A stretch of 64,000 bases of DNA from Dehalococcoidia bacterium (GTDB taxonomy: Bacteria; Chloroflexota; Dehalococcoidia; GIF9; UBA5629). Shown here one piece after another: positions 1 through 64,000 of this stretch (positions are counted from its first letter, which is position 1; every line of letters begins with the position of its first letter). The notes beneath the pieces were generated by a model that was given only the letters and a program-made list of their open reading frames with translations, was not told where the DNA came from and ran no database searches. The position numbers and the translations under genes are program-made. The stretch is taken from positions 448,001 to 512,000 of the forward strand of contig JBEKIW010000001.1 of NCBI GenBank assembly GCA_050011565.1, written 5' to 3'.

Positions 1-568
1 TACCAAACATCATCGGTCGTGCAAACACGTCATTGAAACCGTGGAAATCAATGAAATTATTATATATGGCATAACGAATCTCCACTGGAAGTATATTGCC
101 CAGACTATCCGCGATATCCTCGAATTTACTGTGTGGAATGCCGAACATCGGTCCCCTCTCGTCCATCCCAGAAAGACTCGGATTGAACACGTAGGTCCAA
201 CCCCTGAGCACAGGAATCGTCACCGCCGGCCCAGTATTGATTTGCAGCCCGAACTCCGGACATGTGTATTCATCTCCGTTTTTTCCCGATAGTGCCGCTG
301 GAACGCAGCGGAGCTTGAGAATGTAAGTTTCGGTGCCCGTACGCTTTCCATTGAATCCTATGTGGATGAACTGGGTTTCCATGTGGAAATGCTGGGACTC
401 TGGTTTTCGTTCGGCGGAAAGGTCAAATGGACCTTTGAGGTCTTGAATAAGGCGAGCTGATATATTCTGTTCTCTGCCTGCTTGAACGTCATTTCTTTGT
501 GGTTTACCACATTTCAAACAGAAATCTGTCTCGCCTGGCAATTCAGCGCCACAGATCATACAAAACAT
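1..568 (-). CDS. Zinc-ribbon domain protein, runs off the left edge (not in ORF track)
   Basis: Manual translation from ATG at 568: MFCMICGAELPGETDFCLKCGKPQ..., open for 189 codons to the window edge; CxxC...CxxC N-terminus; GAGG upstream. Confidence 0.8.
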   Translation of the reverse strand, partial: MFCMICGAELPGETDFCLKCGKPQRNDVQAGREQNISARLIQDLKGPFDLSAERKPESQHFHMETQFIHIGFNGKRTGTETYILKLRCVPAALSGKNGDEYTCPEFGLQINTGPAVTIPVLRGWTYVFNPSLSGMDERGPMFGIPHSKFEDIADSLGNILPVEIRYAIYNNFIDFHGFNDVFARPMMFG

Positions 569-1180
569 AACTTAGCCTCACTTAACCCTATCAATTAGAT
601 CGAAACTGCAAATGGTCTGAATTATATGCCGATTTTAAGCCTTTGGCGAATATACTACAACACGAACGTATTTTGCTTGAATACATCCCTGTTAGGTATC
701 TTCGGAACTTTGTGTAAAATAGGGCTCAATGAACAATTGTCAGAATTGTTACTCGGTAGCAACTGGTGAGTTTCTTACATCTCCAGAGTGTGCTCCAAAA
801 TGGGGGGCTTGTTGCTGAACTACAAACGGGTGTAGAATGAGCCTAACCAGAAGGACTTGGTTTCGGCCCGGTTGATTTAGCATAAGTCTGAAAGTTATCT
901 GCCACTTTTTACGAAAGAGGCTTGTGGCTATGCTCCCTGCGGAATTCGTGGCAAAATGGGATCGAGTTAGGCTAAGAGAGCGGCAATCATCACACGAACA
1001 CTTCATTGACCTTTGCCGTGTCCTTGGAGTGCCGACTCCGGCCGAGTGGGCCGACTAGGTTGACCATTTTCTTCTGCTACCTGCCTGCAGTACAGTTGAG
1101 ACAGCCACCTGTCACAGGTCCGGTATTCGTTTTCACCATCCCGATCAGTTGTTCAAGGCAGAGATAGAATATCCGGTAGA

Positions 1181-1714
1181 TTACTTAACCACCTCGGCTG
1201 TTGTCTGCTTCTGGGTCTGCAAAATGCCCGGCAAAGCATCCTGATTGGGAATAACCATCGTGATCATGAGTATGCCTTTGTCGCTGGGCGCTGTTACGAC
1301 TTGTGCCTTTCCCGTTGGGTCCTTGTATATCATGCCCTTGGAGACCAATACAATTTCAACCGGGTTCGTCTTGGCCTGCGAACTGGTAAAGTTAAAGAAA
1401 TTATCCGTATTCATGGCAAAAGCGGAGATAGTCCAGAGCTGGGTTGTCATAGACGTCACGCGAAGCGGATGCTGGCTTACGTCGTAAATACAGAGTGAAT
1501 AAATATCATCAGGCGCCGGTCTGACCACGTCCGTGCTCTGGTCTGTAATCGGCGGTTGGAAAACCCACTGGTTGCTGGGAAAGTTGAACTTCTTGGTAAT
1601 TGTTGCTTCCATTATCGCGGTGGGAAGACTGATCGCGACGATCAGGTTTACAATGACGGCCACAACGATGACGGCTAATAGCGTCCATCCTATCCACGGT
1701 ATCCATTTCTTCAT
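1181..1714 (-). CDS. DUF1254 domain membrane-anchored protein
   Basis: N-terminal TM helix; VVRPAPDDIYSLCIYDVS...PLRVT resembles DUF1254; coupled to the DUF1214 gene. Confidence 0.7.
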   Translation of the reverse strand: MKKWIPWIGWTLLAVIVVAVIVNLIVAISLPTAIMEATITKKFNFPSNQWVFQPPITDQSTDVVRPAPDDIYSLCIYDVSQHPLRVTSMTTQLWTISAFAMNTDNFFNFTSSQAKTNPVEIVLVSKGMIYKDPTGKAQVVTAPSDKGILMITMVIPNQDALPGILQTQKQTTAEVVK

Positions 1715-2316
1715 TATTGGCAGCCCTCCTTGACGATGTCCGGCAGCTGCGCTGCCTTCAGTGCATTGGCGGTCGAGTAAGCAGTCCCGGAGTCATGCAG
1801 GCGGAGGTACACATTCAGTGTTTTAGCGTTGCCAGTTGGCAGCCAGTTCCCCTGCTTCTGCGTCCTCGACAGGTATATTTTGAAACTGCCGTCAGGCTCA
1901 AACTTGATATCGGTGGAACTGAACGACCAGCGGTTCTGGTCATTGGCTATCAGGAAGCCATTCTCGTTGTAAACAGTGACATTCCAATATCCTGACTTGG
2001 GCGCCGGGCCCTGTATCACATAGTCACAGTTGGCCGCCAGCGGCTGCCCGCTGTCATCGGTGTAAGCGGCCAGGTAAATGCTTAAGGATGCGCTTACTGC
2101 CATAAGCCCGTTTTCAGCGACCCAGGCCTTGATATAGGGATTTGCACCGCTGCTGCCATAGGCCAGGTTGGTTGTCCAGGGTCCGTTCTTGATGTTGCTC
2201 CCACTGGTGACCAGATTGGCAACGGGGTTTACGGTGACAAAGCCGATGGCAGCGCCCGCAACCAAGGCTATCGCGGCAGCTATCAGGAACTTGTAGATGG
2301 CTTTTATGTTAATCAC
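1714..2316 (-). CDS. DUF1214 domain protein
   Basis: DDSGQPL...Y.I.G...YWNVTVY...DGSFKIYLS...GNWLPT...LNVYLRL is typical of DUF1214; start codon uncertain. Confidence 0.8.
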   Translation of the reverse strand: MINIKAIYKFLIAAAIALVAGAAIGFVTVNPVANLVTSGSNIKNGPWTTNLAYGSSGANPYIKAWVAENGLMAVSASLSIYLAAYTDDSGQPLAANCDYVIQGPAPKSGYWNVTVYNENGFLIANDQNRWSFSSTDIKFEPDGSFKIYLSRTQKQGNWLPTGNAKTLNVYLRLHDSGTAYSTANALKAAQLPDIVKEGCQ

Positions 2317-2319
2317 CTC

Positions 2320-2446
2320 CTATATATTTGTAACTAGAGCGATGAAAGCGATGAAAGCGATGAGGATGATGGCAGTCCAAGCCGGTCATGCCCTTCTGTT
2401 CTTTCAGGAGTATAAGCCGTATATATGTGAATAACCTATTATACAC
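2320..2446 (-). pseudogene. Remnant of an archaellin/class III signal peptide gene
   Basis: Reads KEQKGMTGL, then after a 2-bp deletion TAIILIAFIAFIALVTNI-stop; matches the archaellin N-terminus G|MTGLETAIILIAF. Confidence 0.55.
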
Positions 2447-2758
2447 AGCTAACCATGCACGCACAAGGGCCGTTCGGTACAATAAATATGACCCGTTAGG
2501 TCAATAAGGTGCTTCGTAAATGCGGCTTGCCAGGGCACAAGATGATAGTTGTGTTTCAGGCGGAGTTCGACCCTGCCTCGCCTCCCCGTCTATTGACCTC
2601 TCCCCTACACAATCCGTCAAATTGTGCGGTACGGGTTCAGTGGAAGAATCTTTGGAAAACACTGCCGGGCCACCACAGTTTTTTTCAAACTGATTGACGA
2701 ACATAACTCCTGCCGCTATAGTAAGAACTGGACAGAGTAACTATTGACGGAGAGATTC

Positions 2759-3469
2759 ATGCGTTTCTTGGATTTGGATTTGGATTTCTTCCTGAATGAC
2801 AACGCTTACTGCAGCGAATGTGACAAATGTGACAGCGGAAGGCTAGGTTCAGAGTATAAGCCATGGAGTGCCTCTAAGGTACGGCACTTTCTTGAGGAGA
2901 GATGTGGCCTCTCACCTGATGCCCCGGTACAGGGGCGCACGGTAGAAAGTCATGATGGAGTATTTGACTTCTGGCGTACGCTCATTGAATCTGGTGGTCT
3001 CAGGGTACCATTTGAAGTGATACACATAGATGCTCACCCCGACCTGTGGGTAGGGGGCGGGCTGTATCTGAGGTCAGAGTTTCTGCATGTTGACTCGGAA
3101 CGTGGGCTTGCGATGCTCAATAGAAAACACGTTCATTCGGGTAACTACTTGACTTTTGCCATTGCGTACGGATGGATAGCCTCTCTTGTGTGGGTTCCTC
3201 TCCGCAAGCACTTGAAAGGTCTGCCCAAATGGGACGGTGATGCAAGGTCCGATTTAATACAGTTCAAGAAGAGAAAAGGTGAAGGCCCTATCCAAGAGTT
3301 ACCCGTGGTAGAAAGGGACCCCGGTGTTCCCTTCAAGATATTACCCTGGCATAAGTTCAGAACAAGTGAAACATTTGACTACATTGCGTTTAGCAGATCG
3401 CCGAACTTTACTCCGCCTGAAAGTGACGAATTGATCCCCATCGTTGAGGGGTACATGAGACAAATATGA
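2759..3469 (+). CDS. UPF0489 family protein
   Basis: MRFLDLDLDFF, VIHIDAHPDL, GNYLTFAIA and SRSPNFTP motifs. Confidence 0.75.
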   Translation: MRFLDLDLDFFLNDNAYCSECDKCDSGRLGSEYKPWSASKVRHFLEERCGLSPDAPVQGRTVESHDGVFDFWRTLIESGGLRVPFEVIHIDAHPDLWVGGGLYLRSEFLHVDSERGLAMLNRKHVHSGNYLTFAIAYGWIASLVWVPLRKHLKGLPKWDGDARSDLIQFKKRKGEGPIQELPVVERDPGVPFKILPWHKFRTSETFDYIAFSRSPNFTPPESDELIPIVEGYMRQI

Positions 3470-3798
3470 TTCAACATTCTTTGCGCTCTCATATGTTATT
3501 TGCGGATATATGTACTTGCGTCCAGTGCCCTTGGCTACCCACTGCCTGCTCCTGAGGCTATGATGGTGCATGGACTAACTTAGAAAATGGTAACACTTCG
3601 GGGGGCAGGTCAACTAGCACGGTCAATATGCCTTAGAGATTAGCATAGATTGTCTTGGTTGTTTGTTAAGCGGCCGGGAGCTCCCTTGAACGTACAATAC
3701 AGCGATTCTGCTAACAAAAAGCCAAACCGTGTGACCGTTTACGGAGTTGTCGGCGAGCTAAAAGCCCTGTGTGACTGGTAAGATTTGCGGTTTAAGAC

Positions 3799-4341
3799 CT
3801 AGGTAGCTCTCGGTTTTAGTGGGCGTAATGACTTAAACCATTTATTCTCATCAGCATATTGATTAAGTTTATCTCTTAATTCCTGGGTATTGTTTGCTTC
3901 TTCTTGTTTTACCAAATAAGGTCCAGTTTTCTTTCGATTCGGAAGTTCAGATTCACCCACTCCTTTGCTGACAAGACTTGTATAGATCGTTATCAGAGCC
4001 TCAAGTATTCTAGTCTCAACAGATTCCGGCCCAGGATGAATAAAACACAATCCATCCACATTTTCAACGAGAAATGAACGAATGACGTCTGCAATTATGA
4101 TATCCTGCTTCTCTGCCTCACTATCTAAAACTTCAAAGATTAACTTTTTATTATTCCTTAAGATGAAATATACGTCTGGCTGATAATTCACAACAAGTTT
4201 TGAACGAGCCTCAACTATTGAAAGAGGGCGCTCACTACCACGATAAACTTTCTTAATTTTCTTCTGACTTCTCCAATCACTACCTAATGTAATTAAGCAG
4301 GCCTCAACTTTTCTATGATATTCCGTAGCCATGACAATCAC
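3799..4341 (-). CDS. Hypothetical protein, possible PD-(D/E)XK nuclease fold
   Basis: 180-aa ORF with EYH...YQPDVYFILRNNKKLIFEV, a PD-x(n)-E pattern lacking the canonical Lys. Confidence 0.6.
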   Translation of the reverse strand: MIVMATEYHRKVEACLITLGSDWRSQKKIKKVYRGSERPLSIVEARSKLVVNYQPDVYFILRNNKKLIFEVLDSEAEKQDIIIADVIRSFLVENVDGLCFIHPGPESVETRILEALITIYTSLVSKGVGESELPNRKKTGPYLVKQEEANNTQELRDKLNQYADENKWFKSLRPLKPRAT

Positions 4342-4451
4342 TATCGTCGGGCGAGAAATGAAACCCTTTTTTTCCTCTTACTCCCTTTAGGACGGATATA
4401 AAAAGTAACTCGTTTTCTTCTTGTCTTCTTGCTGCCTTTCTTGTCTGCCAT
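4341..4451 (-). CDS. 36-aa highly basic peptide (below ORF-track cutoff)
   Basis: AGGTGA RBS, then MADKKGSKKTRRKRVTFYIRPKGSKRKKRVSFLARR; TAG overlaps the GTG of the downstream ORF. Confidence 0.55.
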   Translation of the reverse strand: MADKKGSKKTRRKRVTFYIRPKGSKRKKRVSFLARR

Positions 4452-4783
4452 AAAATCACCTAACTCTGCTAAATATTGCCACTGGTATTATATGGAACTT
4501 ATTACCAGGAAATCAATTGAGCAGACCATCTGTATAGTGGCCTACGGTGTTGTTAAACTCCTGAATTAGACTTTATTGAACATTACATCGTTTTGTTAAC
4601 TGCCAGCTGTACCTCTGGTTACACACTTAGAAAAACAATCTGCAGACTCGTTACAATCACTCACACACCCGCACACACGGTTTACACTCCAAAAAAATTG
4701 TTCACACACCCGATACACACCTTTTACACTCGGAAAAATCGCTCACATACCCCATACACACCGTTTACACACCCTTTACATAT

Positions 4784-4820
4784 AAAGTTACAAATTAGTG
4801 TGACACTATCCTGTAACTTT
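4784..4820. promoter_or_regulatory. 37-bp interrupted palindrome at the centre of the array
   Basis: AAAGTTACA-aat-TAGTGT-g-ACACTA-tcc-TGTAACTTT; function unknown. Confidence 0.6.
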
Positions 4821-4994
4821 AGTTACAAAACAATGTAGCAGAAACTTGCAACCTTGTATGTGGAGTGAAGGTGAAGCAGATGAAATCTATGACTACGGTG
4901 GTTTTCTGAGTGTGATGGTGAAAGTGAAGGATTTTTCCTTGAGTGTAAAACGATAGTGAAGGGAGAGTAAAGGTTTTTCCTTCGAGTGTAGACC

Positions 4995-5249
4995 GATAGT
5001 GAAGGGAGAGTAAAGGAAAATGAAGGTCGTATCCGTCTAAATCAAGCGAGTGTAAGGTTGAGTATAAAAGGAGAGTAAGTCGAGAGTAAAGAAATTTTCT
5101 CCGAGTGTAAAGTGATAGTGAAGGGAGAGTAAAGAAAAATGAAGGTCGTATCCGTCTAAATCAAGCGAGTGTAAGGTTGAGTATAAAAGGAGAGTAAGTC
5201 GAGAGTAAAGAAATTTTCTCCGAGTGTAAAGTGATAGTGAAGGGAGAGT
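4995..5249 (+). repeat. 119-bp near-perfect tandem duplication (about 2.1 copies)
   Basis: Units start at 4995, 5114 and 5233 with GATAGTGAAGGGAGAGT. Confidence 0.95.
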
Positions 5250-5448
5250 GAAGCCCCAGTGACTGATAGTGAAGGGAGAGTAGATGAGAGTAAGGAGAGT
5301 AAAGGTTTTCGCTTTACACTCGAATTCAGTTTATTTTTTCAGTTTTTAAAATCAATGATTTTCGGATAACACCAAACAAAACGATGTTTCGTGCAAAAGG
5401 GTGTAGTCTCATGCCCTCTTTTTCGTCAAAGGCGCCTTGCGTATTCGG

Positions 5449-6054
5449 TTATTCATCCTTTATGCATAGGCAGCTCTGGAAAAGTCCCAGATACAGATTT
5501 CTTCTTTCAACCACACGAAATCCAGATTCTACCAATGTCTTGAATAATTCCGGCCACTCAAATCTAGACTCCATAGGATGATGAATTTTAAGAAAATGCT
5601 CTAAATTGTCCAAGGCTTTTTTACGTGGCTCATGAACTAATAGAACTCCGCCACATTTCAGTACTCTATTTATCTCTTTAAGAGCAATGCGCCATTCAGG
5701 TACATGGTGAAGAACATCAAAGGCAAAAACCGCATCAAATTTCTCCGATGGTAGTAAAATATGAGTTACGTCCCCCACAAATAGATTCGCTGGCAATCCC
5801 CTTTGCCTGGCAAGCTCAATCTCCTCCGGCAAAACATCGAAAGCGAAAAGTTCTTTCGGTTGGAACTCCTCCATTATCAGCTGTGAGCTATAACCAGAAC
5901 CACAGCCAACATCCAGTATTACCTTGTTGGTTAAATCAATATGATTGTCCTTAAGGTACTGTTTAAAAGACCTAAACTCATAGTGTTTTTGGCAGACTTC
6001 CCTCACCACACTATTGACAAGCCTTAATTCTTTTCTATCTATAGCTGAGTACAA
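5449..6054 (-). CDS. Class I SAM-dependent methyltransferase
   Basis: ILDVGCGSG, FDAVF...VLHHV, RVLKCGG. Confidence 0.9.
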   Translation of the reverse strand: MYSAIDRKELRLVNSVVREVCQKHYEFRSFKQYLKDNHIDLTNKVILDVGCGSGYSSQLIMEEFQPKELFAFDVLPEEIELARQRGLPANLFVGDVTHILLPSEKFDAVFAFDVLHHVPEWRIALKEINRVLKCGGVLLVHEPRKKALDNLEHFLKIHHPMESRFEWPELFKTLVESGFRVVERRNLYLGLFQSCLCIKDE

Positions 6055-6301
6055 AGTAACTCCTCAGTTTGAATAGATACCCAGGGATGAAAACCTGTAC
6101 ATTCAACAGCCATGTAAGTCTCGTTTGGTTGCGGTGTTTTCTCCATTATACACCGAGTCCGATCCAAAATAATGCCAGTGGTTGCTAATAAGGTTAGACC
6201 TTTTGACATTGGGAACAGCAGCTGCCATGACTCCAAAAATGGGGGCAAGTACATTAATCCAGAATGTAACATTCTATCTGGATTAGTTTTTGGGGGTCAG
6301 G

Positions 6302-6781
6302 TCATGTTGATGCAGGGAATGGCGGTTTATGGGTAATACCCGCTACCTTAAGAGACTTATTGCGCAGCTTTTCCAGGTATCCATATAATTCCTTGCGCTC
6401 TTGCTTTGTAAGGATTGATAAGACCTGGTTAATAGTCTTTCTATTCAATGAAATATTATAGGCCTGGCGGCCTTTGGGAGTTATGGTAACTCTGACTAGG
6501 TTCTTCTTGTGAAGGTTTTTGGTCCTCTTGATAAGACCATCTTTCTCCATCCTGTCCAGCAAACCAGATACAGAGTGAGGCCGGCGCACGATCCATCTGG
6601 AAATTTCAGCCGGTGTGGCTTCATTGCCGATGGAGTCAATAATAAATAGCGCAGCCGCTTTGATCGTAGATAAACCGTGTTGTTCTAGCTCTCTGTCCCG
6701 AGCGAGTGTGATACCTGAATGAACCTGCTCCAGCATTGTCCATAGGTTATAGATTTCATCAGTAGAATAACTCCCTTTCAT
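6302..6781 (-). CDS. MarR family transcriptional regulator
   Basis: TPAEISRW...SVSGLLDRMEKDGLIKR...VRVTITPKG winged HTH. Confidence 0.9.
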   Translation of the reverse strand: MKGSYSTDEIYNLWTMLEQVHSGITLARDRELEQHGLSTIKAAALFIIDSIGNEATPAEISRWIVRRPHSVSGLLDRMEKDGLIKRTKNLHKKNLVRVTITPKGRQAYNISLNRKTINQVLSILTKQERKELYGYLEKLRNKSLKVAGITHKPPFPAST

Positions 6782-7167
6782 TTTACCACCCCATTTAAAA
6801 CATTAATATAGGAATTTTTCCTATACGTACTATTGATCTATTTTATCACAATGGAATATCGAATTATATGTAAAACTGTTTTGCACGTTATGGCTAATTG
6901 TTCAGCACAATGTGCTTTGATTCTTTCATAAGGCGTACAATGTAAGATCCTTTGAGACCACTTTGCTCACTCCTTTCTATTTCATTGAAGAATAGAATAT
7001 GCTGTTTACTCCGCCAGACTGTCCTAACCCTACCTATAAAGCCATAGGGGTGCACACTGAGCTAGACAGATTTACCGAGTGTGATATAATTACACATGCG
7101 AATGATGAAAAACAGCAAGTTAAAAAAAGAGATGGCAGCTTACTTATGAGTTGAAAGAGCTTTTACT

Positions 7168-8181
7168 ATGTCAAATCTTTTGTACCGAACAGGACTGGGG
7201 AAGTACCTCGTAGGAGATTCTCGGGATTTTCTTAGAGGGAAACTAGGTAAAGAACTCCAGAACAAGGTTCAGTTAATTCTAACATCACCGCCATTTCCCC
7301 TCAATAATAAAAAGCACTATGGTAACTTAGAGGGCAAAGCGTACAAAGACTGGTTTACGAGTCTTGCAGAAATCTTCTCCAAGCTTCTCACGGACAACGG
7401 CTCAATCATCATTGAACTCGGTAACGCATGGGAACCCAGGAGGCCTGTCCAGTCTCTGCTACCAGTAGAATCGTTGCTGGAGTTTGTGAAGAATCCAAAA
7501 GCGGGACTCAGGCTTTGCCAACAATTTGTCTGCTACAACCCCTCTCGACTTCCAACTCCGGCACAATGGGTAACAATCAAACGGATGCGAGTAATCGATA
7601 GCTTCACACACATTTGGTGGATATCAAAGACAGATTACCCGAAAGCAGATAATCGAAAGGTACTGAGGCCTTACAGCAAAAGTATGAAATCCCTTCTCAA
7701 GAAAAAATCATACAATGCCGGCAAGAGGCCATCAGAACATGTCATTGGAGCGAAAAGCTTCTTGAAAGACAATGGCGGCAGCATCATACATAATTTAATA
7801 GAGCTAGAGCCGATTGACGAAAAAAGGGATTTGCGTTTACCTAATGTCTTCAGTATTGCCAATACAAAGTCTAACGATTTCTACACGAGAACCTGCCGTG
7901 AAAGAGGCATTCCCCTGCATCCTACGCGTATGCCTTTAGGGATTGCCTGCTTTTTTATAGAGTTCCTCACGAACCCAGGAGACCTTGTGCTTGACCCATT
8001 TGCAGGGAGCAACACTACCGGTTTCTGCGCCGAAAAGCTTGCTCGTCAATGGATCGCCATAGATATAGATAAAGAATATGGAAAATTTTCCGCGGTCAGA
8101 TTTGAAGACCCGTCCATCAAGGTGCCTCTGATTAAAGAGTTTTCGGAGGAAGACAATGAATGTGCCCGGGACAATACTTAA
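7168..8181 (+). CDS. Site-specific DNA methyltransferase, beta class (probably N4-cytosine)
   Basis: Motif IV TSPPF N-terminal; HPTRMP and motif I VLDPFAGS C-terminal, as in M.PvuII-type enzymes. Confidence 0.9.
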   Translation: MSNLLYRTGLGKYLVGDSRDFLRGKLGKELQNKVQLILTSPPFPLNNKKHYGNLEGKAYKDWFTSLAEIFSKLLTDNGSIIIELGNAWEPRRPVQSLLPVESLLEFVKNPKAGLRLCQQFVCYNPSRLPTPAQWVTIKRMRVIDSFTHIWWISKTDYPKADNRKVLRPYSKSMKSLLKKKSYNAGKRPSEHVIGAKSFLKDNGGSIIHNLIELEPIDEKRDLRLPNVFSIANTKSNDFYTRTCRERGIPLHPTRMPLGIACFFIEFLTNPGDLVLDPFAGSNTTGFCAEKLARQWIAIDIDKEYGKFSAVRFEDPSIKVPLIKEFSEEDNECARDNT

Positions 8182-10156
8182 GTTAGCATCGATCGATATC
8201 TTCCAAGAAGGCAAGAAAAAGGAAACCTTCATCGGACGGCCCTTCTATCTTGATTACAATAAAGCCTGCCTTTTAGTTGCTGATTCATGGAAAAGGAAAG
8301 TCGGTGGCATACCTCAAGGAGCTTTTTTGCTTGCTTTCTACGAGAACGAGGAGAACGTGTCTGAGGCCCTGCTTCTGAGAGCTCTCGGCCCCACTAAGTT
8401 ACCAACTGATAGTGACGTAGTTAGCTCAATGATTGAGTACTATAAAGACAACACCAAAACCGCCGGTAAGGAGACTCAGCTCGATGACTTTACTCGCTAT
8501 GAATTCAGCTTTTCTGGACTTGAGTGCCGCGCTCTCGGCACATTTTACAAAGACCGCAAAGACAACACTACCTTCGGTGCCGATGTAGAGAACTTCTACA
8601 GTGCGCACAACTACAGTGTGTACAAGCCAACTGGTAATATCTTGGAGGTAATATCCAATTTGCGCGACGCGGCTTATATCCCGGGTAACCCTGCCGATGT
8701 TAGGCTCGGCAGAGTAAGGTACAGCTCAAGCCAGAGATTCCAAGAAAAGGAAGACGATGTGCCAGTCTATGTCAGCCCAAAAGATTTTCTAGGTAAAAGA
8801 ACAGCCCTATTCGGTATGACCAGAACTGGCAAATCCAATACAGTTAAGAAAATAATACAGGCCACAGTAGACATTAGCCAGAAGGCGAAGTCTAAGCTAG
8901 CTGAGGGGGCCAAGGATGTTCAAGATAACCTTGATCCATTTATTGATGATGGATCACCAAAATATCCGGTAGGGCAAATAATTTTTGATATGAACGGTGA
9001 ATACGCTAATGCTAACCTGCAAGATGCCGGTACTGCGATCTTTGAACTTTACAAGCAAGATGTTATCAGATATAGCGTGTTAGAAAAGCCAGATTTCAAG
9101 GTAATGAAGACAAATTTTTACACCGATATATTGGCGGGGTTCGATTTAGTCAAATCTTACATTCAGTACGATGCGGGGGATTATGTCAAAAGCTTCACAT
9201 CCATAGATTTGCAAGAACCAGAAGACAAGCAGGATTTCTCAGCCTCAACTAGATATGAGCGAAAAGTAGCAGCATATCTCTGTTGCCTCTATCAGGCTGG
9301 ATTTAAGGCTCCAAAAGACTTTAAAGTCAAATTTAGCGGTAACAAAGAGCTACAAGCAATCGCACCAAGTGATCCGGAAAAGGGTATGACACTGCCCGAA
9401 GCGGCAGGTTGGTTTAGCAACGTTTGGGACGAATATGATGATTTCCAGTTTTTCGCCGATTATAAGAAAAAGTCGGGCCACGAGTGGGCGGATGAGGATC
9501 TCAAAGCAATCCTAATTTTCCTGTCAAGGAAAACCAAGCCAGGCGGAAACCCCACAGTCAGTGGCTATAAAAAACTGAGAGGTATAATCAACCTACACAC
9601 ACAAACGGTAGAAAAACCTTTCCAAAAAGACATAAAGGATTCCTTACGGGAAGGTAAAATAGTCATCATTGATTTATCACAAGGCGAGCCGGACATCCAA
9701 CGTCTCTATTCTGAAAGAATCTGTGCAGAGATATTTCAGGACGCCATGCAGAGATTTACTAGCAATAAGCCCAACAACTTTCTCCAATTCTATTTTGAAG
9801 AGGCACATAACCTTTTCCCAAGGAAAGAGGACAAAGATCTAAGCCAGATATATAATCGGCTGGCAAAAGAAGGCGCTAAACTGAATCTGGGCTTAATTTA
9901 TGCAACGCAGGAAGTTAGCTCAATTAGCCCTAATATTTTGAAAAATACGCAGAACTGGTTTATCGCGCATCTGAATAACGAGGATGAGCTTAGAGAAATC
10001 AGAAAATATTATGACTTCTCAGATTTCGCAGAAAGCCTAATCAGGTTCAATGCGAGTACCGACAAGGGATTTGTACGTATGAAAACATATTCAAATCCTT
10101 TTGTTGTTCCAGTTCAAATAGATAGATTCATTGTCAAAAAGGAGAATCTTCAATAA
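8156..10156 (+). CDS. herA: HerA/DUF87 family ATPase (DNA translocase)
   Basis: Walker A FGMTRTGKS, IIFDMNGEY, Walker B FYFEEAHN, RLAKEGAK..L..ATQ. Confidence 0.88.
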   Translation: MNVPGTILKLASIDIFQEGKKKETFIGRPFYLDYNKACLLVADSWKRKVGGIPQGAFLLAFYENEENVSEALLLRALGPTKLPTDSDVVSSMIEYYKDNTKTAGKETQLDDFTRYEFSFSGLECRALGTFYKDRKDNTTFGADVENFYSAHNYSVYKPTGNILEVISNLRDAAYIPGNPADVRLGRVRYSSSQRFQEKEDDVPVYVSPKDFLGKRTALFGMTRTGKSNTVKKIIQATVDISQKAKSKLAEGAKDVQDNLDPFIDDGSPKYPVGQIIFDMNGEYANANLQDAGTAIFELYKQDVIRYSVLEKPDFKVMKTNFYTDILAGFDLVKSYIQYDAGDYVKSFTSIDLQEPEDKQDFSASTRYERKVAAYLCCLYQAGFKAPKDFKVKFSGNKELQAIAPSDPEKGMTLPEAAGWFSNVWDEYDDFQFFADYKKKSGHEWADEDLKAILIFLSRKTKPGGNPTVSGYKKLRGIINLHTQTVEKPFQKDIKDSLREGKIVIIDLSQGEPDIQRLYSERICAEIFQDAMQRFTSNKPNNFLQFYFEEAHNLFPRKEDKDLSQIYNRLAKEGAKLNLGLIYATQEVSSISPNILKNTQNWFIAHLNNEDELREIRKYYDFSDFAESLIRFNASTDKGFVRMKTYSNPFVVPVQIDRFIVKKENLQ

Positions 10157-11518
10157 ATGGGATATAGCAGTAGAAGAGGTCGCAGACCACAAGAAAATGC
10201 CAGCAAGTCATCTCATAGCTACATTGTCAATGACCCCACTGTTATTGATTTTCTCCACAAGTGTGATCTGCCAAAGATGGCAGCAGAGATTTCGCTTCCA
10301 CAAGTTCTCAAATCCAAAGTTGAAAATGTTAACAAGAATCCGATTAACTATGTTATTGCGATCGATGGGGGATATTCCGAGGTCTTCGTAAGAAAGGAAT
10401 TTCCATCTTCTACCATCACTTTCTTTCAATTCGGAGTGCTCGCATTCAATGTTACCGACTTGGAGGATCTAGGGGAACAACCGTTTATTGATCCCGAAGA
10501 TATAGCGAAGTTAAAGAACATACAGAGGCTAAAACTGACCATCCCAACAAAGAATATTAGTTTGACGGGCGAGAAGTCATTGACAGATTCTGTTAGAAGA
10601 GCACTTTATGACTTCTTTAAAGCAAAGGTAGAGGGAGAACAGCTCCTAAAGACGCTAAAATGGTTCATATTTAATGAATATCAAACACCCTCCTCGCAGT
10701 GGAATCTGGCCACTTGCCCTAATATCCAGTCAGATCTGCATAACGTCCTGCTTGACAAAAACAAGATGCAAAGTGATTTCACTTTTACTTGCGAAAAGTG
10801 CGGAGAGAGGATATTCCTCACTGATGTTTTTCGACTTCACGAAGCAATCGATGACGAGCTCGGAGCAGGCGGCATACTCGGCTACACTACGGTGCTCATT
10901 GAACAAATGCTGCTTGTTCACTTGCTTAAGGTTATTCTCAATACCAAACCTTCTCTGTTAAATGAGATTATCTTCATCAAAGATGGGCCATTGGCTTTTT
11001 TTGGACAGACAGCGAACATGCACAAGCCTATGAGGCAACTGGCCAATTTCCTCCTCGGGAAATATAACTTGTACCTGGCCGGGCTTGAGAAGAGTGGTTC
11101 TTTTGTCGACCATGCTGATGAAATAGCCAATAAGCTTGAACTGGGCGAGGTACTCCTGCTTAACAATGAGTATATCTATAAATACATTATTCCTAGCAAT
11201 GCGGATACAAGCGCCCCCTATGCAAGATCATCTTATTACGGAGGAAAACTCATATATAAAGCTAGAAGTGGTGGAATTTATGTTGTGACAGTCCCGGTGA
11301 AAGACGAGAAAGTTGTATTATCTCCAAGCCGGAAGGATTTTCAAAACTTAGATATTATATTGAGTAATATAGAAAAACTCAGATGCGATATGTATGATTC
11401 TGCGCTTATTCCAGTGGCCTTAGTGAATAAACTTGTTTCATTAGCGGACCACCCAAGTTCAGCCATTCTCGAAAGATTTGCTAAAGCGGGAGTAGGAGCA
11501 CCCAGAGTGGTCAATTAA
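10157..11518 (+). CDS. nurA: NurA family nuclease
   Basis: VIAIDGG and IKDGPL acidic motifs, GLEKSG, IPVAL; starts immediately after the herA stop. Confidence 0.8.
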   Translation: MGYSSRRGRRPQENASKSSHSYIVNDPTVIDFLHKCDLPKMAAEISLPQVLKSKVENVNKNPINYVIAIDGGYSEVFVRKEFPSSTITFFQFGVLAFNVTDLEDLGEQPFIDPEDIAKLKNIQRLKLTIPTKNISLTGEKSLTDSVRRALYDFFKAKVEGEQLLKTLKWFIFNEYQTPSSQWNLATCPNIQSDLHNVLLDKNKMQSDFTFTCEKCGERIFLTDVFRLHEAIDDELGAGGILGYTTVLIEQMLLVHLLKVILNTKPSLLNEIIFIKDGPLAFFGQTANMHKPMRQLANFLLGKYNLYLAGLEKSGSFVDHADEIANKLELGEVLLLNNEYIYKYIIPSNADTSAPYARSSYYGGKLIYKARSGGIYVVTVPVKDEKVVLSPSRKDFQNLDIILSNIEKLRCDMYDSALIPVALVNKLVSLADHPSSAILERFAKAGVGAPRVVN

Positions 11519-11801
11519 CTTGAGAATTTTGCCTCAAAAGTGGTCATTTATCTTGAGAATCGACACAATCCACGGTATTGCCATTACAACATGACAGTTG
11601 TGAGAATATGCCGACTTCGACGGGATGGGAGTGATCAGGACAAAGAGAAGTTGTCTTATCGGGATGGGTATTGGAACACATTCTGACGAAAAGTGCAGAC
11701 TGTACCACTTATTTGTGGTTGAGACGATGAAGAGTCTGACTCCATCGGAAACTCAGGGTTATGGCGCGACTAGGTCGATACAACAAGCTGAGGCACACCA
11801 A

Positions 11802-14438
11802 TCACTTGGCCCAGACAATCTCTTTGGCCGCCCCAATATTACTGTATCGGCCTGGCACACAGGTGAAAATCACAATCTGGCATTCCTTTGCCGCTTTGGC
11901 TAGTACGGCGCCCATCAGGGACAATCTTTCCGGATCAGTATAGCCAAGTGTATCGTCGACAATTACTGGAGCACCACCATCTGTGGCTACTATCATCGCG
12001 CACGCCAAGCGAAAGATTAGCGAAAGCTGCTCCTTTGTTCCCCCACTCAAGCTATCGAAACCAACCGTGATATTATTCAATGTGCGGCTGACTATTTGTA
12101 GATCGTCACTTATCTCTACCTGAAAGGTATGGTCGAAAACTAGGCGACCTAGTGCCTCAATCCTCTCCCTAAGCGGTGCGACATAAGCGTGACGTGCCCT
12201 GTCACGTTCCTCAGACATAGTCCTATAGAGCAGATTTGCAGCTTCCGCCCGTTTGGCTAACGACGCGTTTTCATGTTCAGCGCGCGAGAGCGCAGTCCGA
12301 GCAACGCCTAATTTATCATAGAGGCCATCCTCTCCGTTGATCTTGAGGCGAGTAGTTACCTCTGTTAGCTCTTTTTCTGTCTTTTTCATCTGTTGCTGTA
12401 TTCTGGTTAATGACTCTCTGGCCGTCTTATCAAGTTCCCTTTCCTGCTCCGGGTTGAGCACTCCGAGCGTTGCCTCGGCATCTTTAACGTCGGTCTCTGC
12501 CTTTGCCAACACCTTTACTGCGCTTTCGAGTGCTACACTGACCCCTTCATCGGGCACAGTCGCTCTCTCTTCTTCCAACGTTTTCTCAAGGCCGACCAAA
12601 TGCTGCTTTTGATGCTCCCACACAGATCGCGCTTCTATGTAGTCTCCATTCCGGCGTTCACATAGTTTTTTTACCTCATCGAAGGCTGCCTTTGCCTCGT
12701 TCCATTCTGTTTCAAGACCGTGCTGCTTCTTCTCCAATCTCGCCAATTCGGTTTTTGTTAGATCAGAGCTATCCAATATTGATGGCTCTGACACCCGCGC
12801 GGGCAGATAAGCTGGCACGGTCTGCTGTAATCTCAACAGTCGGCCTGCCAACTCGTCATAAGAAAGGTCCCGCAGATTATCCTTCTCAACCCGCCTCATT
12901 TCCGCGATCTGTCTAGAGGCCTCTTGCCTTTCCTGAAAAGCCTCTCGTGCCTTATCTGCACCAGTAATCCCCAGAGAGGCGCAGACCTCGCTTAGCTTCG
13001 CCTCGGCATCCTCAACCTTCTTTGAAAGCGTGTCAACACTGGAACCGGCTGTTATCTCCATCTCCAATTTATCGGGCACGACTAAATTGACCTTGTCAGG
13101 TACCTGAAAGGAAAGCTCTTTCCCTTGTCCCAATTTGACGGTGGTGCCATCTTTGATCAACCTGCATTCTTGTAATCCGCGCAACAAGACAGCAGGAGCC
13201 TTAGCTTCTCGTTTTGCCCTTGCGGTTATTACTTCGGCCTGAGCCGCCTCAATGGCCCGAAGAGCTTCTTCGTCAACCCTATTTGTTGCTAGAATTGCCT
13301 GTGAGTGAGCGGCCATCTCCCTTGCTCGGTCAACACGATCCTTACGTTCTTGCAGTAGTTCAAGGTCAAGCTTGGCACGAAAATAGTCATAGTCGCGCCG
13401 CCGCAAATCGGTCAACTCACGGATTTCTTTCAGCTTTCTTTCGGCGGCATTGCAAGCTGTCTCTGCCGTTTTGGACTCGTCCCTGGCTTGGTTGAGTGAA
13501 GCAAGCCTCGAATCTGTAGATTTGCCCATTTCAGCTTCCGCCTTGGTAGCATCCGAGACCTTGTTGACAAGCTCTTCGCGCGCTCTCTTATCCGCGCGTG
13601 CTGCCTTTTCCGAGACCTTTGCCACTTGCAGGTTAAGCCTCGCCTCCGAGAGACGCTGATCCAGTTCGGTTATCTGTTTGAGTTTGTCTGAGCGGTTTTC
13701 CAATTCGTTCGCAATCGTCTGCTCAGAGTATTCGAGCTCACCTAATTCCCGTCTGAGATCACTAGCTCGATCGATATCATGCTCGAGGTCACGCAGCGCC
13801 TCTTCAAACTTCTGAACTTCCGATTGGCAATCTGATAATGCCTGGCGACATTCCTCCAGCTCTTTCTTCTCGGCTCCTCCTGGAGTGAAATAGTTTGAGT
13901 ACTCCGCATGAACCGCTTCGAAGAGGCTTTCAGCTTTCGGATCAGTCGAATGTCCGCCAGCTGCCCGATCTAGTGCTTGAGAAAGCCAAGTCTGCTCTGT
14001 AAGTTTTGGCTGCTTAATCTCTGCGCCTTGCCTAATGCTCAAAGCTTTCCAAAGATTGACGTCCAAGGTTCCCCTAAGTATTGCGTCTGCGCGCTCGTGG
14101 GCTCGCCTGCCGGTCAGACTCTCGGCTTTTGGCTTGGTAATGGTGAGCCTGGTCTCCGGTTTCTTGAAATAACGCTTAAAGTACGTGAACTGATAGGGGC
14201 CGCTCTCCGCCTCTAGTTCGATCTCTGTCCCTTCGTCGCGATGAACCGGCCTGATGGCCATGAGATCGCTGTGCTTGCTAGAATCCGCATATCCAAAGAG
14301 AATCCAGACTGCCTCCCCTAAACTGGTTTTTCCTATCTCATTGGGGCCTCTAACCAGAGTGATACCGGTTCCGGCGAATTCTGCCTCACGCTCGGAAACG
14401 CCCCTATAATTGGCAATCCGCAAACGGACATATCTCAT
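11802..14438 (-). CDS. Rad50/SbcC-like SMC ATPase (Rv1278/YhaN-like)
   Basis: Walker A GPNEIGKT, long coiled coil, signature LSGGTKEQ, Walker B/D-loop IVDDTLGYTD. Confidence 0.9.
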   Translation of the reverse strand: MRYVRLRIANYRGVSEREAEFAGTGITLVRGPNEIGKTSLGEAVWILFGYADSSKHSDLMAIRPVHRDEGTEIELEAESGPYQFTYFKRYFKKPETRLTITKPKAESLTGRRAHERADAILRGTLDVNLWKALSIRQGAEIKQPKLTEQTWLSQALDRAAGGHSTDPKAESLFEAVHAEYSNYFTPGGAEKKELEECRQALSDCQSEVQKFEEALRDLEHDIDRASDLRRELGELEYSEQTIANELENRSDKLKQITELDQRLSEARLNLQVAKVSEKAARADKRAREELVNKVSDATKAEAEMGKSTDSRLASLNQARDESKTAETACNAAERKLKEIRELTDLRRRDYDYFRAKLDLELLQERKDRVDRAREMAAHSQAILATNRVDEEALRAIEAAQAEVITARAKREAKAPAVLLRGLQECRLIKDGTTVKLGQGKELSFQVPDKVNLVVPDKLEMEITAGSSVDTLSKKVEDAEAKLSEVCASLGITGADKAREAFQERQEASRQIAEMRRVEKDNLRDLSYDELAGRLLRLQQTVPAYLPARVSEPSILDSSDLTKTELARLEKKQHGLETEWNEAKAAFDEVKKLCERRNGDYIEARSVWEHQKQHLVGLEKTLEEERATVPDEGVSVALESAVKVLAKAETDVKDAEATLGVLNPEQERELDKTARESLTRIQQQMKKTEKELTEVTTRLKINGEDGLYDKLGVARTALSRAEHENASLAKRAEAANLLYRTMSEERDRARHAYVAPLRERIEALGRLVFDHTFQVEISDDLQIVSRTLNNITVGFDSLSGGTKEQLSLIFRLACAMIVATDGGAPVIVDDTLGYTDPERLSLMGAVLAKAAKECQIVIFTCVPGRYSNIGAAKEIVWAK

Positions 14439-15565
14439 GACAGACCACCACTCAACCTAACCAGCAACGCAAGCGCGTCGCGGGCGGTTCTCTTCTCCAT
14501 TCCCTCCCCGACCATCTTTTCACGCAATTGCCTTACGGTCGCTTCAGCGAACCCGGAGAAATTAAGGCCGGAGAAATCTGCATCGTTCGGCAAAACTAAC
14601 AACTCATCATCACTCATTTGAAAAGACGCGAATACGTCGCCGATGGTAGCCAGAAATTGCCGCAGGATCGCCTCCTGGGTGAGGGAAATAGACCCCACTA
14701 GGTTCAGCCGGAGTACCGTCAGTTCCTTTCGGTCTATGCTTTCCAGCATGCTTCGCAACGCCTCGATGTCCTCGGAGCAGTTGATATCAACGCGATTCTT
14801 CTCGACAAAGCGCCACTGACCGACTGGGGCAGGTGTCGCAATCACTTTATCGCCATCCAATTCAACAATTTGTACATAGCCAGTCTCACCTTCCCCGAAG
14901 TCCGTAACCTCTGGCGTGCCAGAATACCAGATACGCTCACCCTCACCGATCTTAGTGCGTGAATGGCGGTCACCCAACGCCACAAAGGAGGCCTTTCTCT
15001 CTTCGATGACACGCTCTAGACTATCTGCCGTAAGTACCCCAAGGTCATCCTTTCTGGGTGTAAACAAATCGACAATACCGTGCGCCAAGATAATCCGGGT
15101 GACGCCAGTTAGTGGTTCAAGTGACTTCGTCGCTTCGTAAAATGGGTTCACTGGCATGCGCTTTGACAGCCATGGGGCCCCAACCAGTTCGACGTTGTGA
15201 TCCGCTTGGATCGGGGTTGCATCGCTAATCACATTGACGTTAGCCGGTTTCCCTTGCACAAAGCTCTTGGAGGAATAGACCGAGGCCTCATTCAGGGGAT
15301 CATGATTACCGGGCAGAATCCAGACGGGGAGTGGGACTTCCTTGAGCGCCTCAAGGGCACGCGCAACCGTTTTTCGGTCTACCTGGTTGGATTCAAACGC
15401 ATCTCCGCAGACTACTACGAACTGGCAATTAGATTCCGTTGCAATTTTGCCGAGCGTGCGGATCGCATCAAAGCGTGCCTGGTTGAAACGCTCCTGAGCC
15501 CCCTCGGAGAACAAGTAGCGAGTCATGCCAAGCTGCCAATCGCTTGTGTGGAGGAAACGAACCAT
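14435..15565 (-). CDS. Mre11/SbcD-like DNA repair exonuclease (Rv1277-like)
   Basis: FLHTSDWQLG, CGDAFE, PGNHD, LAHG, ALGDRHS, YSGTPE; 4-nt overlap with the SMC gene. Confidence 0.9.
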   Translation of the reverse strand: MVRFLHTSDWQLGMTRYLFSEGAQERFNQARFDAIRTLGKIATESNCQFVVVCGDAFESNQVDRKTVARALEALKEVPLPVWILPGNHDPLNEASVYSSKSFVQGKPANVNVISDATPIQADHNVELVGAPWLSKRMPVNPFYEATKSLEPLTGVTRIILAHGIVDLFTPRKDDLGVLTADSLERVIEERKASFVALGDRHSRTKIGEGERIWYSGTPEVTDFGEGETGYVQIVELDGDKVIATPAPVGQWRFVEKNRVDINCSEDIEALRSMLESIDRKELTVLRLNLVGSISLTQEAILRQFLATIGDVFASFQMSDDELLVLPNDADFSGLNFSGFAEATVRQLREKMVGEGMEKRTARDALALLVRLSGGLS

Positions 15566-15928
15566 ATCTTACCTCGCCTCCCTAGAACTAACTCGAACTT
15601 CACACGCCTCGAAAAGGGCCCTTTGACACCTGCGTATTATACTCTTTTGTGACTATTGTTCAAAGTCTCCTTTATTGGACTCTGGCCACAATTCATCCCG
15701 ACGAAGCCTTGCACCGGTAATTCTAAATGACGCTCTGCGTAATTTCTGAATGTAGACTGCACATTCCTGACATTTGTTACCTTACTACTACATGATCATT
15801 CGGGACAGATCCCGAACTCCTGTTTGACAAGAGACTTATTCCGTCACCGTTGCGGTTGGTTGTATTTACCTTTTTCCATTAAACACATGAAATGTGTAAA
15901 ATTAAGGTATTTGGGGAGAGATTTCAAA

Positions 15929-16561
15929 ATGGAAGAGGCACATAAACATGCCCGATTAAATGAAAAGAAGTGGGATTCGAGGGCAGAGACATATGATAAA
16001 TTATTTCACCGCTTTTACTTTCATTTCACACAAAAGCGGGTCGTTTCCTTATTAAATCTACATGAAAATCAATGCTTTCTGGATGTGGGTTGTGGCACTG
16101 GCTGGGCAGTACGTTATGCAGCTAGCTTAGTTAAAAACAAAGGGACATTCTATGGTATTGATATTTCATCCAAGATGATAGAGAAAGCAGACAAGAATTG
16201 CGGTGGTTGCGAAAATATCTATTTTTACAAAGCCGATGCTGCGGCTCTCCCCTTTGAAAGCGATTTTTTTGACTTCATCATATGTACCAGTTCATTTCAC
16301 CATTATTTCAACCCTTCCAAAGTGCTAGATGAGGTTTACCGGGTCTTGAAACCCAGAGGAAAGATATATATCGCGGATGTCACTACCGATGGATTTATTA
16401 TGAAGATGGTGGAGAAATGGTTGCAAAAGAAAGAGCCCGAACATATAAAACAATATAGTACTCGAGAGTTTAAGACACTTTTTACTAAGTCAGGACTGAA
16501 CTATATCACAAGCAAATTGATCACACCGCCGATGAAGGTTCATATTGCGGAAAAACATTGA
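15929..16561 (+). CDS. Class I SAM-dependent methyltransferase (UbiE-like)
   Basis: LDVGCGTG, ADAAALPF, SFHHY, RVLKPRG; ATG at 15929 follows GGGGAG. Confidence 0.88.
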   Translation: MEEAHKHARLNEKKWDSRAETYDKLFHRFYFHFTQKRVVSLLNLHENQCFLDVGCGTGWAVRYAASLVKNKGTFYGIDISSKMIEKADKNCGGCENIYFYKADAAALPFESDFFDFIICTSSFHHYFNPSKVLDEVYRVLKPRGKIYIADVTTDGFIMKMVEKWLQKKEPEHIKQYSTREFKTLFTKSGLNYITSKLITPPMKVHIAEKH

Positions 16562-16756
16562 CAGGTGGATTCAGTTCAAAGCAAGCTTTGGACAATACCA
16601 TTGAACGAAAACTCATTTTGTGCACAGTCTCGAGACACCGGTATAACCTTATCAGGTGGATATAGGTGAATAGTTGGCTTGACAGCTAGATTGCACGAGC
16701 TTAAGATAGCCATACCAATTAGCATTGAACCCTCGGCAATGGATGGTAAGGTATTT

Positions 16757-18490
16757 ATGGAGCAGCAGATAGGCTTTTGCACCAGTGCTAATGGTGCCCG
16801 AATTGCCTATGCCACGTTAGGCAATGGGCCAGCGCTAGTTATACCCGCAACGTGGCTCAGCCATCTACAATTGTCTTGGCAGGACCCTGATACACGTCGC
16901 TGTTTTGAAAGGCTGGCAGCCCACCATACCCTGGTGCGCTATGACCAGCGTGGCAGCGGCCTATCAGACCGAAACCGAACTGACTTTACCTTAGAGGCCG
17001 AAGTTAATGACCTGGAAACGGTCATTGACCATCTCAAGCTAAAACGAGTGGCCTTGCTAGGAACTTCTTGTGGCGGACCGACTTCCATAGCTTATGCAAC
17101 CAGATATCCTCGTCGGGTCAGCCATCTGATTCTCTACGGCACGTATGCCAGTGGTCAGGCTGTGGCCATGGAGGAAGTCAGAAAGGCATTTATCTCTCTG
17201 GTAAGAGCCCACTGGGGAATCGGCTCCAAGACCATTGCTGACCTTTTCTTCCCTGGTGCCTCTCCGAGCATAGTAGAACTATTTGCCAAGTTACAGCGCG
17301 AAAGCGCCACCCCAGAGATAGCTGCTGAACTACTGGGCCTGGTATACAAAGTTGATGTTGCCTCGCTCTGCCCCAATCTCCGAGTGCCGACGCTAGTACT
17401 GCATCGCAAAGACGAGAGGGCTATACCGTTCAAAATGGGCAGGGAACTGGCATCCCTGATACCTAATGCCCGCTTTGTCCCGCTTGAAGGAAACCTCCAC
17501 ATTCCATGGTTTGGGGATTCCGAGCCGATACTGCGCGCCATCGCCGAGTTCTTGGGCGACCCGATCACCACTGGGAAGCCAGCGGCGCCGGAACGTGGCG
17601 CAGCCGTTGACGACTCCATCGCAAATGAGGCTAGGTCATTCGTCACTAAGCTTGATTGTGTCGTCTTATCCCGCTATCGCATTGTCGGCAACTATACCAG
17701 ATATGATGAAACCGTGCGCAACACCCTAAAGGACATCCGGCACAAGATTGCAGGCGGCTTCGACCATCCCAGTCGGAAGCGGGAAAACTACCTTATCTGG
17801 GCTGCGCCCGGCAGCGGCAAGACCTATTTCGTCCAGCAGGTAGCTGCCTCACTGCCTCCGGCCGTCCGTTATCAGGAGTGCAATCTGGCTAAATGCAGCC
17901 GCGAAGAGCTTCTCAAAATACTGGCCCAGCTCGATGCCAGGAATAAATCTTGCCTCTGCCTCATCGATGAGGTCGATGCCAAGCCCGATGAAGCCTGGCC
18001 TTACGAGGTGCTCTTACCATACCTGGATGCTGGCGCTGATAGAGACACGCAGTTTGTCTTCGCTTTGGCAGGCAGTTATGGCTCTAGTCTCGTCGAGATG
18101 AAAAAGCAGATTGCTTTACGGCCTAAAGGTGCTGACCTATTAAGTCGCATTCCAGATGGCAACGAATATGAGATCCCACCAATGAATCTTGGAGATAGGC
18201 TGATTGTGGTACTGAACCAGTTCAGACAGGTAGGACGTGAAATGAACCGGGATGTGCAGTCAGTGGAAAAGCTCGGCTTGTATTATGTCGCGCTCAATTC
18301 ACGCTTATCTAATGCTCGCCAACTGCATGAGCTAGCAGTCCGTGCTATCGAGCGCTTACCAACAGGCGAAGACAGGGTGAAATATGATCACCTGTTTGGT
18401 GCCGGAGATCCAGAGAACAAGGCTTTCTGGATGCAGTCGCTCCCCGCTGCTGTAGACCTCGCTAATAGGTTCGTCATGCTAGAGGATTGA
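16757..18490 (+). CDS. Alpha/beta hydrolase fused to an AAA+ type P-loop ATPase
   Basis: RYDQRGSGLSD and GTSCGG in the N-half; AAPGSGKT and CLIDEVD in the C-half. Confidence 0.8.
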   Translation: MEQQIGFCTSANGARIAYATLGNGPALVIPATWLSHLQLSWQDPDTRRCFERLAAHHTLVRYDQRGSGLSDRNRTDFTLEAEVNDLETVIDHLKLKRVALLGTSCGGPTSIAYATRYPRRVSHLILYGTYASGQAVAMEEVRKAFISLVRAHWGIGSKTIADLFFPGASPSIVELFAKLQRESATPEIAAELLGLVYKVDVASLCPNLRVPTLVLHRKDERAIPFKMGRELASLIPNARFVPLEGNLHIPWFGDSEPILRAIAEFLGDPITTGKPAAPERGAAVDDSIANEARSFVTKLDCVVLSRYRIVGNYTRYDETVRNTLKDIRHKIAGGFDHPSRKRENYLIWAAPGSGKTYFVQQVAASLPPAVRYQECNLAKCSREELLKILAQLDARNKSCLCLIDEVDAKPDEAWPYEVLLPYLDAGADRDTQFVFALAGSYGSSLVEMKKQIALRPKGADLLSRIPDGNEYEIPPMNLGDRLIVVLNQFRQVGREMNRDVQSVEKLGLYYVALNSRLSNARQLHELAVRAIERLPTGEDRVKYDHLFGAGDPENKAFWMQSLPAAVDLANRFVMLED

Positions 18491-18780
18491 TCGCGCCTCA
18501 CCAACACCCAACCTCGCACGAAGTAAACAAAACATTAAACAATATAGCGTTTTGTTCAGTCAATCATAAGAGGCAATGAACTATCGGTTAAAGACCTAGG
18601 GTAGTCGTACGCGTGTTGCGTCAAAATAAACTGTTACCGAACAGGACATGGTTGAATTTTTTCCGAATTTCTTCTATAATTTTGTTGATTTGGCTCCTCG
18701 ATGGTGAAAGAACTGCAGGTCGTTAGGGCTATAAAACAGTAGATTTAGCTTCAAATCGGGGAGAAATAACGAGCCACGTT

Positions 18781-18825
18781 TTCGTAAACCGCCGGTCGTC
18801 AGTTCGACTCTGACCGCTGGCTCCA
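18781..18825 (+). pseudogene. 3' half of tRNA-Thr(CGT), att-site remnant
   Basis: TT-CGT-AA loop, T arm GTCAG-TTCGACT-CTGAC, acceptor strand CGCTGGC-T-CCA; no matching 5' half upstream. Confidence 0.8.
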
Positions 18826-18937
18826 TTACGGGTCCAGATTGATGTCAATAAACCCATATTCACCATTTGCATAAAGGTGTTCATCTGGATTGCTTCGGGC
18901 TCTCGCCCTTGCAAAGAGTGTTTCTATCAACCTTAAA

Positions 18938-19768
18938 TTACCAGAGATTAGCTACGGCGGGTACGCTGGAGCGGTCACGCAGGTGTATGGCATCCTTGGT
19001 ACAGCTTGCCCGGCAAATGCCACAGCCATAGCACCGCCCTATATCAATAAAGACTCTTTTATTGCCAGCACTGTAGCCGATCGCCCCAAACGGGCAAACA
19101 CGCATACAAGCCCGGCAGCCATTGCATAATTCAGGGTTTAACTTAGCCACATACTCGGCGCGGAATAAAATGGGCATCCCTCTTATTACCGTGTTCTGTA
19201 TGGCGCCGCAATCCGACCGGTCACAATTACAGATACCAATAACAAAGGGGGTCATCATTGTCCAGACGGAATGGCAGAGACCTTCTTTCTCGTACTGACG
19301 AAAGCTATCCAGCGCCTCTTCTTTACTCACCTTTTCCAAGCCATCTGTCTCGGCGCCTGAGAGAAACCCCATACCGGGTCTGCTCACTGCTTTTTTCGCC
19401 TCGTCTTCCTGCGGTAGTGCGCTTATTCCATAGCAGAAACGCTTTTCTTTGACATGCCTCATTTTGCGGCAAAAACATGGCAAGCGTACCACATTGTTGA
19501 CGATGCCGAAGACTTGCTCAACATCCTCAATCGGCAGGACCTGGCCGAAATGCATATTCCTGACGCGCTCTGCGACACGAGGTTCCTGTATAGCTCTCAC
19601 CAAAAACGGTGCTTTCTTTAGTTCTGCCCATCTCTTTAAATCTTTGATCAGAATATTTATATCAAAAAGGCTGCGCCGCTTGAGATCGCTTTCCAAATCC
19701 TGCGCGTAATTCTTGGACTGTAAATACCATTTCTTGCCTTCTCCATGTTCATGACAGTATTTACACAT
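18938..19768 (-). CDS. 4Fe-4S dicluster ferredoxin-domain protein
   Basis: CNGCRACMRVCP and CYGCGICRASC, plus PCFCR and ICNCDRSDC. Confidence 0.88.
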   Translation of the reverse strand: MCKYCHEHGEGKKWYLQSKNYAQDLESDLKRRSLFDINILIKDLKRWAELKKAPFLVRAIQEPRVAERVRNMHFGQVLPIEDVEQVFGIVNNVVRLPCFCRKMRHVKEKRFCYGISALPQEDEAKKAVSRPGMGFLSGAETDGLEKVSKEEALDSFRQYEKEGLCHSVWTMMTPFVIGICNCDRSDCGAIQNTVIRGMPILFRAEYVAKLNPELCNGCRACMRVCPFGAIGYSAGNKRVFIDIGRCYGCGICRASCTKDAIHLRDRSSVPAVANLW

Positions 19769-19785
19769 AGCTTGCTTCCTTTCTT

Positions 19786-20817
19786 TTACTTATGCTTTCG
19801 TTCTGCGGTTGTAGTCGAGCGCCTATCTATGGGGTTGTTAAAGTGTTTTTTATTTACCATACCAGCCCAGTGTACAAACTCTAAGCCTTCACTTTTGGCA
19901 GTTTCAGCTAATCTTTCCATCGTTGCTTCTGTAATCAAGTCTACCTTAGCCAGTGGCCAATCACGGTCTAATCGGTGATATTTAGCAGCACAGAAATTGT
20001 TAAAAGCAAGCAAATCGTATCTCTCTGCGGTGGGGAGGTTATGTTTGATAAAATGCGCAATCTCCCTAATGTTCTCTTCCTGATCAGTATATCCAGGTAT
20101 AATTGGCGTTCGCACCCAAATAGACTTGCCTAATTTTGTTATCTCACGAGCGTTACTCAGAGCCGTCGCAAGCGGTATGCCTGTATATTTAAGATGGTTC
20201 TCCGCATTCATTATTTTAATATCGTAGAGAATAAGATTGGAAAGAGCAACTAACGGTTGCAATTTGCTCCATCTTATGCCTCCACAGGTATCGAATGCAA
20301 TTTGTATTTTCTCCAGTGACAGAGCCTTCATTACGGCTATTGAGAATTCAGGTTGCATTGATGGTTCGCCTCCGGACAAAGTGACTCCGCCGCCCGACTT
20401 TTCATAAAATACCTTATCGCGCAGGGCTATTTCGACTACTTCTTTTACCGTTCGACGCTGTCCGATCACCTCTAAGGCTCCTGCTGGGCAAGCTTTGACA
20501 CAGATTCCACAGAGGTCACAGGTTTCTCTATTTATATTCATGCCGTCGGGAGCAATAGTTAGGGCTGCTTTGGGACAAGCTTTTAGACAATCCTTGGCTC
20601 CGATGCAGCGAGTCTCGTACCACATTAGCTCTTTCGGCGATTTCATACCCTCGGGATTTTGACACCAGGGACAGCGCATAAAACAGCCCTTTAAGAAAAT
20701 TGTGGTACGAATGCCAGGGCCGTCTTCGGTGGAATGACGTTGAATGTTGAAAATTGTACCGGTAACATTGCCTCCCTCAGCCGGCACAATATCTTCCGCT
20801 CTGGCTTTAGCGATCAA
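19786..20817 (-). CDS. Glycyl-radical enzyme activating enzyme
   Basis: DGPGIRTTIFLKGCFMRCPWCQNPE, ferredoxin insert, GGGVTLSGGEP. Confidence 0.95.
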   Translation of the reverse strand: MIAKARAEDIVPAEGGNVTGTIFNIQRHSTEDGPGIRTTIFLKGCFMRCPWCQNPEGMKSPKELMWYETRCIGAKDCLKACPKAALTIAPDGMNINRETCDLCGICVKACPAGALEVIGQRRTVKEVVEIALRDKVFYEKSGGGVTLSGGEPSMQPEFSIAVMKALSLEKIQIAFDTCGGIRWSKLQPLVALSNLILYDIKIMNAENHLKYTGIPLATALSNAREITKLGKSIWVRTPIIPGYTDQEENIREIAHFIKHNLPTAERYDLLAFNNFCAAKYHRLDRDWPLAKVDLITEATMERLAETAKSEGLEFVHWAGMVNKKHFNNPIDRRSTTTAERKHK

Positions 20818-20843
20818 TACCTTTTTCCTGAAAGCCAGAACTA

Positions 20844-23285
20844 CTACACTTTGCTGAATTGAGTTCGGGCTATAATATCGTCCTGTAGTGACTTTGAGAG
20901 GTCTATGAAACGGAATGAATAGCCTGAAACCTTAACTGTCAGATCAGCATAGTTCTCGGGATGGATTTGAGCATCCTTTAAAATGTTTACGTCCACGGGG
21001 TTTATCTGTATCTGCCTTCCACCTAGTACAAAGTAAGCCTCCAGCATGGAAGCGAACTTGTCCAAGCCTTCATCCGTCTTGATTAAACCCGGTGAAAGGT
21101 TCATATTGAAGGTTGTACCGCAACTAAAACAGGCTTTGCAGGCTTTGGCAACGGAATGAAGCGCTGCTGTGGCTCCGTTGAGTTCGGTGCCGTTTACCGG
21201 AGACATGCCATTGGCTACCGCTGCTTTTGCCAACCTTCCGTCGGGTGAAGCCCCACAAAGAAATCCCTCGGTATCCTGCGTTCCGGCTGATATCATTAGA
21301 GGACGATAGTAGCCGCCCATTATTCCGGACTTATGCCTTCTAACCTCTCGAGCGTGAATCTGTGTAACCCACTCTGCAAGCTCATCAGCTCTGGGATCGT
21401 CATTCCCATACTTGGGGGCTTTACGAAGTAGCGTCTGCCTTATATTTTCGGCACCGGCAAAGTTGTTACGCAGGTGGTTGACCATCTCTTCCATGGTAAG
21501 CAGCTTCTCTTCAAAGACTGCCCAGCGGATGGCGCTAAGCGAGTTGACTACAGTGGCAAGTCCTTGTGCGCCTACATGGCTGTGACTGTAACGTGAACCG
21601 CCCTGAGAAATATCTCGACCGCTTTCCAGGCAACCTTCTATAGTGGATGAAAGCAGGGGAGAAGGAAAGTACTCGGCAATCAACTGGTCCTTGAGCTCTG
21701 CCTCTCTGACCACCGTGTCTATGAGATAGGAAAGTTGGCCTAGGAAAGCCTCCTTTACGTCTTCAAAGGTGGTGAAAGTACGAGGGTCGGGAGTTGAAGC
21801 TCCTACTTTCTTACCATCGCGCAACCTGTGGCCCTCATTCAAAGCTACCTCCAGGACCTGCGTTATAAAGACCCCGTTGCTTCCTGTGTAGCCGTTATTA
21901 TTACCCATACCTGTAGGCTCAGCACACCCGATGATGGAATAATTGCGGGCGTCTTCCAGTGAATAGCCATCTTCCAAAAGGTCCCTTATCACCACGTTGT
22001 CGTTGTAAAAGGCAACTCCGGCACCTACGCGGTATGTCTCGCACGCTCTCTTTAAGAAATCCCGTGGTGTCTTGGGTGAAATTCTTACAGCAAAGCTCTT
22101 GCGCAAGCCCCCCTTTAGGGCATCATTGGCATCGAGAAAGAGATACGACAGCTCGTTAGCGGCATCTTCGCCGTTTTGGTCAACACCACCGATGGTAACA
22201 TTGTTGGGACCGAACATTGTAAAGTACGACACCTTGATAAGATATTCTTCCAGAAGTTCCTGTGCTAATTCTCTAGTAATCGATTCCGTTTCCAGATCAT
22301 GGTAATAGTACGGATAAAGAAGCTGGTCGAGCCTCCCCGGTCCCTGGATAGCATCGTCACCGTAACTGATTATCAAGGCTACCTGGGTCATCCATACTGA
22401 CTGCAATGCTTCCATAAAGCTGCGTGGGGGATTGGCGGGCACATGTTTACAACGCTCGGCTATTTGTAAGAGTTCAGTCTTTCTTTGCCCCTCGGCCCTT
22501 CGGGCCATATTTTCGGCTAGGGCTACATATCTATTAGACAGGTCACATACCGCCTTGGCCGCAACCTGGACTGACTCGAGGAAATCTTTCCGTTGCAGGT
22601 AATCCTTGTCACTTTCCTTGAGGCTCTTTAGGGCCTTTCCCGCCCACTCGGATATACCTTTGAAACCGATGTTAAGCACTCGCTTGAGTCCAATGATAAT
22701 ATGACCTTGCATCTCAATAGAATGCGCTATTTCGGTCGTGTCCATATCGATTCCCCGTTTTTTCCACAGCGCAAGCTTCATGCTCTTGAGGTCTTTACCT
22801 ACCCAATAGGGAAGAATTTCTTCTTTTAATTCACGATATACTTCCTCCGGCATGTTATATATTTCTCGGTCGAACTCCTTGCTATGCCCTCCTACCGAGA
22901 GTAAAAATGGATCGACGTCATCCATTTTCTTTCCGCGGAGTAGTACTGCTAGCTGAATTGCGATATTCGTCAGATACCTCTCTATTCCCAATGAACCTGC
23001 AAAGTTTTTAGCAGTCTTTACACCAACAAGCAGTTCATCATCCTCAATCCTGATGGTCATATTTTGAAATGTTTCCTTCAATGCCTGTGCTGCACGCATA
23101 GCCGGTGGCGCACCCTCCATTTTCTTCCAGACCCTCGTGTAAAATCGTGCGCGCTCGAGGTCTATTTCCCAAGAACTGGAAAAAAGACGTTCTCTGAGCC
23201 TCATTATTCTGGCAGAGGCAGGCATTCTCTTATCTGTTGGCTGGGCAGTTGAGATACTCACAATTTCACTTCCTTTGATTGGCAT
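20844..23285 (-). CDS. Glycyl radical enzyme (PFL superfamily), substrate unknown
   Basis: Cys loop IIGCAEP, KYGNDD, ASPDGR, Gly loop TVKVSGYS. Confidence 0.93.
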   Translation of the reverse strand: MPIKGSEIVSISTAQPTDKRMPASARIMRLRERLFSSSWEIDLERARFYTRVWKKMEGAPPAMRAAQALKETFQNMTIRIEDDELLVGVKTAKNFAGSLGIERYLTNIAIQLAVLLRGKKMDDVDPFLLSVGGHSKEFDREIYNMPEEVYRELKEEILPYWVGKDLKSMKLALWKKRGIDMDTTEIAHSIEMQGHIIIGLKRVLNIGFKGISEWAGKALKSLKESDKDYLQRKDFLESVQVAAKAVCDLSNRYVALAENMARRAEGQRKTELLQIAERCKHVPANPPRSFMEALQSVWMTQVALIISYGDDAIQGPGRLDQLLYPYYYHDLETESITRELAQELLEEYLIKVSYFTMFGPNNVTIGGVDQNGEDAANELSYLFLDANDALKGGLRKSFAVRISPKTPRDFLKRACETYRVGAGVAFYNDNVVIRDLLEDGYSLEDARNYSIIGCAEPTGMGNNNGYTGSNGVFITQVLEVALNEGHRLRDGKKVGASTPDPRTFTTFEDVKEAFLGQLSYLIDTVVREAELKDQLIAEYFPSPLLSSTIEGCLESGRDISQGGSRYSHSHVGAQGLATVVNSLSAIRWAVFEEKLLTMEEMVNHLRNNFAGAENIRQTLLRKAPKYGNDDPRADELAEWVTQIHAREVRRHKSGIMGGYYRPLMISAGTQDTEGFLCGASPDGRLAKAAVANGMSPVNGTELNGATAALHSVAKACKACFSCGTTFNMNLSPGLIKTDEGLDKFASMLEAYFVLGGRQIQINPVDVNILKDAQIHPENYADLTVKVSGYSFRFIDLSKSLQDDIIARTQFSKV

Positions 23286-23339
23286 TCTATCAATTCTAAT
23301 CTACAATGTCACGTACACGCACTAAGATAAATTATCGGT

Positions 23340-23520
23340 CTACTTAGTTTTTTCTTCGTCCTGTAATACCCTGCGCAGCACCTTACCTACCATTGTCTTC
23401 GGCAGTTCCTGGCGGAACTCGAAGAATTGGGGAACTCTATAGCCTGTGAGCTTTTCCCGAGATAACTTTTGCAGCTCTTCCGGAATCGCCTTTTGTCCTT
23501 CTTTGAGCACTACCCACTGC
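23340..23520 (-). pseudogene. C-terminal fragment of an acyl-CoA ligase
   Basis: WVVLKEGQ...KLTGYRVPQFFEFRQELPKTMVGKVLRR; the rest of the gene is missing. Confidence 0.8.
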
Positions 23521-23681
23521 ATCAGCCAGGACGTCGAGTAACGTGATGTCAGGATATGGTTGCAACGTATGGGCACGCCGGGGTCATGGCTGTTAAACCA
23601 GGGATAATCCTGTATCTAATGGCTCCTTATCTATGATAGCTTCCGGCTAAAATTAATAGCCGGCGAATGTACTATACGTTT

Positions 23682-24386
23682 TTAAACTCCGAGATATGCT
23701 TTTTGTACCTCTTTGTTGTTAAGCAGGTCGGATGCCTTGCCCTGCAATGTCAGTTCGCCGTTTTCCATCATATATCCATATGAGGCGAGCATAAGCCCCA
23801 GTCGTGCGTTTTGCTCTACCAGGACTACGGTTGTTCCCTCGCGGTTAATCTCTTGTATTTTCTCAGCCAGTAGCTGGCTAAGTAATGGGCTGAGTCCCAA
23901 CGATGGCTCATCGAGTAATAGCACCTTCGGTTGCGCCATCAACCCACGAGAGATGGCAACCATCTGCTGCTGTCCACCGCTTAGGTCTTGAGCTCTGGTA
24001 TTGAGCTTATTCTTCAAATCAGGGAAGAGTGCCAGTACTTTCTCCAGCGATCTACGTACCGCTCCCCTGTCTTTTTGCAGGTAGGCTCCCATCTGAAGGT
24101 TTTGTTTGACCGTCAGTAGCGGGAACAGCTTTCTGCCTTCGGGTATCTGTATGATGCCCAGGGACGCTATTTTTGCGGGTGACAGGCCGTTTATCTTGTC
24201 CCCGTTATAATTAATCTCTCCCTCTCTAACCTTTACTACTCCGCTGATAGCATTGAGCGTGGATGTCTTGCCCGCCCCATTTGCTCCCAGGATAGTAATA
24301 AAGTCACCCTTATTCACAGATATTGACACATTTCTTACTGCTGCATTAGTCTGGTAGTAAACCCATATGTTTTTAAGCTCCAGCAT
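23682..24386 (-). CDS. livF: Branched-chain amino acid-type ABC transporter ATPase
   Basis: GANGAGKT, PEGRKLF, LSGGQQQM, LLDEPSLGLSP. Confidence 0.92.
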   Translation of the reverse strand: MLELKNIWVYYQTNAAVRNVSISVNKGDFITILGANGAGKTSTLNAISGVVKVREGEINYNGDKINGLSPAKIASLGIIQIPEGRKLFPLLTVKQNLQMGAYLQKDRGAVRRSLEKVLALFPDLKNKLNTRAQDLSGGQQQMVAISRGLMAQPKVLLLDEPSLGLSPLLSQLLAEKIQEINREGTTVVLVEQNARLGLMLASYGYMMENGELTLQGKASDLLNNKEVQKAYLGV

Positions 24387-24389
24387 GTC

Positions 24390-25163
24390 TTATACAGTCT
24401 CCGTGCCCAGGTAAGCTTCAATGACATCATGGTTTTTCATGACTTCTCTAGGTTTACCCTCGGCGATCTTGGTCCCGAAATTAAGGACAACCGCTCTGGT
24501 AGCCGCATCCAAAAGCACCTTCATATTGTGCTCGATTAATATCACGGTGATACCCCGCTCATTAATCTTCTTAATCTGATCGACCACAAATACGGCCTCA
24601 TTATGGTTCATACCGGTCGTCGGCTCATCGAGTAGGAGCACATTTGGGTTTGTCATCAGCGCCATGGCCATGCCAAAAATCCTTTGATGCCCGTGCGGAA
24701 GTCCGGCCGCCGGCATATTAGCTTCATTAGTAAGGTCGAGCAGCTTCAATGTCTCCAGTACTTCAGCTGCAATCTTTTTACGCCTCTCCTTGTAGGTCTT
24801 TGTCTCGAAGAAAGCCTGCCATTCATTCGTTTTATCTTGCAGGAACGAACCTATCAGCATGCTCTGCAATACCGTAGCTCTATGGAAGCACATGTTTGAC
24901 TGGAAGGTTCTGGCTATTCCTCTTGCAGTTACCTGGTCCGGCCGCAGCCCTGATATTTTTTTCCCTTCCAAATAAACTGTACCCCGGTTGGGTCTGTAAT
25001 AGCCGGAGATAACATTGATCAGCGTGGTCTTACCAGAGCCATTTGGTCCACAGATACCCAGCACCTCCCCCTCTTGCACACAGAGGTCAATATCTTCTAA
25101 GGCAGCCAGTTTGCCAAATAACTTTGTAACGCCCTTCAACTCTAATAGAGGCATTTTGTTCAA
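24390..25163 (-). CDS. livG: Branched-chain amino acid-type ABC transporter ATPase
   Basis: GPNGSGKTT, GIARTFQ, LLDEPTTGMN, IEHNM, VIEAYLG. Confidence 0.92.
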   Translation of the reverse strand: MNKMPLLELKGVTKLFGKLAALEDIDLCVQEGEVLGICGPNGSGKTTLINVISGYYRPNRGTVYLEGKKISGLRPDQVTARGIARTFQSNMCFHRATVLQSMLIGSFLQDKTNEWQAFFETKTYKERRKKIAAEVLETLKLLDLTNEANMPAAGLPHGHQRIFGMAMALMTNPNVLLLDEPTTGMNHNEAVFVVDQIKKINERGITVILIEHNMKVLLDAATRAVVLNFGTKIAEGKPREVMKNHDVIEAYLGTETV

Positions 25164-25171
25164 TTCCCTTT

Positions 25172-26185
25172 TTAGTGAGTGTTGTCTGTAGTAATCGGTT
25201 TCTCTTTATACACCTTGCTCCAGAATATCCTCCAGAGGTCAATGAGCCCGGTTCCCTTGGGCAGGAACAGAAGTACCAGCAAAACTATAGCGCCGAATAA
25301 CGTTGGTTTAATAGAATATACTGGCAGGCGGGACAGAATGTCACTTAAACTGTTCAATACAGCGGCACCTACGATTGGCCCCGCTACCAGAGAGCTAATA
25401 CCCCCCACGATACCCATCATCAGTGCCTGTATGGATTGCCACAATCCATACATGTCTGGAGACATTACTCCCAGAAAATGAGCATAGAAGGAACCGGCAA
25501 ACCCAGTGAACACCGCTGCCACGGTAAACGCAAGTACCTTGAACTTCGTTAGAGGTATACCTTGATGTTCGGCAAGTGTCGGGTTTACTGCTATAACGCG
25601 AAAGATGCCCCCAAGACGGCCACGGTCTATCTGCCAGAAGATTAGCGCCGTTATAGCCACGAGAATAACAATAAAATAATAATTGGGCACAGCGCTCGTA
25701 GCAAAATTTATCTCAAAATTCCCCAGCATTATGTGAGTTGGAGGCGTTATTACCAGCCCTTTGGAACCATTGGTTACAGGTTCCCACGATACGGCAATAA
25801 TTCTCATAATCTCGGCAAGAGCCAGCGTAATAATTGAGAAAGCTATGGGACCCGCTCTAACCGCGACCACACCCACAGCTAAAGCAACCAGACCTGCCAC
25901 AATACCCGCCATAAAGAATCCCGGCCAGAAAGGCAATCCAAATTTGACCATGAATACGGCAGAGGTATAGCCTCCCAGTCCCATAAATGTAGCTTGCCCC
26001 AGGCTAATTTGCCCCGTTCTCATGATTAGCATAAAGCCCATTGCTGCAATCGCCCAGAACCCGATTTGAACAAACTTGGACAATGTAACTAAACTCGTGG
26101 TGAAAACAGGCAGGATAAAAATCAGAGCAATCAGCAAGCCGACTACGATCTTTGGTAACAGTTTTCGATAATTTCCGAATTTCAT
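25172..26185 (-). CDS. livM: Branched-chain amino acid-type ABC permease
   Basis: GQISLGQATFMGLGGY, ITLALAE, multiple TM helices. Confidence 0.9.
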   Translation of the reverse strand: MKFGNYRKLLPKIVVGLLIALIFILPVFTTSLVTLSKFVQIGFWAIAAMGFMLIMRTGQISLGQATFMGLGGYTSAVFMVKFGLPFWPGFFMAGIVAGLVALAVGVVAVRAGPIAFSIITLALAEIMRIIAVSWEPVTNGSKGLVITPPTHIMLGNFEINFATSAVPNYYFIVILVAITALIFWQIDRGRLGGIFRVIAVNPTLAEHQGIPLTKFKVLAFTVAAVFTGFAGSFYAHFLGVMSPDMYGLWQSIQALMMGIVGGISSLVAGPIVGAAVLNSLSDILSRLPVYSIKPTLFGAIVLLVLLFLPKGTGLIDLWRIFWSKVYKEKPITTDNTH

Positions 26186-27051
26186 TATCTTCTAATCGGA
26201 ACTCCAAATAATCCCTGTGGTCTGACTATGAGTAGAGTAATTACAGTCAGAAATAGCGCCAGCTCTGAAATGTAGCCTAAATAATACGGTACGATGCTGC
26301 TAAACAAACCGAGTATCAGTCCGCCCACGATTGCCCCAGTAAGGCTACCGATGCCGCCGATGATGATGGCTAGTAGAGCCATTATCAGTGGCAGCCCCCC
26401 TATAAAAGGATTGACCCCGTATACTGGCGCCATGATGGCACCCGCCATCCCCGCCAACGCACAGCCGATACCCATGACGATGATCGAAAGCCGCCCTACG
26501 CTGACGCCATACAAGCTCGCCGCTCCTGGTTCCTGGGCTGCAGCTCTTATGGCCAGTCCAATCTTGGTAAAATTCAACACAACGTACATGGCTACCATAA
26601 TGACCAGAGTGAATATGACCACCGCAATCTTCTGATAGCTTACGCTGAATGAACCCAGGTCAAGTACGCCGGGGAGAGCATTATATAATCCCTTATCCTC
26701 GAGACCAAAGGCCATGCCGGCACCACCCTCGAAGAAAAAATTGAGCGCTACGGTTGCCGCGGTTACATACAACAGGCCTAAGCCCGGCACGTTTACTCGC
26801 TCAATAACGTACCTTCCCACCAGCATGCCCAATCCTCCTATAACGCCTCCCGATATCAATATGCTTATAGGGAAGGGTATGCCTGCTGCCGTGACGGCGT
26901 AGTAGACTACAAACGCACCCAGCATGTAGAACTGGCCGTGAGTCCAGTTTAAAATCCCCAGGATGCTGAACACCAGCACCATGCCGAATGCCATCGTCAT
27001 GTAGATGCAGCTCTGGACAAGTCCGTCAACCAAAATTCCAGCAGGAGGCAT
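26185..27051 (-). CDS. livH: Branched-chain amino acid-type ABC permease
   Basis: LNWTHGQFYMLGA, TKIGLAIRAAAQ, VRPQGLFG. Confidence 0.9.
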   Translation of the reverse strand: MPPAGILVDGLVQSCIYMTMAFGMVLVFSILGILNWTHGQFYMLGAFVVYYAVTAAGIPFPISILISGGVIGGLGMLVGRYVIERVNVPGLGLLYVTAATVALNFFFEGGAGMAFGLEDKGLYNALPGVLDLGSFSVSYQKIAVVIFTLVIMVAMYVVLNFTKIGLAIRAAAQEPGAASLYGVSVGRLSIIVMGIGCALAGMAGAIMAPVYGVNPFIGGLPLIMALLAIIIGGIGSLTGAIVGGLILGLFSSIVPYYLGYISELALFLTVITLLIVRPQGLFGVPIRR

Positions 27052-27073
27052 ACCAATTTTCCTTATTCAGTTA

Positions 27074-28324
27074 TTACGGGAGTGGAGGCAAATGATACTG
27101 AGAATAATATACCTCTTTGTCACCCTGAATTTGGCACTCTATGATGCCGGTCATCATTACCACAGGTGAGCCGTATGTCTGGGCACCACTGAATGCATAT
27201 TGACCGGTCGGCAGGTCGAAAGTGCCGCCGCGAATGACCTTCATGAGGGCATCGGTATCGTCCACAGTTCCGGCCTTCTGCATTGCCTGACTCAGTATAA
27301 ACAATTGAGTCGGTGTCCAAGGTATCCAGCCAGTGTAGGTAAACGAGCCGTTATGCTTATCCGCCAAGAGCCCCATCGTTTCCTGGAGCATGGCAATCTG
27401 GTCGGCGTTCAGCGGCCTATTTCTTGCCTCCCAGACTGCGCCCGATGATACTATCAAACCTTGAACAGCGTCATAGCCGGCTAGTTGGATCCAACGGGCT
27501 GGCGAAGTGATAGGGCCAGCGCAACAAATCCTCATGTCCTTGTAACCCATATCCCAGCGCTGTTTGACTATAGCCAGGGCAGCGGCAACATCCGAGGTAA
27601 AGATAAAATCGCAGCCCTCCTCTGCACACTTGGTTATGAAAGGAGCATAATTCGCTGTATTGGGTTGGGTGAACTGATGGAAATACCTTATTCCTTTTTC
27701 ATCCATCTGCTTATCCGCATTATCCCAGCCGATGCCTTTGTTAAGCACCGTATCAATAATGCCTATTTTCTTATAATTGGGGTTCACCTCGGCAATACCA
27801 AAGATATAAGCAACGACCACTTCATGGGCCGCGACGGGGAAAGCAACATAAGGCATTGTTTTAGGATCATATCCGCCGGGACCTGGGACGGCGTCAGCGC
27901 CGGTATGGCTGAAAAAGATGACCTTAGCCGGATTGGTTACGGCTTGTACAGCCTTGAAATTGGGTGTCCAGTGCCCGACGATAAATTTGCAGCCGTCCTC
28001 GTAGACGAGCTTCTTAGCCGCAGCCGAACCTCCTTCAGAGTTAGCCTGGTCATCAGCGGTAATTACGTTGAAGTTATATGTTTGATTGCTGACCTTGAAT
28101 CCTTGTCTATTGAACACCTGGAGAAAAGTGTCAACAGTCTCTTGCCCAAGCTGACCATAGCTTGCTGCAGGGCCACTCATAGCTGCACATACTCCTATGT
28201 TTATAGTGATTGGCCCTGTGGATACAGGTTCTGCAGGCGTCTTTGGTCCGCAGGCTGTGGCAATTAAGACGGACAGAATAAGCGTGGTCACTAAAATTGC
28301 TACAATATTGTACGACTTTTTCAT
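27074..28324 (-). CDS. ABC substrate-binding lipoprotein (LivK-like fold)
   Basis: Lipobox IATAC; INIGVCAAMSGPAASYG...ADDQ; operon position. Confidence 0.88.
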   Translation of the reverse strand: MKKSYNIVAILVTTLILSVLIATACGPKTPAEPVSTGPITINIGVCAAMSGPAASYGQLGQETVDTFLQVFNRQGFKVSNQTYNFNVITADDQANSEGGSAAAKKLVYEDGCKFIVGHWTPNFKAVQAVTNPAKVIFFSHTGADAVPGPGGYDPKTMPYVAFPVAAHEVVVAYIFGIAEVNPNYKKIGIIDTVLNKGIGWDNADKQMDEKGIRYFHQFTQPNTANYAPFITKCAEEGCDFIFTSDVAAALAIVKQRWDMGYKDMRICCAGPITSPARWIQLAGYDAVQGLIVSSGAVWEARNRPLNADQIAMLQETMGLLADKHNGSFTYTGWIPWTPTQLFILSQAMQKAGTVDDTDALMKVIRGGTFDLPTGQYAFSGAQTYGSPVVMMTGIIECQIQGDKEVYYSQYHLPPLP

Positions 28325-28446
28325 CGCTTCTTAGCCCCCCTTTCTTTTTCGTTTTTGTTCATGGTCCGTTGGTTAACTAAAGCCTTCCTTCACTACCGCA
28401 GGTGCCCTCCTTTCTCCGTTTGGCGGTATGGATACAGCCACCCTGC

Positions 28447-30000
28447 TTAATATTTACCTATTTCCTCCTCAGTTACCGGCAATTCTTTTATGTCGCCCCT
28501 CTGAAATTTGATACCCAACTTTTGTATGGTTCGATATGGTGCCAGGTCTTCTGCTGATACGTCTTTCACGCTGACTTTTGCGCCCTGTTTGCGAAGGGTA
28601 TCCTGTAACAATTTTACGTCCAGCTTTTTCGGGCTTATATTTTGATTGGCTGAAAGGGCAGCGGCAACGCCTGCCGCCTGGCCGGTACAAATGCTGGGGG
28701 TGCAGTACCTTAAACCGGTTTTGGAAAACTCTCCGGATGACATTGTGGTGCCTGCACCCAGAAGGTTGTCAATTCCTTTGGATACCAGAGAACGATACGG
28801 CACATCGTGAGGAAGTATCTCATAGGCAAACCTGCCGACCGCTTCATATAGGTCAGGCGGCATGTTGTTAATAGCTACGCCGTCATCGTGGGCCTTGCCT
28901 TCTCGCATTTCGGCTATGGTTACAACATGTTCGCCCAGAATTCGATGCCCGTTACCGTTGCATGGCAGGTTTGGCAGTCTCTCAATATAGGAGTTCTCGA
29001 AGCCGGGAACATTCTCCTTCACTACCTTGTGTACTGCAAAAGCCTGCCTCCTCATGTCTATTTCGCAATCGGTAAGCACCTCGGTCATCAGGCCGTTCTT
29101 GCCTTGCTCCACGCGGTAAATTGGGTTCATGACATATATCCTGCCGCCGTTAAATACATCAAACGTCGGTGCCAGAATTACGGATTCTCCTTTAATGTAA
29201 GCCCCTGCTTCCTTGGCTTTGGCTATGAATTTTCTGCCGACATACATTTCACCCCATTCGGGCATGTTCTTTTCCTGGAATGACCTGTACTTTTTCATGT
29301 CCACTCCGCCGATGAAAAAGGCATTCAGCATGCCGCCCGGCGCACCCTTGCGGGGACCTATAGGGAATCCATGATCACCCATAACAGGCGCTCCACATTT
29401 CCAGGCTATATCGCCCTCGCCGGTGGTGTCAATGATGACTTTCCCCAGGACAGCTCGTGCCCCCTCCTTGGTTTCGAGGATAACGCCTTTCAAAGTGTTG
29501 CCCTCTCTTATAGCTCCTGTGGCAAAGGCGTGTAAGAACAGCCTGACATTAGCTTCTTTCATCATTGTGTCGAGGATGAATTTGTAGTATTCTGCATCGA
29601 AGCTAATACCCCAGGGGCCCCAATAGCCCACCTCGGTTTCCAGGAAACGTTTGGGTAGATTATCCGCGCCTACTGCAGCTATGATTCCTTTCTTAAGTCT
29701 GCCTCTCTCCCAGCTTGCCAGGTCATTTGCATTCTTTACTGCCCCTTCCTTCTTGAGGCGGTCAAGGATCTCCAGCATTATCCCACCATGTATTGCGGGA
29801 TCGACGAAGGCGAAAGTTGGATTGTTGCCCTGTGTTTGCAGCCCGCCCAAGCAGTTGAACCGTTCTATAAGAACCGTCCTGGCGCCGACCTTGCCGGACG
29901 CCAATGCTGCTCCAATGCCAGCCGGTCCTCCTCCAACGACAACAACATCCGCTTCATAAAGTACTGGAATTTCCCTGGCCTTTTCTTTAACTGTCTTCAT
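28447..30000 (-). CDS. FAD-dependent oxidoreductase (PF12831-like)
   Basis: DVVVVGGGPAGIGAA, IDTTGEGD, VPYRSLV, TGQAAGVAAAL. Confidence 0.9.
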   Translation of the reverse strand: MKTVKEKAREIPVLYEADVVVVGGGPAGIGAALASGKVGARTVLIERFNCLGGLQTQGNNPTFAFVDPAIHGGIMLEILDRLKKEGAVKNANDLASWERGRLKKGIIAAVGADNLPKRFLETEVGYWGPWGISFDAEYYKFILDTMMKEANVRLFLHAFATGAIREGNTLKGVILETKEGARAVLGKVIIDTTGEGDIAWKCGAPVMGDHGFPIGPRKGAPGGMLNAFFIGGVDMKKYRSFQEKNMPEWGEMYVGRKFIAKAKEAGAYIKGESVILAPTFDVFNGGRIYVMNPIYRVEQGKNGLMTEVLTDCEIDMRRQAFAVHKVVKENVPGFENSYIERLPNLPCNGNGHRILGEHVVTIAEMREGKAHDDGVAINNMPPDLYEAVGRFAYEILPHDVPYRSLVSKGIDNLLGAGTTMSSGEFSKTGLRYCTPSICTGQAAGVAAALSANQNISPKKLDVKLLQDTLRKQGAKVSVKDVSAEDLAPYRTIQKLGIKFQRGDIKELPVTEEEIGKY

Positions 30001-30119
30001 AACTCACTTTCCTCTCTGAACCAAAATATATATTGTCCTCGACCGTTTCTATTAATTTGCATTTAATGATGACCTCACCAATTTCAGTATAAACTTCTTT
30101 AAAAATGTCATCTCCTTTG

Positions 30120-30268
30120 ATTGACCGGGTATCGTCAATAATCAGGCATTACTGACTGACTAATCGGCCACATTTGCGGTAAATCTATCATTAGGCAATG
30201 ATTGTGTCAAGGGATTTTGGTTATGATCATTGACAATCATTTGCCACAGATTTATATTGGTTGTCAAT
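30120..30268. promoter_or_regulatory. Divergent promoter region with TTGAC/GTCAA inverted repeats
   Basis: ATTGAC-N8-GTCAAT at 30120-30139; ATTGACAA (30229) and TTGTCAAT (30261). Confidence 0.4.
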
Positions 30269-30417
30269 AAGAGCAATGAGCGTGGGGACGCCTCATTGTG
30301 AATTGAAGCGGGAAATGTCGACTAAAAATCACAAGTGTACTATCAGCCTGTAAAACGATAAGTCAGTAAATAGACTAATATCCAACTAAAAAACACAGAG
30401 CTGATGAAAGGGGAAGT

Positions 30418-32016
30418 ATGAATATCGGCGCTCTATTACAGGACAACGTCAACAGATTCGGGGAATACGAGATGATCCACTTCGAGGGGCGGTGGTATAC
30501 GAATACTGAACTAAACCGCACGGCAAACAAACTTGGCAATGCACTCAGGTCACTTGGCATTAAAAAAGGAGACCGAGTAGCAGTGCAGATTCCCAACATC
30601 CCGCCGGTATTCTCTACCTTCCCTGCTATATATAGGGCAGGTGGTGTAGTAGTGCCTATGAACCCACTGCTGCGTCCCGACCAGGGTGCCTACATATACC
30701 GCGACAGCGGTATCAAAGCCTTGATCACCAGCTCGGACTATCTGGGATGGGTTCTAGACGCACAGAAACAGACTCCCGAACTGGAACATATTATCGTGAC
30801 AGACAAAGATGGAGTCCCCGGTACCGTCTCCTACAATGAGATGATGTTGCAGAGTTCAGACGAAATGGAAATGGAGGAAACCGACAACGATGATTTAGCT
30901 GCGTTAATATATACTGCAGGAACTACAGGACGGCCTAAAGGGGTAATGCACACCCACTATTCCCTCTATATCAATGCCCTGTCATTCTATGAATATGTTC
31001 TTATCCACACACCGCTGACTGTTCAGCAAACAATCTATACCTTAGACCCCAAGACACTTGAGCGCACCGAAGAAGTTGTATGGGTTACAGGTGCCAGCAG
31101 GAGCACGATAGCCCTGAGTGTGCTGCCGCTGTCTCATTCCTATGGTATTGCATTTAATCTGGGGGGATCTTTCGTTGGTGGGAAGTCGATCGTACTCAAG
31201 TGGTGGAATGTAGAGGAAGCCATCAAGGCGATTCAGAAATTTAAGGTTACATTCATGGCAGGGGTACCCACCATGTATGTTCAGATACTGGACTACCCCG
31301 AAATAGACAAGTACGATTTAAGTTCACTTATAGCCTGTAACTCCGGAGGATCAACGCTGTCAGCTGAAATTGGTCTCAGGTGGAAGGAAAAGTTTGGAAT
31401 CGATATAAGAGAAGGCTGGGGATTAACCGAATCAGGAGCTACAACTACGGGGCAACCCTTTGATCGGCCGCCTAAATACGGTTCCATCGGCAAGAATATA
31501 GTAAGATGCAACGTTGTCAAAATCTTTGACGACAACCATAAAGAGTTGCCGCCAGGACAGACAGGCGAAATCGTGGTCAAAGGCCCAACTTTGATGAAAG
31601 GCTATTGGAATCTGCCTGATGAGACAGCCCAGGCTATCCGAGATGGCTGGCTACATACTGGCGACGTAGGTTATAAGGATGAAGATGGCTATATATATAT
31701 CACCGACCGCAAGAAGGACATAATAATCCGTGGAGGTGAGAATGTATCACCTCGGGAGGTAGAGGAAATTCTTTGCCAGCATTCCAAAGTTGTCGAGGCA
31801 GGAATTATTGGCATACCTGATAAGGTCTACGGCGAAGAGATAAAAGCTTTCGTGGTGCTTAAGCCGGGAGAGGAAGCTAACGAAAAGGAGATAATTGCCT
31901 TTTGCAAAGAACGTCTACCTGGCTTTAAGACGCCGAAGAAAGTCCAATTCATAGACGCGCTGCCCAAGAATCTTCTAGGCAAGTTGCTGAGAGCAGAACT
32001 GCGTAAGCTTGGTTAA
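30418..32016 (+). CDS. Long-chain-fatty-acid-CoA ligase family protein
   Basis: YTAGTTGRPKG, GWGLTE, GWLHTGD, DRKKD, LPKNLLGK. Confidence 0.93.
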   Translation: MNIGALLQDNVNRFGEYEMIHFEGRWYTNTELNRTANKLGNALRSLGIKKGDRVAVQIPNIPPVFSTFPAIYRAGGVVVPMNPLLRPDQGAYIYRDSGIKALITSSDYLGWVLDAQKQTPELEHIIVTDKDGVPGTVSYNEMMLQSSDEMEMEETDNDDLAALIYTAGTTGRPKGVMHTHYSLYINALSFYEYVLIHTPLTVQQTIYTLDPKTLERTEEVVWVTGASRSTIALSVLPLSHSYGIAFNLGGSFVGGKSIVLKWWNVEEAIKAIQKFKVTFMAGVPTMYVQILDYPEIDKYDLSSLIACNSGGSTLSAEIGLRWKEKFGIDIREGWGLTESGATTTGQPFDRPPKYGSIGKNIVRCNVVKIFDDNHKELPPGQTGEIVVKGPTLMKGYWNLPDETAQAIRDGWLHTGDVGYKDEDGYIYITDRKKDIIIRGGENVSPREVEEILCQHSKVVEAGIIGIPDKVYGEEIKAFVVLKPGEEANEKEIIAFCKERLPGFKTPKKVQFIDALPKNLLGKLLRAELRKLG

Positions 32017-32116
32017 TTCCAGGCTGATTCCTACCAAAGGCAGTGTGGCAAGCTGGTATGCAGTAATTCCAGTGTACATTCCACTGTGCATGCCCTGAAC
32101 GAGGAGACGAATTACG

Positions 32117-32153
32117 AAATCGCTGGTCGTCAGTTCGACTCTGACCGCTGGCT
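32117..32153 (+). repeat. Second copy of the tRNA-Thr 3' fragment (lacks CCA)
   Basis: 29-bp identity to 18794-18822, extending to 37 bp with 2 mismatches. Confidence 0.9.
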
Positions 32154-32315
32154 GTATAGCTTAATTGAGGGACTCCTCCAAAAGGCGACCGTCAGTAAAC
32201 ATTTGCCTGTTTTGTTACTTCATTGCAAATTAAGCCAAAAGGTGCCACGATAAACATGAAAATAACTCCCGACCTGCTGGCTGGGCTATGCCTTTGATAG
32301 CGAACTGCACAATCT

Positions 32316-32480
32316 TAGGTTCTAGCTTCTATCATAGGTTCTAGCTTCTATCATAAGCTCCGTTTCTGGATCTTTAAGCTCCTAAGCTTTAGAGCTAAGT
32401 CCTAGCTTGAATCTCTAGTTCCTAGGCTCTGGATCTTAAGTTCCTAGCTCATCATAAACAGGAGACCTAGATTCTAAAGA
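32316..32480. repeat. Degenerate short tandem repeats (TAGxTTC-like units, 19-bp duplication)
   Basis: TAGGTTCTAGCTTCTATCA x2 (32316-32353), followed by CTAG/TAAGCT-rich degenerate units. Confidence 0.75.
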
Positions 32481-32835
32481 GGAATCTCGCCACGGAATTG
32501 AAGAAGATGAGGCTGAAAGCGCGGCAACGCCAAACTTGTATTAATTACGCCTTTTACGATCCTATTGAAGAGTAGGTCAAAGTGAGGTAAAATAAGACGA
32601 TAGTTGCCCCAGGATCATGATGATAAATATTGCCGGGATGTAGTGGCAGTTAACCCAAAAAACTTAAGATAACTTAAGCTTAATAACCGGAAATCTCATA
32701 ACCGAAAGTATTAACAATATGAACGGAGAGATGGCAAGAGCTCATAACAGCAAGCAATTAGAGCCCCTGATACGCGGGGGGCTTTTACCAGGCTACGGGA
32801 GCCGGATTGAGGTTCCGGGAAAACCGCTTACATTT

Positions 32836-32876
32836 CATCGCAGAGGTCACCTGTTCAAGTCCAGTACCGCCCACCA
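32836..32876 (+). pseudogene. Degenerate 3' half of a tRNA, probably Val
   Basis: CATCGCAG-AGGTC-ACCTG-TTCAAGT-CCAGT-ACCGCCC-A-CCA; T stem has 2 mismatches; no 5' half. Confidence 0.7.
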
Positions 32877-32919
32877 TTCGAATCTAATTCCAAATCAGGC
32901 GTGTATTCGGCCGCAAGGA

Positions 32920-33483
32920 CTAGCGGGACGAAGTCAATATCTCAGCCATGCGGCTGCCAAGCCTTCTTGCCTCCTCGATTAGTGCCGCATCGTTCTTTAC
33001 TTCACCCGGCTTACTGGCACAGCCCGAAAGTATGACTATCCTGTCATCTGGAATGTCAGCAGATAACTTAACAAACCGTCTCAACGCCCTGACGGTGTGT
33101 TCCAGGCCGGCGCTACCGCCGATAACAATCAAACCGGCACAGACCATACGGGGGGAAATGTTATGCCTGTAGAGGAAATAGTTGCGGTCGACAAAGGCTT
33201 TCATCTGCGCGGTCATGTTGTAGTAATATACCGGACTGCCCAGAATTATTCCTTCTGCATTGCAAAATTTATCCAGAATCCAGGGAACATCATCATCCTG
33301 TTTGCAAGCTGAAAATGAAGAGCAGTTGTCATGACCCTGGCAGGGGTTGACTTTATATTGAGTCAGTATAATCTTTTCCGTCTCGAGACCGTGGGCGGCA
33401 GCTTCTTGTAGTGCCTGGTCGACAAGATAGCTGGTATTGCCCTTGGGTCTGGGGCTGCCAACAATAGCTAAAATCTTCATCAT
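32920..33483 (-). CDS. Iron-sulfur flavoprotein / flavodoxin family protein
   Basis: GSPRPKGNT, CQGHDNC....AC, GSPVYY..MTAQMKAFVDR. Confidence 0.9.
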   Translation of the reverse strand: MMKILAIVGSPRPKGNTSYLVDQALQEAAAHGLETEKIILTQYKVNPCQGHDNCSSFSACKQDDDVPWILDKFCNAEGIILGSPVYYYNMTAQMKAFVDRNYFLYRHNISPRMVCAGLIVIGGSAGLEHTVRALRRFVKLSADIPDDRIVILSGCASKPGEVKNDAALIEEARRLGSRMAEILTSSR

Positions 33484-33606
33484 TGTCTCCTAATTTTTTC
33501 CGTGTTATGGCAGAATCTTAAGGGTTAGGAAATTGATTGTCAAAGCTCGTTGTTGGCGCGACGTTGGTTGATGGGCAAACCGTGTGGTTCTACGGATGCC
33601 ATTGAA

Positions 33607-34515
33607 CTACAAACTGAAAGTCGACTTCAGGAAATTCATAATTTGCCTAAGCAGGAGCGGATAGAACAGCCAAATAGAAGGATGGGTGGCAGGATACCAT
33701 TTTATTTCAGGTTTACCGCAAGCTTCCCAAAAATCGATTGTGCCTTGCTTCGGAATTCTCTCGTCCCACATTGCGTTAAGCATCAGCAGTGGACGCTGAC
33801 GGAGATAGGTAGCAAATGTCACGGGGTCCGTCAGATAGCTCTGCTGGGATGGGGTCACTTCCTCTATGCCCTTTTCTGCAACTTCATTCAGATATCGGTT
33901 ATAGAAGTTTTGAGATCGGCTATATTCCGCCTCGCTGTGGTCGGGCTCGGTTTTTCTGAGCCAGGCACGACCTTGATAATTGCCGCCGGCTACAAAAATG
34001 ACGCCGGCAGCTATTCGTTCATCTACGCCCATTGATATGGCTGAGATAATTCCACCGAGGCTTATGCCGATAACTGCTATATGGTCCTTATTTATATCTT
34101 TGTTTTTGCCCGCCCAATCAACTATTTGACGAATATCAATTACGGATGTCTGATAACCTTCAAACCACTCTTCGGGAGTGAGGTTAGGCAGCCTTTCCCT
34201 GATTACATATGGCATACGTCTTTGATGGAATACCAGATATAAGATAAAGCTGGCTATGCCCTTCTTAGTCAGGTCTCGTGCCAGCAGACGGCAAGGGATT
34301 ACGCTGCGGTCGCCCCATCCGTGGACTAGAATTGCTAACGGCCAATTGGCTCCCCGGCGAGGCTGATAGTACTCGCCGTATGCTACATTATTTTCTTTGT
34401 ATCCGGTGGGCCTGGCAACAGGGAATTTAACCGCGTAACGCAACCATCTATTAGTAGTCTGGTTTAACTGTAAGTCAAAGTCAGGCTCAATGCCGGGGTA
34501 GTTATACGGATTCAT
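33607..34515 (-). CDS. Alpha/beta hydrolase
   Basis: ILVHGWG, GISLGG nucleophile elbow, C-terminal D and H. Confidence 0.85.
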   Translation of the reverse strand: MNPYNYPGIEPDFDLQLNQTTNRWLRYAVKFPVARPTGYKENNVAYGEYYQPRRGANWPLAILVHGWGDRSVIPCRLLARDLTKKGIASFILYLVFHQRRMPYVIRERLPNLTPEEWFEGYQTSVIDIRQIVDWAGKNKDINKDHIAVIGISLGGIISAISMGVDERIAAGVIFVAGGNYQGRAWLRKTEPDHSEAEYSRSQNFYNRYLNEVAEKGIEEVTPSQQSYLTDPVTFATYLRQRPLLMLNAMWDERIPKQGTIDFWEACGKPEIKWYPATHPSIWLFYPLLLRQIMNFLKSTFSL

Positions 34516-34760
34516 TGAAATTAATGGTAACCTTTCTGAGGACCACCGCGAATAATAGCACTACCCACTCCGAATTCCAAACTGCGTAGTATAGGTTTCA
34601 TTACCCGTGACTAATTTTAACATATGCTCTGCTCTATCTAATTGAACGGCTTGTTGTCGAAAACCAGGGGTGATATGATACGATTTATTCCCACGGGCAA
34701 AACGGAAGCTGAATAGAACACAGCGTTTTGAATAAAACAGGACGATAGAGGAGATATCAA

Positions 34761-36137
34761 ATGAAAGTAAAGGTTAGACTGTTTCAAATAGCGATTTGCG
34801 TCTTGATGGTCATGAGTCTGGTTGCTTGTTCAGCCAGCCAGGAATACAAATTCAAATACGAGTCCGACGCGGTGCTTCAGGATAGCTTGAAAGCCGTGCC
34901 TGCCTATCCTGAAACGAACTTTGTTGTTTTTAGCGATCCGCACGTTTACGACCCTTCGCTGGGAACCGAAGGAAAGGCGTTCGAAAACTATCTTGCATCC
35001 GACCGAAAACTTCTGAGAGAGAGCACTGAAATCCTGGAGGCGGCCATTGCGGCAATTAAGAATGAGAAAGCCAGTATTGTGCTGGTACCGGGAGATATGA
35101 CCAAAGACGGTGAACTCAGCTCGCACCAGCTCGTTATAAGCTATCTGAAGCAGCTCGAAGCCAGCGGAAAACAGGTGTATGTGGTGCCGGGCAATCACGA
35201 TATTAAGAACGGACACTCATTCAAATATGTCGGCGATACAGCCGAACGTGTGCCCAATATAACGCCTGCAGAATTTGTCGACATGTATGGTGATTTCGGA
35301 TATAAAGAGGCGCTTTACCGTGATACTGCTTCGCTGAGCTACGTCGCTGAGCCGCAGTCCGGCCTCTGGTTACTTGCGCTCGATAGCTGCCGCTATGCCG
35401 AAAACGTAGAGAATGAAGCGCCCATCACTGACGGCAAATTCAGCACAGCTACCATGCAGTGGATTGAAGATATGCTGGAGAAAGCGACGACGGAGAAGAA
35501 GGCAGTTATTGTGATGGTTCATCATGGAGTAGTCGAACACTACGTCGGGCAGGAAAAGAACTTCGGCGAATATCTACTGGATGATTTTCCTGCAGTCTCC
35601 AGGCTATTGGCAACATACAACGTACGCCTTGTTTTCACCGGCCATTACCATGCCCAGGACATTACCCTGGCTCGCTGGTCGAAACCAGATAAATTCATCT
35701 TCGATATTGAAACCGGCTCTCTGGTCACATATCCTGCACCCTATAGAATAGTAAGCATAGACGCCACCCAGAAAGCCGCAATAAGAACGAAACATGTAGA
35801 ATCAATACGTTCCCATCCGAACGATTTTCAGGAGTATGCCAGGGCATATGTACAGAGCGGCATTGAGGGCATTGCCACCCGCGCTATAATGGGGTACAAG
35901 GTCAATCAGGCTGAAGCGGAAAAGCTCGCCGGGCAAGTTGCTCAAGCGTTCCTGGCCCATTATGCCGGCGACGAGTATCTTCCGGCAGGGCAGGAGGCGA
36001 TGCAGACCAGCGGGTTAAGTATACCGGGCTGGGTTGTAGTTAATTTCCGAAAGAACCTGGTCATCGGGCTGTGGCACGACTTGCCACCACCTGATAATAA
36101 CGTTACTATCGATTTGAAAACGGGTAGCTGGCAGTAA
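34761..36137 (+). CDS. Metallophosphoesterase lipoprotein
   Basis: Lipobox LVAC; SDPH, PGDMT, PGNHD, HH, TGHYH. Confidence 0.9.
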   Translation: MKVKVRLFQIAICVLMVMSLVACSASQEYKFKYESDAVLQDSLKAVPAYPETNFVVFSDPHVYDPSLGTEGKAFENYLASDRKLLRESTEILEAAIAAIKNEKASIVLVPGDMTKDGELSSHQLVISYLKQLEASGKQVYVVPGNHDIKNGHSFKYVGDTAERVPNITPAEFVDMYGDFGYKEALYRDTASLSYVAEPQSGLWLLALDSCRYAENVENEAPITDGKFSTATMQWIEDMLEKATTEKKAVIVMVHHGVVEHYVGQEKNFGEYLLDDFPAVSRLLATYNVRLVFTGHYHAQDITLARWSKPDKFIFDIETGSLVTYPAPYRIVSIDATQKAAIRTKHVESIRSHPNDFQEYARAYVQSGIEGIATRAIMGYKVNQAEAEKLAGQVAQAFLAHYAGDEYLPAGQEAMQTSGLSIPGWVVVNFRKNLVIGLWHDLPPPDNNVTIDLKTGSWQ

Positions 36138-36246
36138 GAATGACTGTCCCAGGCTTTAAAGAATCGGCTTCCTCAAATAGTACAGCGTTTTCCGTGGGAT
36201 GATTGTCCAACGAGATTGAATCTGCGCTAGAGCTACAGCAGCAGCT

Positions 36247-37800
36247 CTACCGGCTTTGAAAGACAATCAATTGAGCCTTGGGCCCTAAGCCGACCGGGAA
36301 AATTATGAAATCACCGGAAACTGCAGGCCAACCATTAATACCTCCCGGTGCCTGATAATTCCAGACCTCCGCACCGGTTTTCTTGTCTAAAGCGTATATC
36401 TTCCCATCTAAAGTCGACGTAAAGACAAGGTCATTGACCACGGTTGCCGCTCCGATGGTTATCGAATCAAAACTTTTACTCCAAAGAGGTTTACCTGTGG
36501 AGATATCGAGGGCGACCAGTTCTCCCGTGCCCGCGTTTTCATTGTATGTCGATTCGATGAAGTCGGTCGGGGTGTAATCACCGAAGTGATTAACAACGGG
36601 CACATAGAGGACGCCGTCGTCACATGCCATCGGTGTCAAGACGCCGCCGTCCGGGCCGGGTAAAACCCTGGTCGTACCTGCAGGAAGCTCTGTTAACTCG
36701 TCATCCTGGTGCTGCCCAACGGGCGTTTGCCAGTATATTTCACCGCTCTTTCGGTCGAAAGCGTAAACCTTGCCCAACTTTCCCGACCCAATTACGATTT
36801 TAGTTTCCTTGCCATTTATCGTTGCTGTTGTCAGTATCGGTGAAGATTGAAAATCGAGGTCGAATAAATCATGTGGTTTGACCTGGTTATACCACAGTAG
36901 TTTTCCGGTACTTGAATCCAACGCCAGCATACTATCGCTGCAGAGGTTAGGACCGGGACGGCTGGAACCGCTGGGAAATTCCTCCGTACCGGGAACAGGT
37001 GCAGGATTCCCAGTACCCCAATACGTAATTCCTGTATCCGTATCAATAGCCGGCGGACACCAAGCTCCACTGCCACTGTTAACGCCGGGATTACCCCAGA
37101 TTTCCTCGGAATCGACCGTATTAAATTTCCAAACCACCTTACCGGTTTTCTGGTCTAAAGCGTGGATAACGCCATATCCTCCGCCGGTATAGAAATCAGC
37201 GTTGGTCGAGCCGGGGACTGTGGCTACATAAACCATGTTGTTGTAAGTAATTAACTGGATATCGATGCCAACATTAGTCTTGTCAGATAACCTCGTTGAC
37301 CATATCTCTTTCCCGTTTTCTAAATTTAAAGCGGCGACCTCGTAGTGGCCTTTAGGGACAAATAGCTTATCCCACCCGACAGCCGGTCCGTTAGGCCCGA
37401 AATTATCGAGGTTATACTCCTTTTTCCATAGTAATTTGCCTGTCGCCAAATCGATAGCGAAAACATTGCTCTTTAAATCTTGAAGATAGACGGTATTATT
37501 CAAGATGAGCGGGTTCGTTGCCGCAGCGCCCCACTCGCTGAATCCGGTAAGCTCAAAGGTCCAGGCTACGCTTAACTTCTGTACGTTTTGCGAATTGATC
37601 ACTGAATCTTGAGTTGCCCTGGTATTACTGTAATCTTTATTGGCTGCTGGCCACTCGTCAGCGAATTTGGCCATCTCCGTCGGCACAATGTTATCTGATT
37701 GGCAGCTTAATAGGCTGAGAGCACCAAATAGCAGAACAAGTAAAACTGGCAGTACTCCGGCAACCAAAAAAAGTGGTTTGAACCTAAATATTTGTGCCAT
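36247..37800 (-). CDS. PQQ-binding-like beta-propeller lipoprotein
   Basis: Repeated A(L/I)D..TGK..W motifs; Y.GTGNP; HDLFDLD. Confidence 0.88.
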   Translation of the reverse strand: MAQIFRFKPLFLVAGVLPVLLVLLFGALSLLSCQSDNIVPTEMAKFADEWPAANKDYSNTRATQDSVINSQNVQKLSVAWTFELTGFSEWGAAATNPLILNNTVYLQDLKSNVFAIDLATGKLLWKKEYNLDNFGPNGPAVGWDKLFVPKGHYEVAALNLENGKEIWSTRLSDKTNVGIDIQLITYNNMVYVATVPGSTNADFYTGGGYGVIHALDQKTGKVVWKFNTVDSEEIWGNPGVNSGSGAWCPPAIDTDTGITYWGTGNPAPVPGTEEFPSGSSRPGPNLCSDSMLALDSSTGKLLWYNQVKPHDLFDLDFQSSPILTTATINGKETKIVIGSGKLGKVYAFDRKSGEIYWQTPVGQHQDDELTELPAGTTRVLPGPDGGVLTPMACDDGVLYVPVVNHFGDYTPTDFIESTYNENAGTGELVALDISTGKPLWSKSFDSITIGAATVVNDLVFTSTLDGKIYALDKKTGAEVWNYQAPGGINGWPAVSGDFIIFPVGLGPKAQLIVFQSR

Positions 37801-37860
37801 GATGTCTCACCCCCATTGAACTAAATACGACAGTCTTTGTCAGCGCTCAAAGATAAGGAG

Positions 37861-39201
37861 TCATTCAATAGCGTGCCCCACATTCTTGCTTGAAATATTT
37901 CTGAACAGCTCATAGCCCATGCAGCTTAATACTACCACATATTCCACTGCTACTAACCAAAGATTCTCGGAATAAGGCACTGTCCGATATGCCGAGTAGC
38001 TCAATATTATGACCGCGGACCACACAATAGGATACCGATAGCTGGTAAATAACGATACTAGCACCAACGATGTAATATACCAGGGATGTACGGTAGTAGC
38101 CAGGAGAAAATACGCGGTTAGACACATGAGCATTCCTTGAAATAGCGATAGCCAGGTAACTGTCTTTTCTCTGACAGCAATGACGATAATTGTCAGGAAT
38201 GTGGCGATGGCCAAGACAATACCCAGGGTAGCGATAATGTTGTAACCGGTAAACTGATAACCAATCCAACGTAACAGGTAATATAGGCTGGCATTAAATT
38301 CAAATGTTTGGAAGTAGAGACGAAGGCTGGAGAAATAATTGGGAATCAAGTCGACACTATAAAAGGGCAGGAAAAGGACCACGACCGTCGCTCCTACGGT
38401 GGCGTAAAAAATCATACTTTTTGCCAGTCCAAGCCGCTTGATTAACAATGGCAAAAAAATGAGTGGCAACAGCTTGACGCCGACCGCCAGGCCAAAGCTT
38501 ACTGCAGCATAGACTTGTTTTCTCAGGACCAGCAAATATATAGCCAGGACTAGAAATAGTAGCATTACTGCTTCCAGGTGCAGGTTCCCTGTTAACTCAA
38601 TAATAACCAGAGGATTAAAAGCGTATAGAGCAACGACGTTCGGTAATACGGCTAATTTAGAACTTAATCTATGCAGGAAAATAATGACTCCGAACTCTGC
38701 CAGAAGTGTTACGAGCCTGATAATGATGATATTGCCCAGTATATTACCGCCGGCAAGTTTGGCGCTGAGACCGAAAATGAATTCGCACACGGGTGGATAG
38801 ACTGTATAGTAGTCAGGTGAATTAAGACCTGTGTAGAGGCTATTGGTAATGCCGGTTACAATATGTGCGTTGGGAATGAATTGGGAAGGCAGGATAAGGT
38901 AAGGATTATAGCCGTGAACAAACAGAAGTCCGTCCCAGATATATCGGAAATAATCATCGGTCAAGTTAGGGGTCATGAACATCAGGGAGACGCGCAGCAG
39001 CATGGCACTGCCGAGAATCAGCGGGAATCCGACATCAAAAACCTCTCTATACAGCGCGAGAATATAAAGGCCCGAAAGGAAACCGAACAGTAAAATAAGC
39101 TGAGCGAAATCACTTCTTACAGTGCCGTAGCCGATCCAGATATAACCAGACAAGGATAAAAGAGTAAATACTATTATCTGAACAGTACTTCGCCTATCCA
39201 T
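37861..39201 (-). CDS. GT-C membrane glycosyltransferase (GT87/DUF2029-like)
   Basis: LTDDYFRYIWDG, YPP, NPLVIIELTGNLHLE, TTVHPWY; polytopic membrane protein. Confidence 0.82.
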   Translation of the reverse strand: MDRRSTVQIIVFTLLSLSGYIWIGYGTVRSDFAQLILLFGFLSGLYILALYREVFDVGFPLILGSAMLLRVSLMFMTPNLTDDYFRYIWDGLLFVHGYNPYLILPSQFIPNAHIVTGITNSLYTGLNSPDYYTVYPPVCEFIFGLSAKLAGGNILGNIIIIRLVTLLAEFGVIIFLHRLSSKLAVLPNVVALYAFNPLVIIELTGNLHLEAVMLLFLVLAIYLLVLRKQVYAAVSFGLAVGVKLLPLIFLPLLIKRLGLAKSMIFYATVGATVVVLFLPFYSVDLIPNYFSSLRLYFQTFEFNASLYYLLRWIGYQFTGYNIIATLGIVLAIATFLTIIVIAVREKTVTWLSLFQGMLMCLTAYFLLATTVHPWYITSLVLVSLFTSYRYPIVWSAVIILSYSAYRTVPYSENLWLVAVEYVVVLSCMGYELFRNISSKNVGHAIE

Positions 39202-40711
39202 TGGCGTGTTTTGTTGTTGTCATGGCATGTACTATCGAATAATAGAATACATATCCAAAGCCTAGTGACAACATAAGATAAAAGGGAAGCAGCCCATAAT
39301 TTTGAAAGTATATAGACAGATATACGCCTGCCAAGAAATAGGCGGTTAGCAGCGCTTCAAATATGGTGACGCCGTTGATACCCTTAACCAGATACTTGTT
39401 TGCCTGCCATCTGTCCTTGCTGCTGGTGATGTTAAATTTTGGTGTTCGAATGAACGGAATCTTTTTCCCCGCATAGCCTTCGCACAACGCAATCGAATTA
39501 TGTAGCGAAAATCCCATTGAAATTGACAGGAATAGGAGAAACTTACCCAGGAACGAGGGGAATGAAGTGCCCCGTCTCTGTGTGGCAGAAACCCAGTAAA
39601 AGTAGCTAAGCAATAAGAGGCTAAATGGTGAAAACAAAGCAAATAAAAAAACCTGGGCGTATTGGGGGTGGCTGCTCTTAATAAATAACAATGGGATACT
39701 GAGTATTGCGGCCAGAAAAATACAAATGAACACCGTGCAATTCATCAGGTGAAAAATGGCGTGAACCTTGGTTGTACTTGAGGTATGCTTCGAACTAAGG
39801 ACCGATGGGAGGTTTTTTTTAACGCATTCCGCAGCCCCTTTTGTCCAACGAAACTGCTGTGTTTTCAAAGCGTTTATAGTGACGGGAAGTTCGGCGGGAC
39901 TTTCAACGTGCTCGAGATAGATGAACTTCCATCCTTTTAGCTGCGCTCGATAGCTCAGGTCAAGGTCTTCGGTCAACGTGTCAGATTGCCAGTTGCCGGC
40001 GTCGATAATACAACTTTTCCGCCATATACCGGCAGTACCATTGAAGTTCATGAAATGCCCACCTGCGTTACGGCCATACTGTTCAATGGTAAAGTGGGCA
40101 TCGAGCCCGAAAGCCTGCAGCCTGGTTAATAAAGAATAGTCTTCATTTACATGCTCCCATTTTGTTTGCACCAGACCCACCTTATCATCCTGAAAATAGG
40201 GGATGGTTTTTAAAAGAAAATCAGCCGGAGGAATAAAGTCGGCATCGAAAATGGCGATGAATTCACCTTTTGCCTCCCGCAGCCCGTAAGCCAGCGCACC
40301 TGCCTTGAAACCGTCTCTGGTGCCGCGACGAATGTGCCAGATATTTAGCCCTTTTGCTTTAAGAGTTGCCACTTTTGATTCGGCCAGTGATACCGTTTCG
40401 TCGGTTGAATCATCAAGTACCTGAATCTCGAATCTGTCCGTGGGGTAACGAAAGGCAGCAACAGCATCGATAATCCGTTCGACAACGTACAATTCGTTAT
40501 AGATAGGCAGTTGGATGGTAACGAAGGGATATTTGTTTGGCATAGTTGGCGCTATGCTTTTGTTTACAAACTGACTTTTTTGCCGTTTGGAGGTTAGGTA
40601 GAGATGGACTAGATGCGCCTGTGCCACGCTGTAACTGAAAATAAATAGAAGTGACAATCCGTATATCACCAGTATTACAATAGTAACCGTATTCAAAATG
40701 GCGTCAGTCAT
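39194..40711 (-). CDS. GT2 cellulose-synthase-like glycosyltransferase
   Basis: QLPIYNE, DDSTD, GFKAGAL, FDADF, TEDLDL, QQFRW; start reassigned to ATG 40711 (MTDAIL). Confidence 0.9.
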   Translation of the reverse strand: MTDAILNTVTIVILVIYGLSLLFIFSYSVAQAHLVHLYLTSKRQKSQFVNKSIAPTMPNKYPFVTIQLPIYNELYVVERIIDAVAAFRYPTDRFEIQVLDDSTDETVSLAESKVATLKAKGLNIWHIRRGTRDGFKAGALAYGLREAKGEFIAIFDADFIPPADFLLKTIPYFQDDKVGLVQTKWEHVNEDYSLLTRLQAFGLDAHFTIEQYGRNAGGHFMNFNGTAGIWRKSCIIDAGNWQSDTLTEDLDLSYRAQLKGWKFIYLEHVESPAELPVTINALKTQQFRWTKGAAECVKKNLPSVLSSKHTSSTTKVHAIFHLMNCTVFICIFLAAILSIPLLFIKSSHPQYAQVFLFALFSPFSLLLLSYFYWVSATQRRGTSFPSFLGKFLLFLSISMGFSLHNSIALCEGYAGKKIPFIRTPKFNITSSKDRWQANKYLVKGINGVTIFEALLTAYFLAGVYLSIYFQNYGLLPFYLMLSLGFGYVFYYSIVHAMTTTKHANG

Positions 40712-41402
40712 AAGCCCATCGATTCTTAAGCAGGGTGGCAAGTATGCTGTACCCGGCACATACCGTTCCTTTAAAGGTCCCCGATATTTTGGAAGTCCCG
40801 ATTCTGGCTCGATATGTAACCGGCACTTCAAAACAGCGAAGTCTTTGTTTGGCTGCTTTCGCCTGCATCTCAGCAGTCCAGCCGTATCTCTGCTCTTTGA
40901 TATCCAGCTTGAGGAGCTTATCCAGTTTAATCGCACGGAAAGGGCCGAGGTCAGTGTAACGAACGCCATAGAGGGCATTAATCAGCATAACCGCTAATCG
41001 ATTTCCCAATACCTGATGCCAGAGCATAGCGCCTTTCTGACGTTTGCCCAATAACCGTGAGCCAATCACCATATCATAGTCTTGCTGAATTATCGGTTGT
41101 ACCAGGCTTGTCATTTCCTCAGGGCAATCCGAATAGTCGGCATCGAGAAAGACAATAACGCCCGTTTTTTTTGGCCTTGATAGTACATACTCTATCCCTT
41201 TTAAGCAAGCAAATCCGTATCCTTTTCGACCCTCATGAACAACCGTGGCTCCGAAATTTCGCGCCACCTCAGCCGTGGCATCGGATGAATTATTGTCGAC
41301 TACAACAATCTCAGACGCTATATTACTTGGAATATGCGCCAATACCCTGCCGATGGCTCTCTCTTCATTCAGTGCAGGCATGATGATAACTATTTCAGGC
41401 AT
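40704..41402 (-). CDS. GT2 polyprenol-phosphate glycosyltransferase-like protein
   Basis: MPALNEE, VDNNSSD, GYGFAC, FLDADYSD, TDLGPFRAI, SKISGT. Confidence 0.9.
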   Translation of the reverse strand: MPEIVIIMPALNEERAIGRVLAHIPSNIASEIVVVDNNSSDATAEVARNFGATVVHEGRKGYGFACLKGIEYVLSRPKKTGVIVFLDADYSDCPEEMTSLVQPIIQQDYDMVIGSRLLGKRQKGAMLWHQVLGNRLAVMLINALYGVRYTDLGPFRAIKLDKLLKLDIKEQRYGWTAEMQAKAAKQRLRCFEVPVTYRARIGTSKISGTFKGTVCAGYSILATLLKNRWAYD

Positions 41403-41513
41403 TTCCTACATCTCATTATATAATCACAATGTGTGTAGCGTAAAATGAGAGGCAGGCGGAAAACACGTAAATGCTATAATTAGAGAAGACAGAAAATTCG
41501 TTGGAACTGCCAT

Positions 41514-42182
41514 ATGAAGCAAAAGACACAATTAAGCGCATTGCTTGTATTTGTGCGTGCTCCACGCCCGGGAAAAGTCAAGACCCGTTTAGCGAGGTCG
41601 CTAGGTGATGAAAAAGCGGCTGAATTTTACAGGCTATGCACTGATGCAGCACTTGAGGAGATCGGGCAATTATCCCGAGAGGTCGAAAAATATATTTGCT
41701 TTGCTGAGCCGATTAATAAATACGAAATGAAGCGATTGGCCGATTTAGGATTCAAGGTTGCAGTTCAGGAAGGTGAAAGTCTGGGGCAGCGACTGTGCAA
41801 TGCTTTTAGTAGGGTACTGGAGAACGGAGCACGGAAGGTTTTTATAGTAGCCAGCGATGTACCTGACCTGTCCGCAAAGATTATGAAAGAGGCTGTTAGT
41901 GGTCTTGATAATAGCGATGTCGTTATCGGCCCCTGCTACGATGGCGGCTATTATCTAATTGGCATGAAGGAATTGCACGAGGAGCTTTTTCACGGTATTT
42001 CCTGGGGAACGGAACGAGCCTATCAACAGACGCTTGCTGCGGCAAAGGAAAACGGGTTGACAGTTAATCGACTTCCCATTCTTATTGATATCGATACTGA
42101 AGCCGACCTACGTCGGTGGTCGGAGGTTGACGGGCATAAAAAGCCGGCTATTATGGACTTTATTAAAGCCATCCGCCTATAA
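41514..42182 (+). CDS. TIGR04282/DUF2064 family (arsenosugar-associated glycosyltransferase-like)
   Basis: PGKVKTRLA, QEGESLGQRL, SDVP, GPCYDGGYYLIG, DIDT..DL. Confidence 0.88.
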   Translation: MKQKTQLSALLVFVRAPRPGKVKTRLARSLGDEKAAEFYRLCTDAALEEIGQLSREVEKYICFAEPINKYEMKRLADLGFKVAVQEGESLGQRLCNAFSRVLENGARKVFIVASDVPDLSAKIMKEAVSGLDNSDVVIGPCYDGGYYLIGMKELHEELFHGISWGTERAYQQTLAAAKENGLTVNRLPILIDIDTEADLRRWSEVDGHKKPAIMDFIKAIRL

Positions 42183-42203
42183 TTAATCTTGGAGTTTTAA
42201 TAT

Positions 42204-43208
42204 ATGCCACCTGTGTTGACTAAAGACAAGCGTTACGATTTCTACGATGCACTGGCTAAGCATGATCTGAAGCTAGTCCCAATCTCTATTGAGACGTTAT
42301 GGGTCAATGTTACTCGTCTGTGTAACCAGGCTTGCCGTCACTGTCATGTTGATGCTTCGCCCGGAAGAACCGAACAAATGGAGCGGGAAACCGTTGATCG
42401 CTGTCTTGAAATATTGGAACAATACGAGCGAATCAAAAATCTGGACATTACCGGTGGGGCTCCCGAACTCAATCCGAACTATGACTATTTTGTCGTTGAA
42501 GCAAGAAAGCTTAATAAACGTGTGGTCAGTCGACATAATCTAACAGTCATCTTTGATGGCAATCCTGACAACGGCGAACACAAGGAATATCTACCTGAGT
42601 TCTTTGCCGACAATCAGGTTGAGATACTTGCATCACTGCCACATTATGAAGCTTATTATACAGACAGCGTGCGGGGTAGGGGTGTCTTCCAGAAAAGCAT
42701 TGAAGGAATACGTTTGCTTAACGCTGCAGGTTATGGCAAAAGGGAGACCGGCCTTATTTTGAACCTGGTCTACAATTCAGATGGACCCGTATCCCCGAAA
42801 CAGCGTACGGAACTGGATGCAAGATTCAAAGATGAATTGTTACGGTACGGACTCATCTTCAATAAGCTTTATGCAGTGACTAATATGCCGGTAAACCGTT
42901 ATCGGGCACAGCTTCAGCAGTCGAGAACATACGATGAGTACATGAATAGCCTGATAAAAAACTTCGACCCGGAAGCTGCTCGGGGCGTAGCCTGTCGTTC
43001 GCTTGTCAGCGTGGCTTATGATGGCCGGATTTATGACTGCGATTTCAACCAGATGCTGGATATGCAGATTACAAATTCTAGACCGCTAACCGTTTTCGAT
43101 TTTGACTTCGATGCCCTGATGGAGCGAAAGATTCGTTTTGCCTCTCATTGTTTCGGTTGCACTGCCGGTGGTGGCGGCAGCTGATTCGGGAAGACTCTGC
43201 CCGTGTAG
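42204..43208 (+). CDS. arsS: Radical SAM (seleno)protein ArsS (TIGR04167 type); probable Sec at UGA 43182-43184
   Basis: LCNQACRHCHV, DITGGAPELNP, YDCDFNQML, HCFGCTAGGGGS-UGA-FGKTLPV-stop; SECIS-like hairpin follows the UGA. Confidence 0.85.
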
Positions 43209-43213
43209 GCAGA
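43185..43213 (+). promoter_or_regulatory. Putative SECIS element
   Basis: TCTGCC-cgtgta-GGCAGA; loop begins at +18 after the UGA, with GT at +19/+20. Confidence 0.7.
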
Positions 43214-43285
43214 TAGAAACCGTTAAACATAACTCCCTTGGAAACGTCAGAATTATAAAAGATTAAGAGCGTACGAGGCCGAATC

Positions 43286-43570
43286 TTGGCTAGGGTCAAT
43301 ATCAATTTTATCGGACTGTGGCGGGTCTTACTGGATGTACGGTCAGTAACGGTGGAAATAGACAGCATTGATGAAGCCAGGGATTATGTTGAGGCTACTT
43401 ATATGCCAGTATTTCAGAAAAAACTTAAGTCCAGGGGTATCACCAAGAAACAATCGGTCTGGGATAACAGTAATATACTTCTGAATGGTAAAAATATCCG
43501 TCAGCTAGATAAGCCAGTCCTCAAAGACGGCGACAAGCTCGACCTAATATCAAAGGTTGCGGGCGGTTGA
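43286..43570 (+). CDS. MoaD/ThiS family sulfur carrier
   Basis: ILLNGKNI...LKDGDKL...VAGG C-terminus; next to AOR. Confidence 0.85.
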   Translation: MARVNINFIGLWRVLLDVRSVTVEIDSIDEARDYVEATYMPVFQKKLKSRGITKKQSVWDNSNILLNGKNIRQLDKPVLKDGDKLDLISKVAGG

Positions 43571-43621
43571 AAAGGGTGATTGACTATAGTGGCTAGCTAG
43601 CAACAACCCAGTCGTTAAATA

Positions 43622-45469
43622 TTACTTGGCGCCGATTGAGGCCGCGATTTCTGACATCCCCAGGCTTTCCAAGCGTTTTTTTGAGGGCTTACCGGTAGCT
43701 TTGTCCCAGTCTCTGAGCGCATAGTACTCGGGCAGCATCTTCTCCATATTGGGCACATGGCCCTCTGTTCCGCCCTCGGGTATAGGCTTCATGATTAGCT
43801 CGGGCAGCACGTCATCTTTCGCAGAGATGCCGAGCTTGCAGGAAAGGGCTCGCTGCAACTGGAAGATACGTTCCCCCGCTCTCAACAACTGCTCCAGGTC
43901 CGTATTCCAGCCTGTAGAGGCATTGACCATAGCGGTTATCAAGGTAACTGGTATAATTGCCCACACGCAAATACCGATGGAATCGCTTACAGCTACCCAG
44001 TTCTGGCTTCTTTCTACCATCGCTGCTTTATCATCAGCCCAGCGGTCTGTTATATCAAAAGCCAGGTCAGGATGCCCTGTGCCGCCATCTATCAGGTAAC
44101 CGGGGCTTTTGTTGTTGTCGGCACCGCGTGGCGAGGTGGCGTAGATAAGCCCCATGCTATGGTATGCCCTTGGGTCATGCATCGGAATCTCGAGGCCCTT
44201 CGTCTGGACAGCCTCTCCAATAGGCCGGCCGTATTTTTGAGCCATGCGCTTCGTCCCGCCGGCCAGTATCGCACCGAAGCCCTGGTTCTTGCCGATAAGG
44301 TGCAAAAGCTTAACAGCGGCATCGACATTACCCCAGGTGAGTTTGAGGCCACCAGTTTCCTTCTCCGAAATTACACCTAAGTTATAGAGATAAAATGCAT
44401 AGCCGGCACTGGCGCCACTACTTATAGTGTCGAACCCATAAGCGTTACACATCTCGTTAAGGTAAACAGCGGTGGACATATCAAGGTCCAGCCCCATCAT
44501 CGCCCCCAGAGCAATCAATGTTTCATATTCTGGCCCTTCGACCCTATCATATAAATGCTTTCCTTCTTTGATTTGTAATATCTTGCGGCAACGTATCGGG
44601 CAGCTGTAACAAGCGGTGCTGTCGGTCTGAAATTTCTCAAACTGCTCGGCGCCGCTTATTTTGGTTGCTTGCGGCAGGGTAGGGGCAGTGTAGTAATTGG
44701 TTGGGCCATCGCCATAGGCAATCGCAGAATCGACCCATGAGGCTGTGCCGCCTTCATGCATCCACTGCGTAAAAAATCCCTCTTTCACTTCCTGCATAGC
44801 CTGGCGCGCCAACTCACGAAACTTTTTTGAATCGTGCATGGGTAGTTTCATTTTGCCGCGCACTGCGATAGCTTTGACCTTCTTTGAGCCCATAACACAT
44901 CCCAGCCCAGCCCGGCCCAAGCAGTGGCCATACTCTGACATGATATTGCCATAAAGTACCAGGTTCTCCGAGGCGGGGCCGATACATGCAATTTGTGTGC
45001 GATTATCTCCAAATGTCTTCTTAATTTCCTCCTGAGTCTTATAGGTATCCTTGCCCCAAAGGCCATTAGCATCTTTAAGTTCCGCAGTGCCGTCCTTAAC
45101 ATAAATATACACCGGTTTAGCCGACTTGCCTTTGAGTATAATGCCATCGTAGCCGGCGTTTTTAAGTTCAGCGCCGAACCAGGCGCTGGCATTGGCGTCA
45201 CCATAGTGCCCGGTATAAGGTGATTTAGTAGCTCCACCCCATCGGCTAACACTGGGACCGCTGGTACCATTGAGTAGACCCGGCATCAGGATAAGCGGGT
45301 TATCAGGTCCCAGCGGGTCGGTTTTCTCATCGACCATGTCATACAGGTAGCGAGCAGCAAGGCCGGTGCTGCCGATGAAATCGCGGGCATATTTCTCATT
45401 CAGAGGTTCATCGATAAGCGTACCTTGGCCAAGGTCAGCTACCAGGATTTTGCCATGATATCCGTTCAT
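43622..45469 (-). CDS. aor: Tungsten aldehyde:ferredoxin oxidoreductase family protein
   Basis: KSPYTG, CIGPASEN, GRAGLGCVMGSK, CYSCPIRC, GPEYET, HDPR, DSIGIC. Confidence 0.92.
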   Translation of the reverse strand: MNGYHGKILVADLGQGTLIDEPLNEKYARDFIGSTGLAARYLYDMVDEKTDPLGPDNPLILMPGLLNGTSGPSVSRWGGATKSPYTGHYGDANASAWFGAELKNAGYDGIILKGKSAKPVYIYVKDGTAELKDANGLWGKDTYKTQEEIKKTFGDNRTQIACIGPASENLVLYGNIMSEYGHCLGRAGLGCVMGSKKVKAIAVRGKMKLPMHDSKKFRELARQAMQEVKEGFFTQWMHEGGTASWVDSAIAYGDGPTNYYTAPTLPQATKISGAEQFEKFQTDSTACYSCPIRCRKILQIKEGKHLYDRVEGPEYETLIALGAMMGLDLDMSTAVYLNEMCNAYGFDTISSGASAGYAFYLYNLGVISEKETGGLKLTWGNVDAAVKLLHLIGKNQGFGAILAGGTKRMAQKYGRPIGEAVQTKGLEIPMHDPRAYHSMGLIYATSPRGADNNKSPGYLIDGGTGHPDLAFDITDRWADDKAAMVERSQNWVAVSDSIGICVWAIIPVTLITAMVNASTGWNTDLEQLLRAGERIFQLQRALSCKLGISAKDDVLPELIMKPIPEGGTEGHVPNMEKMLPEYYALRDWDKATGKPSKKRLESLGMSEIAASIGAK

Positions 45470-45490
45470 GGTTGCCTCCTTTTGATACTA

Positions 45491-46666
45491 TTAAAAGTCA
45501 ATGCTGTTACCTTCGTAGGCGTAGCTGAAGATTTTGCCCAGGTCCTCCCCCTCGGGAATGCGGGCTACGGTCATGGTCATAGCCTCGTTCAAGGCTCTGT
45601 CTATCAGCCCGGGAATTGATTCATCGTACTTCGTCTTGTCGATGTCGCATTCCTTGACACACAATGGTTGACCGATTTCCTTGGCTAGTGCCCGGATTTT
45701 GGCGACCAGGGCTTTAGCACATTCCTTGTCAGAACTGGCGGATGAAATGCGGCAATAGCGGGCTATCTCCGCATACTTGGCCGTCGTTTCCTGGGAGCCG
45801 TTTATAAGGTATTCCATAGTATAGGGCAGGAAGAGACCCACGGTGCGTCCATGAGGCACATGGAAAATTGCACCCAGGGCGTGGCCGGTGCTATGGCCCA
45901 ATCCGGCCATAGAATTACCGAAGGACATTCCACCGAGTATGGCGGCGTTCTGCATTTCCTTACGTGCCTCAAGATTGCCCCCATTTTTATAAGCTTCAGG
46001 CAGATATTCGAAAGCTTTCCGCGTGGCAATCAATCCCGGCCCCTCTGTGATACTGGTACCCCAGCTTGAAACGTATCCCTCAATGGCGTGAGTGAGTACA
46101 TCCATGCCAGTATCGGCTGTGATTTGCGGTGGCATGCCAACAATCATAGCAGGGTCAAGGATGGCGACATCTGGCATACATTCTATATTCATCATGCTGA
46201 TTTTACGCTGCTCTTTCGTGTCGGTGAGTATTATCATTGATGTAGCTTCAGACCCCGTGCCGCTGGTGGTGGGAATGGCCATGAGCCTGGCCTTGGCTCT
46301 GAAATTGTAAGTATCGGAGGCAATCATACAATCCGGCTCCAGGTCCGGTCGTACCAGCAGGATAATAATAGCTTTGGCAGCGTCCATGCATGAACCACCG
46401 CCTATTCCGATGACCCAGTCTGGCTGGTACTTTCCTACAGCTACACCTCCCTTTTTAATCGTATTAAGTGAAGGCTCTGGTTCTATTTCATTAAAAATTT
46501 GCCATTTGATATTTACTGCATCCAATTGGTCGGTAACCAGCTTTGTTAACCCGAGTTTTACGATGTTTTTGTCTGTGACAATGAAAGCTTTTTTACCCTG
46601 AATCTGTGCTATGTACTCAAGAGAATTATCACCATAGGCGATAAATGGGCATGAAAAAGTCCACAT
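45491..46666 (-). CDS. Iron-containing alcohol dehydrogenase
   Basis: GGGSCMDAAK, IPTTSGTGSEAT, DVLTHAIE, GLGHSTGH, HVPHG. Confidence 0.93.
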   Translation of the reverse strand: MWTFSCPFIAYGDNSLEYIAQIQGKKAFIVTDKNIVKLGLTKLVTDQLDAVNIKWQIFNEIEPEPSLNTIKKGGVAVGKYQPDWVIGIGGGSCMDAAKAIIILLVRPDLEPDCMIASDTYNFRAKARLMAIPTTSGTGSEATSMIILTDTKEQRKISMMNIECMPDVAILDPAMIVGMPPQITADTGMDVLTHAIEGYVSSWGTSITEGPGLIATRKAFEYLPEAYKNGGNLEARKEMQNAAILGGMSFGNSMAGLGHSTGHALGAIFHVPHGRTVGLFLPYTMEYLINGSQETTAKYAEIARYCRISSASSDKECAKALVAKIRALAKEIGQPLCVKECDIDKTKYDESIPGLIDRALNEAMTMTVARIPEGEDLGKIFSYAYEGNSIDF

Positions 46667-46706
46667 GATAGCCTCCTCTATTTTCGCGCATCCAAACTGG
46701 TCTAGA

Positions 46707-47114
46707 TTAGTCCAGCCACTCAGTTGGCACGCGTGTGGTGCTGGTGGTCAACTCGTTAGCCGCCTTGACGTAGCGCATGATTTTGGCCATATTTCCTGAG
46801 AGTTTGGCTTGTCTGGTAATCATAGCCTTTATAGGGTCGAGCTCTTTTGTAGCTATTCTCTTCCAGACAGGATATGAGGCTGACATCGTGAATTCAGGTT
46901 TGTATTTGCTGGGATCGGTAACAATTTCTATTTTTCGGCATTTGCCGTGATAAAGGTCTATGTACTGATAACCCAGCTCTTTGACCGGGCCGCCTGCCTC
47001 CATAATAAAGTAAAAATCACCCTCCCAGGTTTTGGCTGCCTCCTCGTATGTCTTGTTGTTATTTATCGCCTCCTTGTATAAATCGCCCCATTCTTGAGTG
47101 AAGAACTTCGCCAT
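46707..47114 (-). CDS. SCP2 sterol/lipid-binding domain protein
   Basis: WEGDFYF...W..I....LDPIKAMITRQAKLSGNMAKIMR. Confidence 0.82.
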   Translation of the reverse strand: MAKFFTQEWGDLYKEAINNNKTYEEAAKTWEGDFYFIMEAGGPVKELGYQYIDLYHGKCRKIEIVTDPSKYKPEFTMSASYPVWKRIATKELDPIKAMITRQAKLSGNMAKIMRYVKAANELTTSTTRVPTEWLD

Positions 47115-47283
47115 TGCAAAACCTCCCTTCGCAAACTAATCGATGAAAACAAATCTAGCATTAGTTAATAGCCTTGTCAAGAGGTTGTCAGTGCAACTAA
47201 GACCGGATTACCAACAAAGGTTTGCCTATTCCATCTGAGTCCATAAAATTTGAATTTTCTAGCTATTCGTGACGTTGGTACTA

Positions 47284-47312
47284 TTGACATTTTACTCGTT
47301 ATGGTTTATTGT
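47284..47312 (+). promoter_or_regulatory. Sigma70-type promoter of DUF5679 copy 1
   Basis: TTGACA-17 nt-TATTGT; AAGGAGG RBS downstream. Confidence 0.65.
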
Positions 47313-47333
47313 GTATTGCTAAGGAGGGAAGAA

Positions 47334-47474
47334 ATGCAAGCATACTGCATGAAGTGCCGCACTAAGAGGGAAATGAAGGATCCAAAGAGCATAAAGATGA
47401 AGAATGGCAAGCCGGCAACCAACGGTACATGCCCTGTGTGCGGGACTAAAATGTTCAGAATAGGTAAAAGCTAA
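47334..47474 (+). CDS. DUF5679 small basic zinc-ribbon protein, copy 1
   Basis: MQAYCMKCRTKREM...KNGKPATNGTCPVCGTKMFRIG. Confidence 0.88.
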   Translation: MQAYCMKCRTKREMKDPKSIKMKNGKPATNGTCPVCGTKMFRIGKS

Positions 47475-47502
47475 AGTTATTCGGTAGTTAAGACTTCTAA
47501 AA

Positions 47503-47542
47503 GGGCTGGGATTCTATCGGATATAGATACCCAGCTCTTTAA
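47503..47542 (+). terminator. Intrinsic terminator-like hairpin
   Basis: GGGCTGGG...CCCAGCTC followed by TTTAATTT. Confidence 0.65.
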
Positions 47543-47600
47543 TTTCATATCTGGCTGCTGATAGCTTGATGCATTGAGTATTTAAAGCGTTGTTCTGATT

Positions 47601-48416
47601 ATGGGACGACCTTTATGGTTTGTCGGACTTATCAAGAAAGCTTTCCCCGCCCGGTTTCTAGCCGCCAAACTGACCAGATTGCCATTGATTGGCACGGCGA
47701 TTGACCGCTGTTTTTTTGCCGGTGACGACATAATTTACCTGCCCAAAGACCGGGTAATTCCCCTGAATATATCCGTTGATAGGCCTGATCAGGTGGTATT
47801 GCCATCTCAGGTGGTAGGGCATTTTATTGAGAAGGCAAATTATCACTGGATTATGAATACCTGCATCTGCCGTGATGCCTCTAAGTGCCAAGACTACCCG
47901 ATTGACCTCGGCTGTCTCTTACTGGGAGATGCGGTATTAGGTATTAATCCGGAACTCGGCCGCCGTGTGACTAAAGAGGAGGCACATGACCATGTACGGC
48001 GCTGCCGGGAAGCCGGCTTGGTTCATCTCATCGGCCGCAATAAGCTTGACACAGTGTGGCTCGGTATTGGGCCAGGTAACAGATTGCTCACTATATGCAG
48101 CTGCTGCCCCTGCTGTTGTCTGTGGCGGATACTACCTCATATCGCTCCTCAAATTAGCGCCAAAACAACGAGAATGCCTGGGGTTAAGGTGACTGTTAAC
48201 GGGCAATGCACCGGCTGCGGGACCTGTGCTCAAGGCGTATGTTTTATTGATGCTATCCATCTGGTCGACAATCATGCTGTCAGAAGTGATGACTGTCGTG
48301 GTTGTGGTCGCTGTGTTGATATCTGCCCCCAGGGAGCAATTCAAATTTCGATTGACGAGGAACAATTCGTAGAAAAGACAATCGAACGCCTGGCTCCTTT
48401 GGTTGATGTTTCGTGA
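47601..48416 (+). CDS. 4Fe-4S dicluster ferredoxin-domain protein
   Basis: CICR, ICSCCPCCC, CTGCGTC...C, CRGCGRCVDICP. Confidence 0.88.
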   Translation: MGRPLWFVGLIKKAFPARFLAAKLTRLPLIGTAIDRCFFAGDDIIYLPKDRVIPLNISVDRPDQVVLPSQVVGHFIEKANYHWIMNTCICRDASKCQDYPIDLGCLLLGDAVLGINPELGRRVTKEEAHDHVRRCREAGLVHLIGRNKLDTVWLGIGPGNRLLTICSCCPCCCLWRILPHIAPQISAKTTRMPGVKVTVNGQCTGCGTCAQGVCFIDAIHLVDNHAVRSDDCRGCGRCVDICPQGAIQISIDEEQFVEKTIERLAPLVDVS

Positions 48417-48453
48417 TTAAGGATATTGTGCCAAAATTCTTATGGCAGTTGGT

Positions 48454-48482
48454 CTGCGGCGAACCGCCGCAGTCTAGATAGT
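48454..48482 (-). promoter_or_regulatory. Putative SECIS for the C-terminal UGA (48483-48485)
   Basis: CTGCGGC-ggttc-GCCGCAG on the minus strand; GT at +19/+20. Confidence 0.65.
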
Positions 48483-49184
48483 TCAGCCGCCGCCGAAACC
48501 CACCTTGACCTCGTCTCCAATTACCAGAATAGGAACTATGCCTTTACCGTTCGAAAGACGCATTACCTCCCGGACAACCTTCGGGTTGTCCTGAGTGCTT
48601 AACTCGTTATAAGGAACACCACGCTCTTCAAGGTCCTGCTTAGCTGCAGCACAAAAGGGACAACCTGGCTTTGTGTATATAGTTACCTGTCTTGGCACAT
48701 GAACAGTATTAATCTTGGTATCAAGTTCGTAGAGCTTCTCGATGACGAACTGGACATAATGGTCGCATTTTTCCTTCGAGATACCCGATTCCTGGAACCG
48801 TTGGTATCCCCCGGGTTCAGAAAAATCGATCCCAACCAAATTGAGGCAAATAATAGAGCCGAATTTCTCGTTGAATTCCCTGATAAGTTCACTCGCGTTT
48901 TGACGTGCATCTAATCGTGCTTGCTTGGTCTTCTGTTTATCTGTTGCGTAATTACCATGGCGCAAACCGAGGCAAATTGCTGCAGCAGATATGGCGCCGC
49001 ATGGTGCTTGCTGTTGCCCACCTATGCCACCTGTGAATGCGGTGCCCGACCAAAGAAGGTCTTCGTTGCCCAGTCCGTAAGTTTCCCACATAACTTGCAG
49101 GACGCTCGGACCTCAGTGGTAACCCCGATGCATCAGTTCGATGGCACGCTCCTTAGCCTCCTTAAGCGACATCTTTAATGTCAT
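48474..49184 (-). CDS. C-GCAxxG-C-C family domain fused to a Uxx-star-type glutaredoxin; two probable selenocysteines
   Basis: GAGAGG RBS and ATG 49184: ...RGYH-UGA-GPSVLQVMWE...PCGAISAA...IC...KC...YTKPGCPFC...VGFGGG-UGA-TI-stop. Confidence 0.8.
49070..49112 (-). promoter_or_regulatory. Putative SECIS for the N-terminal UGA (49113-49115)
   Basis: GTCCG..CCTGCA-agtta-TGTGGG..CGGAC; GT at +19/+20. Confidence 0.6.
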
Positions 49185-49400
49185 GATTGCCTCTCTTCTA
49201 TTGCTGTTGAGTATGCGACGGTTTGTAAGTATGTTAATTCTACTACTTAATAAGTGTCAAGGTCTGAAAGAGTTGCGGGTATTCTGTGCAGACGTACGCG
49301 GGTTTTCGTATGGTACTAGTGAGCGAAAGCGCGTAGAATGTAATTAATGATAGCACAGACTTTAGGCTACTAAAATATAGTCATATAAAGGAGGAAAAGG

Positions 49401-49703
49401 ATGGAAGTCAGAGTTGCATCTACAAAAGACGTGTCCACCGGGAAAATGATAGGTATTGAAAATAGTGGCCAAAAAATAGTTGTCGCCAACGTAAACGGAG
49501 CATATTATGCGGTGGGAAATATTTGTACACATAGAGGTTGCAAGCTTTCGGATGGGACTCTAAATGGAGAAAAAGTTCAGTGTCCCTGTCATGGTTCAAT
49601 TTTTGATATAAGAACCGGAGCAGTTATAAAAGGACCGGCAACGAATCCTGAGAAATCTTTCAAGGTAAGAGTTGATGGAGACGCGATATTAGTTACCATA
49701 TAA
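49401..49703 (+). CDS. Rieske-type 2Fe-2S ferredoxin
   Basis: CTHRGC...CPCHGSIFD. Confidence 0.92.
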   Translation: MEVRVASTKDVSTGKMIGIENSGQKIVVANVNGAYYAVGNICTHRGCKLSDGTLNGEKVQCPCHGSIFDIRTGAVIKGPATNPEKSFKVRVDGDAILVTI

Positions 49704-49817
49704 GACAAAAAGCGAGTTTAAGATTAGACTGTGCCAGAAACATTGCATTTTACTTATAAAACATTTTCGTTAAGAGGGTGAACTGAAGTAGGGAGTCTGC
49801 GGGTCGCGCCTTAAAAC

Positions 49818-49881
49818 GAATGGTGGGCCTAAGTGTACAATAGACAGAACTTTTCGTCTTCACTTCAGCCTATCTCGATAG
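49818..49881. other. Possible att-site scar (tRNA 3'-end 15-mer on the minus strand plus recombinase-like tail)
   Basis: TGGTGGGCCTAAGTG is the reverse complement of CACTTAGGCCCACCA; the + frame reads NGGPKCTIDRTFRLHFSLSR-stop. Confidence 0.4.
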
Positions 49882-49981
49882 CAGCCGATTACACAAAACA
49901 GGCTAATGTTCAAAGCACAACGATTGACACTTAGCCTGAATGTGGTATATCCTACGCTCAAATACAAAAGGGAGGTGTTTA

Positions 49982-50122
49982 ATGCAAGCATACTGTATGA
50001 AATGTAAAACAAAGAGGGAAATGAGTAATCCGAAAGCCATTAAGATGAAGAATAGCAGGCCGGCAACACAAGGTACTTGCCCAAAATGCGGAACTAAGAT
50101 GTTTAGGATTGGCAAGGGTTAA
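49982..50122 (+). CDS. DUF5679 small basic zinc-ribbon protein, copy 2
   Basis: MQAYCMKCKTKREM...GTCPKCGTKMFRIG; GGGAGG RBS; TTGACA at 49924. Confidence 0.88.
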   Translation: MQAYCMKCKTKREMSNPKAIKMKNSRPATQGTCPKCGTKMFRIGKG

Positions 50123-50145
50123 ATCAATTTATTCTGAGATTCGAC

Positions 50146-50182
50146 AGAGCTGGGTATTTGGGTACAAATGCCCAGCTTTTTT
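50146..50182 (+). terminator. Intrinsic terminator
   Basis: AGCTGGGTATTTG-ggta-CAAATGCCCAGCT followed by a T run. Confidence 0.8.
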
Positions 50183-50354
50183 ATTAAAACTGTACAATAT
50201 GGACAATTGTGTTATCGAGTGGGCCTTCGAAAATAAATTCTCTCAATTGAGTACATTACACTTTCTAAACTAAACTGTATATTTACGGCAACTAACCCCA
50301 AAACAAATTCAGAATAGCAAAGAACAGCTGCAGAACATGTTGCCTCTTAAACCT

Positions 50355-51248
50355 TTAAGGTGGTGTCACACTTACTGAAATCTGATAACCCTCTTTTGCA
50401 CCATTCTGAACCAATACATCGAAATCCCGAACCTCACCAGGCTTAAATGCTGCAGGTTGCAAGTCGATAGATCCTGGCTGATTAAATGTCCTACCCTCCA
50501 ACCCTTCTACTTCGTATTGTACCCAGATGGTTACATCAAGAGATGCTTGTGTAACTTCACCTGTGTTCTTAACTTTCCCACGAACATAAGTAAAAGTACC
50601 AGCTGGTGGATGCTGCTCAATTACTAGACGGTGCTCAATTATTTGAATCTCTGATTTTGATAGAGGCGCAATTTTCGTGAAGTGGGCAACCAAATCCTTG
50701 TTTGAGTCCATAGTTACGTTAATAACCAGCGATATGTCTGTAGAAGCACCACTCCAATGACTAAATGTGTAGCCGCTCGATGGGCTAGCCGTTACGCTTA
50801 TCTGTTCGCCTTGCTGGTACTGACCACTTGATGGAGATACAGAACCAGCACCAGAAGGGTTGACACTTGTACTGAGAGCGAAGGTAGCCGGAGGAAGTGT
50901 TCCTGCTGGGGGCGAGGGCTGAGCTGTAGAAGGAGGGGTGCTAGGTGCAGTACCTTGCGAAGTCATGCCAACAGCACAGGCTATTCCACCTATCAAAAGG
51001 ACGAGCGTCATCACGCCAAGACCCACGATAAGCCACGGACTCTTCTTTTTGCGCTGGTTTTCTATCTGCTGGCCATAGCCAGCTTGCTGCTGATGCGCCT
51101 GCCAACCAACTGATTGTTGCTGATATTGTGATGGAGGTTGGGGTTGCTGTTGCGCTGGCCAATTTAGCTGTGTTCTGCAATGACCGCAGAACCTGACCCC
51201 AAAAGCAACTGGAGCACCACAGTTAGGACACTGATACCACTGCTGCAT
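50355..51248 (-). CDS. Zinc-ribbon/Gln-Pro-rich single-pass membrane protein with InlB-B-like repeat and Ig-like domain
   Basis: CPNC...CGHC, Q/P-rich linker, TM helix, VTASPSSGYTFSHWSG, VRGKVKNTG. Confidence 0.75.
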   Translation of the reverse strand: MQQWYQCPNCGAPVAFGVRFCGHCRTQLNWPAQQQPQPPSQYQQQSVGWQAHQQQAGYGQQIENQRKKKSPWLIVGLGVMTLVLLIGGIACAVGMTSQGTAPSTPPSTAQPSPPAGTLPPATFALSTSVNPSGAGSVSPSSGQYQQGEQISVTASPSSGYTFSHWSGASTDISLVINVTMDSNKDLVAHFTKIAPLSKSEIQIIEHRLVIEQHPPAGTFTYVRGKVKNTGEVTQASLDVTIWVQYEVEGLEGRTFNQPGSIDLQPAAFKPGEVRDFDVLVQNGAKEGYQISVSVTPP

Positions 51249-51532
51249 CTCACCACCTACTCATTGATATTCCCAAGCTGTATTATAGACAATTCTCATC
51301 AGCCAGTAAATAGTATGAAACGACAAAGCATTAAAACTGAACTTTTCGCCCTTTTGTTTATGCATTTGTCACATTGGAGCTGGCCGGATACTTTTATTAA
51401 TTATTTCTTGAGAAATATTTGAGCTCATATTGAACAAGCCGCTAGATGTCTCTGGAATCGTTGCGCCAGCCGGTTGAGGACAAGGTAATTACCATCAGCC
51501 GTGCCCAGGGCAGCGTCACCTTTCCGGCCAAC

Positions 51533-51570
51533 TTAATGCCCGTCTTTCAAGGTCTATAAACCCTCATCTT
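51533..51570 (+). repeat. 38-bp imperfect direct repeat, copy 1
   Basis: TTAATGCCCGTCTTTCAAGGTCTATAAACCCTCATCTT; 34/38 identical to 54055-54092. Confidence 0.85.
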
Positions 51571-51852
51571 CACGAACTAAAGGCTATACACGATATTCTT
51601 ACAAAGCGTTAGTAAAGATTCTGCTACTAAAGCGCCAGTTTATATGCTACTTTCCAGGTAACGTAGTTATAGCGAACGTCGCTCTGTCACATGCTCCTAT
51701 CACGTGAGTGTCGAGCAGTGGATTAATCGGCCACCTGATTAAAGTCCTCTGGTATCCACGCGTACTGCTGCAAAAAATGGAGTAGAGAGTATTTTATTCT
51801 GGTTTGGGTGTATAATTGAGGCATAAAATCAATATTGTAGAGCTATGACCAC

Positions 51853-53283
51853 ATGGTTTTTAACATAACAGTCAAGAATTTCAAATCGATATCCTCTATT
51901 GACTTGGCACTCAAAGAAGGTTTGAACATTCTGATTGGCCCTAACGGGTCAGGTAAGACTTGCATACTCACTTCACTAAAATTCGTGCGTGATTTGTTTG
52001 TATTAGGGGCCGCACAAGCGACGGCAAGAAATGGAGGAGCCACACGTATATTCCGAAGAGGAGAGGATACAGTCTCATTCTCCATAGAACACGATTATGG
52101 TGACAGAGTATATCGAAAACGAAAATGGCCATGCACATTCTCTTGGAGAGTTGAGATTTCTCAGATGGGGCCAGAGAAGATTGCCGCCATAAAGTGTGAG
52201 GACGTGAGTATATATGCTAATGTGCGAGGCAAGCAAAAGCTTCTATTTCGCTTGAATGTTGACCGAGGAAATCCACAAAGCACTAAAACAATACTGCACC
52301 TATCTGAACCCCATGAATTCGGGCGTGACCTATTCTCACGGTGGAATAGGATGTTTTCATCCAAGTCAAAGAAAGACATACATAGTGAATTTGAGGAAAG
52401 AATGCTGCGGCTTATTATTAGACGGGCAAGAGTACGACCAGATGAGTCCGTGTTTCCACTCATTATGAGATTTGATGACAAACTTCAACATTTATATAAC
52501 CTCTTCTTCTATCTTAATGAATATAATATTCACCCTGATACCGCGCGACAATCCGCAGAGCGTCTGCCTTTCGCTAAAATGCAGCCAAATGGAGATGGGG
52601 TAGCTGAAGTAATCGACGCATTGGAGAAGAGGAGCTTTGATAGAATAGAGTTGGCCCGATATTATGGTATGGAAAGCTTTATGGGTTACGATTACCCCAT
52701 GACTGATTTTCCATATTATGCATACCCTCATCGTTATGATTACAGATTTCGGAGATACACTCCTACGGAACTGCAGAGAGTCTACAAACAGGCCTTCGAA
52801 AACATTAACAAGGAATTATCTGCAGCAGTAAAACCTATTGAAAGTGTAAGTGTTAAGATAGATGAGACTAACGGCAAGCGATTCGTCGTCTTTCGGGCAG
52901 GCAAGGAAACATTTTATCCGCAGGAAGTTTCTGACGGAACCATAAAATGGTTGTGTATTTTGGTTAGCATTTTTGTTCCATATTCCTCGGTTTATATACT
53001 CGAGGAGCCGGAGAACTTCCTTCACCCTTGGATGCAGCAACGATTAATCAGCATGATGCGAGAACATGCGAAGATAAACAATGCTATTTTCGTACTGGCA
53101 TCTCACTCGTCTACAGTACTCAATTCGGCGTTTGCCGAAGAGGTTCTTATTGTAAGTCAAACCAAGGATGGTACGAAAATCAACGAAATTGCTGATAAAG
53201 AAGAAATAGAGCGTGTTCTTCTGGAATCTGACTTCCGTCTTGGTGATTTCTGGGTAAGTGGCGCATTAGGTGGAGTTCCTTAG
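51853..53283 (+). CDS. AAA_21/ABC-type ATPase
   Basis: IGPNGSGKT, VSDGT signature, ILEEPENFLHP, ASHS. Confidence 0.88.
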   Translation: MVFNITVKNFKSISSIDLALKEGLNILIGPNGSGKTCILTSLKFVRDLFVLGAAQATARNGGATRIFRRGEDTVSFSIEHDYGDRVYRKRKWPCTFSWRVEISQMGPEKIAAIKCEDVSIYANVRGKQKLLFRLNVDRGNPQSTKTILHLSEPHEFGRDLFSRWNRMFSSKSKKDIHSEFEERMLRLIIRRARVRPDESVFPLIMRFDDKLQHLYNLFFYLNEYNIHPDTARQSAERLPFAKMQPNGDGVAEVIDALEKRSFDRIELARYYGMESFMGYDYPMTDFPYYAYPHRYDYRFRRYTPTELQRVYKQAFENINKELSAAVKPIESVSVKIDETNGKRFVVFRAGKETFYPQEVSDGTIKWLCILVSIFVPYSSVYILEEPENFLHPWMQQRLISMMREHAKINNAIFVLASHSSTVLNSAFAEEVLIVSQTKDGTKINEIADKEEIERVLLESDFRLGDFWVSGALGGVP

Positions 53284-53284
53284 C

Positions 53285-53842
53285 ATGCGTAAGGTTGGCG
53301 TTATTGTAGATGGGCAAGGTGATTATAACAGTCTAAAGGCTCGATTTGTAGAAAATTGTAGGATTCTAAAGACAGACGGGCCGAGAAGCCATACTACTCC
53401 CATTGAAGCTATTGTGTTAGGTTCTCGCAAACAAATCTCCATGCTCAGGGCTTGCGGTTGCAACAAAGTAGTAATCCTAACTGATTTTGAAATGAGAACG
53501 GATGACTATGATCACTTCGTTGCTACGTTAAGAAGCCGATTAACTGCTCAGTATGCTGGAAATCGAGTCACTGCAGCTGTCCCAAATAGGATGATAGAAA
53601 ACTGGTATCTAGCTGATATTGAACAGTTGTCGAGTCAGAAATCCTTTATCATGAACAATTTAAGGCAGAAGAATTACGAAGGTTCGAATGGCAAAGATGA
53701 GCTTAAGAAGTGTTTTACAGGCAAACACTCATATAGCGAAACAATACACGGCCCCCAAATGTTCGAGATTCTCAGATTTCACATAGCAAGGCGTAACAGT
53801 GGCTCCCTGCATGACTTTCTTCTGATACTTGAAGGAAACTGA
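53285..53842 (+). CDS. DUF4276-like (TOPRIM-like) protein
   Basis: GVIVDGQGD, ILTDFE, MIENWYLAD, YSETIHG, SLHDF; coupled to the ATPase. Confidence 0.7.
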   Translation: MRKVGVIVDGQGDYNSLKARFVENCRILKTDGPRSHTTPIEAIVLGSRKQISMLRACGCNKVVILTDFEMRTDDYDHFVATLRSRLTAQYAGNRVTAAVPNRMIENWYLADIEQLSSQKSFIMNNLRQKNYEGSNGKDELKKCFTGKHSYSETIHGPQMFEILRFHIARRNSGSLHDFLLILEGN

Positions 53843-54054
53843 TAGTAAAGTAACCTGCTGGATTTGTCGTGTGACGCTAGTGCATATTGTCCGGCGCTGA
53901 GCACCTGAGTAAGGCCGCAAAACTAAAGATTCCTCCCACCATGCTTACGGCCCTACCTAATATTGGTACTCTTTGGCCTATCATCTTAATAGCTGCACTA
54001 GTATCGCGGCTATATATGTATTGATTTTGTTGCTACGTAGGCTTTCTTAATCAG

Positions 54055-54092
54055 TTAATGCCAGTATTTCAAAGTCTATAAACCCTTATCTT
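54055..54092 (+). repeat. 38-bp imperfect direct repeat, copy 2
   Basis: TTAATGCCAGTATTTCAAAGTCTATAAACCCTTATCTT. Confidence 0.85.
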
Positions 54093-54330
54093 TCCTTGTT
54101 TTGCCCATTCCCTATTATGTTGAATGTGGCTTCGCGTTCCAACATGGAACCCCAGCAGCAACATACCAGTCATTGCAAACAACCAATACTAGTACTAAGA
54201 TAGCGACATAACAACACTGCTCAGGAGGTGAAGAATGGGGAAAATGAAGGCAGTTATCCAAGCACTCTCAAACATGAATGTATCACGAATACTCGCGTCT
54301 ACACAAACCGCTATTTTGTGACATTCACGT

Positions 54331-54474
54331 TTATCGTCCTGTCATCAGGTACCACAGGGCTTGGAGCGGTTTCAGCTTGATGAATGGTGGGGGTACCTCC
54401 AGCTGGATTTTCTCGGCTACGGGGGAGGTGTTGATTCGGTCAACCTCCCGCCAGATAATGCGTTTGTCACTCAT
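54331..54474 (-). CDS. Small hypothetical protein (47 aa)
   Basis: AGAGGA RBS, then MSDKRIIWREVDR...; no recognisable family. Confidence 0.35.
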   Translation of the reverse strand: MSDKRIIWREVDRINTSPVAEKIQLEVPPPFIKLKPLQALWYLMTGR

Positions 54475-54509
54475 AATCTTTTCCTCTAAGTTGAGATTGA
54501 GGATGCCTC

Positions 54510-55328
54510 TTATTTTAACTGCTTGTTTCGTTTGCATCCTTCAAATGTGTTCTTGTAGCAGAAGATGAGCATCTTCCTTGAATCGCTCAGCTTTTGTCTT
54601 TCAAGGCGCTTCTTAGACTTCGTAATAGCCCACTCGGTGCCGGCTTCGGATAGAAGCGCGCTGGCGAAGTCTTTAAGGTCTTTTTCAGTAACGTTTCGCT
54701 TAAACTCTTTGAACTCAGGTTTTCTTCCAGCAACGAATTCCTTTCGGGCTCTGGTATTCCTGTCTGAGTGGTGTAACAGATATACAGGCTTATAGTCAAA
54801 TTTACCCTGAACCCGTTTCTGGGTCAGAAAGTCAGCCACATCTCTGCCGATCGCAAACACTGTCGCATCTTCCCTGGCCACCAGCTTCAGCTCCTTTTCA
54901 AGCAACGGAAACCACCCCTCCCAGCGTTCTTTACGGCCATGCTTTGCCCTTTTCACCGGCATCGCGCCTTTGGACATGTCAGTGATGTAATAGGTCTGTC
55001 CTTCTGTGCACAGATACTTCTTAGCACAATAGTGTAAGATGCAGACCCCAAGGCTGCCAGGCATGAAGCTTCGGTATCCCTTGTTGACTGCTGCCTCCCC
55101 ACCTTTTCGCTTTGGAGTACTCCCTGCCCATTTCGTCGTTAGAGAAGGCTCCATTGCAATGAAAATGTAATCTGCCTGACAACTGGGCCTGATGAACGGT
55201 GGCACATAGACGGTATCCTTGCATTTGTCTCGGTCCCGTTTTACTTCTTTCTCGAAGCACTCCTCCAACTCTTCATACTGCTTTACGAAATCTGGCATCA
55301 TAACCCCCTTTTCGTTTCTTAAGTCCAT
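54510..55328 (-). CDS. Divergent uracil-DNA glycosylase-fold protein
   Basis: YIFIAMEPS, YYITDMSKG, LEKELKLV, VFAIGRDVA and LLHHS follow the UDG family 4-like motif order. Confidence 0.6.
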   Translation of the reverse strand: MDLRNEKGVMMPDFVKQYEELEECFEKEVKRDRDKCKDTVYVPPFIRPSCQADYIFIAMEPSLTTKWAGSTPKRKGGEAAVNKGYRSFMPGSLGVCILHYCAKKYLCTEGQTYYITDMSKGAMPVKRAKHGRKERWEGWFPLLEKELKLVAREDATVFAIGRDVADFLTQKRVQGKFDYKPVYLLHHSDRNTRARKEFVAGRKPEFKEFKRNVTEKDLKDFASALLSEAGTEWAITKSKKRLERQKLSDSRKMLIFCYKNTFEGCKRNKQLK

Positions 55329-55693
55329 TTTATTATATCATTTGAGGTTTTCATTTTAGCTTCAAAGCAAATATGGAATATATGAATAATTTCAGCTGAT
55401 TCTGAAGCTGACATGGTGACCTGCTCCCAACAAATATATATTTGCTAAATCAGCCTCACTAGCATAATAGCATCAGGAGTAGGCGGTCGATAATTGAGTT
55501 CACTATGTGAGTTCCTGTTCAATAGATGGGAATTGCACGATAGTCAGTATTGTTGCCTAACTCCACAGCTGCCAATAATGGCTACGTTTTTGTCCGGGGT
55601 GCGTTGTGCCTCTTTATTTTCGTTATCCTTGACATGTCTACGCAATTTGATTATGCTCAAATTGGCGGCGTTCGATTCGGTTAAGTTGGGGCA

Positions 55694-58600
55694 ATGATGA
55701 CTCTAAATATTAAACCCGGTCATAAATCGGTCAAAGCATACTATGAAGCTATCAGTAGCCTCTCTGACCTTGGTGTGGCACATGAAGGCGCTGTATCACC
55801 GGCTTTTGCCTCATTAATTCGCCATTGCGCCGGTCAATTCGACCAGACACTCATTGAGAAGTACCCCTTTAAAACTGGCACGCATACCAAATTTGTTGAT
55901 GGCGCTCTGGTCGACACGTTCAACCTTGTGCATGGCTATTGGGAGGCAAAGGATACCAGCGATGACCTCGACAAAGAAATAAAGAAAAAGTTTGATGCTG
56001 GCTATCCTAAGAATAACATACTTTTTCAAGCACCAGACCGTATTGTTGTATGGCAAGATGGACAAAAGGTCTTTGATGAGGATATCTCTAAGCCAGAACT
56101 TCTCATAGAAGGTCTAAAAGTCTTCTTCGAATACGAGGCACCTGCCTTTGAGCAGTGGCAGAAGGCTGTCGAAGAATTCAAACTCAAAGTACAAGAATTA
56201 GCCACCGGCTTGCTTGGACTCATCGAAAAGGAACGCCAAACCAACAGCCTTTTTATTCAGGCATTCAACGATTTTGTTCAACTCTGCCAGGAGACCATTA
56301 ATCCCAATATCTCAATTCAGGCTGTAGAGGAGATGCTTATTCAACACCTACTTACCGAGCGCATTTTCCGCAAAGTCTTTAATAACCCCGATTTCGTTGA
56401 ACGAAATGTCATAGCCCATGAAATTGAAAAAGTCATCTCAGCTCTGACATCGCAATACTTTAGCCGCAACGAGTTCCTCAAGCCGCTTGACCGCTTCTAT
56501 GTCGCTATTGAGACGACCGCGGCCACTATCGACGATTTCTCCCAGAAGCAGAGCTTCCTTAACACGGTTTATGAAAAGTTCTTCCAGGGCTTCTCAGTCA
56601 AAGTGGCTGACACACACGGCATAGTCTATACTCCGCAGCCCATCGTGAAATTTATAGTCAAATCCGTAGAGCATATCCTGCAAAAAGAGTTTGGGCGTTC
56701 TCTCTCCGATCAGGGGGTGCATATTATTGACCCATTCGTCGGCACCGGCAATTTCATTTTGTGGGTTATGCGGGAGATGCAGCGCTCAAGATTACCCTAC
56801 AAGTATGTCAGTGAGCTCCACTGCAACGAGGTCATGCTTCTGCCCTACTACATCGCCTCGATGAATATTGAGCATGAGTATTATGAGGCTACAGGAAACT
56901 ACCAGCCGTTTGAGGGAATCTGCCTTGTTGATACCTTTGACCTTGCTAAAGTAAAGCAACTCTCGTTTTTTACTAAAGAGAACACTGCGAGAGTTAAGCG
57001 GCAGCAGAGTACACCCATTTTCGTCATCATTGGCAATCCGCCTTATAACGCCGGACAGGTAAACGAAAATGATAACAACAAGAATCGTAAATACGAGGAA
57101 ATAGATAGGCGTGTTTCACAAACCTATGGAAAGGGTTCAAAAGCCACTTTACTCAGAAAATTGAACGACCCCTACGTTAAAGCTATACGCTGGGCATCGG
57201 ACAGAATCGGTGACGAAGGAATAGTAGCCTTTGTGACCAATAATAGCTTTGTAAATGAAATTACTTTCGACAGTATGAGAAAGTGTTTAGAAGAGGATTT
57301 CAATTCCATTCATATTTTAGATTTAGGTGGCAATACTCGTAAGAACCCGAAGCTATCCGGCACCACTCACAATGTCTTCGGCATTCAAGTAGGGGTAAGT
57401 CTTAATCTCTTTGTGAAGATGAAAAGTAAATTGCCCAAGAAGGCCAAGATATATTATGCCCGGGTCGATGAACTCTGGCGCAAAGAACAGAAGTACGATT
57501 TCCTTAATGAGAAGCAGTACTTTACCAATGTGCAATGGAAAGAAGTCATACCTGACAGAAACCATACTTGGCTAACCGAAGGCTTACGAAGTGACTTTGA
57601 AACATTCATGCCGGTGGCAAAACCGAAGGTAAAAGCGGGCGGACCTGAATCATTTTCTATATTCAATACTGTTTCGCCCGGTGTTAACACCGCCCGTGAT
57701 GCACTGGTTTACCATTTTAACAGGCAAAGTCTTGAGAAGAGCGCACAACAATTTGGCGATTATTATAACTCGGAAGTGTACCGCTATATCCAAAAAAATA
57801 AACCCCAAGATATTGATAGCTTCGTGAATTACGACCATATTAAATGGAGCAGAAATCTAAAACGGCATTTGAAGAATACCGATACATTCAATTTTGATAG
57901 ACAACGTATCCGTGCAAGCCTTTACAGGCCATTTACTAAGCTGTATCTGTATTATGCAGATATCATAGTGGATGAACCTGGTATCCATGAACGATTGTTC
58001 CCCCTTCATTCTGTAGATGAAAACCATGTGATTTGTGTGAACCTGTCTGGTGAAAAGCCATTTTGCTGCTTGATGTCAAATGTAATTCCGAACTTCGTCA
58101 TGTGTGGTGGTTTCGGCGCAGCTACCGCGTGCTTCCCCTTGTTCACGTACTCGGAAGATAGCACTAACCGGCAGGACAACATAACAGATTGGGCACTAAT
58201 TCAATTTCAAGAGCACTACCAAGACAACCATATTTCAAAGCTGGATATATTCCACTATATCTATGCTGTCCTACATCACCCTCAGTACCGTGAGAAATAT
58301 GCGGCCAATTTGAAACGCGAGCTGCCGCGCATACCTTTTGCCCCCGATTTCTGGGAATTCGCCAAGGCTGGGAAGCAGCTCGCAGAGCTTCATATAAACT
58401 ATGAAGGACAAACCGAATACCCGCTTACCTGGTTAGAAAATAAAGATGCTAAGGTAAATTATCGTGTAGAGAGAATGACCCTGTCCAAGGACAAAACGCA
58501 TATTGTCTACAATGACTTTCTCACTTTGGATGGTATCCCTCCGGAGGTTTTTGAATACCGTTTGGGCAACCGCTCTGCTCTCGATTGGATTATTGACCAG

Positions 58601-58750
58601 TATCAAATAAGTACCGATAAAAGAAGTGGCATAGTCAATGACCCAAACAGGGTCGACGACTCCCAGTACATCATACGTCTTATTGGTAAAGTAGTTTCGG
58701 TTAGCTTGAACACTGTTAAGATAGTTAATTCTTTACCCGGACTCTTTTAG
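55694..58750 (+). CDS. Single-chain restriction-modification enzyme (type IIG with ISP-like C-terminal specificity domain)
   Basis: VDG...YWEAKD nuclease motif, GIVYTP, IDPFVGTG, IGNPPY, YRPF, YAVLHHPQYREKYAANLKRELPRIP. Confidence 0.88.
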   Translation: MMTLNIKPGHKSVKAYYEAISSLSDLGVAHEGAVSPAFASLIRHCAGQFDQTLIEKYPFKTGTHTKFVDGALVDTFNLVHGYWEAKDTSDDLDKEIKKKFDAGYPKNNILFQAPDRIVVWQDGQKVFDEDISKPELLIEGLKVFFEYEAPAFEQWQKAVEEFKLKVQELATGLLGLIEKERQTNSLFIQAFNDFVQLCQETINPNISIQAVEEMLIQHLLTERIFRKVFNNPDFVERNVIAHEIEKVISALTSQYFSRNEFLKPLDRFYVAIETTAATIDDFSQKQSFLNTVYEKFFQGFSVKVADTHGIVYTPQPIVKFIVKSVEHILQKEFGRSLSDQGVHIIDPFVGTGNFILWVMREMQRSRLPYKYVSELHCNEVMLLPYYIASMNIEHEYYEATGNYQPFEGICLVDTFDLAKVKQLSFFTKENTARVKRQQSTPIFVIIGNPPYNAGQVNENDNNKNRKYEEIDRRVSQTYGKGSKATLLRKLNDPYVKAIRWASDRIGDEGIVAFVTNNSFVNEITFDSMRKCLEEDFNSIHILDLGGNTRKNPKLSGTTHNVFGIQVGVSLNLFVKMKSKLPKKAKIYYARVDELWRKEQKYDFLNEKQYFTNVQWKEVIPDRNHTWLTEGLRSDFETFMPVAKPKVKAGGPESFSIFNTVSPGVNTARDALVYHFNRQSLEKSAQQFGDYYNSEVYRYIQKNKPQDIDSFVNYDHIKWSRNLKRHLKNTDTFNFDRQRIRASLYRPFTKLYLYYADIIVDEPGIHERLFPLHSVDENHVICVNLSGEKPFCCLMSNVIPNFVMCGGFGAATACFPLFTYSEDSTNRQDNITDWALIQFQEHYQDNHISKLDIFHYIYAVLHHPQYREKYAANLKRELPRIPFAPDFWEFAKAGKQLAELHINYEGQTEYPLTWLENKDAKVNYRVERMTLSKDKTHIVYNDFLTLDGIPPEVFEYRLGNRSALDWIIDQYQISTDKRSGIVNDPNRVDDSQYIIRLIGKVVSVSLNTVKIVNSLPGLF

Positions 58751-58834
58751 TAACTTCATAATGAGGAGGTGGATAAGATTGTGGCAACATGAAGTCGAGC
58801 AATATTAAATTGCATATTTAGGAGGGTCCCTTCA

Positions 58835-60301
58835 ATGCCGAAAGAAGAAAGACGTATATTAACTGAGGAAGAGAAAAAAGAGCTACTTGAAAAACACAAA
58901 AATTGCTATATCTGCAATGACCCGCTAGAAGGCTACAACAGAGAGGAAATTCAATTTGACCACATTTACAGCTATGGTGATGGTTATCCGCAGGACTTGA
59001 GTAACTTTGCCCCGGTACATGCATCACCGGATGAACGGAAACTTAATTGCCACGCTGCAAAGGGTAGAAAGACGCCTATTGATTATCGAGAGGAAGTGAG
59101 AATTAAAAGGTGCCTCAAGAGCGTACAAGGTTTTGCGGATTTATGCCCATCTGCAGTTCCGTCTGTTTACTCTATATCAACAGATAATAGAACAATAACG
59201 TTCAACGGTGTCCAGTTACCATTGTACAACCAGAAGATTGGAGTTAAGGATCACTATTATTTTTTTCACGAAATAGAAACGAAATACATTGAGAATGATA
59301 ACGAAATCCAGCTGCGGCCTCTTGATGATAATAAAATACTACCCCTTATATTTAACCTCAAATCATCGACTCAACTTTTGCCTTCTCTTACTCGCCTCGA
59401 CCCGGATACAAAAACCCTTAAGCTTTTCGATGGTCAACACAAGGCTGTGGCCCAAATGATCGGAAATAACAAAGACCGCATATCCTGCTTAGTATTTGTT
59501 TCCCCTGATGTCAATGCTCTGCGAGTAACGGTATATGAGGCACACACTGATTTTGTTCAGCAACGCTATAAGAAATCACACATTGATGCCAAGCTAGCCG
59601 ACATATATGGACAAAAAATTGAGGCTTTTAGGAAAAGGTGTGGTGACCCACAGGCCCCATATTCTGAGGCAGATATTCTCAGCGGCGAATCCGTCCCAGC
59701 CATCAGAAGCTTTATACTCTCTTCCATCCTTAAAGAAATCAACATCGAGACGGATATCATTCGTTTGTATGGTGCTGAAAGTCGCACTGATCAGAAGCAA
59801 CAACCTATTCTGTGGCAGAGCATTGAAAGATTCATTTCAAAATTCTGTAATCTCTCAGCGGTAGGGGACTTATCTGAAAGTGATACTAATTACCGATCAG
59901 ACGAAATTGATAATTTGATTTTTCTTTTAAGACTAATCGAAGAATACGCAATTACGGACAAGTGGGACCCTAATAATCCAACATCTAAGCACCATAAAAT
60001 GTCGCGAACCTTCTTCTATCGAACGGCATTCAATAATTGGCTCAACACATTAGAGGAAGGGCTTCGGTTTAGCCTTGAGCAGATGAGAGGCAGTAAAGTT
60101 TATGGCTCACTTTGTTATCGACCAAGTTTCCCTCCCGAAGTGCGTAGTAGGTTTAGTGCCATAGCTAAACGCTTGTTCGACCATCCTCTATGGGTTCAAG
60201 AAGCTATACAAGACGAAATTGCGAAAACGAACCAGGATGTTGTAGTAACAAACATCTTTATGCGTGAGGGTTTAGACTACATTTACATAACCAAGCTATG
60301 A
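58835..60301 (+). CDS. HNH endonuclease fused to a DGQHR/ParB-like domain
   Basis: CYIC...FDHIYSY...SNF..VH...NCHAAKG at the N-terminus; IQLRPL...LKLFDGQHKAVA in the centre. Confidence 0.72.
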   Translation: MPKEERRILTEEEKKELLEKHKNCYICNDPLEGYNREEIQFDHIYSYGDGYPQDLSNFAPVHASPDERKLNCHAAKGRKTPIDYREEVRIKRCLKSVQGFADLCPSAVPSVYSISTDNRTITFNGVQLPLYNQKIGVKDHYYFFHEIETKYIENDNEIQLRPLDDNKILPLIFNLKSSTQLLPSLTRLDPDTKTLKLFDGQHKAVAQMIGNNKDRISCLVFVSPDVNALRVTVYEAHTDFVQQRYKKSHIDAKLADIYGQKIEAFRKRCGDPQAPYSEADILSGESVPAIRSFILSSILKEINIETDIIRLYGAESRTDQKQQPILWQSIERFISKFCNLSAVGDLSESDTNYRSDEIDNLIFLLRLIEEYAITDKWDPNNPTSKHHKMSRTFFYRTAFNNWLNTLEEGLRFSLEQMRGSKVYGSLCYRPSFPPEVRSRFSAIAKRLFDHPLWVQEAIQDEIAKTNQDVVVTNIFMREGLDYIYITKL

Positions 60302-60511
60302 GGATGCCTATACGATGTCTTATCTCCATCCTCGTACTTCTACGGCTGAACATTCCGTCATCCTGTTTAACACGTGTCGGGATATTGGTATTGCGTACAT
60401 AGAACCTCAGTGCTACAATCCGAGTGAAATAAACCTAGTAGAGGTCGTTCGGCAGACCATGATGGGGCAACCAACAATAAGTAACCGTTTTGCAATTTAC
60501 GACCACATTTA

Positions 60512-61321
60512 ATGGCTAGCCAAATGGATAAGCTAACACAAGCGCAACAGGCTAAGAATACCATAGAATCTTTTCTTAAGTTGTTCAATGAATATGCTGA
60601 CGAAATCTTTGGTGAAAGAAGAAGAGACCGTCTTGACAACCTCCGGACAAAATTGCAGCAACTATCACCTAAAGTAACTGGGCTAGTGTTAGAAATAGTG
60701 GGTAACGGAGCAGTCAGCACAGGCGGCACATACGGCGTCGCATCTCAAGCAATCTCTCACGGAGCTTTGCTTCTCACTGCGCTGATGGGTGGGCATAATG
60801 AGACGAAATACAATTTCTATGAGTTTAAGGCACCTGTGACGGCGTTGTTGAACACAGCTCTTGGAACAATAGAGGCAGGAATTTGGCCTCGGGAAGAGCC
60901 TAATCCCATATTAGTTATTAAGGATAGTGGACTTCGGAGCCGTTGTCTGGACCTGCTGAGGGCTCCGACAGCATATGACAGAGTGATTCGAGAAGCAACA
61001 ACTATTTTAGAAGACCGCATCCGGAGCAAGCCATCACATGCAACATTGGCTCGCTTGATTCCTCAAGCTAATGACCAGGTTGGTGAAAATCTTGTGAATA
61101 AGTTATTTTCACCCGACAATCCCGTTTTGGTGGTCAGTAGTGAAAGACAGAAACAGGCCTCATTTCATCGTATAATGCTTGGCGTATTTTCTTATCTCAG
61201 AAATCCATACCACCATAAACTTGACCCCGTTACGGAATGGTCATGGGCATGGTCTACTGTCGGTCTAATAGATAGGTTGTTGGCAGAGATTGAAGGGTGT
61301 TCTGTGAATGAGCGAATATAG
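60512..61321 (+). CDS. TIGR02391 family protein
   Basis: YDRVIREATTILEDRIR...GENLVNKLFSP...GVFSYLRNPYHH (RxxxxH). Confidence 0.78.
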   Translation: MASQMDKLTQAQQAKNTIESFLKLFNEYADEIFGERRRDRLDNLRTKLQQLSPKVTGLVLEIVGNGAVSTGGTYGVASQAISHGALLLTALMGGHNETKYNFYEFKAPVTALLNTALGTIEAGIWPREEPNPILVIKDSGLRSRCLDLLRAPTAYDRVIREATTILEDRIRSKPSHATLARLIPQANDQVGENLVNKLFSPDNPVLVVSSERQKQASFHRIMLGVFSYLRNPYHHKLDPVTEWSWAWSTVGLIDRLLAEIEGCSVNERI

Positions 61322-61368
61322 GTATTCGTAAGACTAAACAATAAGCCAAAAGGTGTTTTCTTATTCCC

Positions 61369-61608
61369 TCAGCCGACCCGGATGCATAGGCAGGTAACCG
61401 TTCTATTGATGCCTGAGATATTATGTATCTTTGTAGCAACAACGTTACCTATGGTGTTAAGGTCGGCTCCTTCAATCGTGACAATAATGTCATAGGGTCC
61501 AGTCACTGTGTCAACGCTCTTTATCGCCGCTAGTTTTTGCAAAGCACTAAAGACTTCTTTGGTCTTACCCACTGCTGTTTCAATTAGGGCAAAAGCCTTT
61601 GCTTCCAT
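61369..61608 (-). CDS. Lrp/AsnC ligand-binding domain protein
   Basis: MEAKAFALIE...VTGPYDIIV...I..ISGINRTVTC; GGAGG/GAGG RBS. Confidence 0.85.
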   Translation of the reverse strand: MEAKAFALIETAVGKTKEVFSALQKLAAIKSVDTVTGPYDIIVTIEGADLNTIGNVVATKIHNISGINRTVTCLCIRVG

Positions 61609-62173
61609 ACTACCTCGCCTCCTTGATTGTGATAACTTGCTATTTCCAGTTGATACGCTATTATGGCCCCATTTACTGGACAAATGCAATGGTGATATGT
61701 CTCATGACTGTTACAAGCCCAAATACTGCAACCCTCGTAATCCATTACAAGCCTTTTGGGCAGGGATTTCAATCGCAAACTCAACATTTCATCGTTTTGT
61801 TACACTCGTTACTAGCCCACCCTGCTGTAGAATTTTGGCTGGACTTTCGCACATCCCCATTGAACACCAAGGGGAAGGATAGCTTCTTCAGCCCTGACCC
61901 CAACTGAATGAAAAAGAGATCATAAAACACATGGGCGTAATTCACAGTAACGCCAACTCCAACGCCAGTTTAGCTACAGCCTACGGTCTAACTACGATGC
62001 AAAACAGCGGTCTACTAGTTCTATGTAATAGTGGAGGGAGGCTTAAAATTACATCGATTATCTGAAAGCAGGCGTGAGCAAGGGTCATAAATATTGACCT
62101 TGCCAGTCCTCGATGCTATTTTGCGTTACAGTCAATCTTTTCACTACAATGAGGCAGTTTTTAGGAGGCAGGA

Positions 62174-63142
62174 ATGACAAAGATCAATACCGTCCTCGGC
62201 ACAGTCCCCGCTGACCGGATGGGACCCACACTAATGCACGAGCACATGGTACTGGCCTACCCGGGATGGGAACATGATGCACTGGCACAACCACTTGATC
62301 TCAAGGAACTAGCAACTACCTGCGCTGAGGCCCTGGGTGAGGTCAAGAAGTATGGGATCAAAACCGTAGTGGACGCCACGCCCTGCGACCTATGGAGGAA
62401 CATAGAGCTTGACAAGATGGTTGCGGAGAAGACCGGGTTGAATATTATCTGCGCCACGGGCATGTACTACGAGGCCGAGGGCATGCCGGCCTATCTCAAG
62501 TTCCGCAGCCAGGTAATGGATATCACGGCTGAACTGCACGAATCTTTCATGCATGAACTTACGGTGGGCATAGGCAAAACTGGTGTAAAAGCCGGTGTAA
62601 TCAAGGTGGCAACGAGCCATGGCTGCATCACTCCTTACGAGGAAAAGGTACTCAAGGCGGCTGCCAAATCCCAAAAAGAGACCGGGGTGCCGATATTGAC
62701 GCATACGCAACAGGGCACTATGGGGTCCGAGCAGGCATCGCTGCTGACGGGCGAAGGTGTGGACCCGAAAAAGGTAGTGATCGGGCACATGTGCGGCAAC
62801 GCCAGCCTGGACTACCAGATGTCGGTGATCGATAAGGGCGTCTACGTCGGCTTCGACCGGTGGGGTATCGATTTACTCTTTCCCGATAACCTGCGCAGGG
62901 CTACGGTGCTTGACTTGCTCAGGCTGGGGTTCGCCGACAGAATTCTGCTCTCTCAGGACTGCAACGCACGTGTCCTGGGGCGGAAATTGGTCATGCCTGA
63001 TTCCATACAGGCACTCCTCGCCAACTGGTCTTATACCCATATATTCAAGAACATCATCCCGCAGCTTAAACAGGCTGGAGTGACCGATGCACAGGTAGGC
63101 CAGATGCTGGTGGAGAACCCAAAGAGGATCTTCGGCGGGTAA
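62174..63142 (+). CDS. Phosphotriesterase-related amidohydrolase
   Basis: TLMHEH, GVIKVA, ILTHT, VIGHM, LLSQD, NPKRIF. Confidence 0.92.
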   Translation: MTKINTVLGTVPADRMGPTLMHEHMVLAYPGWEHDALAQPLDLKELATTCAEALGEVKKYGIKTVVDATPCDLWRNIELDKMVAEKTGLNIICATGMYYEAEGMPAYLKFRSQVMDITAELHESFMHELTVGIGKTGVKAGVIKVATSHGCITPYEEKVLKAAAKSQKETGVPILTHTQQGTMGSEQASLLTGEGVDPKKVVIGHMCGNASLDYQMSVIDKGVYVGFDRWGIDLLFPDNLRRATVLDLLRLGFADRILLSQDCNARVLGRKLVMPDSIQALLANWSYTHIFKNIIPQLKQAGVTDAQVGQMLVENPKRIFGG

Positions 63143-63210
63143 TTATTATTGGTTGCGTGAGTGTGGGGCGATTACACGACCCTATCTAAGTTTAACTAAT
63201 CCGTTAAAAA

Positions 63211-63675
63211 TTAACTCCGGCTGGGCAGTACAACGGTAGCCGTGCCCGGAGTCGTCACCTCGCCCTTGCCGTTTTCAATCCAGATATCGCAGTCCACGTA
63301 ATGCTGGCCACCCTCGTCGTATTTTTTTGTCACCTTCCCCTTGCAGTGCCAGGTATCACCCTCCTCGGGTGTAAACGGTGTCGCCATTTTGCGCGGCCAG
63401 TCCATCGCCCGGTAGCTACAGGAGAACTTCCTAAGCATCCCCTGCTCGCCCATCCAGTCGGTCATTAGCTGGACCAGCCACTGGCGTTTTAAGGCACCGT
63501 GGACAATCGGGCTGCCCACTCCCTGAGAAGCCGCAAAGGCGGCATCGTAGTGAAGCGGGTTGAAGTCTCCCGAAGCGCCAGCCCATTTAACCAGCATCAG
63601 GGTGGTAGCTACTTTAGGTAACGGCGTTACCTCATCGTTGACATTAACATCTTCCCAGAATTTCTGCTTTACCAT
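63211..63675 (-). CDS. MaoC family dehydratase
   Basis: WAGASGDFNPLHYD...IVHG. Confidence 0.9.
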   Translation of the reverse strand: MVKQKFWEDVNVNDEVTPLPKVATTLMLVKWAGASGDFNPLHYDAAFAASQGVGSPIVHGALKRQWLVQLMTDWMGEQGMLRKFSCSYRAMDWPRKMATPFTPEEGDTWHCKGKVTKKYDEGGQHYVDCDIWIENGKGEVTTPGTATVVLPSRS

Positions 63676-63702
63676 CTATTTCCTCCTGAAAGTGATGGGG
63701 AT

Positions 63703-64000
63703 TTAGCGATAAATCGCAGTGGCACGCGCCATAGCTGCCAGCTCGTTACTCTGATTATGATAAGCCGTCTCGATAATCATGAAAGCCATCTTGCCTGTTT
63801 TGCCTTCCCGCTCACGGATGTCTTTAATGAAGGATTTGGCTGTCAGAACGTCACCGGCGCGTACCGGCCGGAAAAATTCGTACTCTATGCCGCCGTCGAC
63901 GACACGCCAGAAGCCGGCTTTCGCCAATGCCGCCCTCAGGTTTTCTGCCACCTCAGGAGGGTCGACTATTTCTGCGGGTGTTTGTAACGTCATACCTCTG
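63703..64000 (-). CDS. MaoC/FAS1-like dehydratase subunit, 5' part outside the window
   Basis: DGGIEYEFFRPVRAGDVL...YHNQ; adjacent to the MaoC partner. Confidence 0.8.
   Translation of the reverse strand, partial: RGMTLQTPAEIVDPPEVAENLRAALAKAGFWRVVDGGIEYEFFRPVRAGDVLTAKSFIKDIREREGKTGKMAFMIIETAYHNQSNELAAMARATAIYR

Follow-up and report, generated by a model that had tools for sequence, protein, structure and literature searches.

Organization of the operon

What might an operon do that joins a DNA methyltransferase to a HerA-like ATPase and a NurA-like nuclease? We asked this of three genes in the window, a 64,000-nucleotide stretch of contig JBEKIW010000001.1 from a Dehalococcoidia bacterium. 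The initial annotation had read them as a candidate restriction-modification (R-M)-like defence system in which methylation marks self and HerA-NurA destroys unmarked or linear invading DNA. We consider it probable, though well short of certain, that the trio is a self-contained, mobile R-M-like defence cassette whose methylation would keep a HerA-NurA shredder off the cell's own DNA.

The ORF read-out gave three consecutive genes on the plus strand (Table 1), with the same coordinates and tight coupling as originally described. The herA ATG (8156) falls within the methylase gene, whose TAA ends at 8181, so that the two genes overlap by 26 nt, with GGAGGA 7 nt 5' of that ATG; the herA TAA (10154-10156) directly abuts the nurA ATG at 10157, with a 0-nt gap. 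Both junctions were read directly. The promoter-like site upstream is the best match within 6600-12000 (11 of 12 positions) and is a consensus match only, promoter-like sites in the region numbering 10 versus a shuffle mean of 10.7, i.e. no excess. The operon itself holds no ORF besides the three genes, and so no cognate endonuclease gene. Between 6782 and 11800 we found no further ORF of at least 80 aa beyond those nested in the trio and a 92-aa ORF (11625-11903), which overlaps the start of the next gene and matches no Pfam or NCBIfam model. The GC content is 0.40-0.45 over 7001-11500 versus 0.49-0.53 over 11501-15500 (genome mean 0.489), so the trio is indeed more AT-rich than its neighbour.

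Table 1. Features of the methylase-herA-nurA operon (positions within the window)
Feature	Position	Strand	Basis or remark
Promoter-like site TAGACA-16 nt-TATAAT, TG preceding -10	7063..7090	+	78 nt 5' of methylase ATG
Beta-class DNA methyltransferase, M.PvuII family, probable N4-cytosine, 337 aa	7168..8181	+	Pfam, PADLOC, PDB matches
Catalytic motif IV SPPF, residues 40-43	7285..7296	+	within LILTSPPF (residues 36-43)
SAM-binding motif I DPFAGSNTTG, residues 276-285	7993..8022	+	C-terminal to motif IV
HerA/FtsK-superfamily ring ATPase, TdpA-like, 666 aa	8156..10156	+	Pfam, PADLOC, PDB matches
Walker A GMTRTGKS, residues 220-227	8813..8836	+	invariant 29/29; aligned to TdpA P-loop
Walker B / catalytic Glu YFEEAH, residues 546-551	9791..9808	+	FYFEEAH 545-551; aligned to TdpA LEEAHN
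NurA-fold (RNase H-like) nuclease, TdpB-like, 453 aa	10157..11518	+	fold and relatives
Zinc-ribbon-like insert, residues 187-215	10715..10801	+	3/4 family Cys in window's copy

The methyltransferase belongs to the M.PvuII family

The first protein matches Pfam N6_N4_Mtase (2.1e-29) and PADLOC MTase_II (PDLC03323, 4.5e-82). Its homology to M.PvuII (PDB 1boo; E 3.3e-69, residues 6-320 against 10-302; profile E 1.3e-86) is full-length, with SPPF and the recognition region in the centre both included, and it carries a 17-residue insertion relative to that enzyme. Motif IV precedes motif I, which is the beta-class arrangement and bears out the class first assigned to it. SPPF aligns with the same motif of M.PvuII and is invariant in all 29 aligned homologues, as are D276, P277, F278, G280, T283 and T284 of motif I. 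By this homology the chemistry is probably N4-cytosine methylation, and the target is possibly CAGCTG or a similar site.

In this genome no other 6-bp palindrome is as depleted as CAGCTG (389 observed versus 761 expected). CAGCTG is equally depleted in three of five same-genus genomes without the NurA-like protein or a PvuII-like methylase (O/E 0.39, 0.39 and 0.44; 0.72 and 0.69 in the other two), and when the flanks of 77 other host loci are pooled it ranks only 6th of 64 (O/E 0.72) or 12th of 64, depending on the model. Site avoidance therefore lends the R-M-like reading no support. The recognition region is evenly conserved among homologues (0.69-0.89 per 20-residue block). That it lacks the diversification of specificity often seen in R-M systems counts against an R-M-like reading.

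The ATPase and the nuclease most resemble TdpA and TdpB

The second protein, correctly described at the outset as a 666-aa HerA with the Walker A motif GMTRTGKS, matches Pfam DUF87 (1.2e-14) and, in its C-terminal part alone, the PADLOC HerA models (up to 8.7e-22). Among NCBIfam models, the repair equivalog helicase_HerA scored 30.1 bits versus a cut-off of 970 and HerA_Thermprot 26.4 versus 800, while the anti-phage HerA models gave partial matches of 53 bits versus 800. Its top PDB sequence match is TdpA (8wet; 1.3e-18 with the single sequence, 2.3e-21 with a profile), ahead of a runner-up at 1.7e-10, and the alignment covers the P-loop and residues 474-659; other matches were 8j4u, 8xau and 9c1m. 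The Walker B residues Y546, F547, E548, E549 and H551 are invariant among homologues.

Assigning the third protein required more than a family model. It falls below the threshold of Pfam NurA (E 0.094, 12.6 bits, cut-off 21), and no NCBIfam or PADLOC model matches it. Because it misses Pfam NurA, its identity rests on fold and relatives, among them TdpB at 12% identity. Of the initial description, a NurA with a Cys-containing insert, the insert stands and the NurA label needs this qualification. The catalytic residues are invariant across the family alignments, which counts in favour of an R-M-like cassette. The insert is one of the least conserved segments: CPxC...CxxC is present in 43 of 45 family members, and zinc-ribbon Pfam models match 11 of 28. 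The window's copy retains C187, C212 and C215 and has Ile in place of the second Cys of CPxC; its nearest relative also lacks this Cys, and both have a His 7-8 residues past the first. The missing cysteine, one of four, counts against the R-M-like reading.

The same genome encodes a separate, canonical pair of NurA (PF09376, 1.2e-29) and HerA (PF01935, 2.7e-31) about 150 kb away. The HerA-NurA of the window is thus distinct from the repair HerA-NurA of its host.

The trio is co-inherited and mobile

A contig scan confirmed 171 loci from 182 pattern matches, and a protein search found at least 2168 matching protein clusters among the best 8000 candidates scored. In 76 of 81 related loci the HerA-like gene lies directly 5' of the NurA-like gene, four of the five exceptions being at locus ends. 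The initial annotation had named linkage to a methylase as a check on its reading, and this linkage held: of the 73 loci that could be judged, 64 have a PvuII-like methylase immediately upstream. Full-length copies of all three genes occur in 44 of the 81, with intergenic gaps of -53 to +33 nt. Across 45 trios the three proteins co-diverge, with Mantel r of 0.80 (methylase-HerA), 0.88 (methylase-NurA) and 0.91 (HerA-NurA), each with p = 0.001. Every other gene cluster is confined to 10 or fewer of the 81 loci. Neither a REase-like cluster nor, beside the methylase, a PD-(D/E)XK endonuclease or C-protein is conserved among them; the classical REase found missing from the operon at first sight is thus missing from the family's shared neighbourhood as well.

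Nine loci have no adjacent methylase, and seven of these retain intact HerA-NurA. In six of the seven a PvuII-family methylase lies elsewhere in the genome (45-54% identity), and at the seventh two other DNA methyltransferase genes lie within 3 kb. Two cases count against the R-M-like reading: in one genome (L017) HerA-NurA is intact, yet the sole PvuII-like methylase homologue has an internal stop, and another (L043) has no PvuII-family methylase. In two genomes without a PvuII-like methylase, HerA is truncated or missing. Taken over the nine loci, this pattern of dependency speaks for the R-M-like reading.

Searches for the NurA-like protein in 13 genomes of the same genus and 24 of the same family found no copy. 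In the tree, the HerA of the window groups with a copy from Pirellulales (77% identity, support 99), apart from five Chloroflexota copies, and archaeal copies nest within bacterial ones. The host's own RpoB fragment is merely 69-71% identical to its best matches, from Dehalococcoidales. Hosts are mostly mesophiles and span more than a dozen phyla. The three-gene cassette moves horizontally between distant microbes.

Genomic surroundings

The adjoining gene, at first labelled SMC, is SbcC/Rad50-like and paired with an SbcD/Mre11-like gene. This pair lies 284 nt downstream of the trio in convergent orientation, was not seen beside it in the other related loci (81 loci), and is itself accessory (1 of 13 same-genus genomes). 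A defence context, which the initial annotation had named as a point to check, is there: of 138 immediate neighbours, 38 have PADLOC matches at E<=1e-20, spread over 36 of 76 loci, a raw count without a background rate. Among them are Septu, AbiE, Type III and Type IV R-M, DruE, BrxA and a CBASS cyclase. Some copies have recombinases or transposases close by. At the window's own copy, positions 1-24000 hold no tRNA, no direct repeats flanking the trio were found, and the flanking ORFs, scanned against Pfam and NCBIfam, showed neither an integrase nor a Type IIG gene. Over the 81 loci the trio has no conserved ICE-type companion gene.

A model for the cassette and its alternatives

The defence-cassette reading builds on gene anatomy, homologies, fold, intact motifs, co-inheritance, mobility and defence-island context. 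In the mechanism that we propose, the M.PvuII-family methyltransferase would mark host DNA, probably with N4-methylcytosine and possibly at CAGCTG or similar. The HerA-like ATPase would form a ring translocase docking a NurA-like nuclease dimer, as modelled on the solved TdpAB complex, and this assembly would thread and processively shred unmarked DNA, e.g. phage or plasmid. How the mark is read is a guess: methylated sites may stall or disengage the translocating complex, or the methylase itself may aid recognition. TdpABC is described as a phosphorothioate-based R-M-like system of thermophiles, and the phosphorothioate mark on self DNA reportedly stops TdpAB. TdpA reads a backbone modification, whereas the motor of the trio would need to read base methylation; we identified no methylation-reading domain in the trio and saw no feature that explains base-methylation sensing by a ring motor.

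A bolder version, which we hold to be rather unlikely, is that the trio represents a new R-M class: a processive ring-translocase/NurA shredder without sequence-specific cleavage, for which m4C marks are stop or disengage signals. The marks would act on the motor as Chi does on RecBCD or phosphorothioates on TdpAB, and their density, not protection of cleavage sites, would spare self DNA. Since the recognition region of the methylase hardly varies over more than 12 phyla, the whole family would share one mark, and the motor or the nuclease, perhaps via the zinc-ribbon insert, would then have co-evolved to read that methylated site.

HerA-NurA might also defend the cell independently of any methyl mark, attacking free DNA ends or responding to infection as SIR2-HerA and DUF4297-HerA do, with the methylase as a companion that protects the element from PvuII-type restriction, an addiction or epigenetic module, or a regulator. 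We think this unlikely. Against it, the methylase is placed directly 5' in 64 of 73 judgeable loci and co-diverges with its partners (r 0.80-0.88); two genomes without a PvuII-like methylase show decayed HerA or NurA, and in TdpAB, the closest solved relative, modification reportedly spares self DNA. What keeps the idea alive is that HerA partners in known systems work without a methylase (PADLOC; PDB 8j4u, 8xau, 9c1m), that 7 of 73 judgeable loci have intact HerA-NurA without an adjacent methylase, the L017 homologue moreover being stop-bearing, and that no methylation-reading domain was identified in the trio. In addition, the available part of one report describes T. kodakarensis HerA-NurA degrading both strands of linear dsDNA, for which its authors suggest a role against foreign DNA (PMC12977600).

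A role in DNA processing or transfer for a mobile element, with the motor exporting DNA and the nuclease trimming it, is suggested by ICETh1 of Thermus thermophilus. According to the available part of PMC5365140, its DNA-secretion operon runs TthHB27I/Tth111II - NurA-like - TdtA - PF01555 methylase, so that the same three kinds of protein are co-transcribed, and mutants in the NurA-like protein and TdtA lose transjugation by 4-5 orders of magnitude or entirely; loss of the methylase had minor effects on DNA donation in what is available of PMC7767461. The trio is likewise mobile, with recombinases or transposases close to some copies. We nevertheless regard this role as quite improbable: gene order and protein sizes are unlike those of ICETh1, the window's copy comes without Type IIG enzyme, integrase, tRNA or flanking direct repeats, and across the 81 loci no ICE-type gene is conserved and the neighbours are chiefly defence genes.

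That the pair performs ordinary double-strand-break end resection with the adjacent Rad50/Mre11-like pair, an orphan methylase lying alongside, fits the NurA fold, the HerA-family ATPase and the SbcCD-like genes 284 nt downstream, but is very improbable given 30 bits versus the 970-bit repair-HerA cut-off, a canonical pair about 150 kb away, SbcCD-like genes that are unlinked to the trio elsewhere and accessory, and a NurA-like protein present in 0 of 13 same-genus genomes.

If the defence-cassette reading is true, HerA-NurA, a machine familiar chiefly from DNA repair in archaea, has on at least two occasions become the killing arm of an immunity that relies on DNA modification, once via phosphorothioate (TdpABC) and once via ordinary cytosine methylation, the methylation form being the widespread one by the locus and cluster counts above. 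It would add an R-M architecture without a site-specific endonuclease and pose the question of how a ring translocase senses base methylation. The M.PvuII homology offers a testable starting point, with a predicted m4C mark and a commercial enzyme for preparing protected substrates. Because defence-annotation libraries miss the nuclease entirely, such cassettes presently appear in annotations as "DNA repair" genes beside an orphan methylase.

Comparison with known systems

As a unit the trio is unnamed in PADLOC-DB v2.0.0, NCBIfam and the literature searched, in keeping with the initial failure to recognise it; no single PADLOC system was matched by all parts, the methylase hitting the generic MTase_II and HerA giving partial HerA/mad8 matches. 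The R-M-like reading itself fits the comparative tests. Its cited precedent, the archaeal end-resection HerA-NurA, has to give way to TdpAB, and its novelty is tempered by TdpABC and by the ICETh1 NurA-HerA-methylase operon that, as far as the available text of PMC5365140 goes, serves DNA donation.

The archaeal/Deinococcus end-resection complex is defined by repair HerA and NurA equivalogs, mre11-rad50 linkage and vertical inheritance, and the trio shows none of these. SIR2-HerA and DUF4297-HerA likewise combine a HerA-family hexamer with an effector in defence islands, but they act through a SIR2 NADase or a DUF4297 nuclease and have no methylase, and the trio's HerA matches them in the C-terminal ATPase part alone, far under equivalog cut-offs. 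Type III R-M (Mod and Res) also couples a beta-class PF01555 methylase to an ATP-driven motor-nuclease; there Res unites an SF2 helicase and a PD-(D/E)XK nuclease in one protein, whereas here HerA and NurA would do this work, and by analogy the methylase might possibly supply sequence recognition. PvuII Type II R-M shares the M.PvuII-family methyltransferase (1boo), but the partners here are an ATPase and a NurA-fold nuclease in place of a cognate site-specific endonuclease.

ICETh1, as described in the part available, unites a NurA-like nuclease, a HerA/FtsK-family hexameric ATPase and an N4/N6 methylase in one mobile operon. Its order is NurA-HerA-MTase versus MTase-HerA-NurA here, it has an extra Type IIG enzyme, its NurA-like protein has 377 aa versus 453, and its demonstrated role is DNA donation; the integrative-element hallmarks (Type IIG, integrase, tRNA att repeats) do not accompany the window's trio.

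The closest solved relatives of the window's motor and nuclease are TdpA and TdpB, a modification-dependent restriction pair (8wet, 8wfd, 8y1k). By sequence and fold, the window's genes encode both a TdpA-type ATPase and a TdpB-type NurA-fold partner. The proteins are larger, 666 versus 586 aa for the motor and 453 versus 358 aa for the nuclease, which also carries the zinc-ribbon insert, and hosts of the trio are mostly mesophilic. The modification gene is a PvuII-type/PF01555 methyltransferase, not the single-gene phosphorothioate synthase TdpC, and by this analogy the trio is most likely the methylation counterpart of the sulfur-based TdpABC.

Organization of the cassette

ORF calling returned the three genes exactly where the initial annotation had placed them (Table), and the junction sequences, read directly, bear out the proposed coupling: the ATPase gene begins at an ATG 26 nt within the methylase gene, preceded by GGAGGA, and the nuclease ATG follows immediately on the ATPase TAA. 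As had also been noted with respect to the adjacent gene, the trio is more AT-rich than its downstream neighbors, with a GC content of 0.40–0.45 versus 0.49–0.53 in the next two genes; that of the genome is 0.489. The region's best promoter-like site lies shortly before the methylase gene, although such sites are no more numerous in the region than in shuffled sequence. Further upstream is a non-coding, low-GC tandem repeat between small ORFs, made up of three 119-nt units (100%, 87% and 64% identical to the first copy) that contain a 28-nt sub-repeat six times.

Table. Coordinates of the cassette and of other features of the host genome (window positions unless stated otherwise)
Feature	Position	Strand	Description
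Tandem repeat	4939-5295		119-nt unit, three copies
Promoter-like site	78 nt before methylase ATG		TAGACA-16 nt-TATAAT with upstream TG
Methylase gene	7168-8181	+	337 aa ORF
HerA-like ATPase gene	8156-10156	+	666 aa ORF
NurA-like nuclease gene	10157-11518	+	453 aa ORF
SbcC/Rad50-like and SbcD/Mre11-like pair	11802-15565	-	878 aa and 376 aa; convergent, downstream
HEC-01-like pair	51853-53842		AAA_21/AAA_15 ATPase and DUF4276 protein; PADLOC HEC-01A 4.7e-39, HEC-01B 4e-13
Type ISP/IIG-like restriction-methylase	55694-58750		1018 aa; PADLOC 1.8e-224; Pfam Type_ISP_C 2.9e-98
Canonical NurA and HerA pair	G000:C1:298774-301497 (host genome, outside the window)		PF09376, 1.2e-29; PF01935, 2.7e-31

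Identity of the encoded proteins

The first protein had been described as a beta-class methyltransferase of the SPPF type, and its motif order agrees, with SPPF (residues 40–43) lying before DPFAGSNTTG (276–285). It matches the Pfam N6_N4_Mtase family (E = 2.1e-29) and a PADLOC Type II methylase model (4.5e-82), and aligns over its full length with M.PvuII (PDB 1boo, molecule name ‘N-4 cytosine-specific methyltransferase PvuII’; E = 3.3e-69, profile 1.3e-86), a single 17-residue insertion setting it apart in the alignment. Beta-class enzymes of the SPPF type are usually N4-cytosine methylases, and the target of M.PvuII is CAGCTG. Since the recognition region is nearly invariant in sequence across trios, the whole methylase family probably shares one target site.

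The ATPase carries the reported Walker A sequence GMTRTGKS at residues 220–227 and a Walker B sequence, FYFEEAH, at 545–551, both invariant in 29 aligned homologs; the spacing between them is presumably about 120 residues longer than in archaeal HerA. The protein matches Pfam DUF87/HerA and reaches only 30 bits against the NCBIfam repair-HerA equivalog, for which the cut-off is 970 bits. Of the solved structures, TdpA (8wet), the motor of the phosphorothioate-based TdpABC system, matches it best, with E = 1.3e-18 for the single sequence and 2.3e-21 for a profile; the next match stands at 1.7e-10.

The third protein gave no above-threshold match in Pfam, NCBIfam or PADLOC. Its family is large, at least 2168 protein clusters matching at E ≤ 0.001 among 8000 candidates scored, and very conserved, the best 120 of the 2168 matched clusters being 58–91% identical. 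Against Pfam NurA, 17 of 28 family members score E ≤ 0.1, the lowest value being 1.3e-7, and the window's copy gives 0.094. When an AlphaFold2 model (pLDDT 73.6, pTM 0.77) was searched with Foldseek, the ten top-ranked matches were all NurA-type and S. solfataricus NurA (2ygk) stood at rank 13. Alignment by hhalign to the genome's own canonical NurA gave no match (probability 0.2), and phmmer and profile searches of PDB sequences returned nothing relevant, so we rejected a sequence-level tie of the window's copy to NurA; the predicted relationship rests on the modeled fold and on the Pfam matches in relatives.

Six residues of the nuclease, D70 (in IDGG), E249, D276 (in KDGP), E311, K312 and H319, are invariant in all 45 intact trios. 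The active site of P. furiosus NurA is given as Asp/Glu/Asp(+His) (PMC3300031), and from residue order and predicted secondary structure we infer that the invariant residues fit this site. The cysteine-containing insert mentioned in the initial annotation is present, and 43 of 45 members have a CPxC...CxxC zinc ribbon there; the second cysteine, however, is missing from the window's copy, as it is from the copy's nearest relative.

CAGCTG avoidance in the host genus

Retention of the M.PvuII specificity by the methylase could lead to avoidance of CAGCTG. This site is the most depleted of the 64 six-base palindromes in the window's own genome (389 observed, 761 expected; O/E 0.51). Among five same-genus genomes, sampled at 100–200 kb each, three (G005, G010 and G008) are equally depleted (O/E 0.39–0.44), and across these four genomes CAGCTG ranks as the most or second most depleted palindrome (O/E 0.39–0.51). 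The three relatives have no NurA-like protein and no PvuII-like methyltransferase at E ≤ 1e-10. Because the same depletion occurs in relatives lacking both, it is a genus trait and uninformative on the cassette, and we rejected CAGCTG avoidance as evidence on methylase specificity. When the flanks of 77 other host loci were pooled, the site ranked only 6th or 12th of 64, depending on the model.

Linkage and co-inheritance of the three genes

Scanning genomes at one per species yielded 171 confirmed loci from 182 pattern matches, and we compared 81 loci in total (the best 80 of the 171 plus three earlier loci, two of which overlapped). In 76 of the 81, the gene immediately before the NurA-like one encodes the HerA-like protein, and four of the five misses fall at locus ends. 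The suggested linkage to a methyltransferase is widespread: a PvuII-like methylase gene, in a few cases split or truncated, is directly upstream of the HerA-like gene in 64 of 73 judgeable loci. All three genes are full-length in 44 loci and in the window, with intergenic distances from -53 to +33 nt. When 983 ORFs were clustered all against all, no further gene turned up in more than 10 of the 81 loci. The distance matrices of the three proteins correlate (Mantel r 0.80, 0.88 and 0.91; p = 0.001 each), which shows co-inheritance rather than contact.

In four loci a PD-(D/E)XK nuclease gene (PDDEXK_1, 2.1e-15) sits directly 3’ of the NurA-like gene (among them L005:9341-10093 and L007:9223-10116) and may be an optional fourth component.

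Of the nine judgeable loci with no adjacent methylase gene, seven retain HerA and NurA genes that are both intact. Six of these seven belong to genomes that encode a PvuII-family methylase (45–54% identity) at another place, in one case with an internal stop; at the remaining locus, two other DNA methylase genes lie no more than 3 kb away. Where a genome has no PvuII-like methylase, which was the case twice, HerA is truncated, or HerA is missing and NurA truncated. Few loci are involved, but such a distribution is what one would expect if self DNA lacking methylation were in danger. A defense that is blind to the methyl mark and merely accompanied by the methylase seems unlikely to us.

Mobility of the cassette

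Thirteen phylum labels are found among the hosts of the 45 intact trios, with Methanosarcinales archaea nested among bacteria. On a FastTree phylogeny of HerA alone, the partner of the window's protein is a Pirellulales copy (77% identity, support 99) rather than any of the five Chloroflexota copies; phylum labels are still clustered on this tree, with 15 changes versus 24.7 in shuffles. The cassette's NurA-like protein was found in none of the 13 same-genus or 24 same-family genomes searched, and 16 same-order genomes gave one weak match (E = 2.7e-4). The host itself is bacterial, with a 16S gene scoring 1533 bits on the bacterial model, a 2.0 Mb genome that is 99% complete, and an RpoB fragment nearest to those of Dehalococcoidales MAGs (69–71% identity).

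At the cassette we found no tRNA, flanking direct repeats or integrase to mark island borders. The genes for the SbcC-like protein and for a UPF0489 protein, which flank it, each occur in only one of 13 same-genus genomes; these flanks, including the SbcC/SbcD-like pair, are thus themselves accessory, and for this reason the clean insertion site that we sought could not be defined.

A module of this kind could instead serve DNA transfer, as in the Thermus mobile element ICETh1. Its NurA-like gene, HerA-family TdtA and PF01555 methylase are reported to be co-transcribed, and the NurA-like gene and TdtA to be required for DNA donation (PMC5365140, PMC7767461). We consider such a role quite improbable for the present trio and favor restriction.

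Genomic neighborhood

We scanned the 138 nearest upstream and downstream genes with PADLOC, using one representative of each of their 113 clusters. As a descriptive count, 38 of the 138, in 36 of 76 loci, had a match at E ≤ 1e-20, among them genes for Septu PtuA/PtuB, AbiEii, Type III Res, a Type IV enzyme, DruE, BrxA, a CBASS cyclase and other methylases. Recombinases and transposases are also present by Pfam, one of them interrupting a HerA gene. In L028, one of several decayed cassette copies, a Mutator-family transposase gene (6440-7603; 1.3e-112) separates a truncated HerA-like gene from the NurA-like one.

Two pairs recur around the cassette. A Septu-like pair, PtuA (about 750 aa) and PtuB/HNH (about 295 aa), occurs in 10 loci (L033:9335-12468, L036, L039, L051–L053, L055, L076, L077 and L079) and is the nearest gene downstream of the nuclease in nine of them; in L033 its start overlaps the nuclease gene by 4 nt, an arrangement suggestive of co-transcription with the cassette. 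An AbiEi/AbiEii toxin-antitoxin pair is directly upstream in eight loci (L054:3435-5026, L057, L062, L064, L065 and L067 among them), overlapping the methylase start by 8 nt in L054. The window holds several defense systems, including the HEC-01-like pair and the Type ISP-like enzyme about 40 kb from the cassette.

The neighboring gene initially labeled SMC does contrast with the low-GC trio, but its product is SbcC/Rad50-like and paired with an SbcD/Mre11-like protein. Both match the curated Rad50, Mre11 and SbcD families no more than weakly, and they are possibly a separate defense or repair module. A housekeeping repair role for the trio is highly improbable, since the host has a separate canonical NurA-HerA pair about 150 kb upstream of the cassette and none of the 81 other loci shows the SbcC/SbcD-like genes in linkage with the trio.

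Proposed mechanism and relation to known systems

The comparisons establish the layout of the trio, the homologies of its proteins, the integrity of their motifs, the co-inheritance and mobility of the genes, and their genomic context. We class the trio as a putative restriction module of the TdpABC type, in which HerA-NurA would be coupled to cytosine methylation. A HerA hexamer with a NurA dimer would thread and degrade DNA, as the solved TdpAB and HerA-NurA complexes suggest. Methylase linkage and the TdpABC precedent point to a methyl mark that would spare self DNA; in TdpABC, phosphorothioates reportedly inhibit TdpA grip and translocation.

The initial description of the trio as unnamed stands: the nuclease has no match among PADLOC models, and the searched literature neither names nor tests a methyltransferase-HerA-NurA trio. 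A 2026 review states, giving no reference, that NurA-HerA complexes of bacteria have a role in immune defense (PMC13748450). The closest comparison is TdpABC itself, which later literature citing it presents as a third phosphorothioate-based restriction-modification system, one in which TdpC by itself makes the phosphorothioate mark (PMC12914056).

Follow-up and report, generated by a model that had tools for sequence, protein, structure and literature searches.

A methyltransferase-HerA-NurA gene trio as a putative mobile restriction-modification-like cassette in a Dehalococcoidia genome

Results

Three coupled genes of a Dehalococcoidia bacterium, encoding an M.PvuII-family DNA methyltransferase (MTase), a HerA/FtsK-class ATPase, and a NurA-fold nuclease, form a mobile, sporadic accessory cassette that is not the repair system of the host. 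We favor, with modest confidence, the view that the trio is a putative mobile restriction-modification (R-M)-like defense cassette in which a HerA-NurA translocase-nuclease would replace the restriction endonuclease (REase), a methylation-based analogue of the Tdp system. The analysis covered a stretch of 64,000 nt (GCA_050011565.1, JBEKIW010000001.1:448001-512000), here called the window, and all coordinates are positions in it.

Gene organization and base composition. ORF calling reproduced the three coupled genes of the earlier note at the same positions, all on the plus strand (Table 1). The end of the MTase ORF shares 26 nt (8156-8181) with the start of the HerA ORF, and the herA stop codon TAA is followed without a gap by the nurA ATG (..caaTAAATGgga..), upstream of which lies aaaggag, a motif resembling a ribosome-binding site. 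The top site of a promoter scan (11 of 12 matches) is 78 nt before the MTase start codon, but it stays a candidate, as promoter-like sites over the whole region do not exceed the shuffled expectation in number. The GC content of the trio is 0.428, compared to a genome mean of 0.489 (standard deviation, 0.024; 4.35-kb genome segments), which places it among the lowest 1.8% of such segments. The trio is also more AT rich than the neighboring "SMC" gene (GC content, 0.512), as had been noticed before. That neighbor is indeed present, but it is better identified as a Rad50/SbcC-like gene paired with an Mre11/SbcD-like gene.

Table 1. Features of the locus, by position in the 64,000-nt window
Feature	Position	Strand or orientation	Basis or details
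Candidate sigma-70-type promoter	7063..7090	+	TAGACA, 16-nt spacer, TG-extended TATAAT
MTase, M.PvuII family, beta-class, probable N4-cytosine, 337 aa	7168..8181	+	Pfam, PADLOC, and PDB matches
HerA/FtsK-class ATPase, 666 aa	8156..10156	+	N-terminal beta-barrel, RecA-like core, helical insertion
Divergent NurA-fold (TdpB-like) nuclease, 453 aa	10157..11518	+	Cys-rich zinc-ribbon-like insert
Rad50/SbcC-like ATPase gene ("SMC")	11802-14438	Convergent to nurA	Family matches
Mre11/SbcD-like phosphoesterase gene	14435-15565	Convergent to nurA	Family matches

The encoded proteins. The MTase matches Pfam N6_N4_Mtase (E = 2.1e-29; 103.5 bits versus a cut-off of 26.7) and the generic PADLOC model MTase_II (E = 4.5e-82), and over its full length the solved N4-cytosine MTase M.PvuII (PDB 1boo; E = 3.3e-69; query residues 6-320 versus chain residues 10-302). 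Its motif IV, SPPF (residues 40-43), is N-terminal to motif I, DPFAGSNTT (residues 276-284), the order of a beta-class enzyme, and intact SPP[FY] and DPFxGSxTT motifs were found in all 39 cassette MTases compared. The protein is an M.PvuII-family enzyme, for which N4-cytosine specificity is predicted. The second product carries the Walker A motif GMTRTGKS at residues 220-227, matches Pfam DUF87 (E = 1.2e-14), and combines the P-loop with an N-terminal barrel in a HerA-type fold, so that its earlier identification as a 666-aa HerA held. By sequence match to the PDB, its closest solved relative is TdpA, at a structural-alignment identity of only ~21%; PADLOC-DB v2.0.0 returned partial matches to HerA models and mad8.

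For the third product, the assignment as a NurA with a Cys-containing insert is borne out by the modeled fold and the Cys residues, whereas the sequence score alone is weak. The match to Pfam NurA (PF09376; E = 0.094; 12.6 bits) lies under the cut-off of 21, NCBIfam profiles gave no match, and about a dozen of the 120 relatives listed have a precomputed PF09376 match. The AlphaFold model (pLDDT 95) has the NurA fold, an RNase H-like toroidal nuclease, and its closest solved relative by structure match is TdpB, with a structural-alignment identity of only about 12%. NurA motifs I and II contain a catalytic DG, as tabulated in PMC13748450. Among 72 sequences of the family, D70 of motif I (AIDGG) is invariant, and D276 and G277 of motif II (IKDGP) are nearly so. 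At the C-terminal helix corresponding to motif III (LxxAHxxxA/V...), the family consensus has no conserved His, in a comparison made at consensus level without residue superposition; H319 (FVxHA) is nearly invariant but lies elsewhere. The insert contains C187, C212, and C215 in the window protein (family consensus, CPxxxC...CPxC) and is modeled as four short strands (residues 181-220). Should the defense reading hold, it would also call for caution among annotators, as many genes carrying the label "DNA double-strand break repair nuclease NurA" would probably have no role in repair.

Search for a restriction endonuclease. The statement that the locus has no classical REase stood, apart from small ORFs that match no family. 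The flanking ORFs matched neither Endonuc-PvuII nor any other REase family, and the host genome contained no C protein and no R.PvuII homologue, a tblastn search with an R.PvuII-type protein from a related locus (L012) giving only HTH-level matches. The small flanking ORFs without a family match (3799-4341, 4593-4838, 6039-6272, and 11625-11903) may be nucleases. Used as queries, ORFs 3799-4341 and 11625-11903 matched nothing at any related locus, and no further gene was found to recur across cassette loci. Among the 6-bp palindromes of the host genome, CAGCTG is avoided most strongly (389 observed versus 761 expected), but a cassette-free genome of the same genus avoids it equally, so that the avoidance is no argument for the trio.

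Methyltransferase linkage among relatives. Related loci were divided into a close clade, with NurA at least 53% identical, and distant clades, with NurA 22 to 44% identical. From 514 metagenome relatives, 80 loci were retained, and the 48 whose sequence extends 3.1 kb or more upstream of NurA were taken as informative for the close clade. An MTase adjoins HerA-NurA in 51/56 close-clade loci (metagenome, 46/48; genomes, 5/5; plasmids, 0/3) and in 16/17 distant-clade loci. The rarity of such linkage, which had been named beforehand as counting against a defense reading, was thus not what we found. The order MTase-HerA-NurA occurs in 41 of the 48 informative loci, a count that includes near-duplicates (e.g., L021/L022, L036/L037, L047/L050, L054/L055, and L072/L078). 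Of the others, four have a PvuII-like MTase immediately downstream, L052 carries an N6_N4 MTase of another kind upstream, L077 lacks an MTase and lies beside BrxA/B-like genes, and L065 is degraded, with HerA lost. The three proteins co-diverge over 39 cassettes (Mantel Spearman, 0.60 to 0.72; none of 999 permutations as high).

The MTases of the distant clades are not orthologous to that of the window. They are D12/Dam-type enzymes in L013, L014, L137, L140, L141, and L152-154 and other N6_N4-type enzymes in L015, L135, L136, L151, L155, and L157-159, and their genes may precede HerA-NurA, follow it, or lie on the other strand. That one MTase family can stand in for another without orthology suggests that methylation itself is needed. 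The same swapping also counts against the defense reading, since it means that no single sequence can be what the nuclease recognizes. One distant locus (L156) has no MTase, and three Nostocales plasmids encode an XRE-HTH protein, HerA, and NurA, while the 6 kb around these genes contain no MTase. Unless methylation is supplied from elsewhere, HerA-NurA of this family can therefore be tolerated in some cases where no MTase is linked to it. At L012, an R.PvuII-type gene (fused to an HTH) accompanies HerA-NurA and an MTase of 43% identity; the adjacent MTase there, and probably that of L029, looks like half of an ordinary type II pair, and HerA-NurA may be a mere neighbor.

Distribution, mobility, and neighborhood. 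Elsewhere in its genome, the host encodes a canonical pair, of which NurA matches its Pfam family at E = 6e-29 and HerA, which has a HAS barrel, matches DUF87 at E = 2e-30. In samples of two phyla, the NurA-like family of the trio turned up in 7/401 and 9/401 genomes, with the host genome counted both times, and it was not found in the same-genus genome. It comprises 724 clusters at 50% identity, with at least 514 matching metagenome stretches. The cassette occurs on five plasmids and at the integrase-proximal ends of temperate phages. Identity is ~60 to 70% across Chloroflexota, Acidobacteriota, Cyanobacteriota, Bacillota, Planctomycetota, Patescibacteria, and an archaeon, which suggests frequent transfer. 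Some copies are disrupted, by an IS200/605 element inside herA on pDF308, by a frameshift in NurA in genome G382, and by the loss of HerA in L065.

Cassettes often lie near defense genes (type III Res, Mrr-like REase, PvuII R-M, BrxA/B, Cas1, Schlafen-type helicase, and AAA_15/21 plus HNH), although this neighborhood is documented only anecdotally. In L157 and L158, a large Mrr/helicase/MTase fusion gene follows HerA-NurA-MTase. The Rad50-like protein had no tblastn match at related loci, nor was it detected in the same-genus genome or in 8 of the 10 family genomes. Like the Mre11-like protein, it falls outside the gene clusters that recur across loci. Genes for an integrase, a relaxase, or another transfer function were not detected next to the trio in the window.

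Discussion

In the defense reading, the M.PvuII-family enzyme would N4-methylate cytosine in a short site of resident DNA, possibly CAGCTG or a close relative. A HerA hexamer with a NurA dimer would load onto incoming DNA (injected phage genomes or transforming or conjugating DNA) wherever it has a nick or a free end, and would thread it and degrade both strands at the expense of ATP, giving protection against phages and plasmids. Methylated sites would stall or disengage the machine, and we propose that resident DNA with an accidental break would thereby be spared. Such a stop would parallel that of phosphorothioate (PT) on the homologous TdpAB, which PT reportedly blocks on self DNA, and that of Chi, which governs RecBCD. 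The HerA-NurA complex of T. kodakarensis cuts both strands, and destruction of foreign double-stranded DNA is suggested by its authors (PMC12977600). The earlier note's proposal that the MTase marks self while HerA-NurA destroys unmarked DNA is backed by the MTase linkage, the mobility, and the defense-type neighbors, but it is qualified by the MTase-less variants and the Tdp and Thermus ICEth1 precedents.

The HerA-NurA pair could instead be a methylation-independent defense or DNA-degrading module like Sir2-HerA or DUF4297-HerA, and the MTase a separate passenger, whether an orphan gene, what is left of a PvuII-type R-M system, or an anti-restriction or epigenetic gene sharing the cassette. 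We consider this unlikely, as the gene order is kept in most informative close loci, the genes overlap or abut in the window, the MTase co-diverges with HerA and NurA and has intact catalytic motifs throughout, and distant clades independently carry other MTase families. It is quite improbable that the trio is mainly a selfish addiction cassette, with an antitoxin-like MTase, HerA-NurA killing cells that lose the cassette, and phage defense as a side effect. The R-M-like evidence, the frequent location on plasmids and prophages, and the high cross-phylum identity would suit such a cassette, but MTase-less variants persist and disrupted copies are found. Sequence cannot separate addiction from the defense reading because classical R-M systems do both.

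A role in DNA mobilization, in which a HerA-like pump and a NurA-like nuclease would process and export host or element DNA and the MTase would protect or mark what is transferred, has a precedent in the tdtA operon of Thermus ICEth1. According to PMC5365140, that operon has the same kinds of genes, knockouts of the NurA-like gene or TdtA lower or abolish transjugation, and the reported role is DNA donation rather than defense. No other phenotype has been published for a comparable set of genes, and this one runs against the defense reading. HerA/FtsK ATPases also resemble the VirB4 and TrwB pumps, and the fusion gene of L157 and L158 recalls the ICEth1 arrangement. However, no transfer genes were found next to the trio in the window, the cassette occurs in many unrelated contexts, and the nearest solved complex is TdpAB, so we regard mobilization as very unlikely. 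Least credible of all is ordinary double-strand-break repair by a host HerA-NurA with a coincidental MTase. The convergent Rad50- and Mre11-like genes do recall the archaeal herA-mre11-rad50-nurA cluster, and L052 has a Metallophos plus AAA_27 pair nearby, but the adjacency seen in the window is not conserved at related loci. Moreover, the host has its own canonical pair, the trio NurA falls under the Pfam cut-off, and the family is sporadic.

If the defense reading is true, a common and compact three-gene system carried by plasmids and prophages would be added to the catalogue of prokaryotic immunity. It would link the phosphorothioate-based Tdp to classical methylation-based self-marking, and it would raise the mechanistic question of how a ring translocase senses methylated bases (N4mC or N6mA). 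More tentatively, and with some doubt, a wider class can be envisaged in which HerA-NurA destroys any DNA that can be threaded, an interchangeable MTase provides N4mC or N6mA as a "stop, self" mark that halts the motor, and no site-specific endonuclease takes part. This class would be the methyl-base counterpart of PT control of TdpAB and Chi control of RecBCD, and the "transjugation" operon of ICEth1 would belong to the same defense family.

Comparison with known systems

The earlier note did not recognize the trio as a named system. In line with this, no system in PADLOC-DB v2.0.0 is matched by all components, the NurA-like protein matches no model there, and our literature search found no named methylation-HerA-NurA system; precedents do exist in the TdpA/TdpB relatives and the ICEth1 operon. 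The trio has folds and catalytic DG motifs in common with the canonical HerA-NurA end-resection complex of archaea, Deinococcus, and Thermus, but it differs in being sporadic, mobile, and MTase linked. In Sir2-HerA (Nezha) and DUF4297-HerA, the effector is Sir2 or DUF4297 and there is no modification gene, whereas the trio's effector is a NurA-fold nuclease. The MTase is a full-length relative of that of the PvuII type II R-M system, and L012 even keeps an R.PvuII-type gene, but the host lacks R.PvuII and the C protein, and herA comes after the MTase gene. Type I, type III, and ISP R-M systems and RecBCD/Chi likewise couple an NTP-driven translocase to a nuclease under the control of DNA marks or sites. 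Their motors are SF2 or SF1 helicases, in contrast to the ring-shaped HerA/FtsK ATPase of the trio, whose MTase is known as a separate gene only.

The tdtA operon of Thermus thermophilus ICEth1, as described in PMC5365140, comprises Tth111II (a type IIG REase), the NurA-like TTC1878, TdtA (HerA-like), and the N4/N6 methylase TTC1880. The same kinds of genes occur in both it and the trio, with a HerA/FtsK-class ATPase and a NurA-like nuclease accompanied by a pfam01555 MTase on a mobile element, and the large REase-helicase-MTase gene of L157 and L158 is a further resemblance. The operon differs from the trio in gene order (REase, NurA, HerA, MTase) and in the presence of the type IIG REase. 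TdpABC (An et al. 2025, Nat Chem Biol 21:1160; PDB 8wet, 8wfd, and 8y1k) is described in citing papers (PMC12914056, PMC13223576) as an R-M system of thermophiles that is based on phosphorothioate. Like it, the trio encodes a TdpA-like ATPase together with a TdpB-like nuclease. In contrast to Tdp, the trio NurA carries a Cys-rich insert, the HerA is ~80 residues longer, and the only modification gene beside herA-nurA in the window encodes a base MTase of the M.PvuII family in place of the PT-forming TdpC.

Organization and composition of the trio

The three open reading frames (ORFs) of the trio, encoding a DNA methyltransferase (MTase), a HerA protein, and a NurA-like protein, were all found exactly where the earlier note had placed them. 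The genes are as tightly coupled as claimed, with a 26-nt overlap between the MTase gene and herA; the nurA ATG directly follows the herA stop codon TAA and is preceded by an aaaggag motif. The suspected AT richness was also evident, as the GC content of the trio is 0.428 versus 0.512 for the adjacent "SMC" gene and 0.489 for the genome mean, placing it in the lowest 1.8% of 4.35-kb genome windows. Low GC extends upstream over a stretch that holds a MarR-family regulator, a class I SAM methyltransferase, and ORFs without a family match. A DNA search of window positions 1 to 20000 against the same-genus genome gave only two short matches, too few to set island borders.

Convergent to nurA lie overlapping genes for Rad50/SbcC-like and Mre11/SbcD-like proteins, which have normal GC (0.51 to 0.53) and score far under the NCBIfam equivalog cutoffs. 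This pair also looks accessory, given that the same-genus genome and 8 of 10 genomes of the family yielded no match to the Rad50-like protein.

Features of the trio, of its surroundings in the window, and of selected loci carrying relatives
Sequence	Feature	Position	Strand	Details
Window	Low-GC stretch	3500-7167		GC 0.40
Window	Class I SAM methyltransferase	5449-6054	-	Weak match to PADLOC mad2 domain
Window	MarR-family regulator	6302-6781	-	
Window	Candidate promoter	7063-7090		TAGACA, 16 nt, TG-TATAAT; 11/12 matches; strong promoter-like site, in a scan whose sites overall were not above chance
Window	MTase ORF	7168-8181	+	337 aa
Window	HerA ORF	8156-10156	+	666 aa
Window	NurA-like ORF	10157-11518	+	453 aa
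Window	Rad50/SbcC-like ATPase and Mre11/SbcD-like phosphoesterase	11802-15565	-	878 and 376 aa; 4-nt overlap
Window	Hydrolase-ATPase fusion	16679-18490	+	603 aa; alpha/beta-hydrolase domain (residues 53-276), AAA-type ATPase domain (364-485)
L012	HTH-R.PvuII fusion	4928-5764		PvuII-type REase domain with N-terminal Cro/C1-type HTH (controller-like domain)
L024	Type III Res protein	490-3999		ResIII and RE_endonuc, C-terminal Peptidase_S24; directly upstream of cassette MTase
L028	MTase fusion	743-2530		LexA DNA-binding, Peptidase_S24, and N6_N4 MTase
L077	MTase-less HerA-NurA	2521-4865		Beside BrxA-/BrxB-like and HTH genes; large serine recombinase on other side
L157	Mrr_cat/ResIII/Helicase_C/N6_Mtase fusion	1577-5107		Type ISP/IIG-like; after HerA-NurA-MTase, same strand
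L158	Mrr_cat/ResIII/Helicase_C/N6_Mtase fusion	1266-5714		Type ISP/IIG-like; after HerA-NurA-MTase, same strand

The three proteins

The MTase belongs to Pfam N6_N4_Mtase (E value of 2.1e-29) and is related over its full length to M.PvuII, an N4-cytosine enzyme of solved structure (1boo; E value of 3.3e-69). The claimed SPPF motif lies at residues 40 to 43 and is accompanied by DPFAGSNTT at residues 276 to 284. Among 39 cassettes, the catalytic motifs were intact in every MTase, and the middle part, presumed to recognize the target, was as conserved as the catalytic parts.

HerA had the length reported in the earlier note, and its Walker A motif GMTRTGKS is invariant. The AlphaFold model (mean pLDDT of 78.7) could be aligned to HerA structures over nearly the full length. 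The best PDB sequence match was clearly TdpA, the HerA-like part of the Tdp system, with an E value of 1.3e-18 versus 3.1e-10 for the runner-up, or 2.7e-29 versus 5.3e-16 with a 27-sequence profile. Searches of the middle region and N terminus (Pfam at E values up to 10; ESM Atlas with residues 235 to 495) recognized nothing beyond HerA and no separate methyl-reader domain.

The NurA-like protein fell below the Pfam NurA cutoff (E value of 0.094; 12.6 bits versus 21) and had no match in NCBIfam. A model built from 72 diverse homologues was excellent (pLDDT of 95; pTM of 0.92) and has the NurA fold; in a Foldseek search, TdpB, the NurA-like part of Tdp, came first (E value of 3.5e-9), followed by five canonical NurAs. 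The two DG motifs named as the NurA catalytic core in the accessible text of a recent review (PMC13748450) are both kept in the family, with D70 invariant and D276 and G277 nearly so. The cysteine-containing insert was likewise recovered as a Cys-rich, zinc-ribbon-like segment at about residues 181 to 220.

Linkage of HerA-NurA to a methyltransferase

Because no stretch of the 72-sequence alignment was conserved enough for the metagenome scan, the scan relied on an alignment of 21 closer sequences. Of at least 597 pattern matches, 514 proved to be relatives, and the best 80 loci were kept; owing to the query, these are all best-scoring members of the close clade (NurA at least 53% identical to that of the window). 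A single-protein scan of genome contigs gave only 3 loci.

The proposed linkage to an MTase held in 46 of the 48 informative metagenome loci (at least 3.1 kb upstream of nurA) and in 5 of 5 genome loci. The order of the window, MTase-HerA-NurA, was found in 41 of the 48, several of which are near-duplicates. A PvuII-like MTase lay just downstream in four (L073, L074, and L090 on the same strand; L029 on the opposite strand), and a different N6_N4 MTase lay upstream in L052. In the remaining two, the MTase was absent with BrxA/BrxB-like genes upstream (L077), or herA was lost (L065). Among the other 32 loci, 8 break off within an MTase lying upstream, the MTase is downstream in 1, and 23 were too short to judge. 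In the genome locus L012 (G144), the PvuII-like MTase abuts herA-nurA in divergent position, and its partner is an HTH-R.PvuII fusion gene that lies divergent from it. Three Nostocales plasmids (58 to 59% identity) carry a small XRE-HTH gene in place of the MTase, with no MTase within 6 kb. In a quick NurA tree (SH-aLRT support, with long-branch warnings), the loci lacking the MTase or carrying a swapped one branch from within the MTase-HerA-NurA loci.

Co-divergence was assessed with 40 loci (37 metagenome loci, L003, L011, and the window), leaving out apparent duplicates (L022, L037, L050, and L055) and loci with one gene split (L002 and L004). Three full-length ORFs were present in 39, and the pairwise identities of the three proteins correlated across these (Spearman coefficients of 0.62, 0.60, and 0.72; 0 of 999 permutations as high), although some co-divergence is expected of linked genes whatever their function.

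The linkage extends to 17 distant loci whose NurA-like proteins are 22 to 44% identical to that of the window. An MTase accompanied herA-nurA in 16 of these, 2.1 kb away in L141 and adjacent in the rest, and its position varied between upstream, downstream, and the opposite strand. The enzyme was D12/Dam-type in L013, L014, L137, L140, L141, L152, L153, and L154 and of another N6_N4 type in L015, L135, L136, L151, L155, L157, L158, and L159; L156 lacked an MTase and had an SNF2 helicase as a neighbor. Since MTase families swap between loci, a stable MTase-nuclease complex is unlikely a priori.

Optional neighboring genes

No universal fourth gene was found across the loci. A UvrD-family helicase, which may be an optional fourth component, lies directly 3' of nurA in L018, L051, L064, L037, L013, and L039, covering close and distant clades, and is sometimes fused to or trailed by a PD-(D/E)XK/Cas4-like nuclease. 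Type III Res genes recur immediately ahead of the MTase, and further recurrent neighbors are Schlafen-type helicases, AAA_15/21 with HNH, Cas1, Mrr-like REases, and large REase-helicase-MTase fusions. Those of L157 and L158 recall the Tth111II gene in the operon of ICEth1, a Thermus mobile element.

Distribution and mobility

The NurA-like family was detected in 7 of the 401 genomes that represented the host phylum, the host included, but in none of 4 genomes of its own family, and it was not found in the same-genus genome (96% complete). In a second phylum, 9 of 401 genomes were positive, counting the center genome, which had been picked for having the cassette. At E values up to 0.001, the family comprises 724 clusters at 50% identity. 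Relatives about 60 to 70% identical carry names including Dehalococcoides, Calothrix, Dendronalium, Patescibacteria, Desulfobacterales, "Ca. Methanomarinus," Terriglobia, Anaerolineaceae, Salirhabdus, Alicyclobacillus, Isosphaeraceae, and Syntrophomonadaceae; such identity across such distant taxa is a pattern that points to frequent horizontal transfer. Members were also found on 5 plasmids, in 2 IMG/VR contigs, and, between an integrase and a Dam-type MTase, in 2 temperate phage records of Vibrio that are nearly identical to each other.

Some copies are interrupted. On the Deferribacter desulfuricans megaplasmid pDF308 (L135), an IS200/IS605 element (tnpA and tnpB) splits the herA of an MTase-HerA-NurA cassette. 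The NurA-like gene has one in-frame TGA in L011 (G276:C47) and is broken into two frames in L159 (G382:C3), which reflects either decay of these copies or errors in sequencing.

Avoidance of CAGCTG

CAGCTG is the rarest of the 64 six-base palindromes relative to expectation in the host genome (observed/expected ratio of 0.51), followed there and in a 400-kb sample of the same-genus genome by CATATG, CGATCG, and GAGCTC. It also ranks first in that sample (0.44), and the same-genus genome has neither a NurA-like match nor a PvuII-like MTase. The avoidance is thus lineage-wide and independent of the cassette, and we rejected it as a sign of restriction pressure by the trio.

Function of the cassette

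The restriction-like reading of the earlier note gained from the MTase linkage and the mobility, while the defense function itself is one that we infer. On balance, the trio is probably an R-M-like defense cassette in which an interchangeable MTase would mark self DNA and a TdpAB-like HerA-NurA machine would degrade unmarked DNA. Nothing argues more strongly for a role of methylation itself in the working of the pair than the repeated replacement of the MTase by nonorthologous enzymes. A HerA-NurA module that acts independently of methylation, with the MTase as a passenger, appears unlikely.

The copies on plasmids and phages bring to mind a mainly selfish addiction cassette, which we consider quite unlikely. 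Little weight is given to a DNA donation module of the kind described for ICEth1 in T. thermophilus HB27, whose operon, according to the accessible text, contains Tth111II, a NurA-like protein, the HerA-like TdtA, and a pfam01555 methylase, with the NurA-like and TdtA genes required for donation (PMC5365140). Housekeeping repair is highly improbable, as a canonical NurA (Pfam E value of 6e-29) and a canonical HerA (DUF87 E value of 2e-30, with HAS barrel) are encoded side by side about 160 kb away in the host genome; a tblastn search of that genome with the HerA and NurA of the trio (E values up to 1e-3) returned self-matches only.

Comparison with known systems

The MTase-HerA-NurA cassette is real and widespread, and it is apparently unnamed. 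Just as the earlier note had not recognized the trio as a named system, PADLOC-DB v2 contains no system matching it and no model matching the NurA-like protein, and our literature search found no paper naming or testing an MTase-HerA-NurA defense system, although an earlier description elsewhere is possible. In Tdp, phosphorothioate (PT) modification reportedly stops translocation and cleavage by TdpAB on self DNA. The accessible parts of two papers class Tdp among R-M systems based on PT, with tdpC alone required for the modification (PMC12914056, PMC13223576). In the available text of a 2026 review, bacterial NurA-HerA complexes mainly degrade foreign double-stranded DNA, with no mention of MTases (PMC13748450), and NurA goes unmentioned in that of a comparative study of "HerA/FtsK capture" defense systems (PMC10853773). 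The T. kodakarensis HerA-NurA complex, as far as the accessible text describes it, cuts both strands (PMC12977600). The cassette varies a known principle rather than founding a new kind of system.

Follow-up and report, generated by a model that had tools for sequence, protein, structure and literature searches.

The window, that is, the whole 64,000-nt stretch of DNA analysed here, carries on its minus strand what is very probably (we put this reading at about 85%) a single gene for a cytoplasmic selenoprotein of 236 residues, a member of the NCBIfam family NF045501 with two Sec codons, an N-terminal C-GCAxxG-C-C domain and a C-terminal glutaredoxin-like module. The two Sec codons are in-frame UGAs near the two ends of the gene; comparative evidence shows both to be Sec codons, which SelB and tRNA-Sec would read. 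The gene model comprises the following features.

48474..49184, minus strand: full coding sequence of the predicted double selenoprotein, 236 codons and a TAG stop at 48474-48476
49184-49182, minus strand: ATG start codon, by reading of the sequence
49190..49195, minus strand: purine-rich GAGAGG resembling a Shine-Dalgarno site, 5 nt ahead of the ATG, by direct reading of the sequence
49231..49260, minus strand: promoter-like site TTGACA-18-TAACAT with 10/12 consensus matches, which is weak evidence
49113..49115, minus strand: UGA codon 24, Sec on comparative evidence, in the context R-G-Y-H-U-G-P-S-V
48483..48485, minus strand: UGA codon 234, Sec on comparative evidence, in the context G-F-G-G-G-U-T-I-stop
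48483-49091, minus strand: 202-aa open reading frame between both TGAs under translation table 11, from the list of open reading frames
48726..49121, minus strand: C-GCAxxG-C-C domain, residues 22-153 (PF09719, TIGR01909)
48507..48686, minus strand: glutaredoxin-like domain, residues 167-226 (PF00462, NF041212 and structural matches)
48651-48662, minus strand: CPFC motif, codons 175-178, from the translation

Promoter-like sites in the region number 3, against 1.6 +/- 1.3 in shuffles, by a consensus scan only. In the N-terminal domain, four positions of the C-GCAxxG-C-C family are occupied by Sec24, Cys62, Cys113 and Cys140. The CxxCH haem-binding motif is absent from the 236 residues of the readthrough protein, and neither a signal peptide nor a twin-arginine motif is visible by eye at its N-terminus; the protein is thus predicted to be cytoplasmic.

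Read through both UGAs, the protein aligns from end to end with NF045501, 'HUGP/GUXX-star fusion selenoprotein' (residues 1-236 on model positions 1-236; 419.2 bits against a cut-off of 325, E 4.3e-126), and the locus scores 407.5 bits in a six-frame search of the genome. NF045501 is a curated, exception-type model of 236 positions and both of its hallmarks are found here: a UGA within H-U-G-P (codon 24) and another as the third-last sense codon (codon 234), after which come T, I and TAG. Between the family and the window protein no difference is detectable, the length (236), the two domains and the two Sec sites being the same. Taken separately, the N-terminal domain matches PF09719 (69.9 bits, cut-off 27) and TIGR01909, C-GCAxxG-C-C (seleno)protein (50.8 bits, cut-off 47.4), while residues 167-226 match PF00462 with 51.2 bits. 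Residues 167-236 fall on model positions 1-70 of NF041212, Uxx-star glutaredoxin-like (seleno)protein (101.3 bits, cut-off 66), with the CPxC motif and with Sec as the third-last residue (234 of 236). The module shares with the Uxx-star (seleno)proteins a short CPxC glutaredoxin fold, the Sec-x-x-stop end and a SECIS element that necessarily lies past the stop codon; those proteins, however, are roughly 70 residues long, whereas in the window protein the module forms the C-terminal domain. Scores for Uxx-star families 1-3 (NF041114, NF041211 and NF047338) lie below their cut-offs, at 72.7 vs 100, 67.7 vs 97 and 59.1 vs 72, respectively. The score for the Grx3 equivalog TIGR02181 also stays below its cut-off (48.4 bits vs 90), so that the module, though of glutaredoxin fold, does not classify as glutaredoxin 3 and dependence on glutathione is not implied.

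The fusion is already known. A recent review (PMC13188914, Appl Environ Microbiol 2026) includes in a list the 'HUGP/GUXX-star fusion selenoprotein' with 2 Sec, and credits it to Haft & Tolstoy 2025 (mSystems 10:e0141724; reference 64 of the review). With the NF045501 model and this listing, the fusion is both curated and in print, and the locus, as judged by its match to the model, is an ordinary member of a published family. The original prediction, made from the sequence alone, had considered the fusion to be undescribed and was mistaken on this point, NF045501 modelling exactly this fusion. It had otherwise drawn the gene correctly: the open reading frame at 48483-49091 flanked by two in-frame UGAs, with the ATG at 49184 and its ribosome-binding site, is exact in coordinates and frame; the proposed 236-aa protein with Sec near both termini corresponds to codons 24 and 234 and to the full length of NF045501; and the C-terminal Uxx-star glutaredoxin with CPFC is the one recognized by NF041212.

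Comparative evidence assigns to the first UGA a SECIS hairpin that is embedded in the coding sequence, and to the second a hairpin just past the stop codon.

49072..49112, minus strand: candidate SECIS 1, within the coding sequence, a 41-nt hairpin whose upper hairpin (49084-49102) has a 7-bp stem and the loop AGUUA
48454..48472, minus strand: candidate SECIS 2, in the 3' UTR just past the stop codon, a 19-nt hairpin with an 8-bp stem and the loop GUU

The loop of SECIS 1 begins 17 nt after UGA codon 24 and that of SECIS 2 begins 18 nt after UGA codon 234. SECIS 1 folds with -16.1 kcal/mol (z -2.82; 1/200 shuffles as good) and SECIS 2 with -13.7 kcal/mol (z -4.26; 0/200 shuffles as good). Rfam returned no family match in the region at E up to 10, bar a chance hit to an astrovirus frameshift element (15.6 bits, against a gathering threshold of 70); to our knowledge, bacterial SECIS elements are not usefully modelled there. 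The legend of Fig. 2 in PMC13188914 constrains bSECIS elements to an apical loop of 3-9 nt, an upper stem of 4-16 bp, a G in the first two loop positions, a distance from UGA to loop of 16-37 nt and a minimum free energy of -7.5 kcal/mol or lower; both hairpins fall within these bounds, with G at loop position 2 in SECIS 1 and at position 1 in SECIS 2. Across 14 orthologues, the pairing of SECIS 2 is preserved in 90.2% of cells, against at most 60.7% for slid partners, with compensatory or both-side changes at 4 of the 8 pairs (9 cells) and a covariation score of 0.250 that none of 500 shuffles reached. SECIS 1 shows no covariation across the same 14 sequences, because its upper stem never varies: upper stem and loop are invariant in all of them. 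The constraint is visible in the codons, given that among 87 invariant degenerate amino-acid columns a single codon is used in all 14 orthologues at 5 only (V28, L29, Q30, V31 and E34), and these are exactly the codons of the SECIS 1 hairpin.

These orthologues come from an NF045501 search of 61 genomes, namely the window genome and 60 relatives. Hits over the cut-off were obtained in 14 of the 61, each with exactly 2 in-frame TGAs; the window's genus supplies 11 of these (out of its 14 genomes) and other genera of the same family supply 3, while 3 further hits are fragments at contig ends. All 14 full-length orthologues (65-90% identity to the window protein) contain H-U-G-P and G-G-G-U-[AT]-[IV]-stop, and all keep both TGAs and both hairpins, which chance would not explain. 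The stretches that lie outside the two TGAs, that is, the 23 upstream codons and the U-x-x tail, vary at synonymous sites and are conserved at the protein level in 14/14.

This conservation bears directly on the simplest rival reading, in which the 202-residue frame encodes the true protein, each TGA being either a normal stop or a nonsense mutation. Table 11 does yield that frame and the public record is filled with it: among the best 120 of 324 public protein homologues (E 1e-10 or better), 119 are annotated at 200-202 aa, i.e. as the stretch between both TGAs, and the names given among these 120 are 'glutaredoxin 3', 'C_GCAxxG_C_C family probable redox protein', 'C-GCAxxG-C-C family protein' and 'hypothetical protein', glutaredoxin 3 being the JGI name for many of the shortened copies. 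Such entries are, however, the output of automatic gene calling that halted at a TGA, and the 202-residue product would miss the first Cys of the family. The protein-level conservation beyond both ends, the retention of both TGAs in every full-length copy, the covariation of SECIS 2 and the codon freezing of SECIS 1 all argue against it, so that we consider it highly improbable. No all-Cys full-length fusion occurs among the best 120 of the 324 homologues.

The second way of dispensing with selenium would be an alternative code, with TGA read as Trp or Gly throughout the organism. This would fit the sole 234-aa entry among the best 120 of the 324 homologues (P0003), which has W at both Sec sites and was thus translated with TGA=W. 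Yet in the window genome (2.0 Mb in 8 contigs, 99.2% complete) TGA terminates 195 of the 678 open frames of at least 350 codons, and ARAGORN finds 48 tRNAs in which the sole UCA anticodon belongs to tRNA-Sec and tRNA-Trp has CCA only; together these exclude an alternative genetic code for all practical purposes. In addition, some orthologues use TGA as a true stop two codons past the Sec codon, and the full set of sel genes is present, clustered on contig C4: selA (572 bits, cut-off 268), selB (368 bits, cut-off 242), tRNA-Sec (72.1 bits, cut-off 47) and selD (396 bits, cut-off 125), the last itself with one in-frame TGA. We give an alternative code next to no credence and retain the reading of both UGAs as Sec.

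Among the genomes searched, the fusion is mainly confined to one Dehalococcoidia family, with a few cases in Desulfobacterota-type MAGs. In an even sample of the class, 3 of 301 genomes exceed the NF045501 cut-off and all three belong to the window's family. A pattern-seeded scan of 185,579 species genomes (seeds V-L-Q-V-M-W-E-[AT] and [EQ]-L-M-H-[RH]-G-Y-H) retained 80 of 98 confirmed loci, a set that is biased toward SECIS-bearing forms and overlaps the 61 genomes above. The loci derive from MAGs labelled Dehalococcoidia/Chloroflexota, Thermodesulfobacteriota or 'delta proteobacterium', and two of the fusions (L058 and L109) carry deltaproteobacterial labels. In these 80 loci the scan distinguishes 21 complete fusions, 1 fusion cut by a contig end, 1 decayed fusion and 57 stand-alone N-domain genes of ~157-180 codons. 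The H-x-G-P site is encoded by TGA at 79 of the 80 and by a Cys codon at 1 (L064 = L034, orthologue-like), while the second Sec codon is TGA in 21/21 complete fusions.

The N-terminal domain alone is thus a much commoner selenoprotein than the fusion. The stand-alone HUGP proteins share with the window protein the N-domain, the Sec site and the invariant V-L-Q-V-M-W-E in which the SECIS is embedded (50-69% identity over residues 1-155), but they end at about residue 157-180 and have neither the glutaredoxin module nor the second Sec. An origin of the stand-alone forms from one truncation at a shared TAG was considered and rejected, as their stops are of all three kinds (20 TAA, 19 TAG and 19 TGA) and a glutaredoxin remnant is seen at one locus only. 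When the window N-domain is aligned with 5 HUGP proteins and with 19 C-GCAxxG-C-C paralogues of the Cys type from related genomes, the Sec24 column holds Cys in 19/19 of the Cys paralogues, so that Sec24 stands at the first family Cys position; over the 25 sequences Cys62 and Cys113 show no variation, and conservation of Cys140 is at least 90%. The placement of the first UGA at the first Cys of the family, which the original prediction had made, is therefore right. Its other expectations were also borne out: SECIS-like hairpins accompany both UGAs, the sequence beyond the UGAs is conserved as protein, and the sel genes are in the genome.

Structure prediction supports the two-domain organization. 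An AlphaFold2 model built on the 14-sequence alignment (mean pLDDT 77.8, pTM 0.64) has a helical N-domain and, after a linker at residues 160-164 with pLDDT <50, a glutaredoxin fold at the C-terminus; with these values of pTM and linker pLDDT, the arrangement of one domain relative to the other carries no confidence. Against the PDB, Foldseek matched residues 163-232 to glutaredoxin, NrdH and thioredoxin-like folds only, and nothing matched the N-domain. With VIA-align, the glutaredoxin and NrdH matches to the C-terminal domain have Z of 9-10.5. Among solved structures the closest in sequence is 7c10, 'Dithiol cGrx1' (E 1.6e-10), whose alignment reaches V-G-F, just before the Sec tail.

The N-domain has one structural lead. 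Among 48,161 chains, VIA-align superposes 1h21_A on residues 1-160 (Z 9.8, rmsd 3.7, 142 residues aligned, 17% identity), the sole non-glutaredoxin entry among its top rows, at a Z below the ~13 that VIA-align advises for helical folds. A broad profile of the family searched against PDB sequences also has 1h21_A on top, at E 0.09, with three of the family's Cys in register (the first, the one in CGA and the last). The entry is the split-Soret cytochrome c of Desulfovibrio desulfuricans, and its PDB title speaks of 'A novel iron centre...'. Sec24, Cys62, Cys113 and Cys140 might accordingly be the binding site of an iron or iron-sulfur centre: Sec would coordinate the cluster, and the glutaredoxin module would serve its redox chemistry or delivery. 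Both 1h21 matches are weak, however, a narrower profile made from HUGP proteins only finds neither 1h21 nor anything else relevant among PDB sequences, and the window protein has no CxxCH; we regard an iron centre as unlikely. The protein itself falls outside the split-Soret cytochromes c: it lacks the haem motifs, its best profile match is at E 0.09 and its Z at 9.8, and the likeness is weak and limited to one domain. It is more speculative still, and in our view quite doubtful, that the C-GCAxxG-C-C domain is distantly homologous to the part of split-Soret cytochrome c that houses the non-haem iron centre, with Sec24 as a selenolate ligand of an Fe or Fe-S centre and the Sec-tailed glutaredoxin module as a built-in reductase or cluster-exchange partner. 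If this homology were true, the protein in its entirety would amount to an Fe-S redox unit that is tuned by selenium and complete in itself.

Returning to the selenoprotein as modelled, it would consist of an all-helical C-GCAxxG-C-C domain, in which Sec24 replaces the first conserved Cys, followed by a short glutaredoxin-like domain with CPxC and, at its very end, a flexible G-G-G-Sec-x-x tail. As to its role, a thiol/selenol redox relay is the most likely, and we adopt it as a working model while holding it at somewhat under even odds. Reducing equivalents would enter the glutaredoxin module at CPxC and pass from there to the mobile C-terminal Sec; the tail would then reduce, or swap a ligand with, the Sec24/Cys62/Cys113/Cys140 centre, and the N-domain would in turn act on a substrate. 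A precedent exists for the second step: in animal thioredoxin reductase, electrons travel between an internal dithiol and a further redox centre by way of a Sec on a flexible C-terminal tail. The proposed relay resembles that enzyme in its working and in having Sec in the penultimate region of a flexible tail. In contrast to the window protein, animal thioredoxin reductase has a flavin and an NADPH domain, and we claim no homology between them.

Alternatively, the same gene, with the same Sec decoding, could encode a chaperone or detoxification factor rather than an oxidoreductase, in which both selenols act as soft ligands of metals or metalloids (Hg, As, Se or Cu). The proximity of Sec to Cys-rich sites in both domains is consistent with this. 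The gene neighbourhood, however, offers no mer, ars or metal-transport genes, either adjoining in the window or in the conserved clusters at fusion loci, and we consider metal handling of this kind rather unlikely. The genes that surround the selenoprotein gene in the window are the following.

43622-45469, minus strand: aldehyde:ferredoxin oxidoreductase (AOR)
45491-46666, minus strand: Fe-alcohol dehydrogenase (ADH)
46707-47114, minus strand: SCP2 protein
47601-48416, plus strand: 271-aa 4Fe-4S protein, convergent to the selenoprotein gene
49401-49703, plus strand: Rieske ferredoxin, divergent from the selenoprotein gene

The selenoprotein gene looks monocistronic and no general operon partner emerges across the 21 fusion loci. 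Neighbours of the type seen in the window (4Fe-4S protein, SCP2, ADH and AOR) recur at 5-6 of the 21; the best neighbour cluster is a split transketolase pair, at 7/21, and other conserved clusters contain an amidohydrolase and LigT.

The original prediction had further argued that the fusion implies joint working of the two families. The fusion itself does speak for such cooperation, while the neighbourhood lends it nothing: within ~6 kb of the 58 loci that have no intact fusion there is no glutaredoxin or Uxx-star gene, bar one decayed in-frame remnant. Since stand-alone HUGP loci have no such neighbour, the argument for joint working comes from the fusion and from nothing else. In five genomes with stand-alone HUGP proteins, Uxx-star-like hits are present but distant (1 of the 5 over the cut-off, 2 with two-TGA hits), and in the window genome no Uxx-star hit except the fusion itself exceeds the cut-off. 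Given that the N-domain is far commoner alone, and then without an adjacent glutaredoxin, the glutaredoxin module appears to be dispensable for the N-domain in most lineages.

Several implications follow, of which the first concern annotation and method. To judge from the best 120 of the 324 homologues, nearly all public metagenome data carry a wrong annotation of the gene, standard gene calling having clipped it at both ends. That a call based on the letters alone was accurate in everything except novelty speaks for the method. The gene also appears to be a clean natural case of two SECIS solutions in one mRNA, one embedded in the coding sequence, where it freezes synonymous sites, and one placed beyond the stop codon. 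Finally, the protein would be a reasonable target for studies of Sec-dependent redox or metal-handling biochemistry in the Dehalococcoidia.

In the orthologous loci L053, L055 (the same locus as L031) and L037, the gene ends in U-x-x-TGA, the last TGA being a true stop two codons past the Sec-TGA. These two TGAs lie 9 nt apart, and the ribosome must decode the first as Sec and the second as stop; the choice between neighbouring UGAs is presumably set by SECIS spacing. Among the best 120 homologues in the public protein collection, 119 are annotated at 200-202 aa, cut at both TGAs and in many cases labelled "glutaredoxin 3", and one homologue is translated with TGA as Trp.

The genome carrying the window (G000) holds a single cluster of Sec genes, outside the window, and two further candidate selenoprotein genes:

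C4:46992-52951, selD, selA, selB and tRNA-Sec
C4:171026-171226, minus strand, small glutaredoxin/thioredoxin-like gene
C2:356889-357095, plus strand, small glutaredoxin/thioredoxin-like gene

SelD is itself probably Sec-containing, because selD has an in-frame TGA of its own. In both small genes an in-frame TGA falls within the active-site motif, which, read with U for TGA, becomes T-U-P-Y-C (C4) and T-U-P-W-C (C2); they probably encode UxxC-type selenoproteins.

Within a sister family, one genus (genomes G051, G058 and G060) shows the fusion falling apart. All three loci (L033, identical to L060; L034; L035) carry a linker TAG at the identical place, and what follows it differs: L033/L060 retains a glutaredoxin remnant that is in frame and decaying (hmmsearch E 1.8e-10 for L060), the remnant in L035 is recognisable by eye, and in L034 it is gone, with Sec24 replaced by Cys.

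Other genes in the window include:

50355-51248, minus strand, 297-aa protein, zinc ribbon at its N-terminus plus an InlB B-repeat-like domain
51853-53842, plus strand, AAA_21/AAA_15 ATPase (476 aa) followed by a DUF4276 protein (190 aa)

An NCBIfam search gave no match for the 297-aa protein. The gene pair looks like a small two-gene defence-type module; its ATPase matches the defence ATPase MAD3 (NCBIfam) weakly, at 84.9 bits versus 420.

Finally, our alignment of the C-GCAxxG-C-C family (A5), considered together with PDB entry 1h21, suggests a possible relationship of the whole family, the Sec form and others, to the non-haem iron domain of split-Soret cytochrome c. If true, this relation would provide a structural template for this uncharacterised family.
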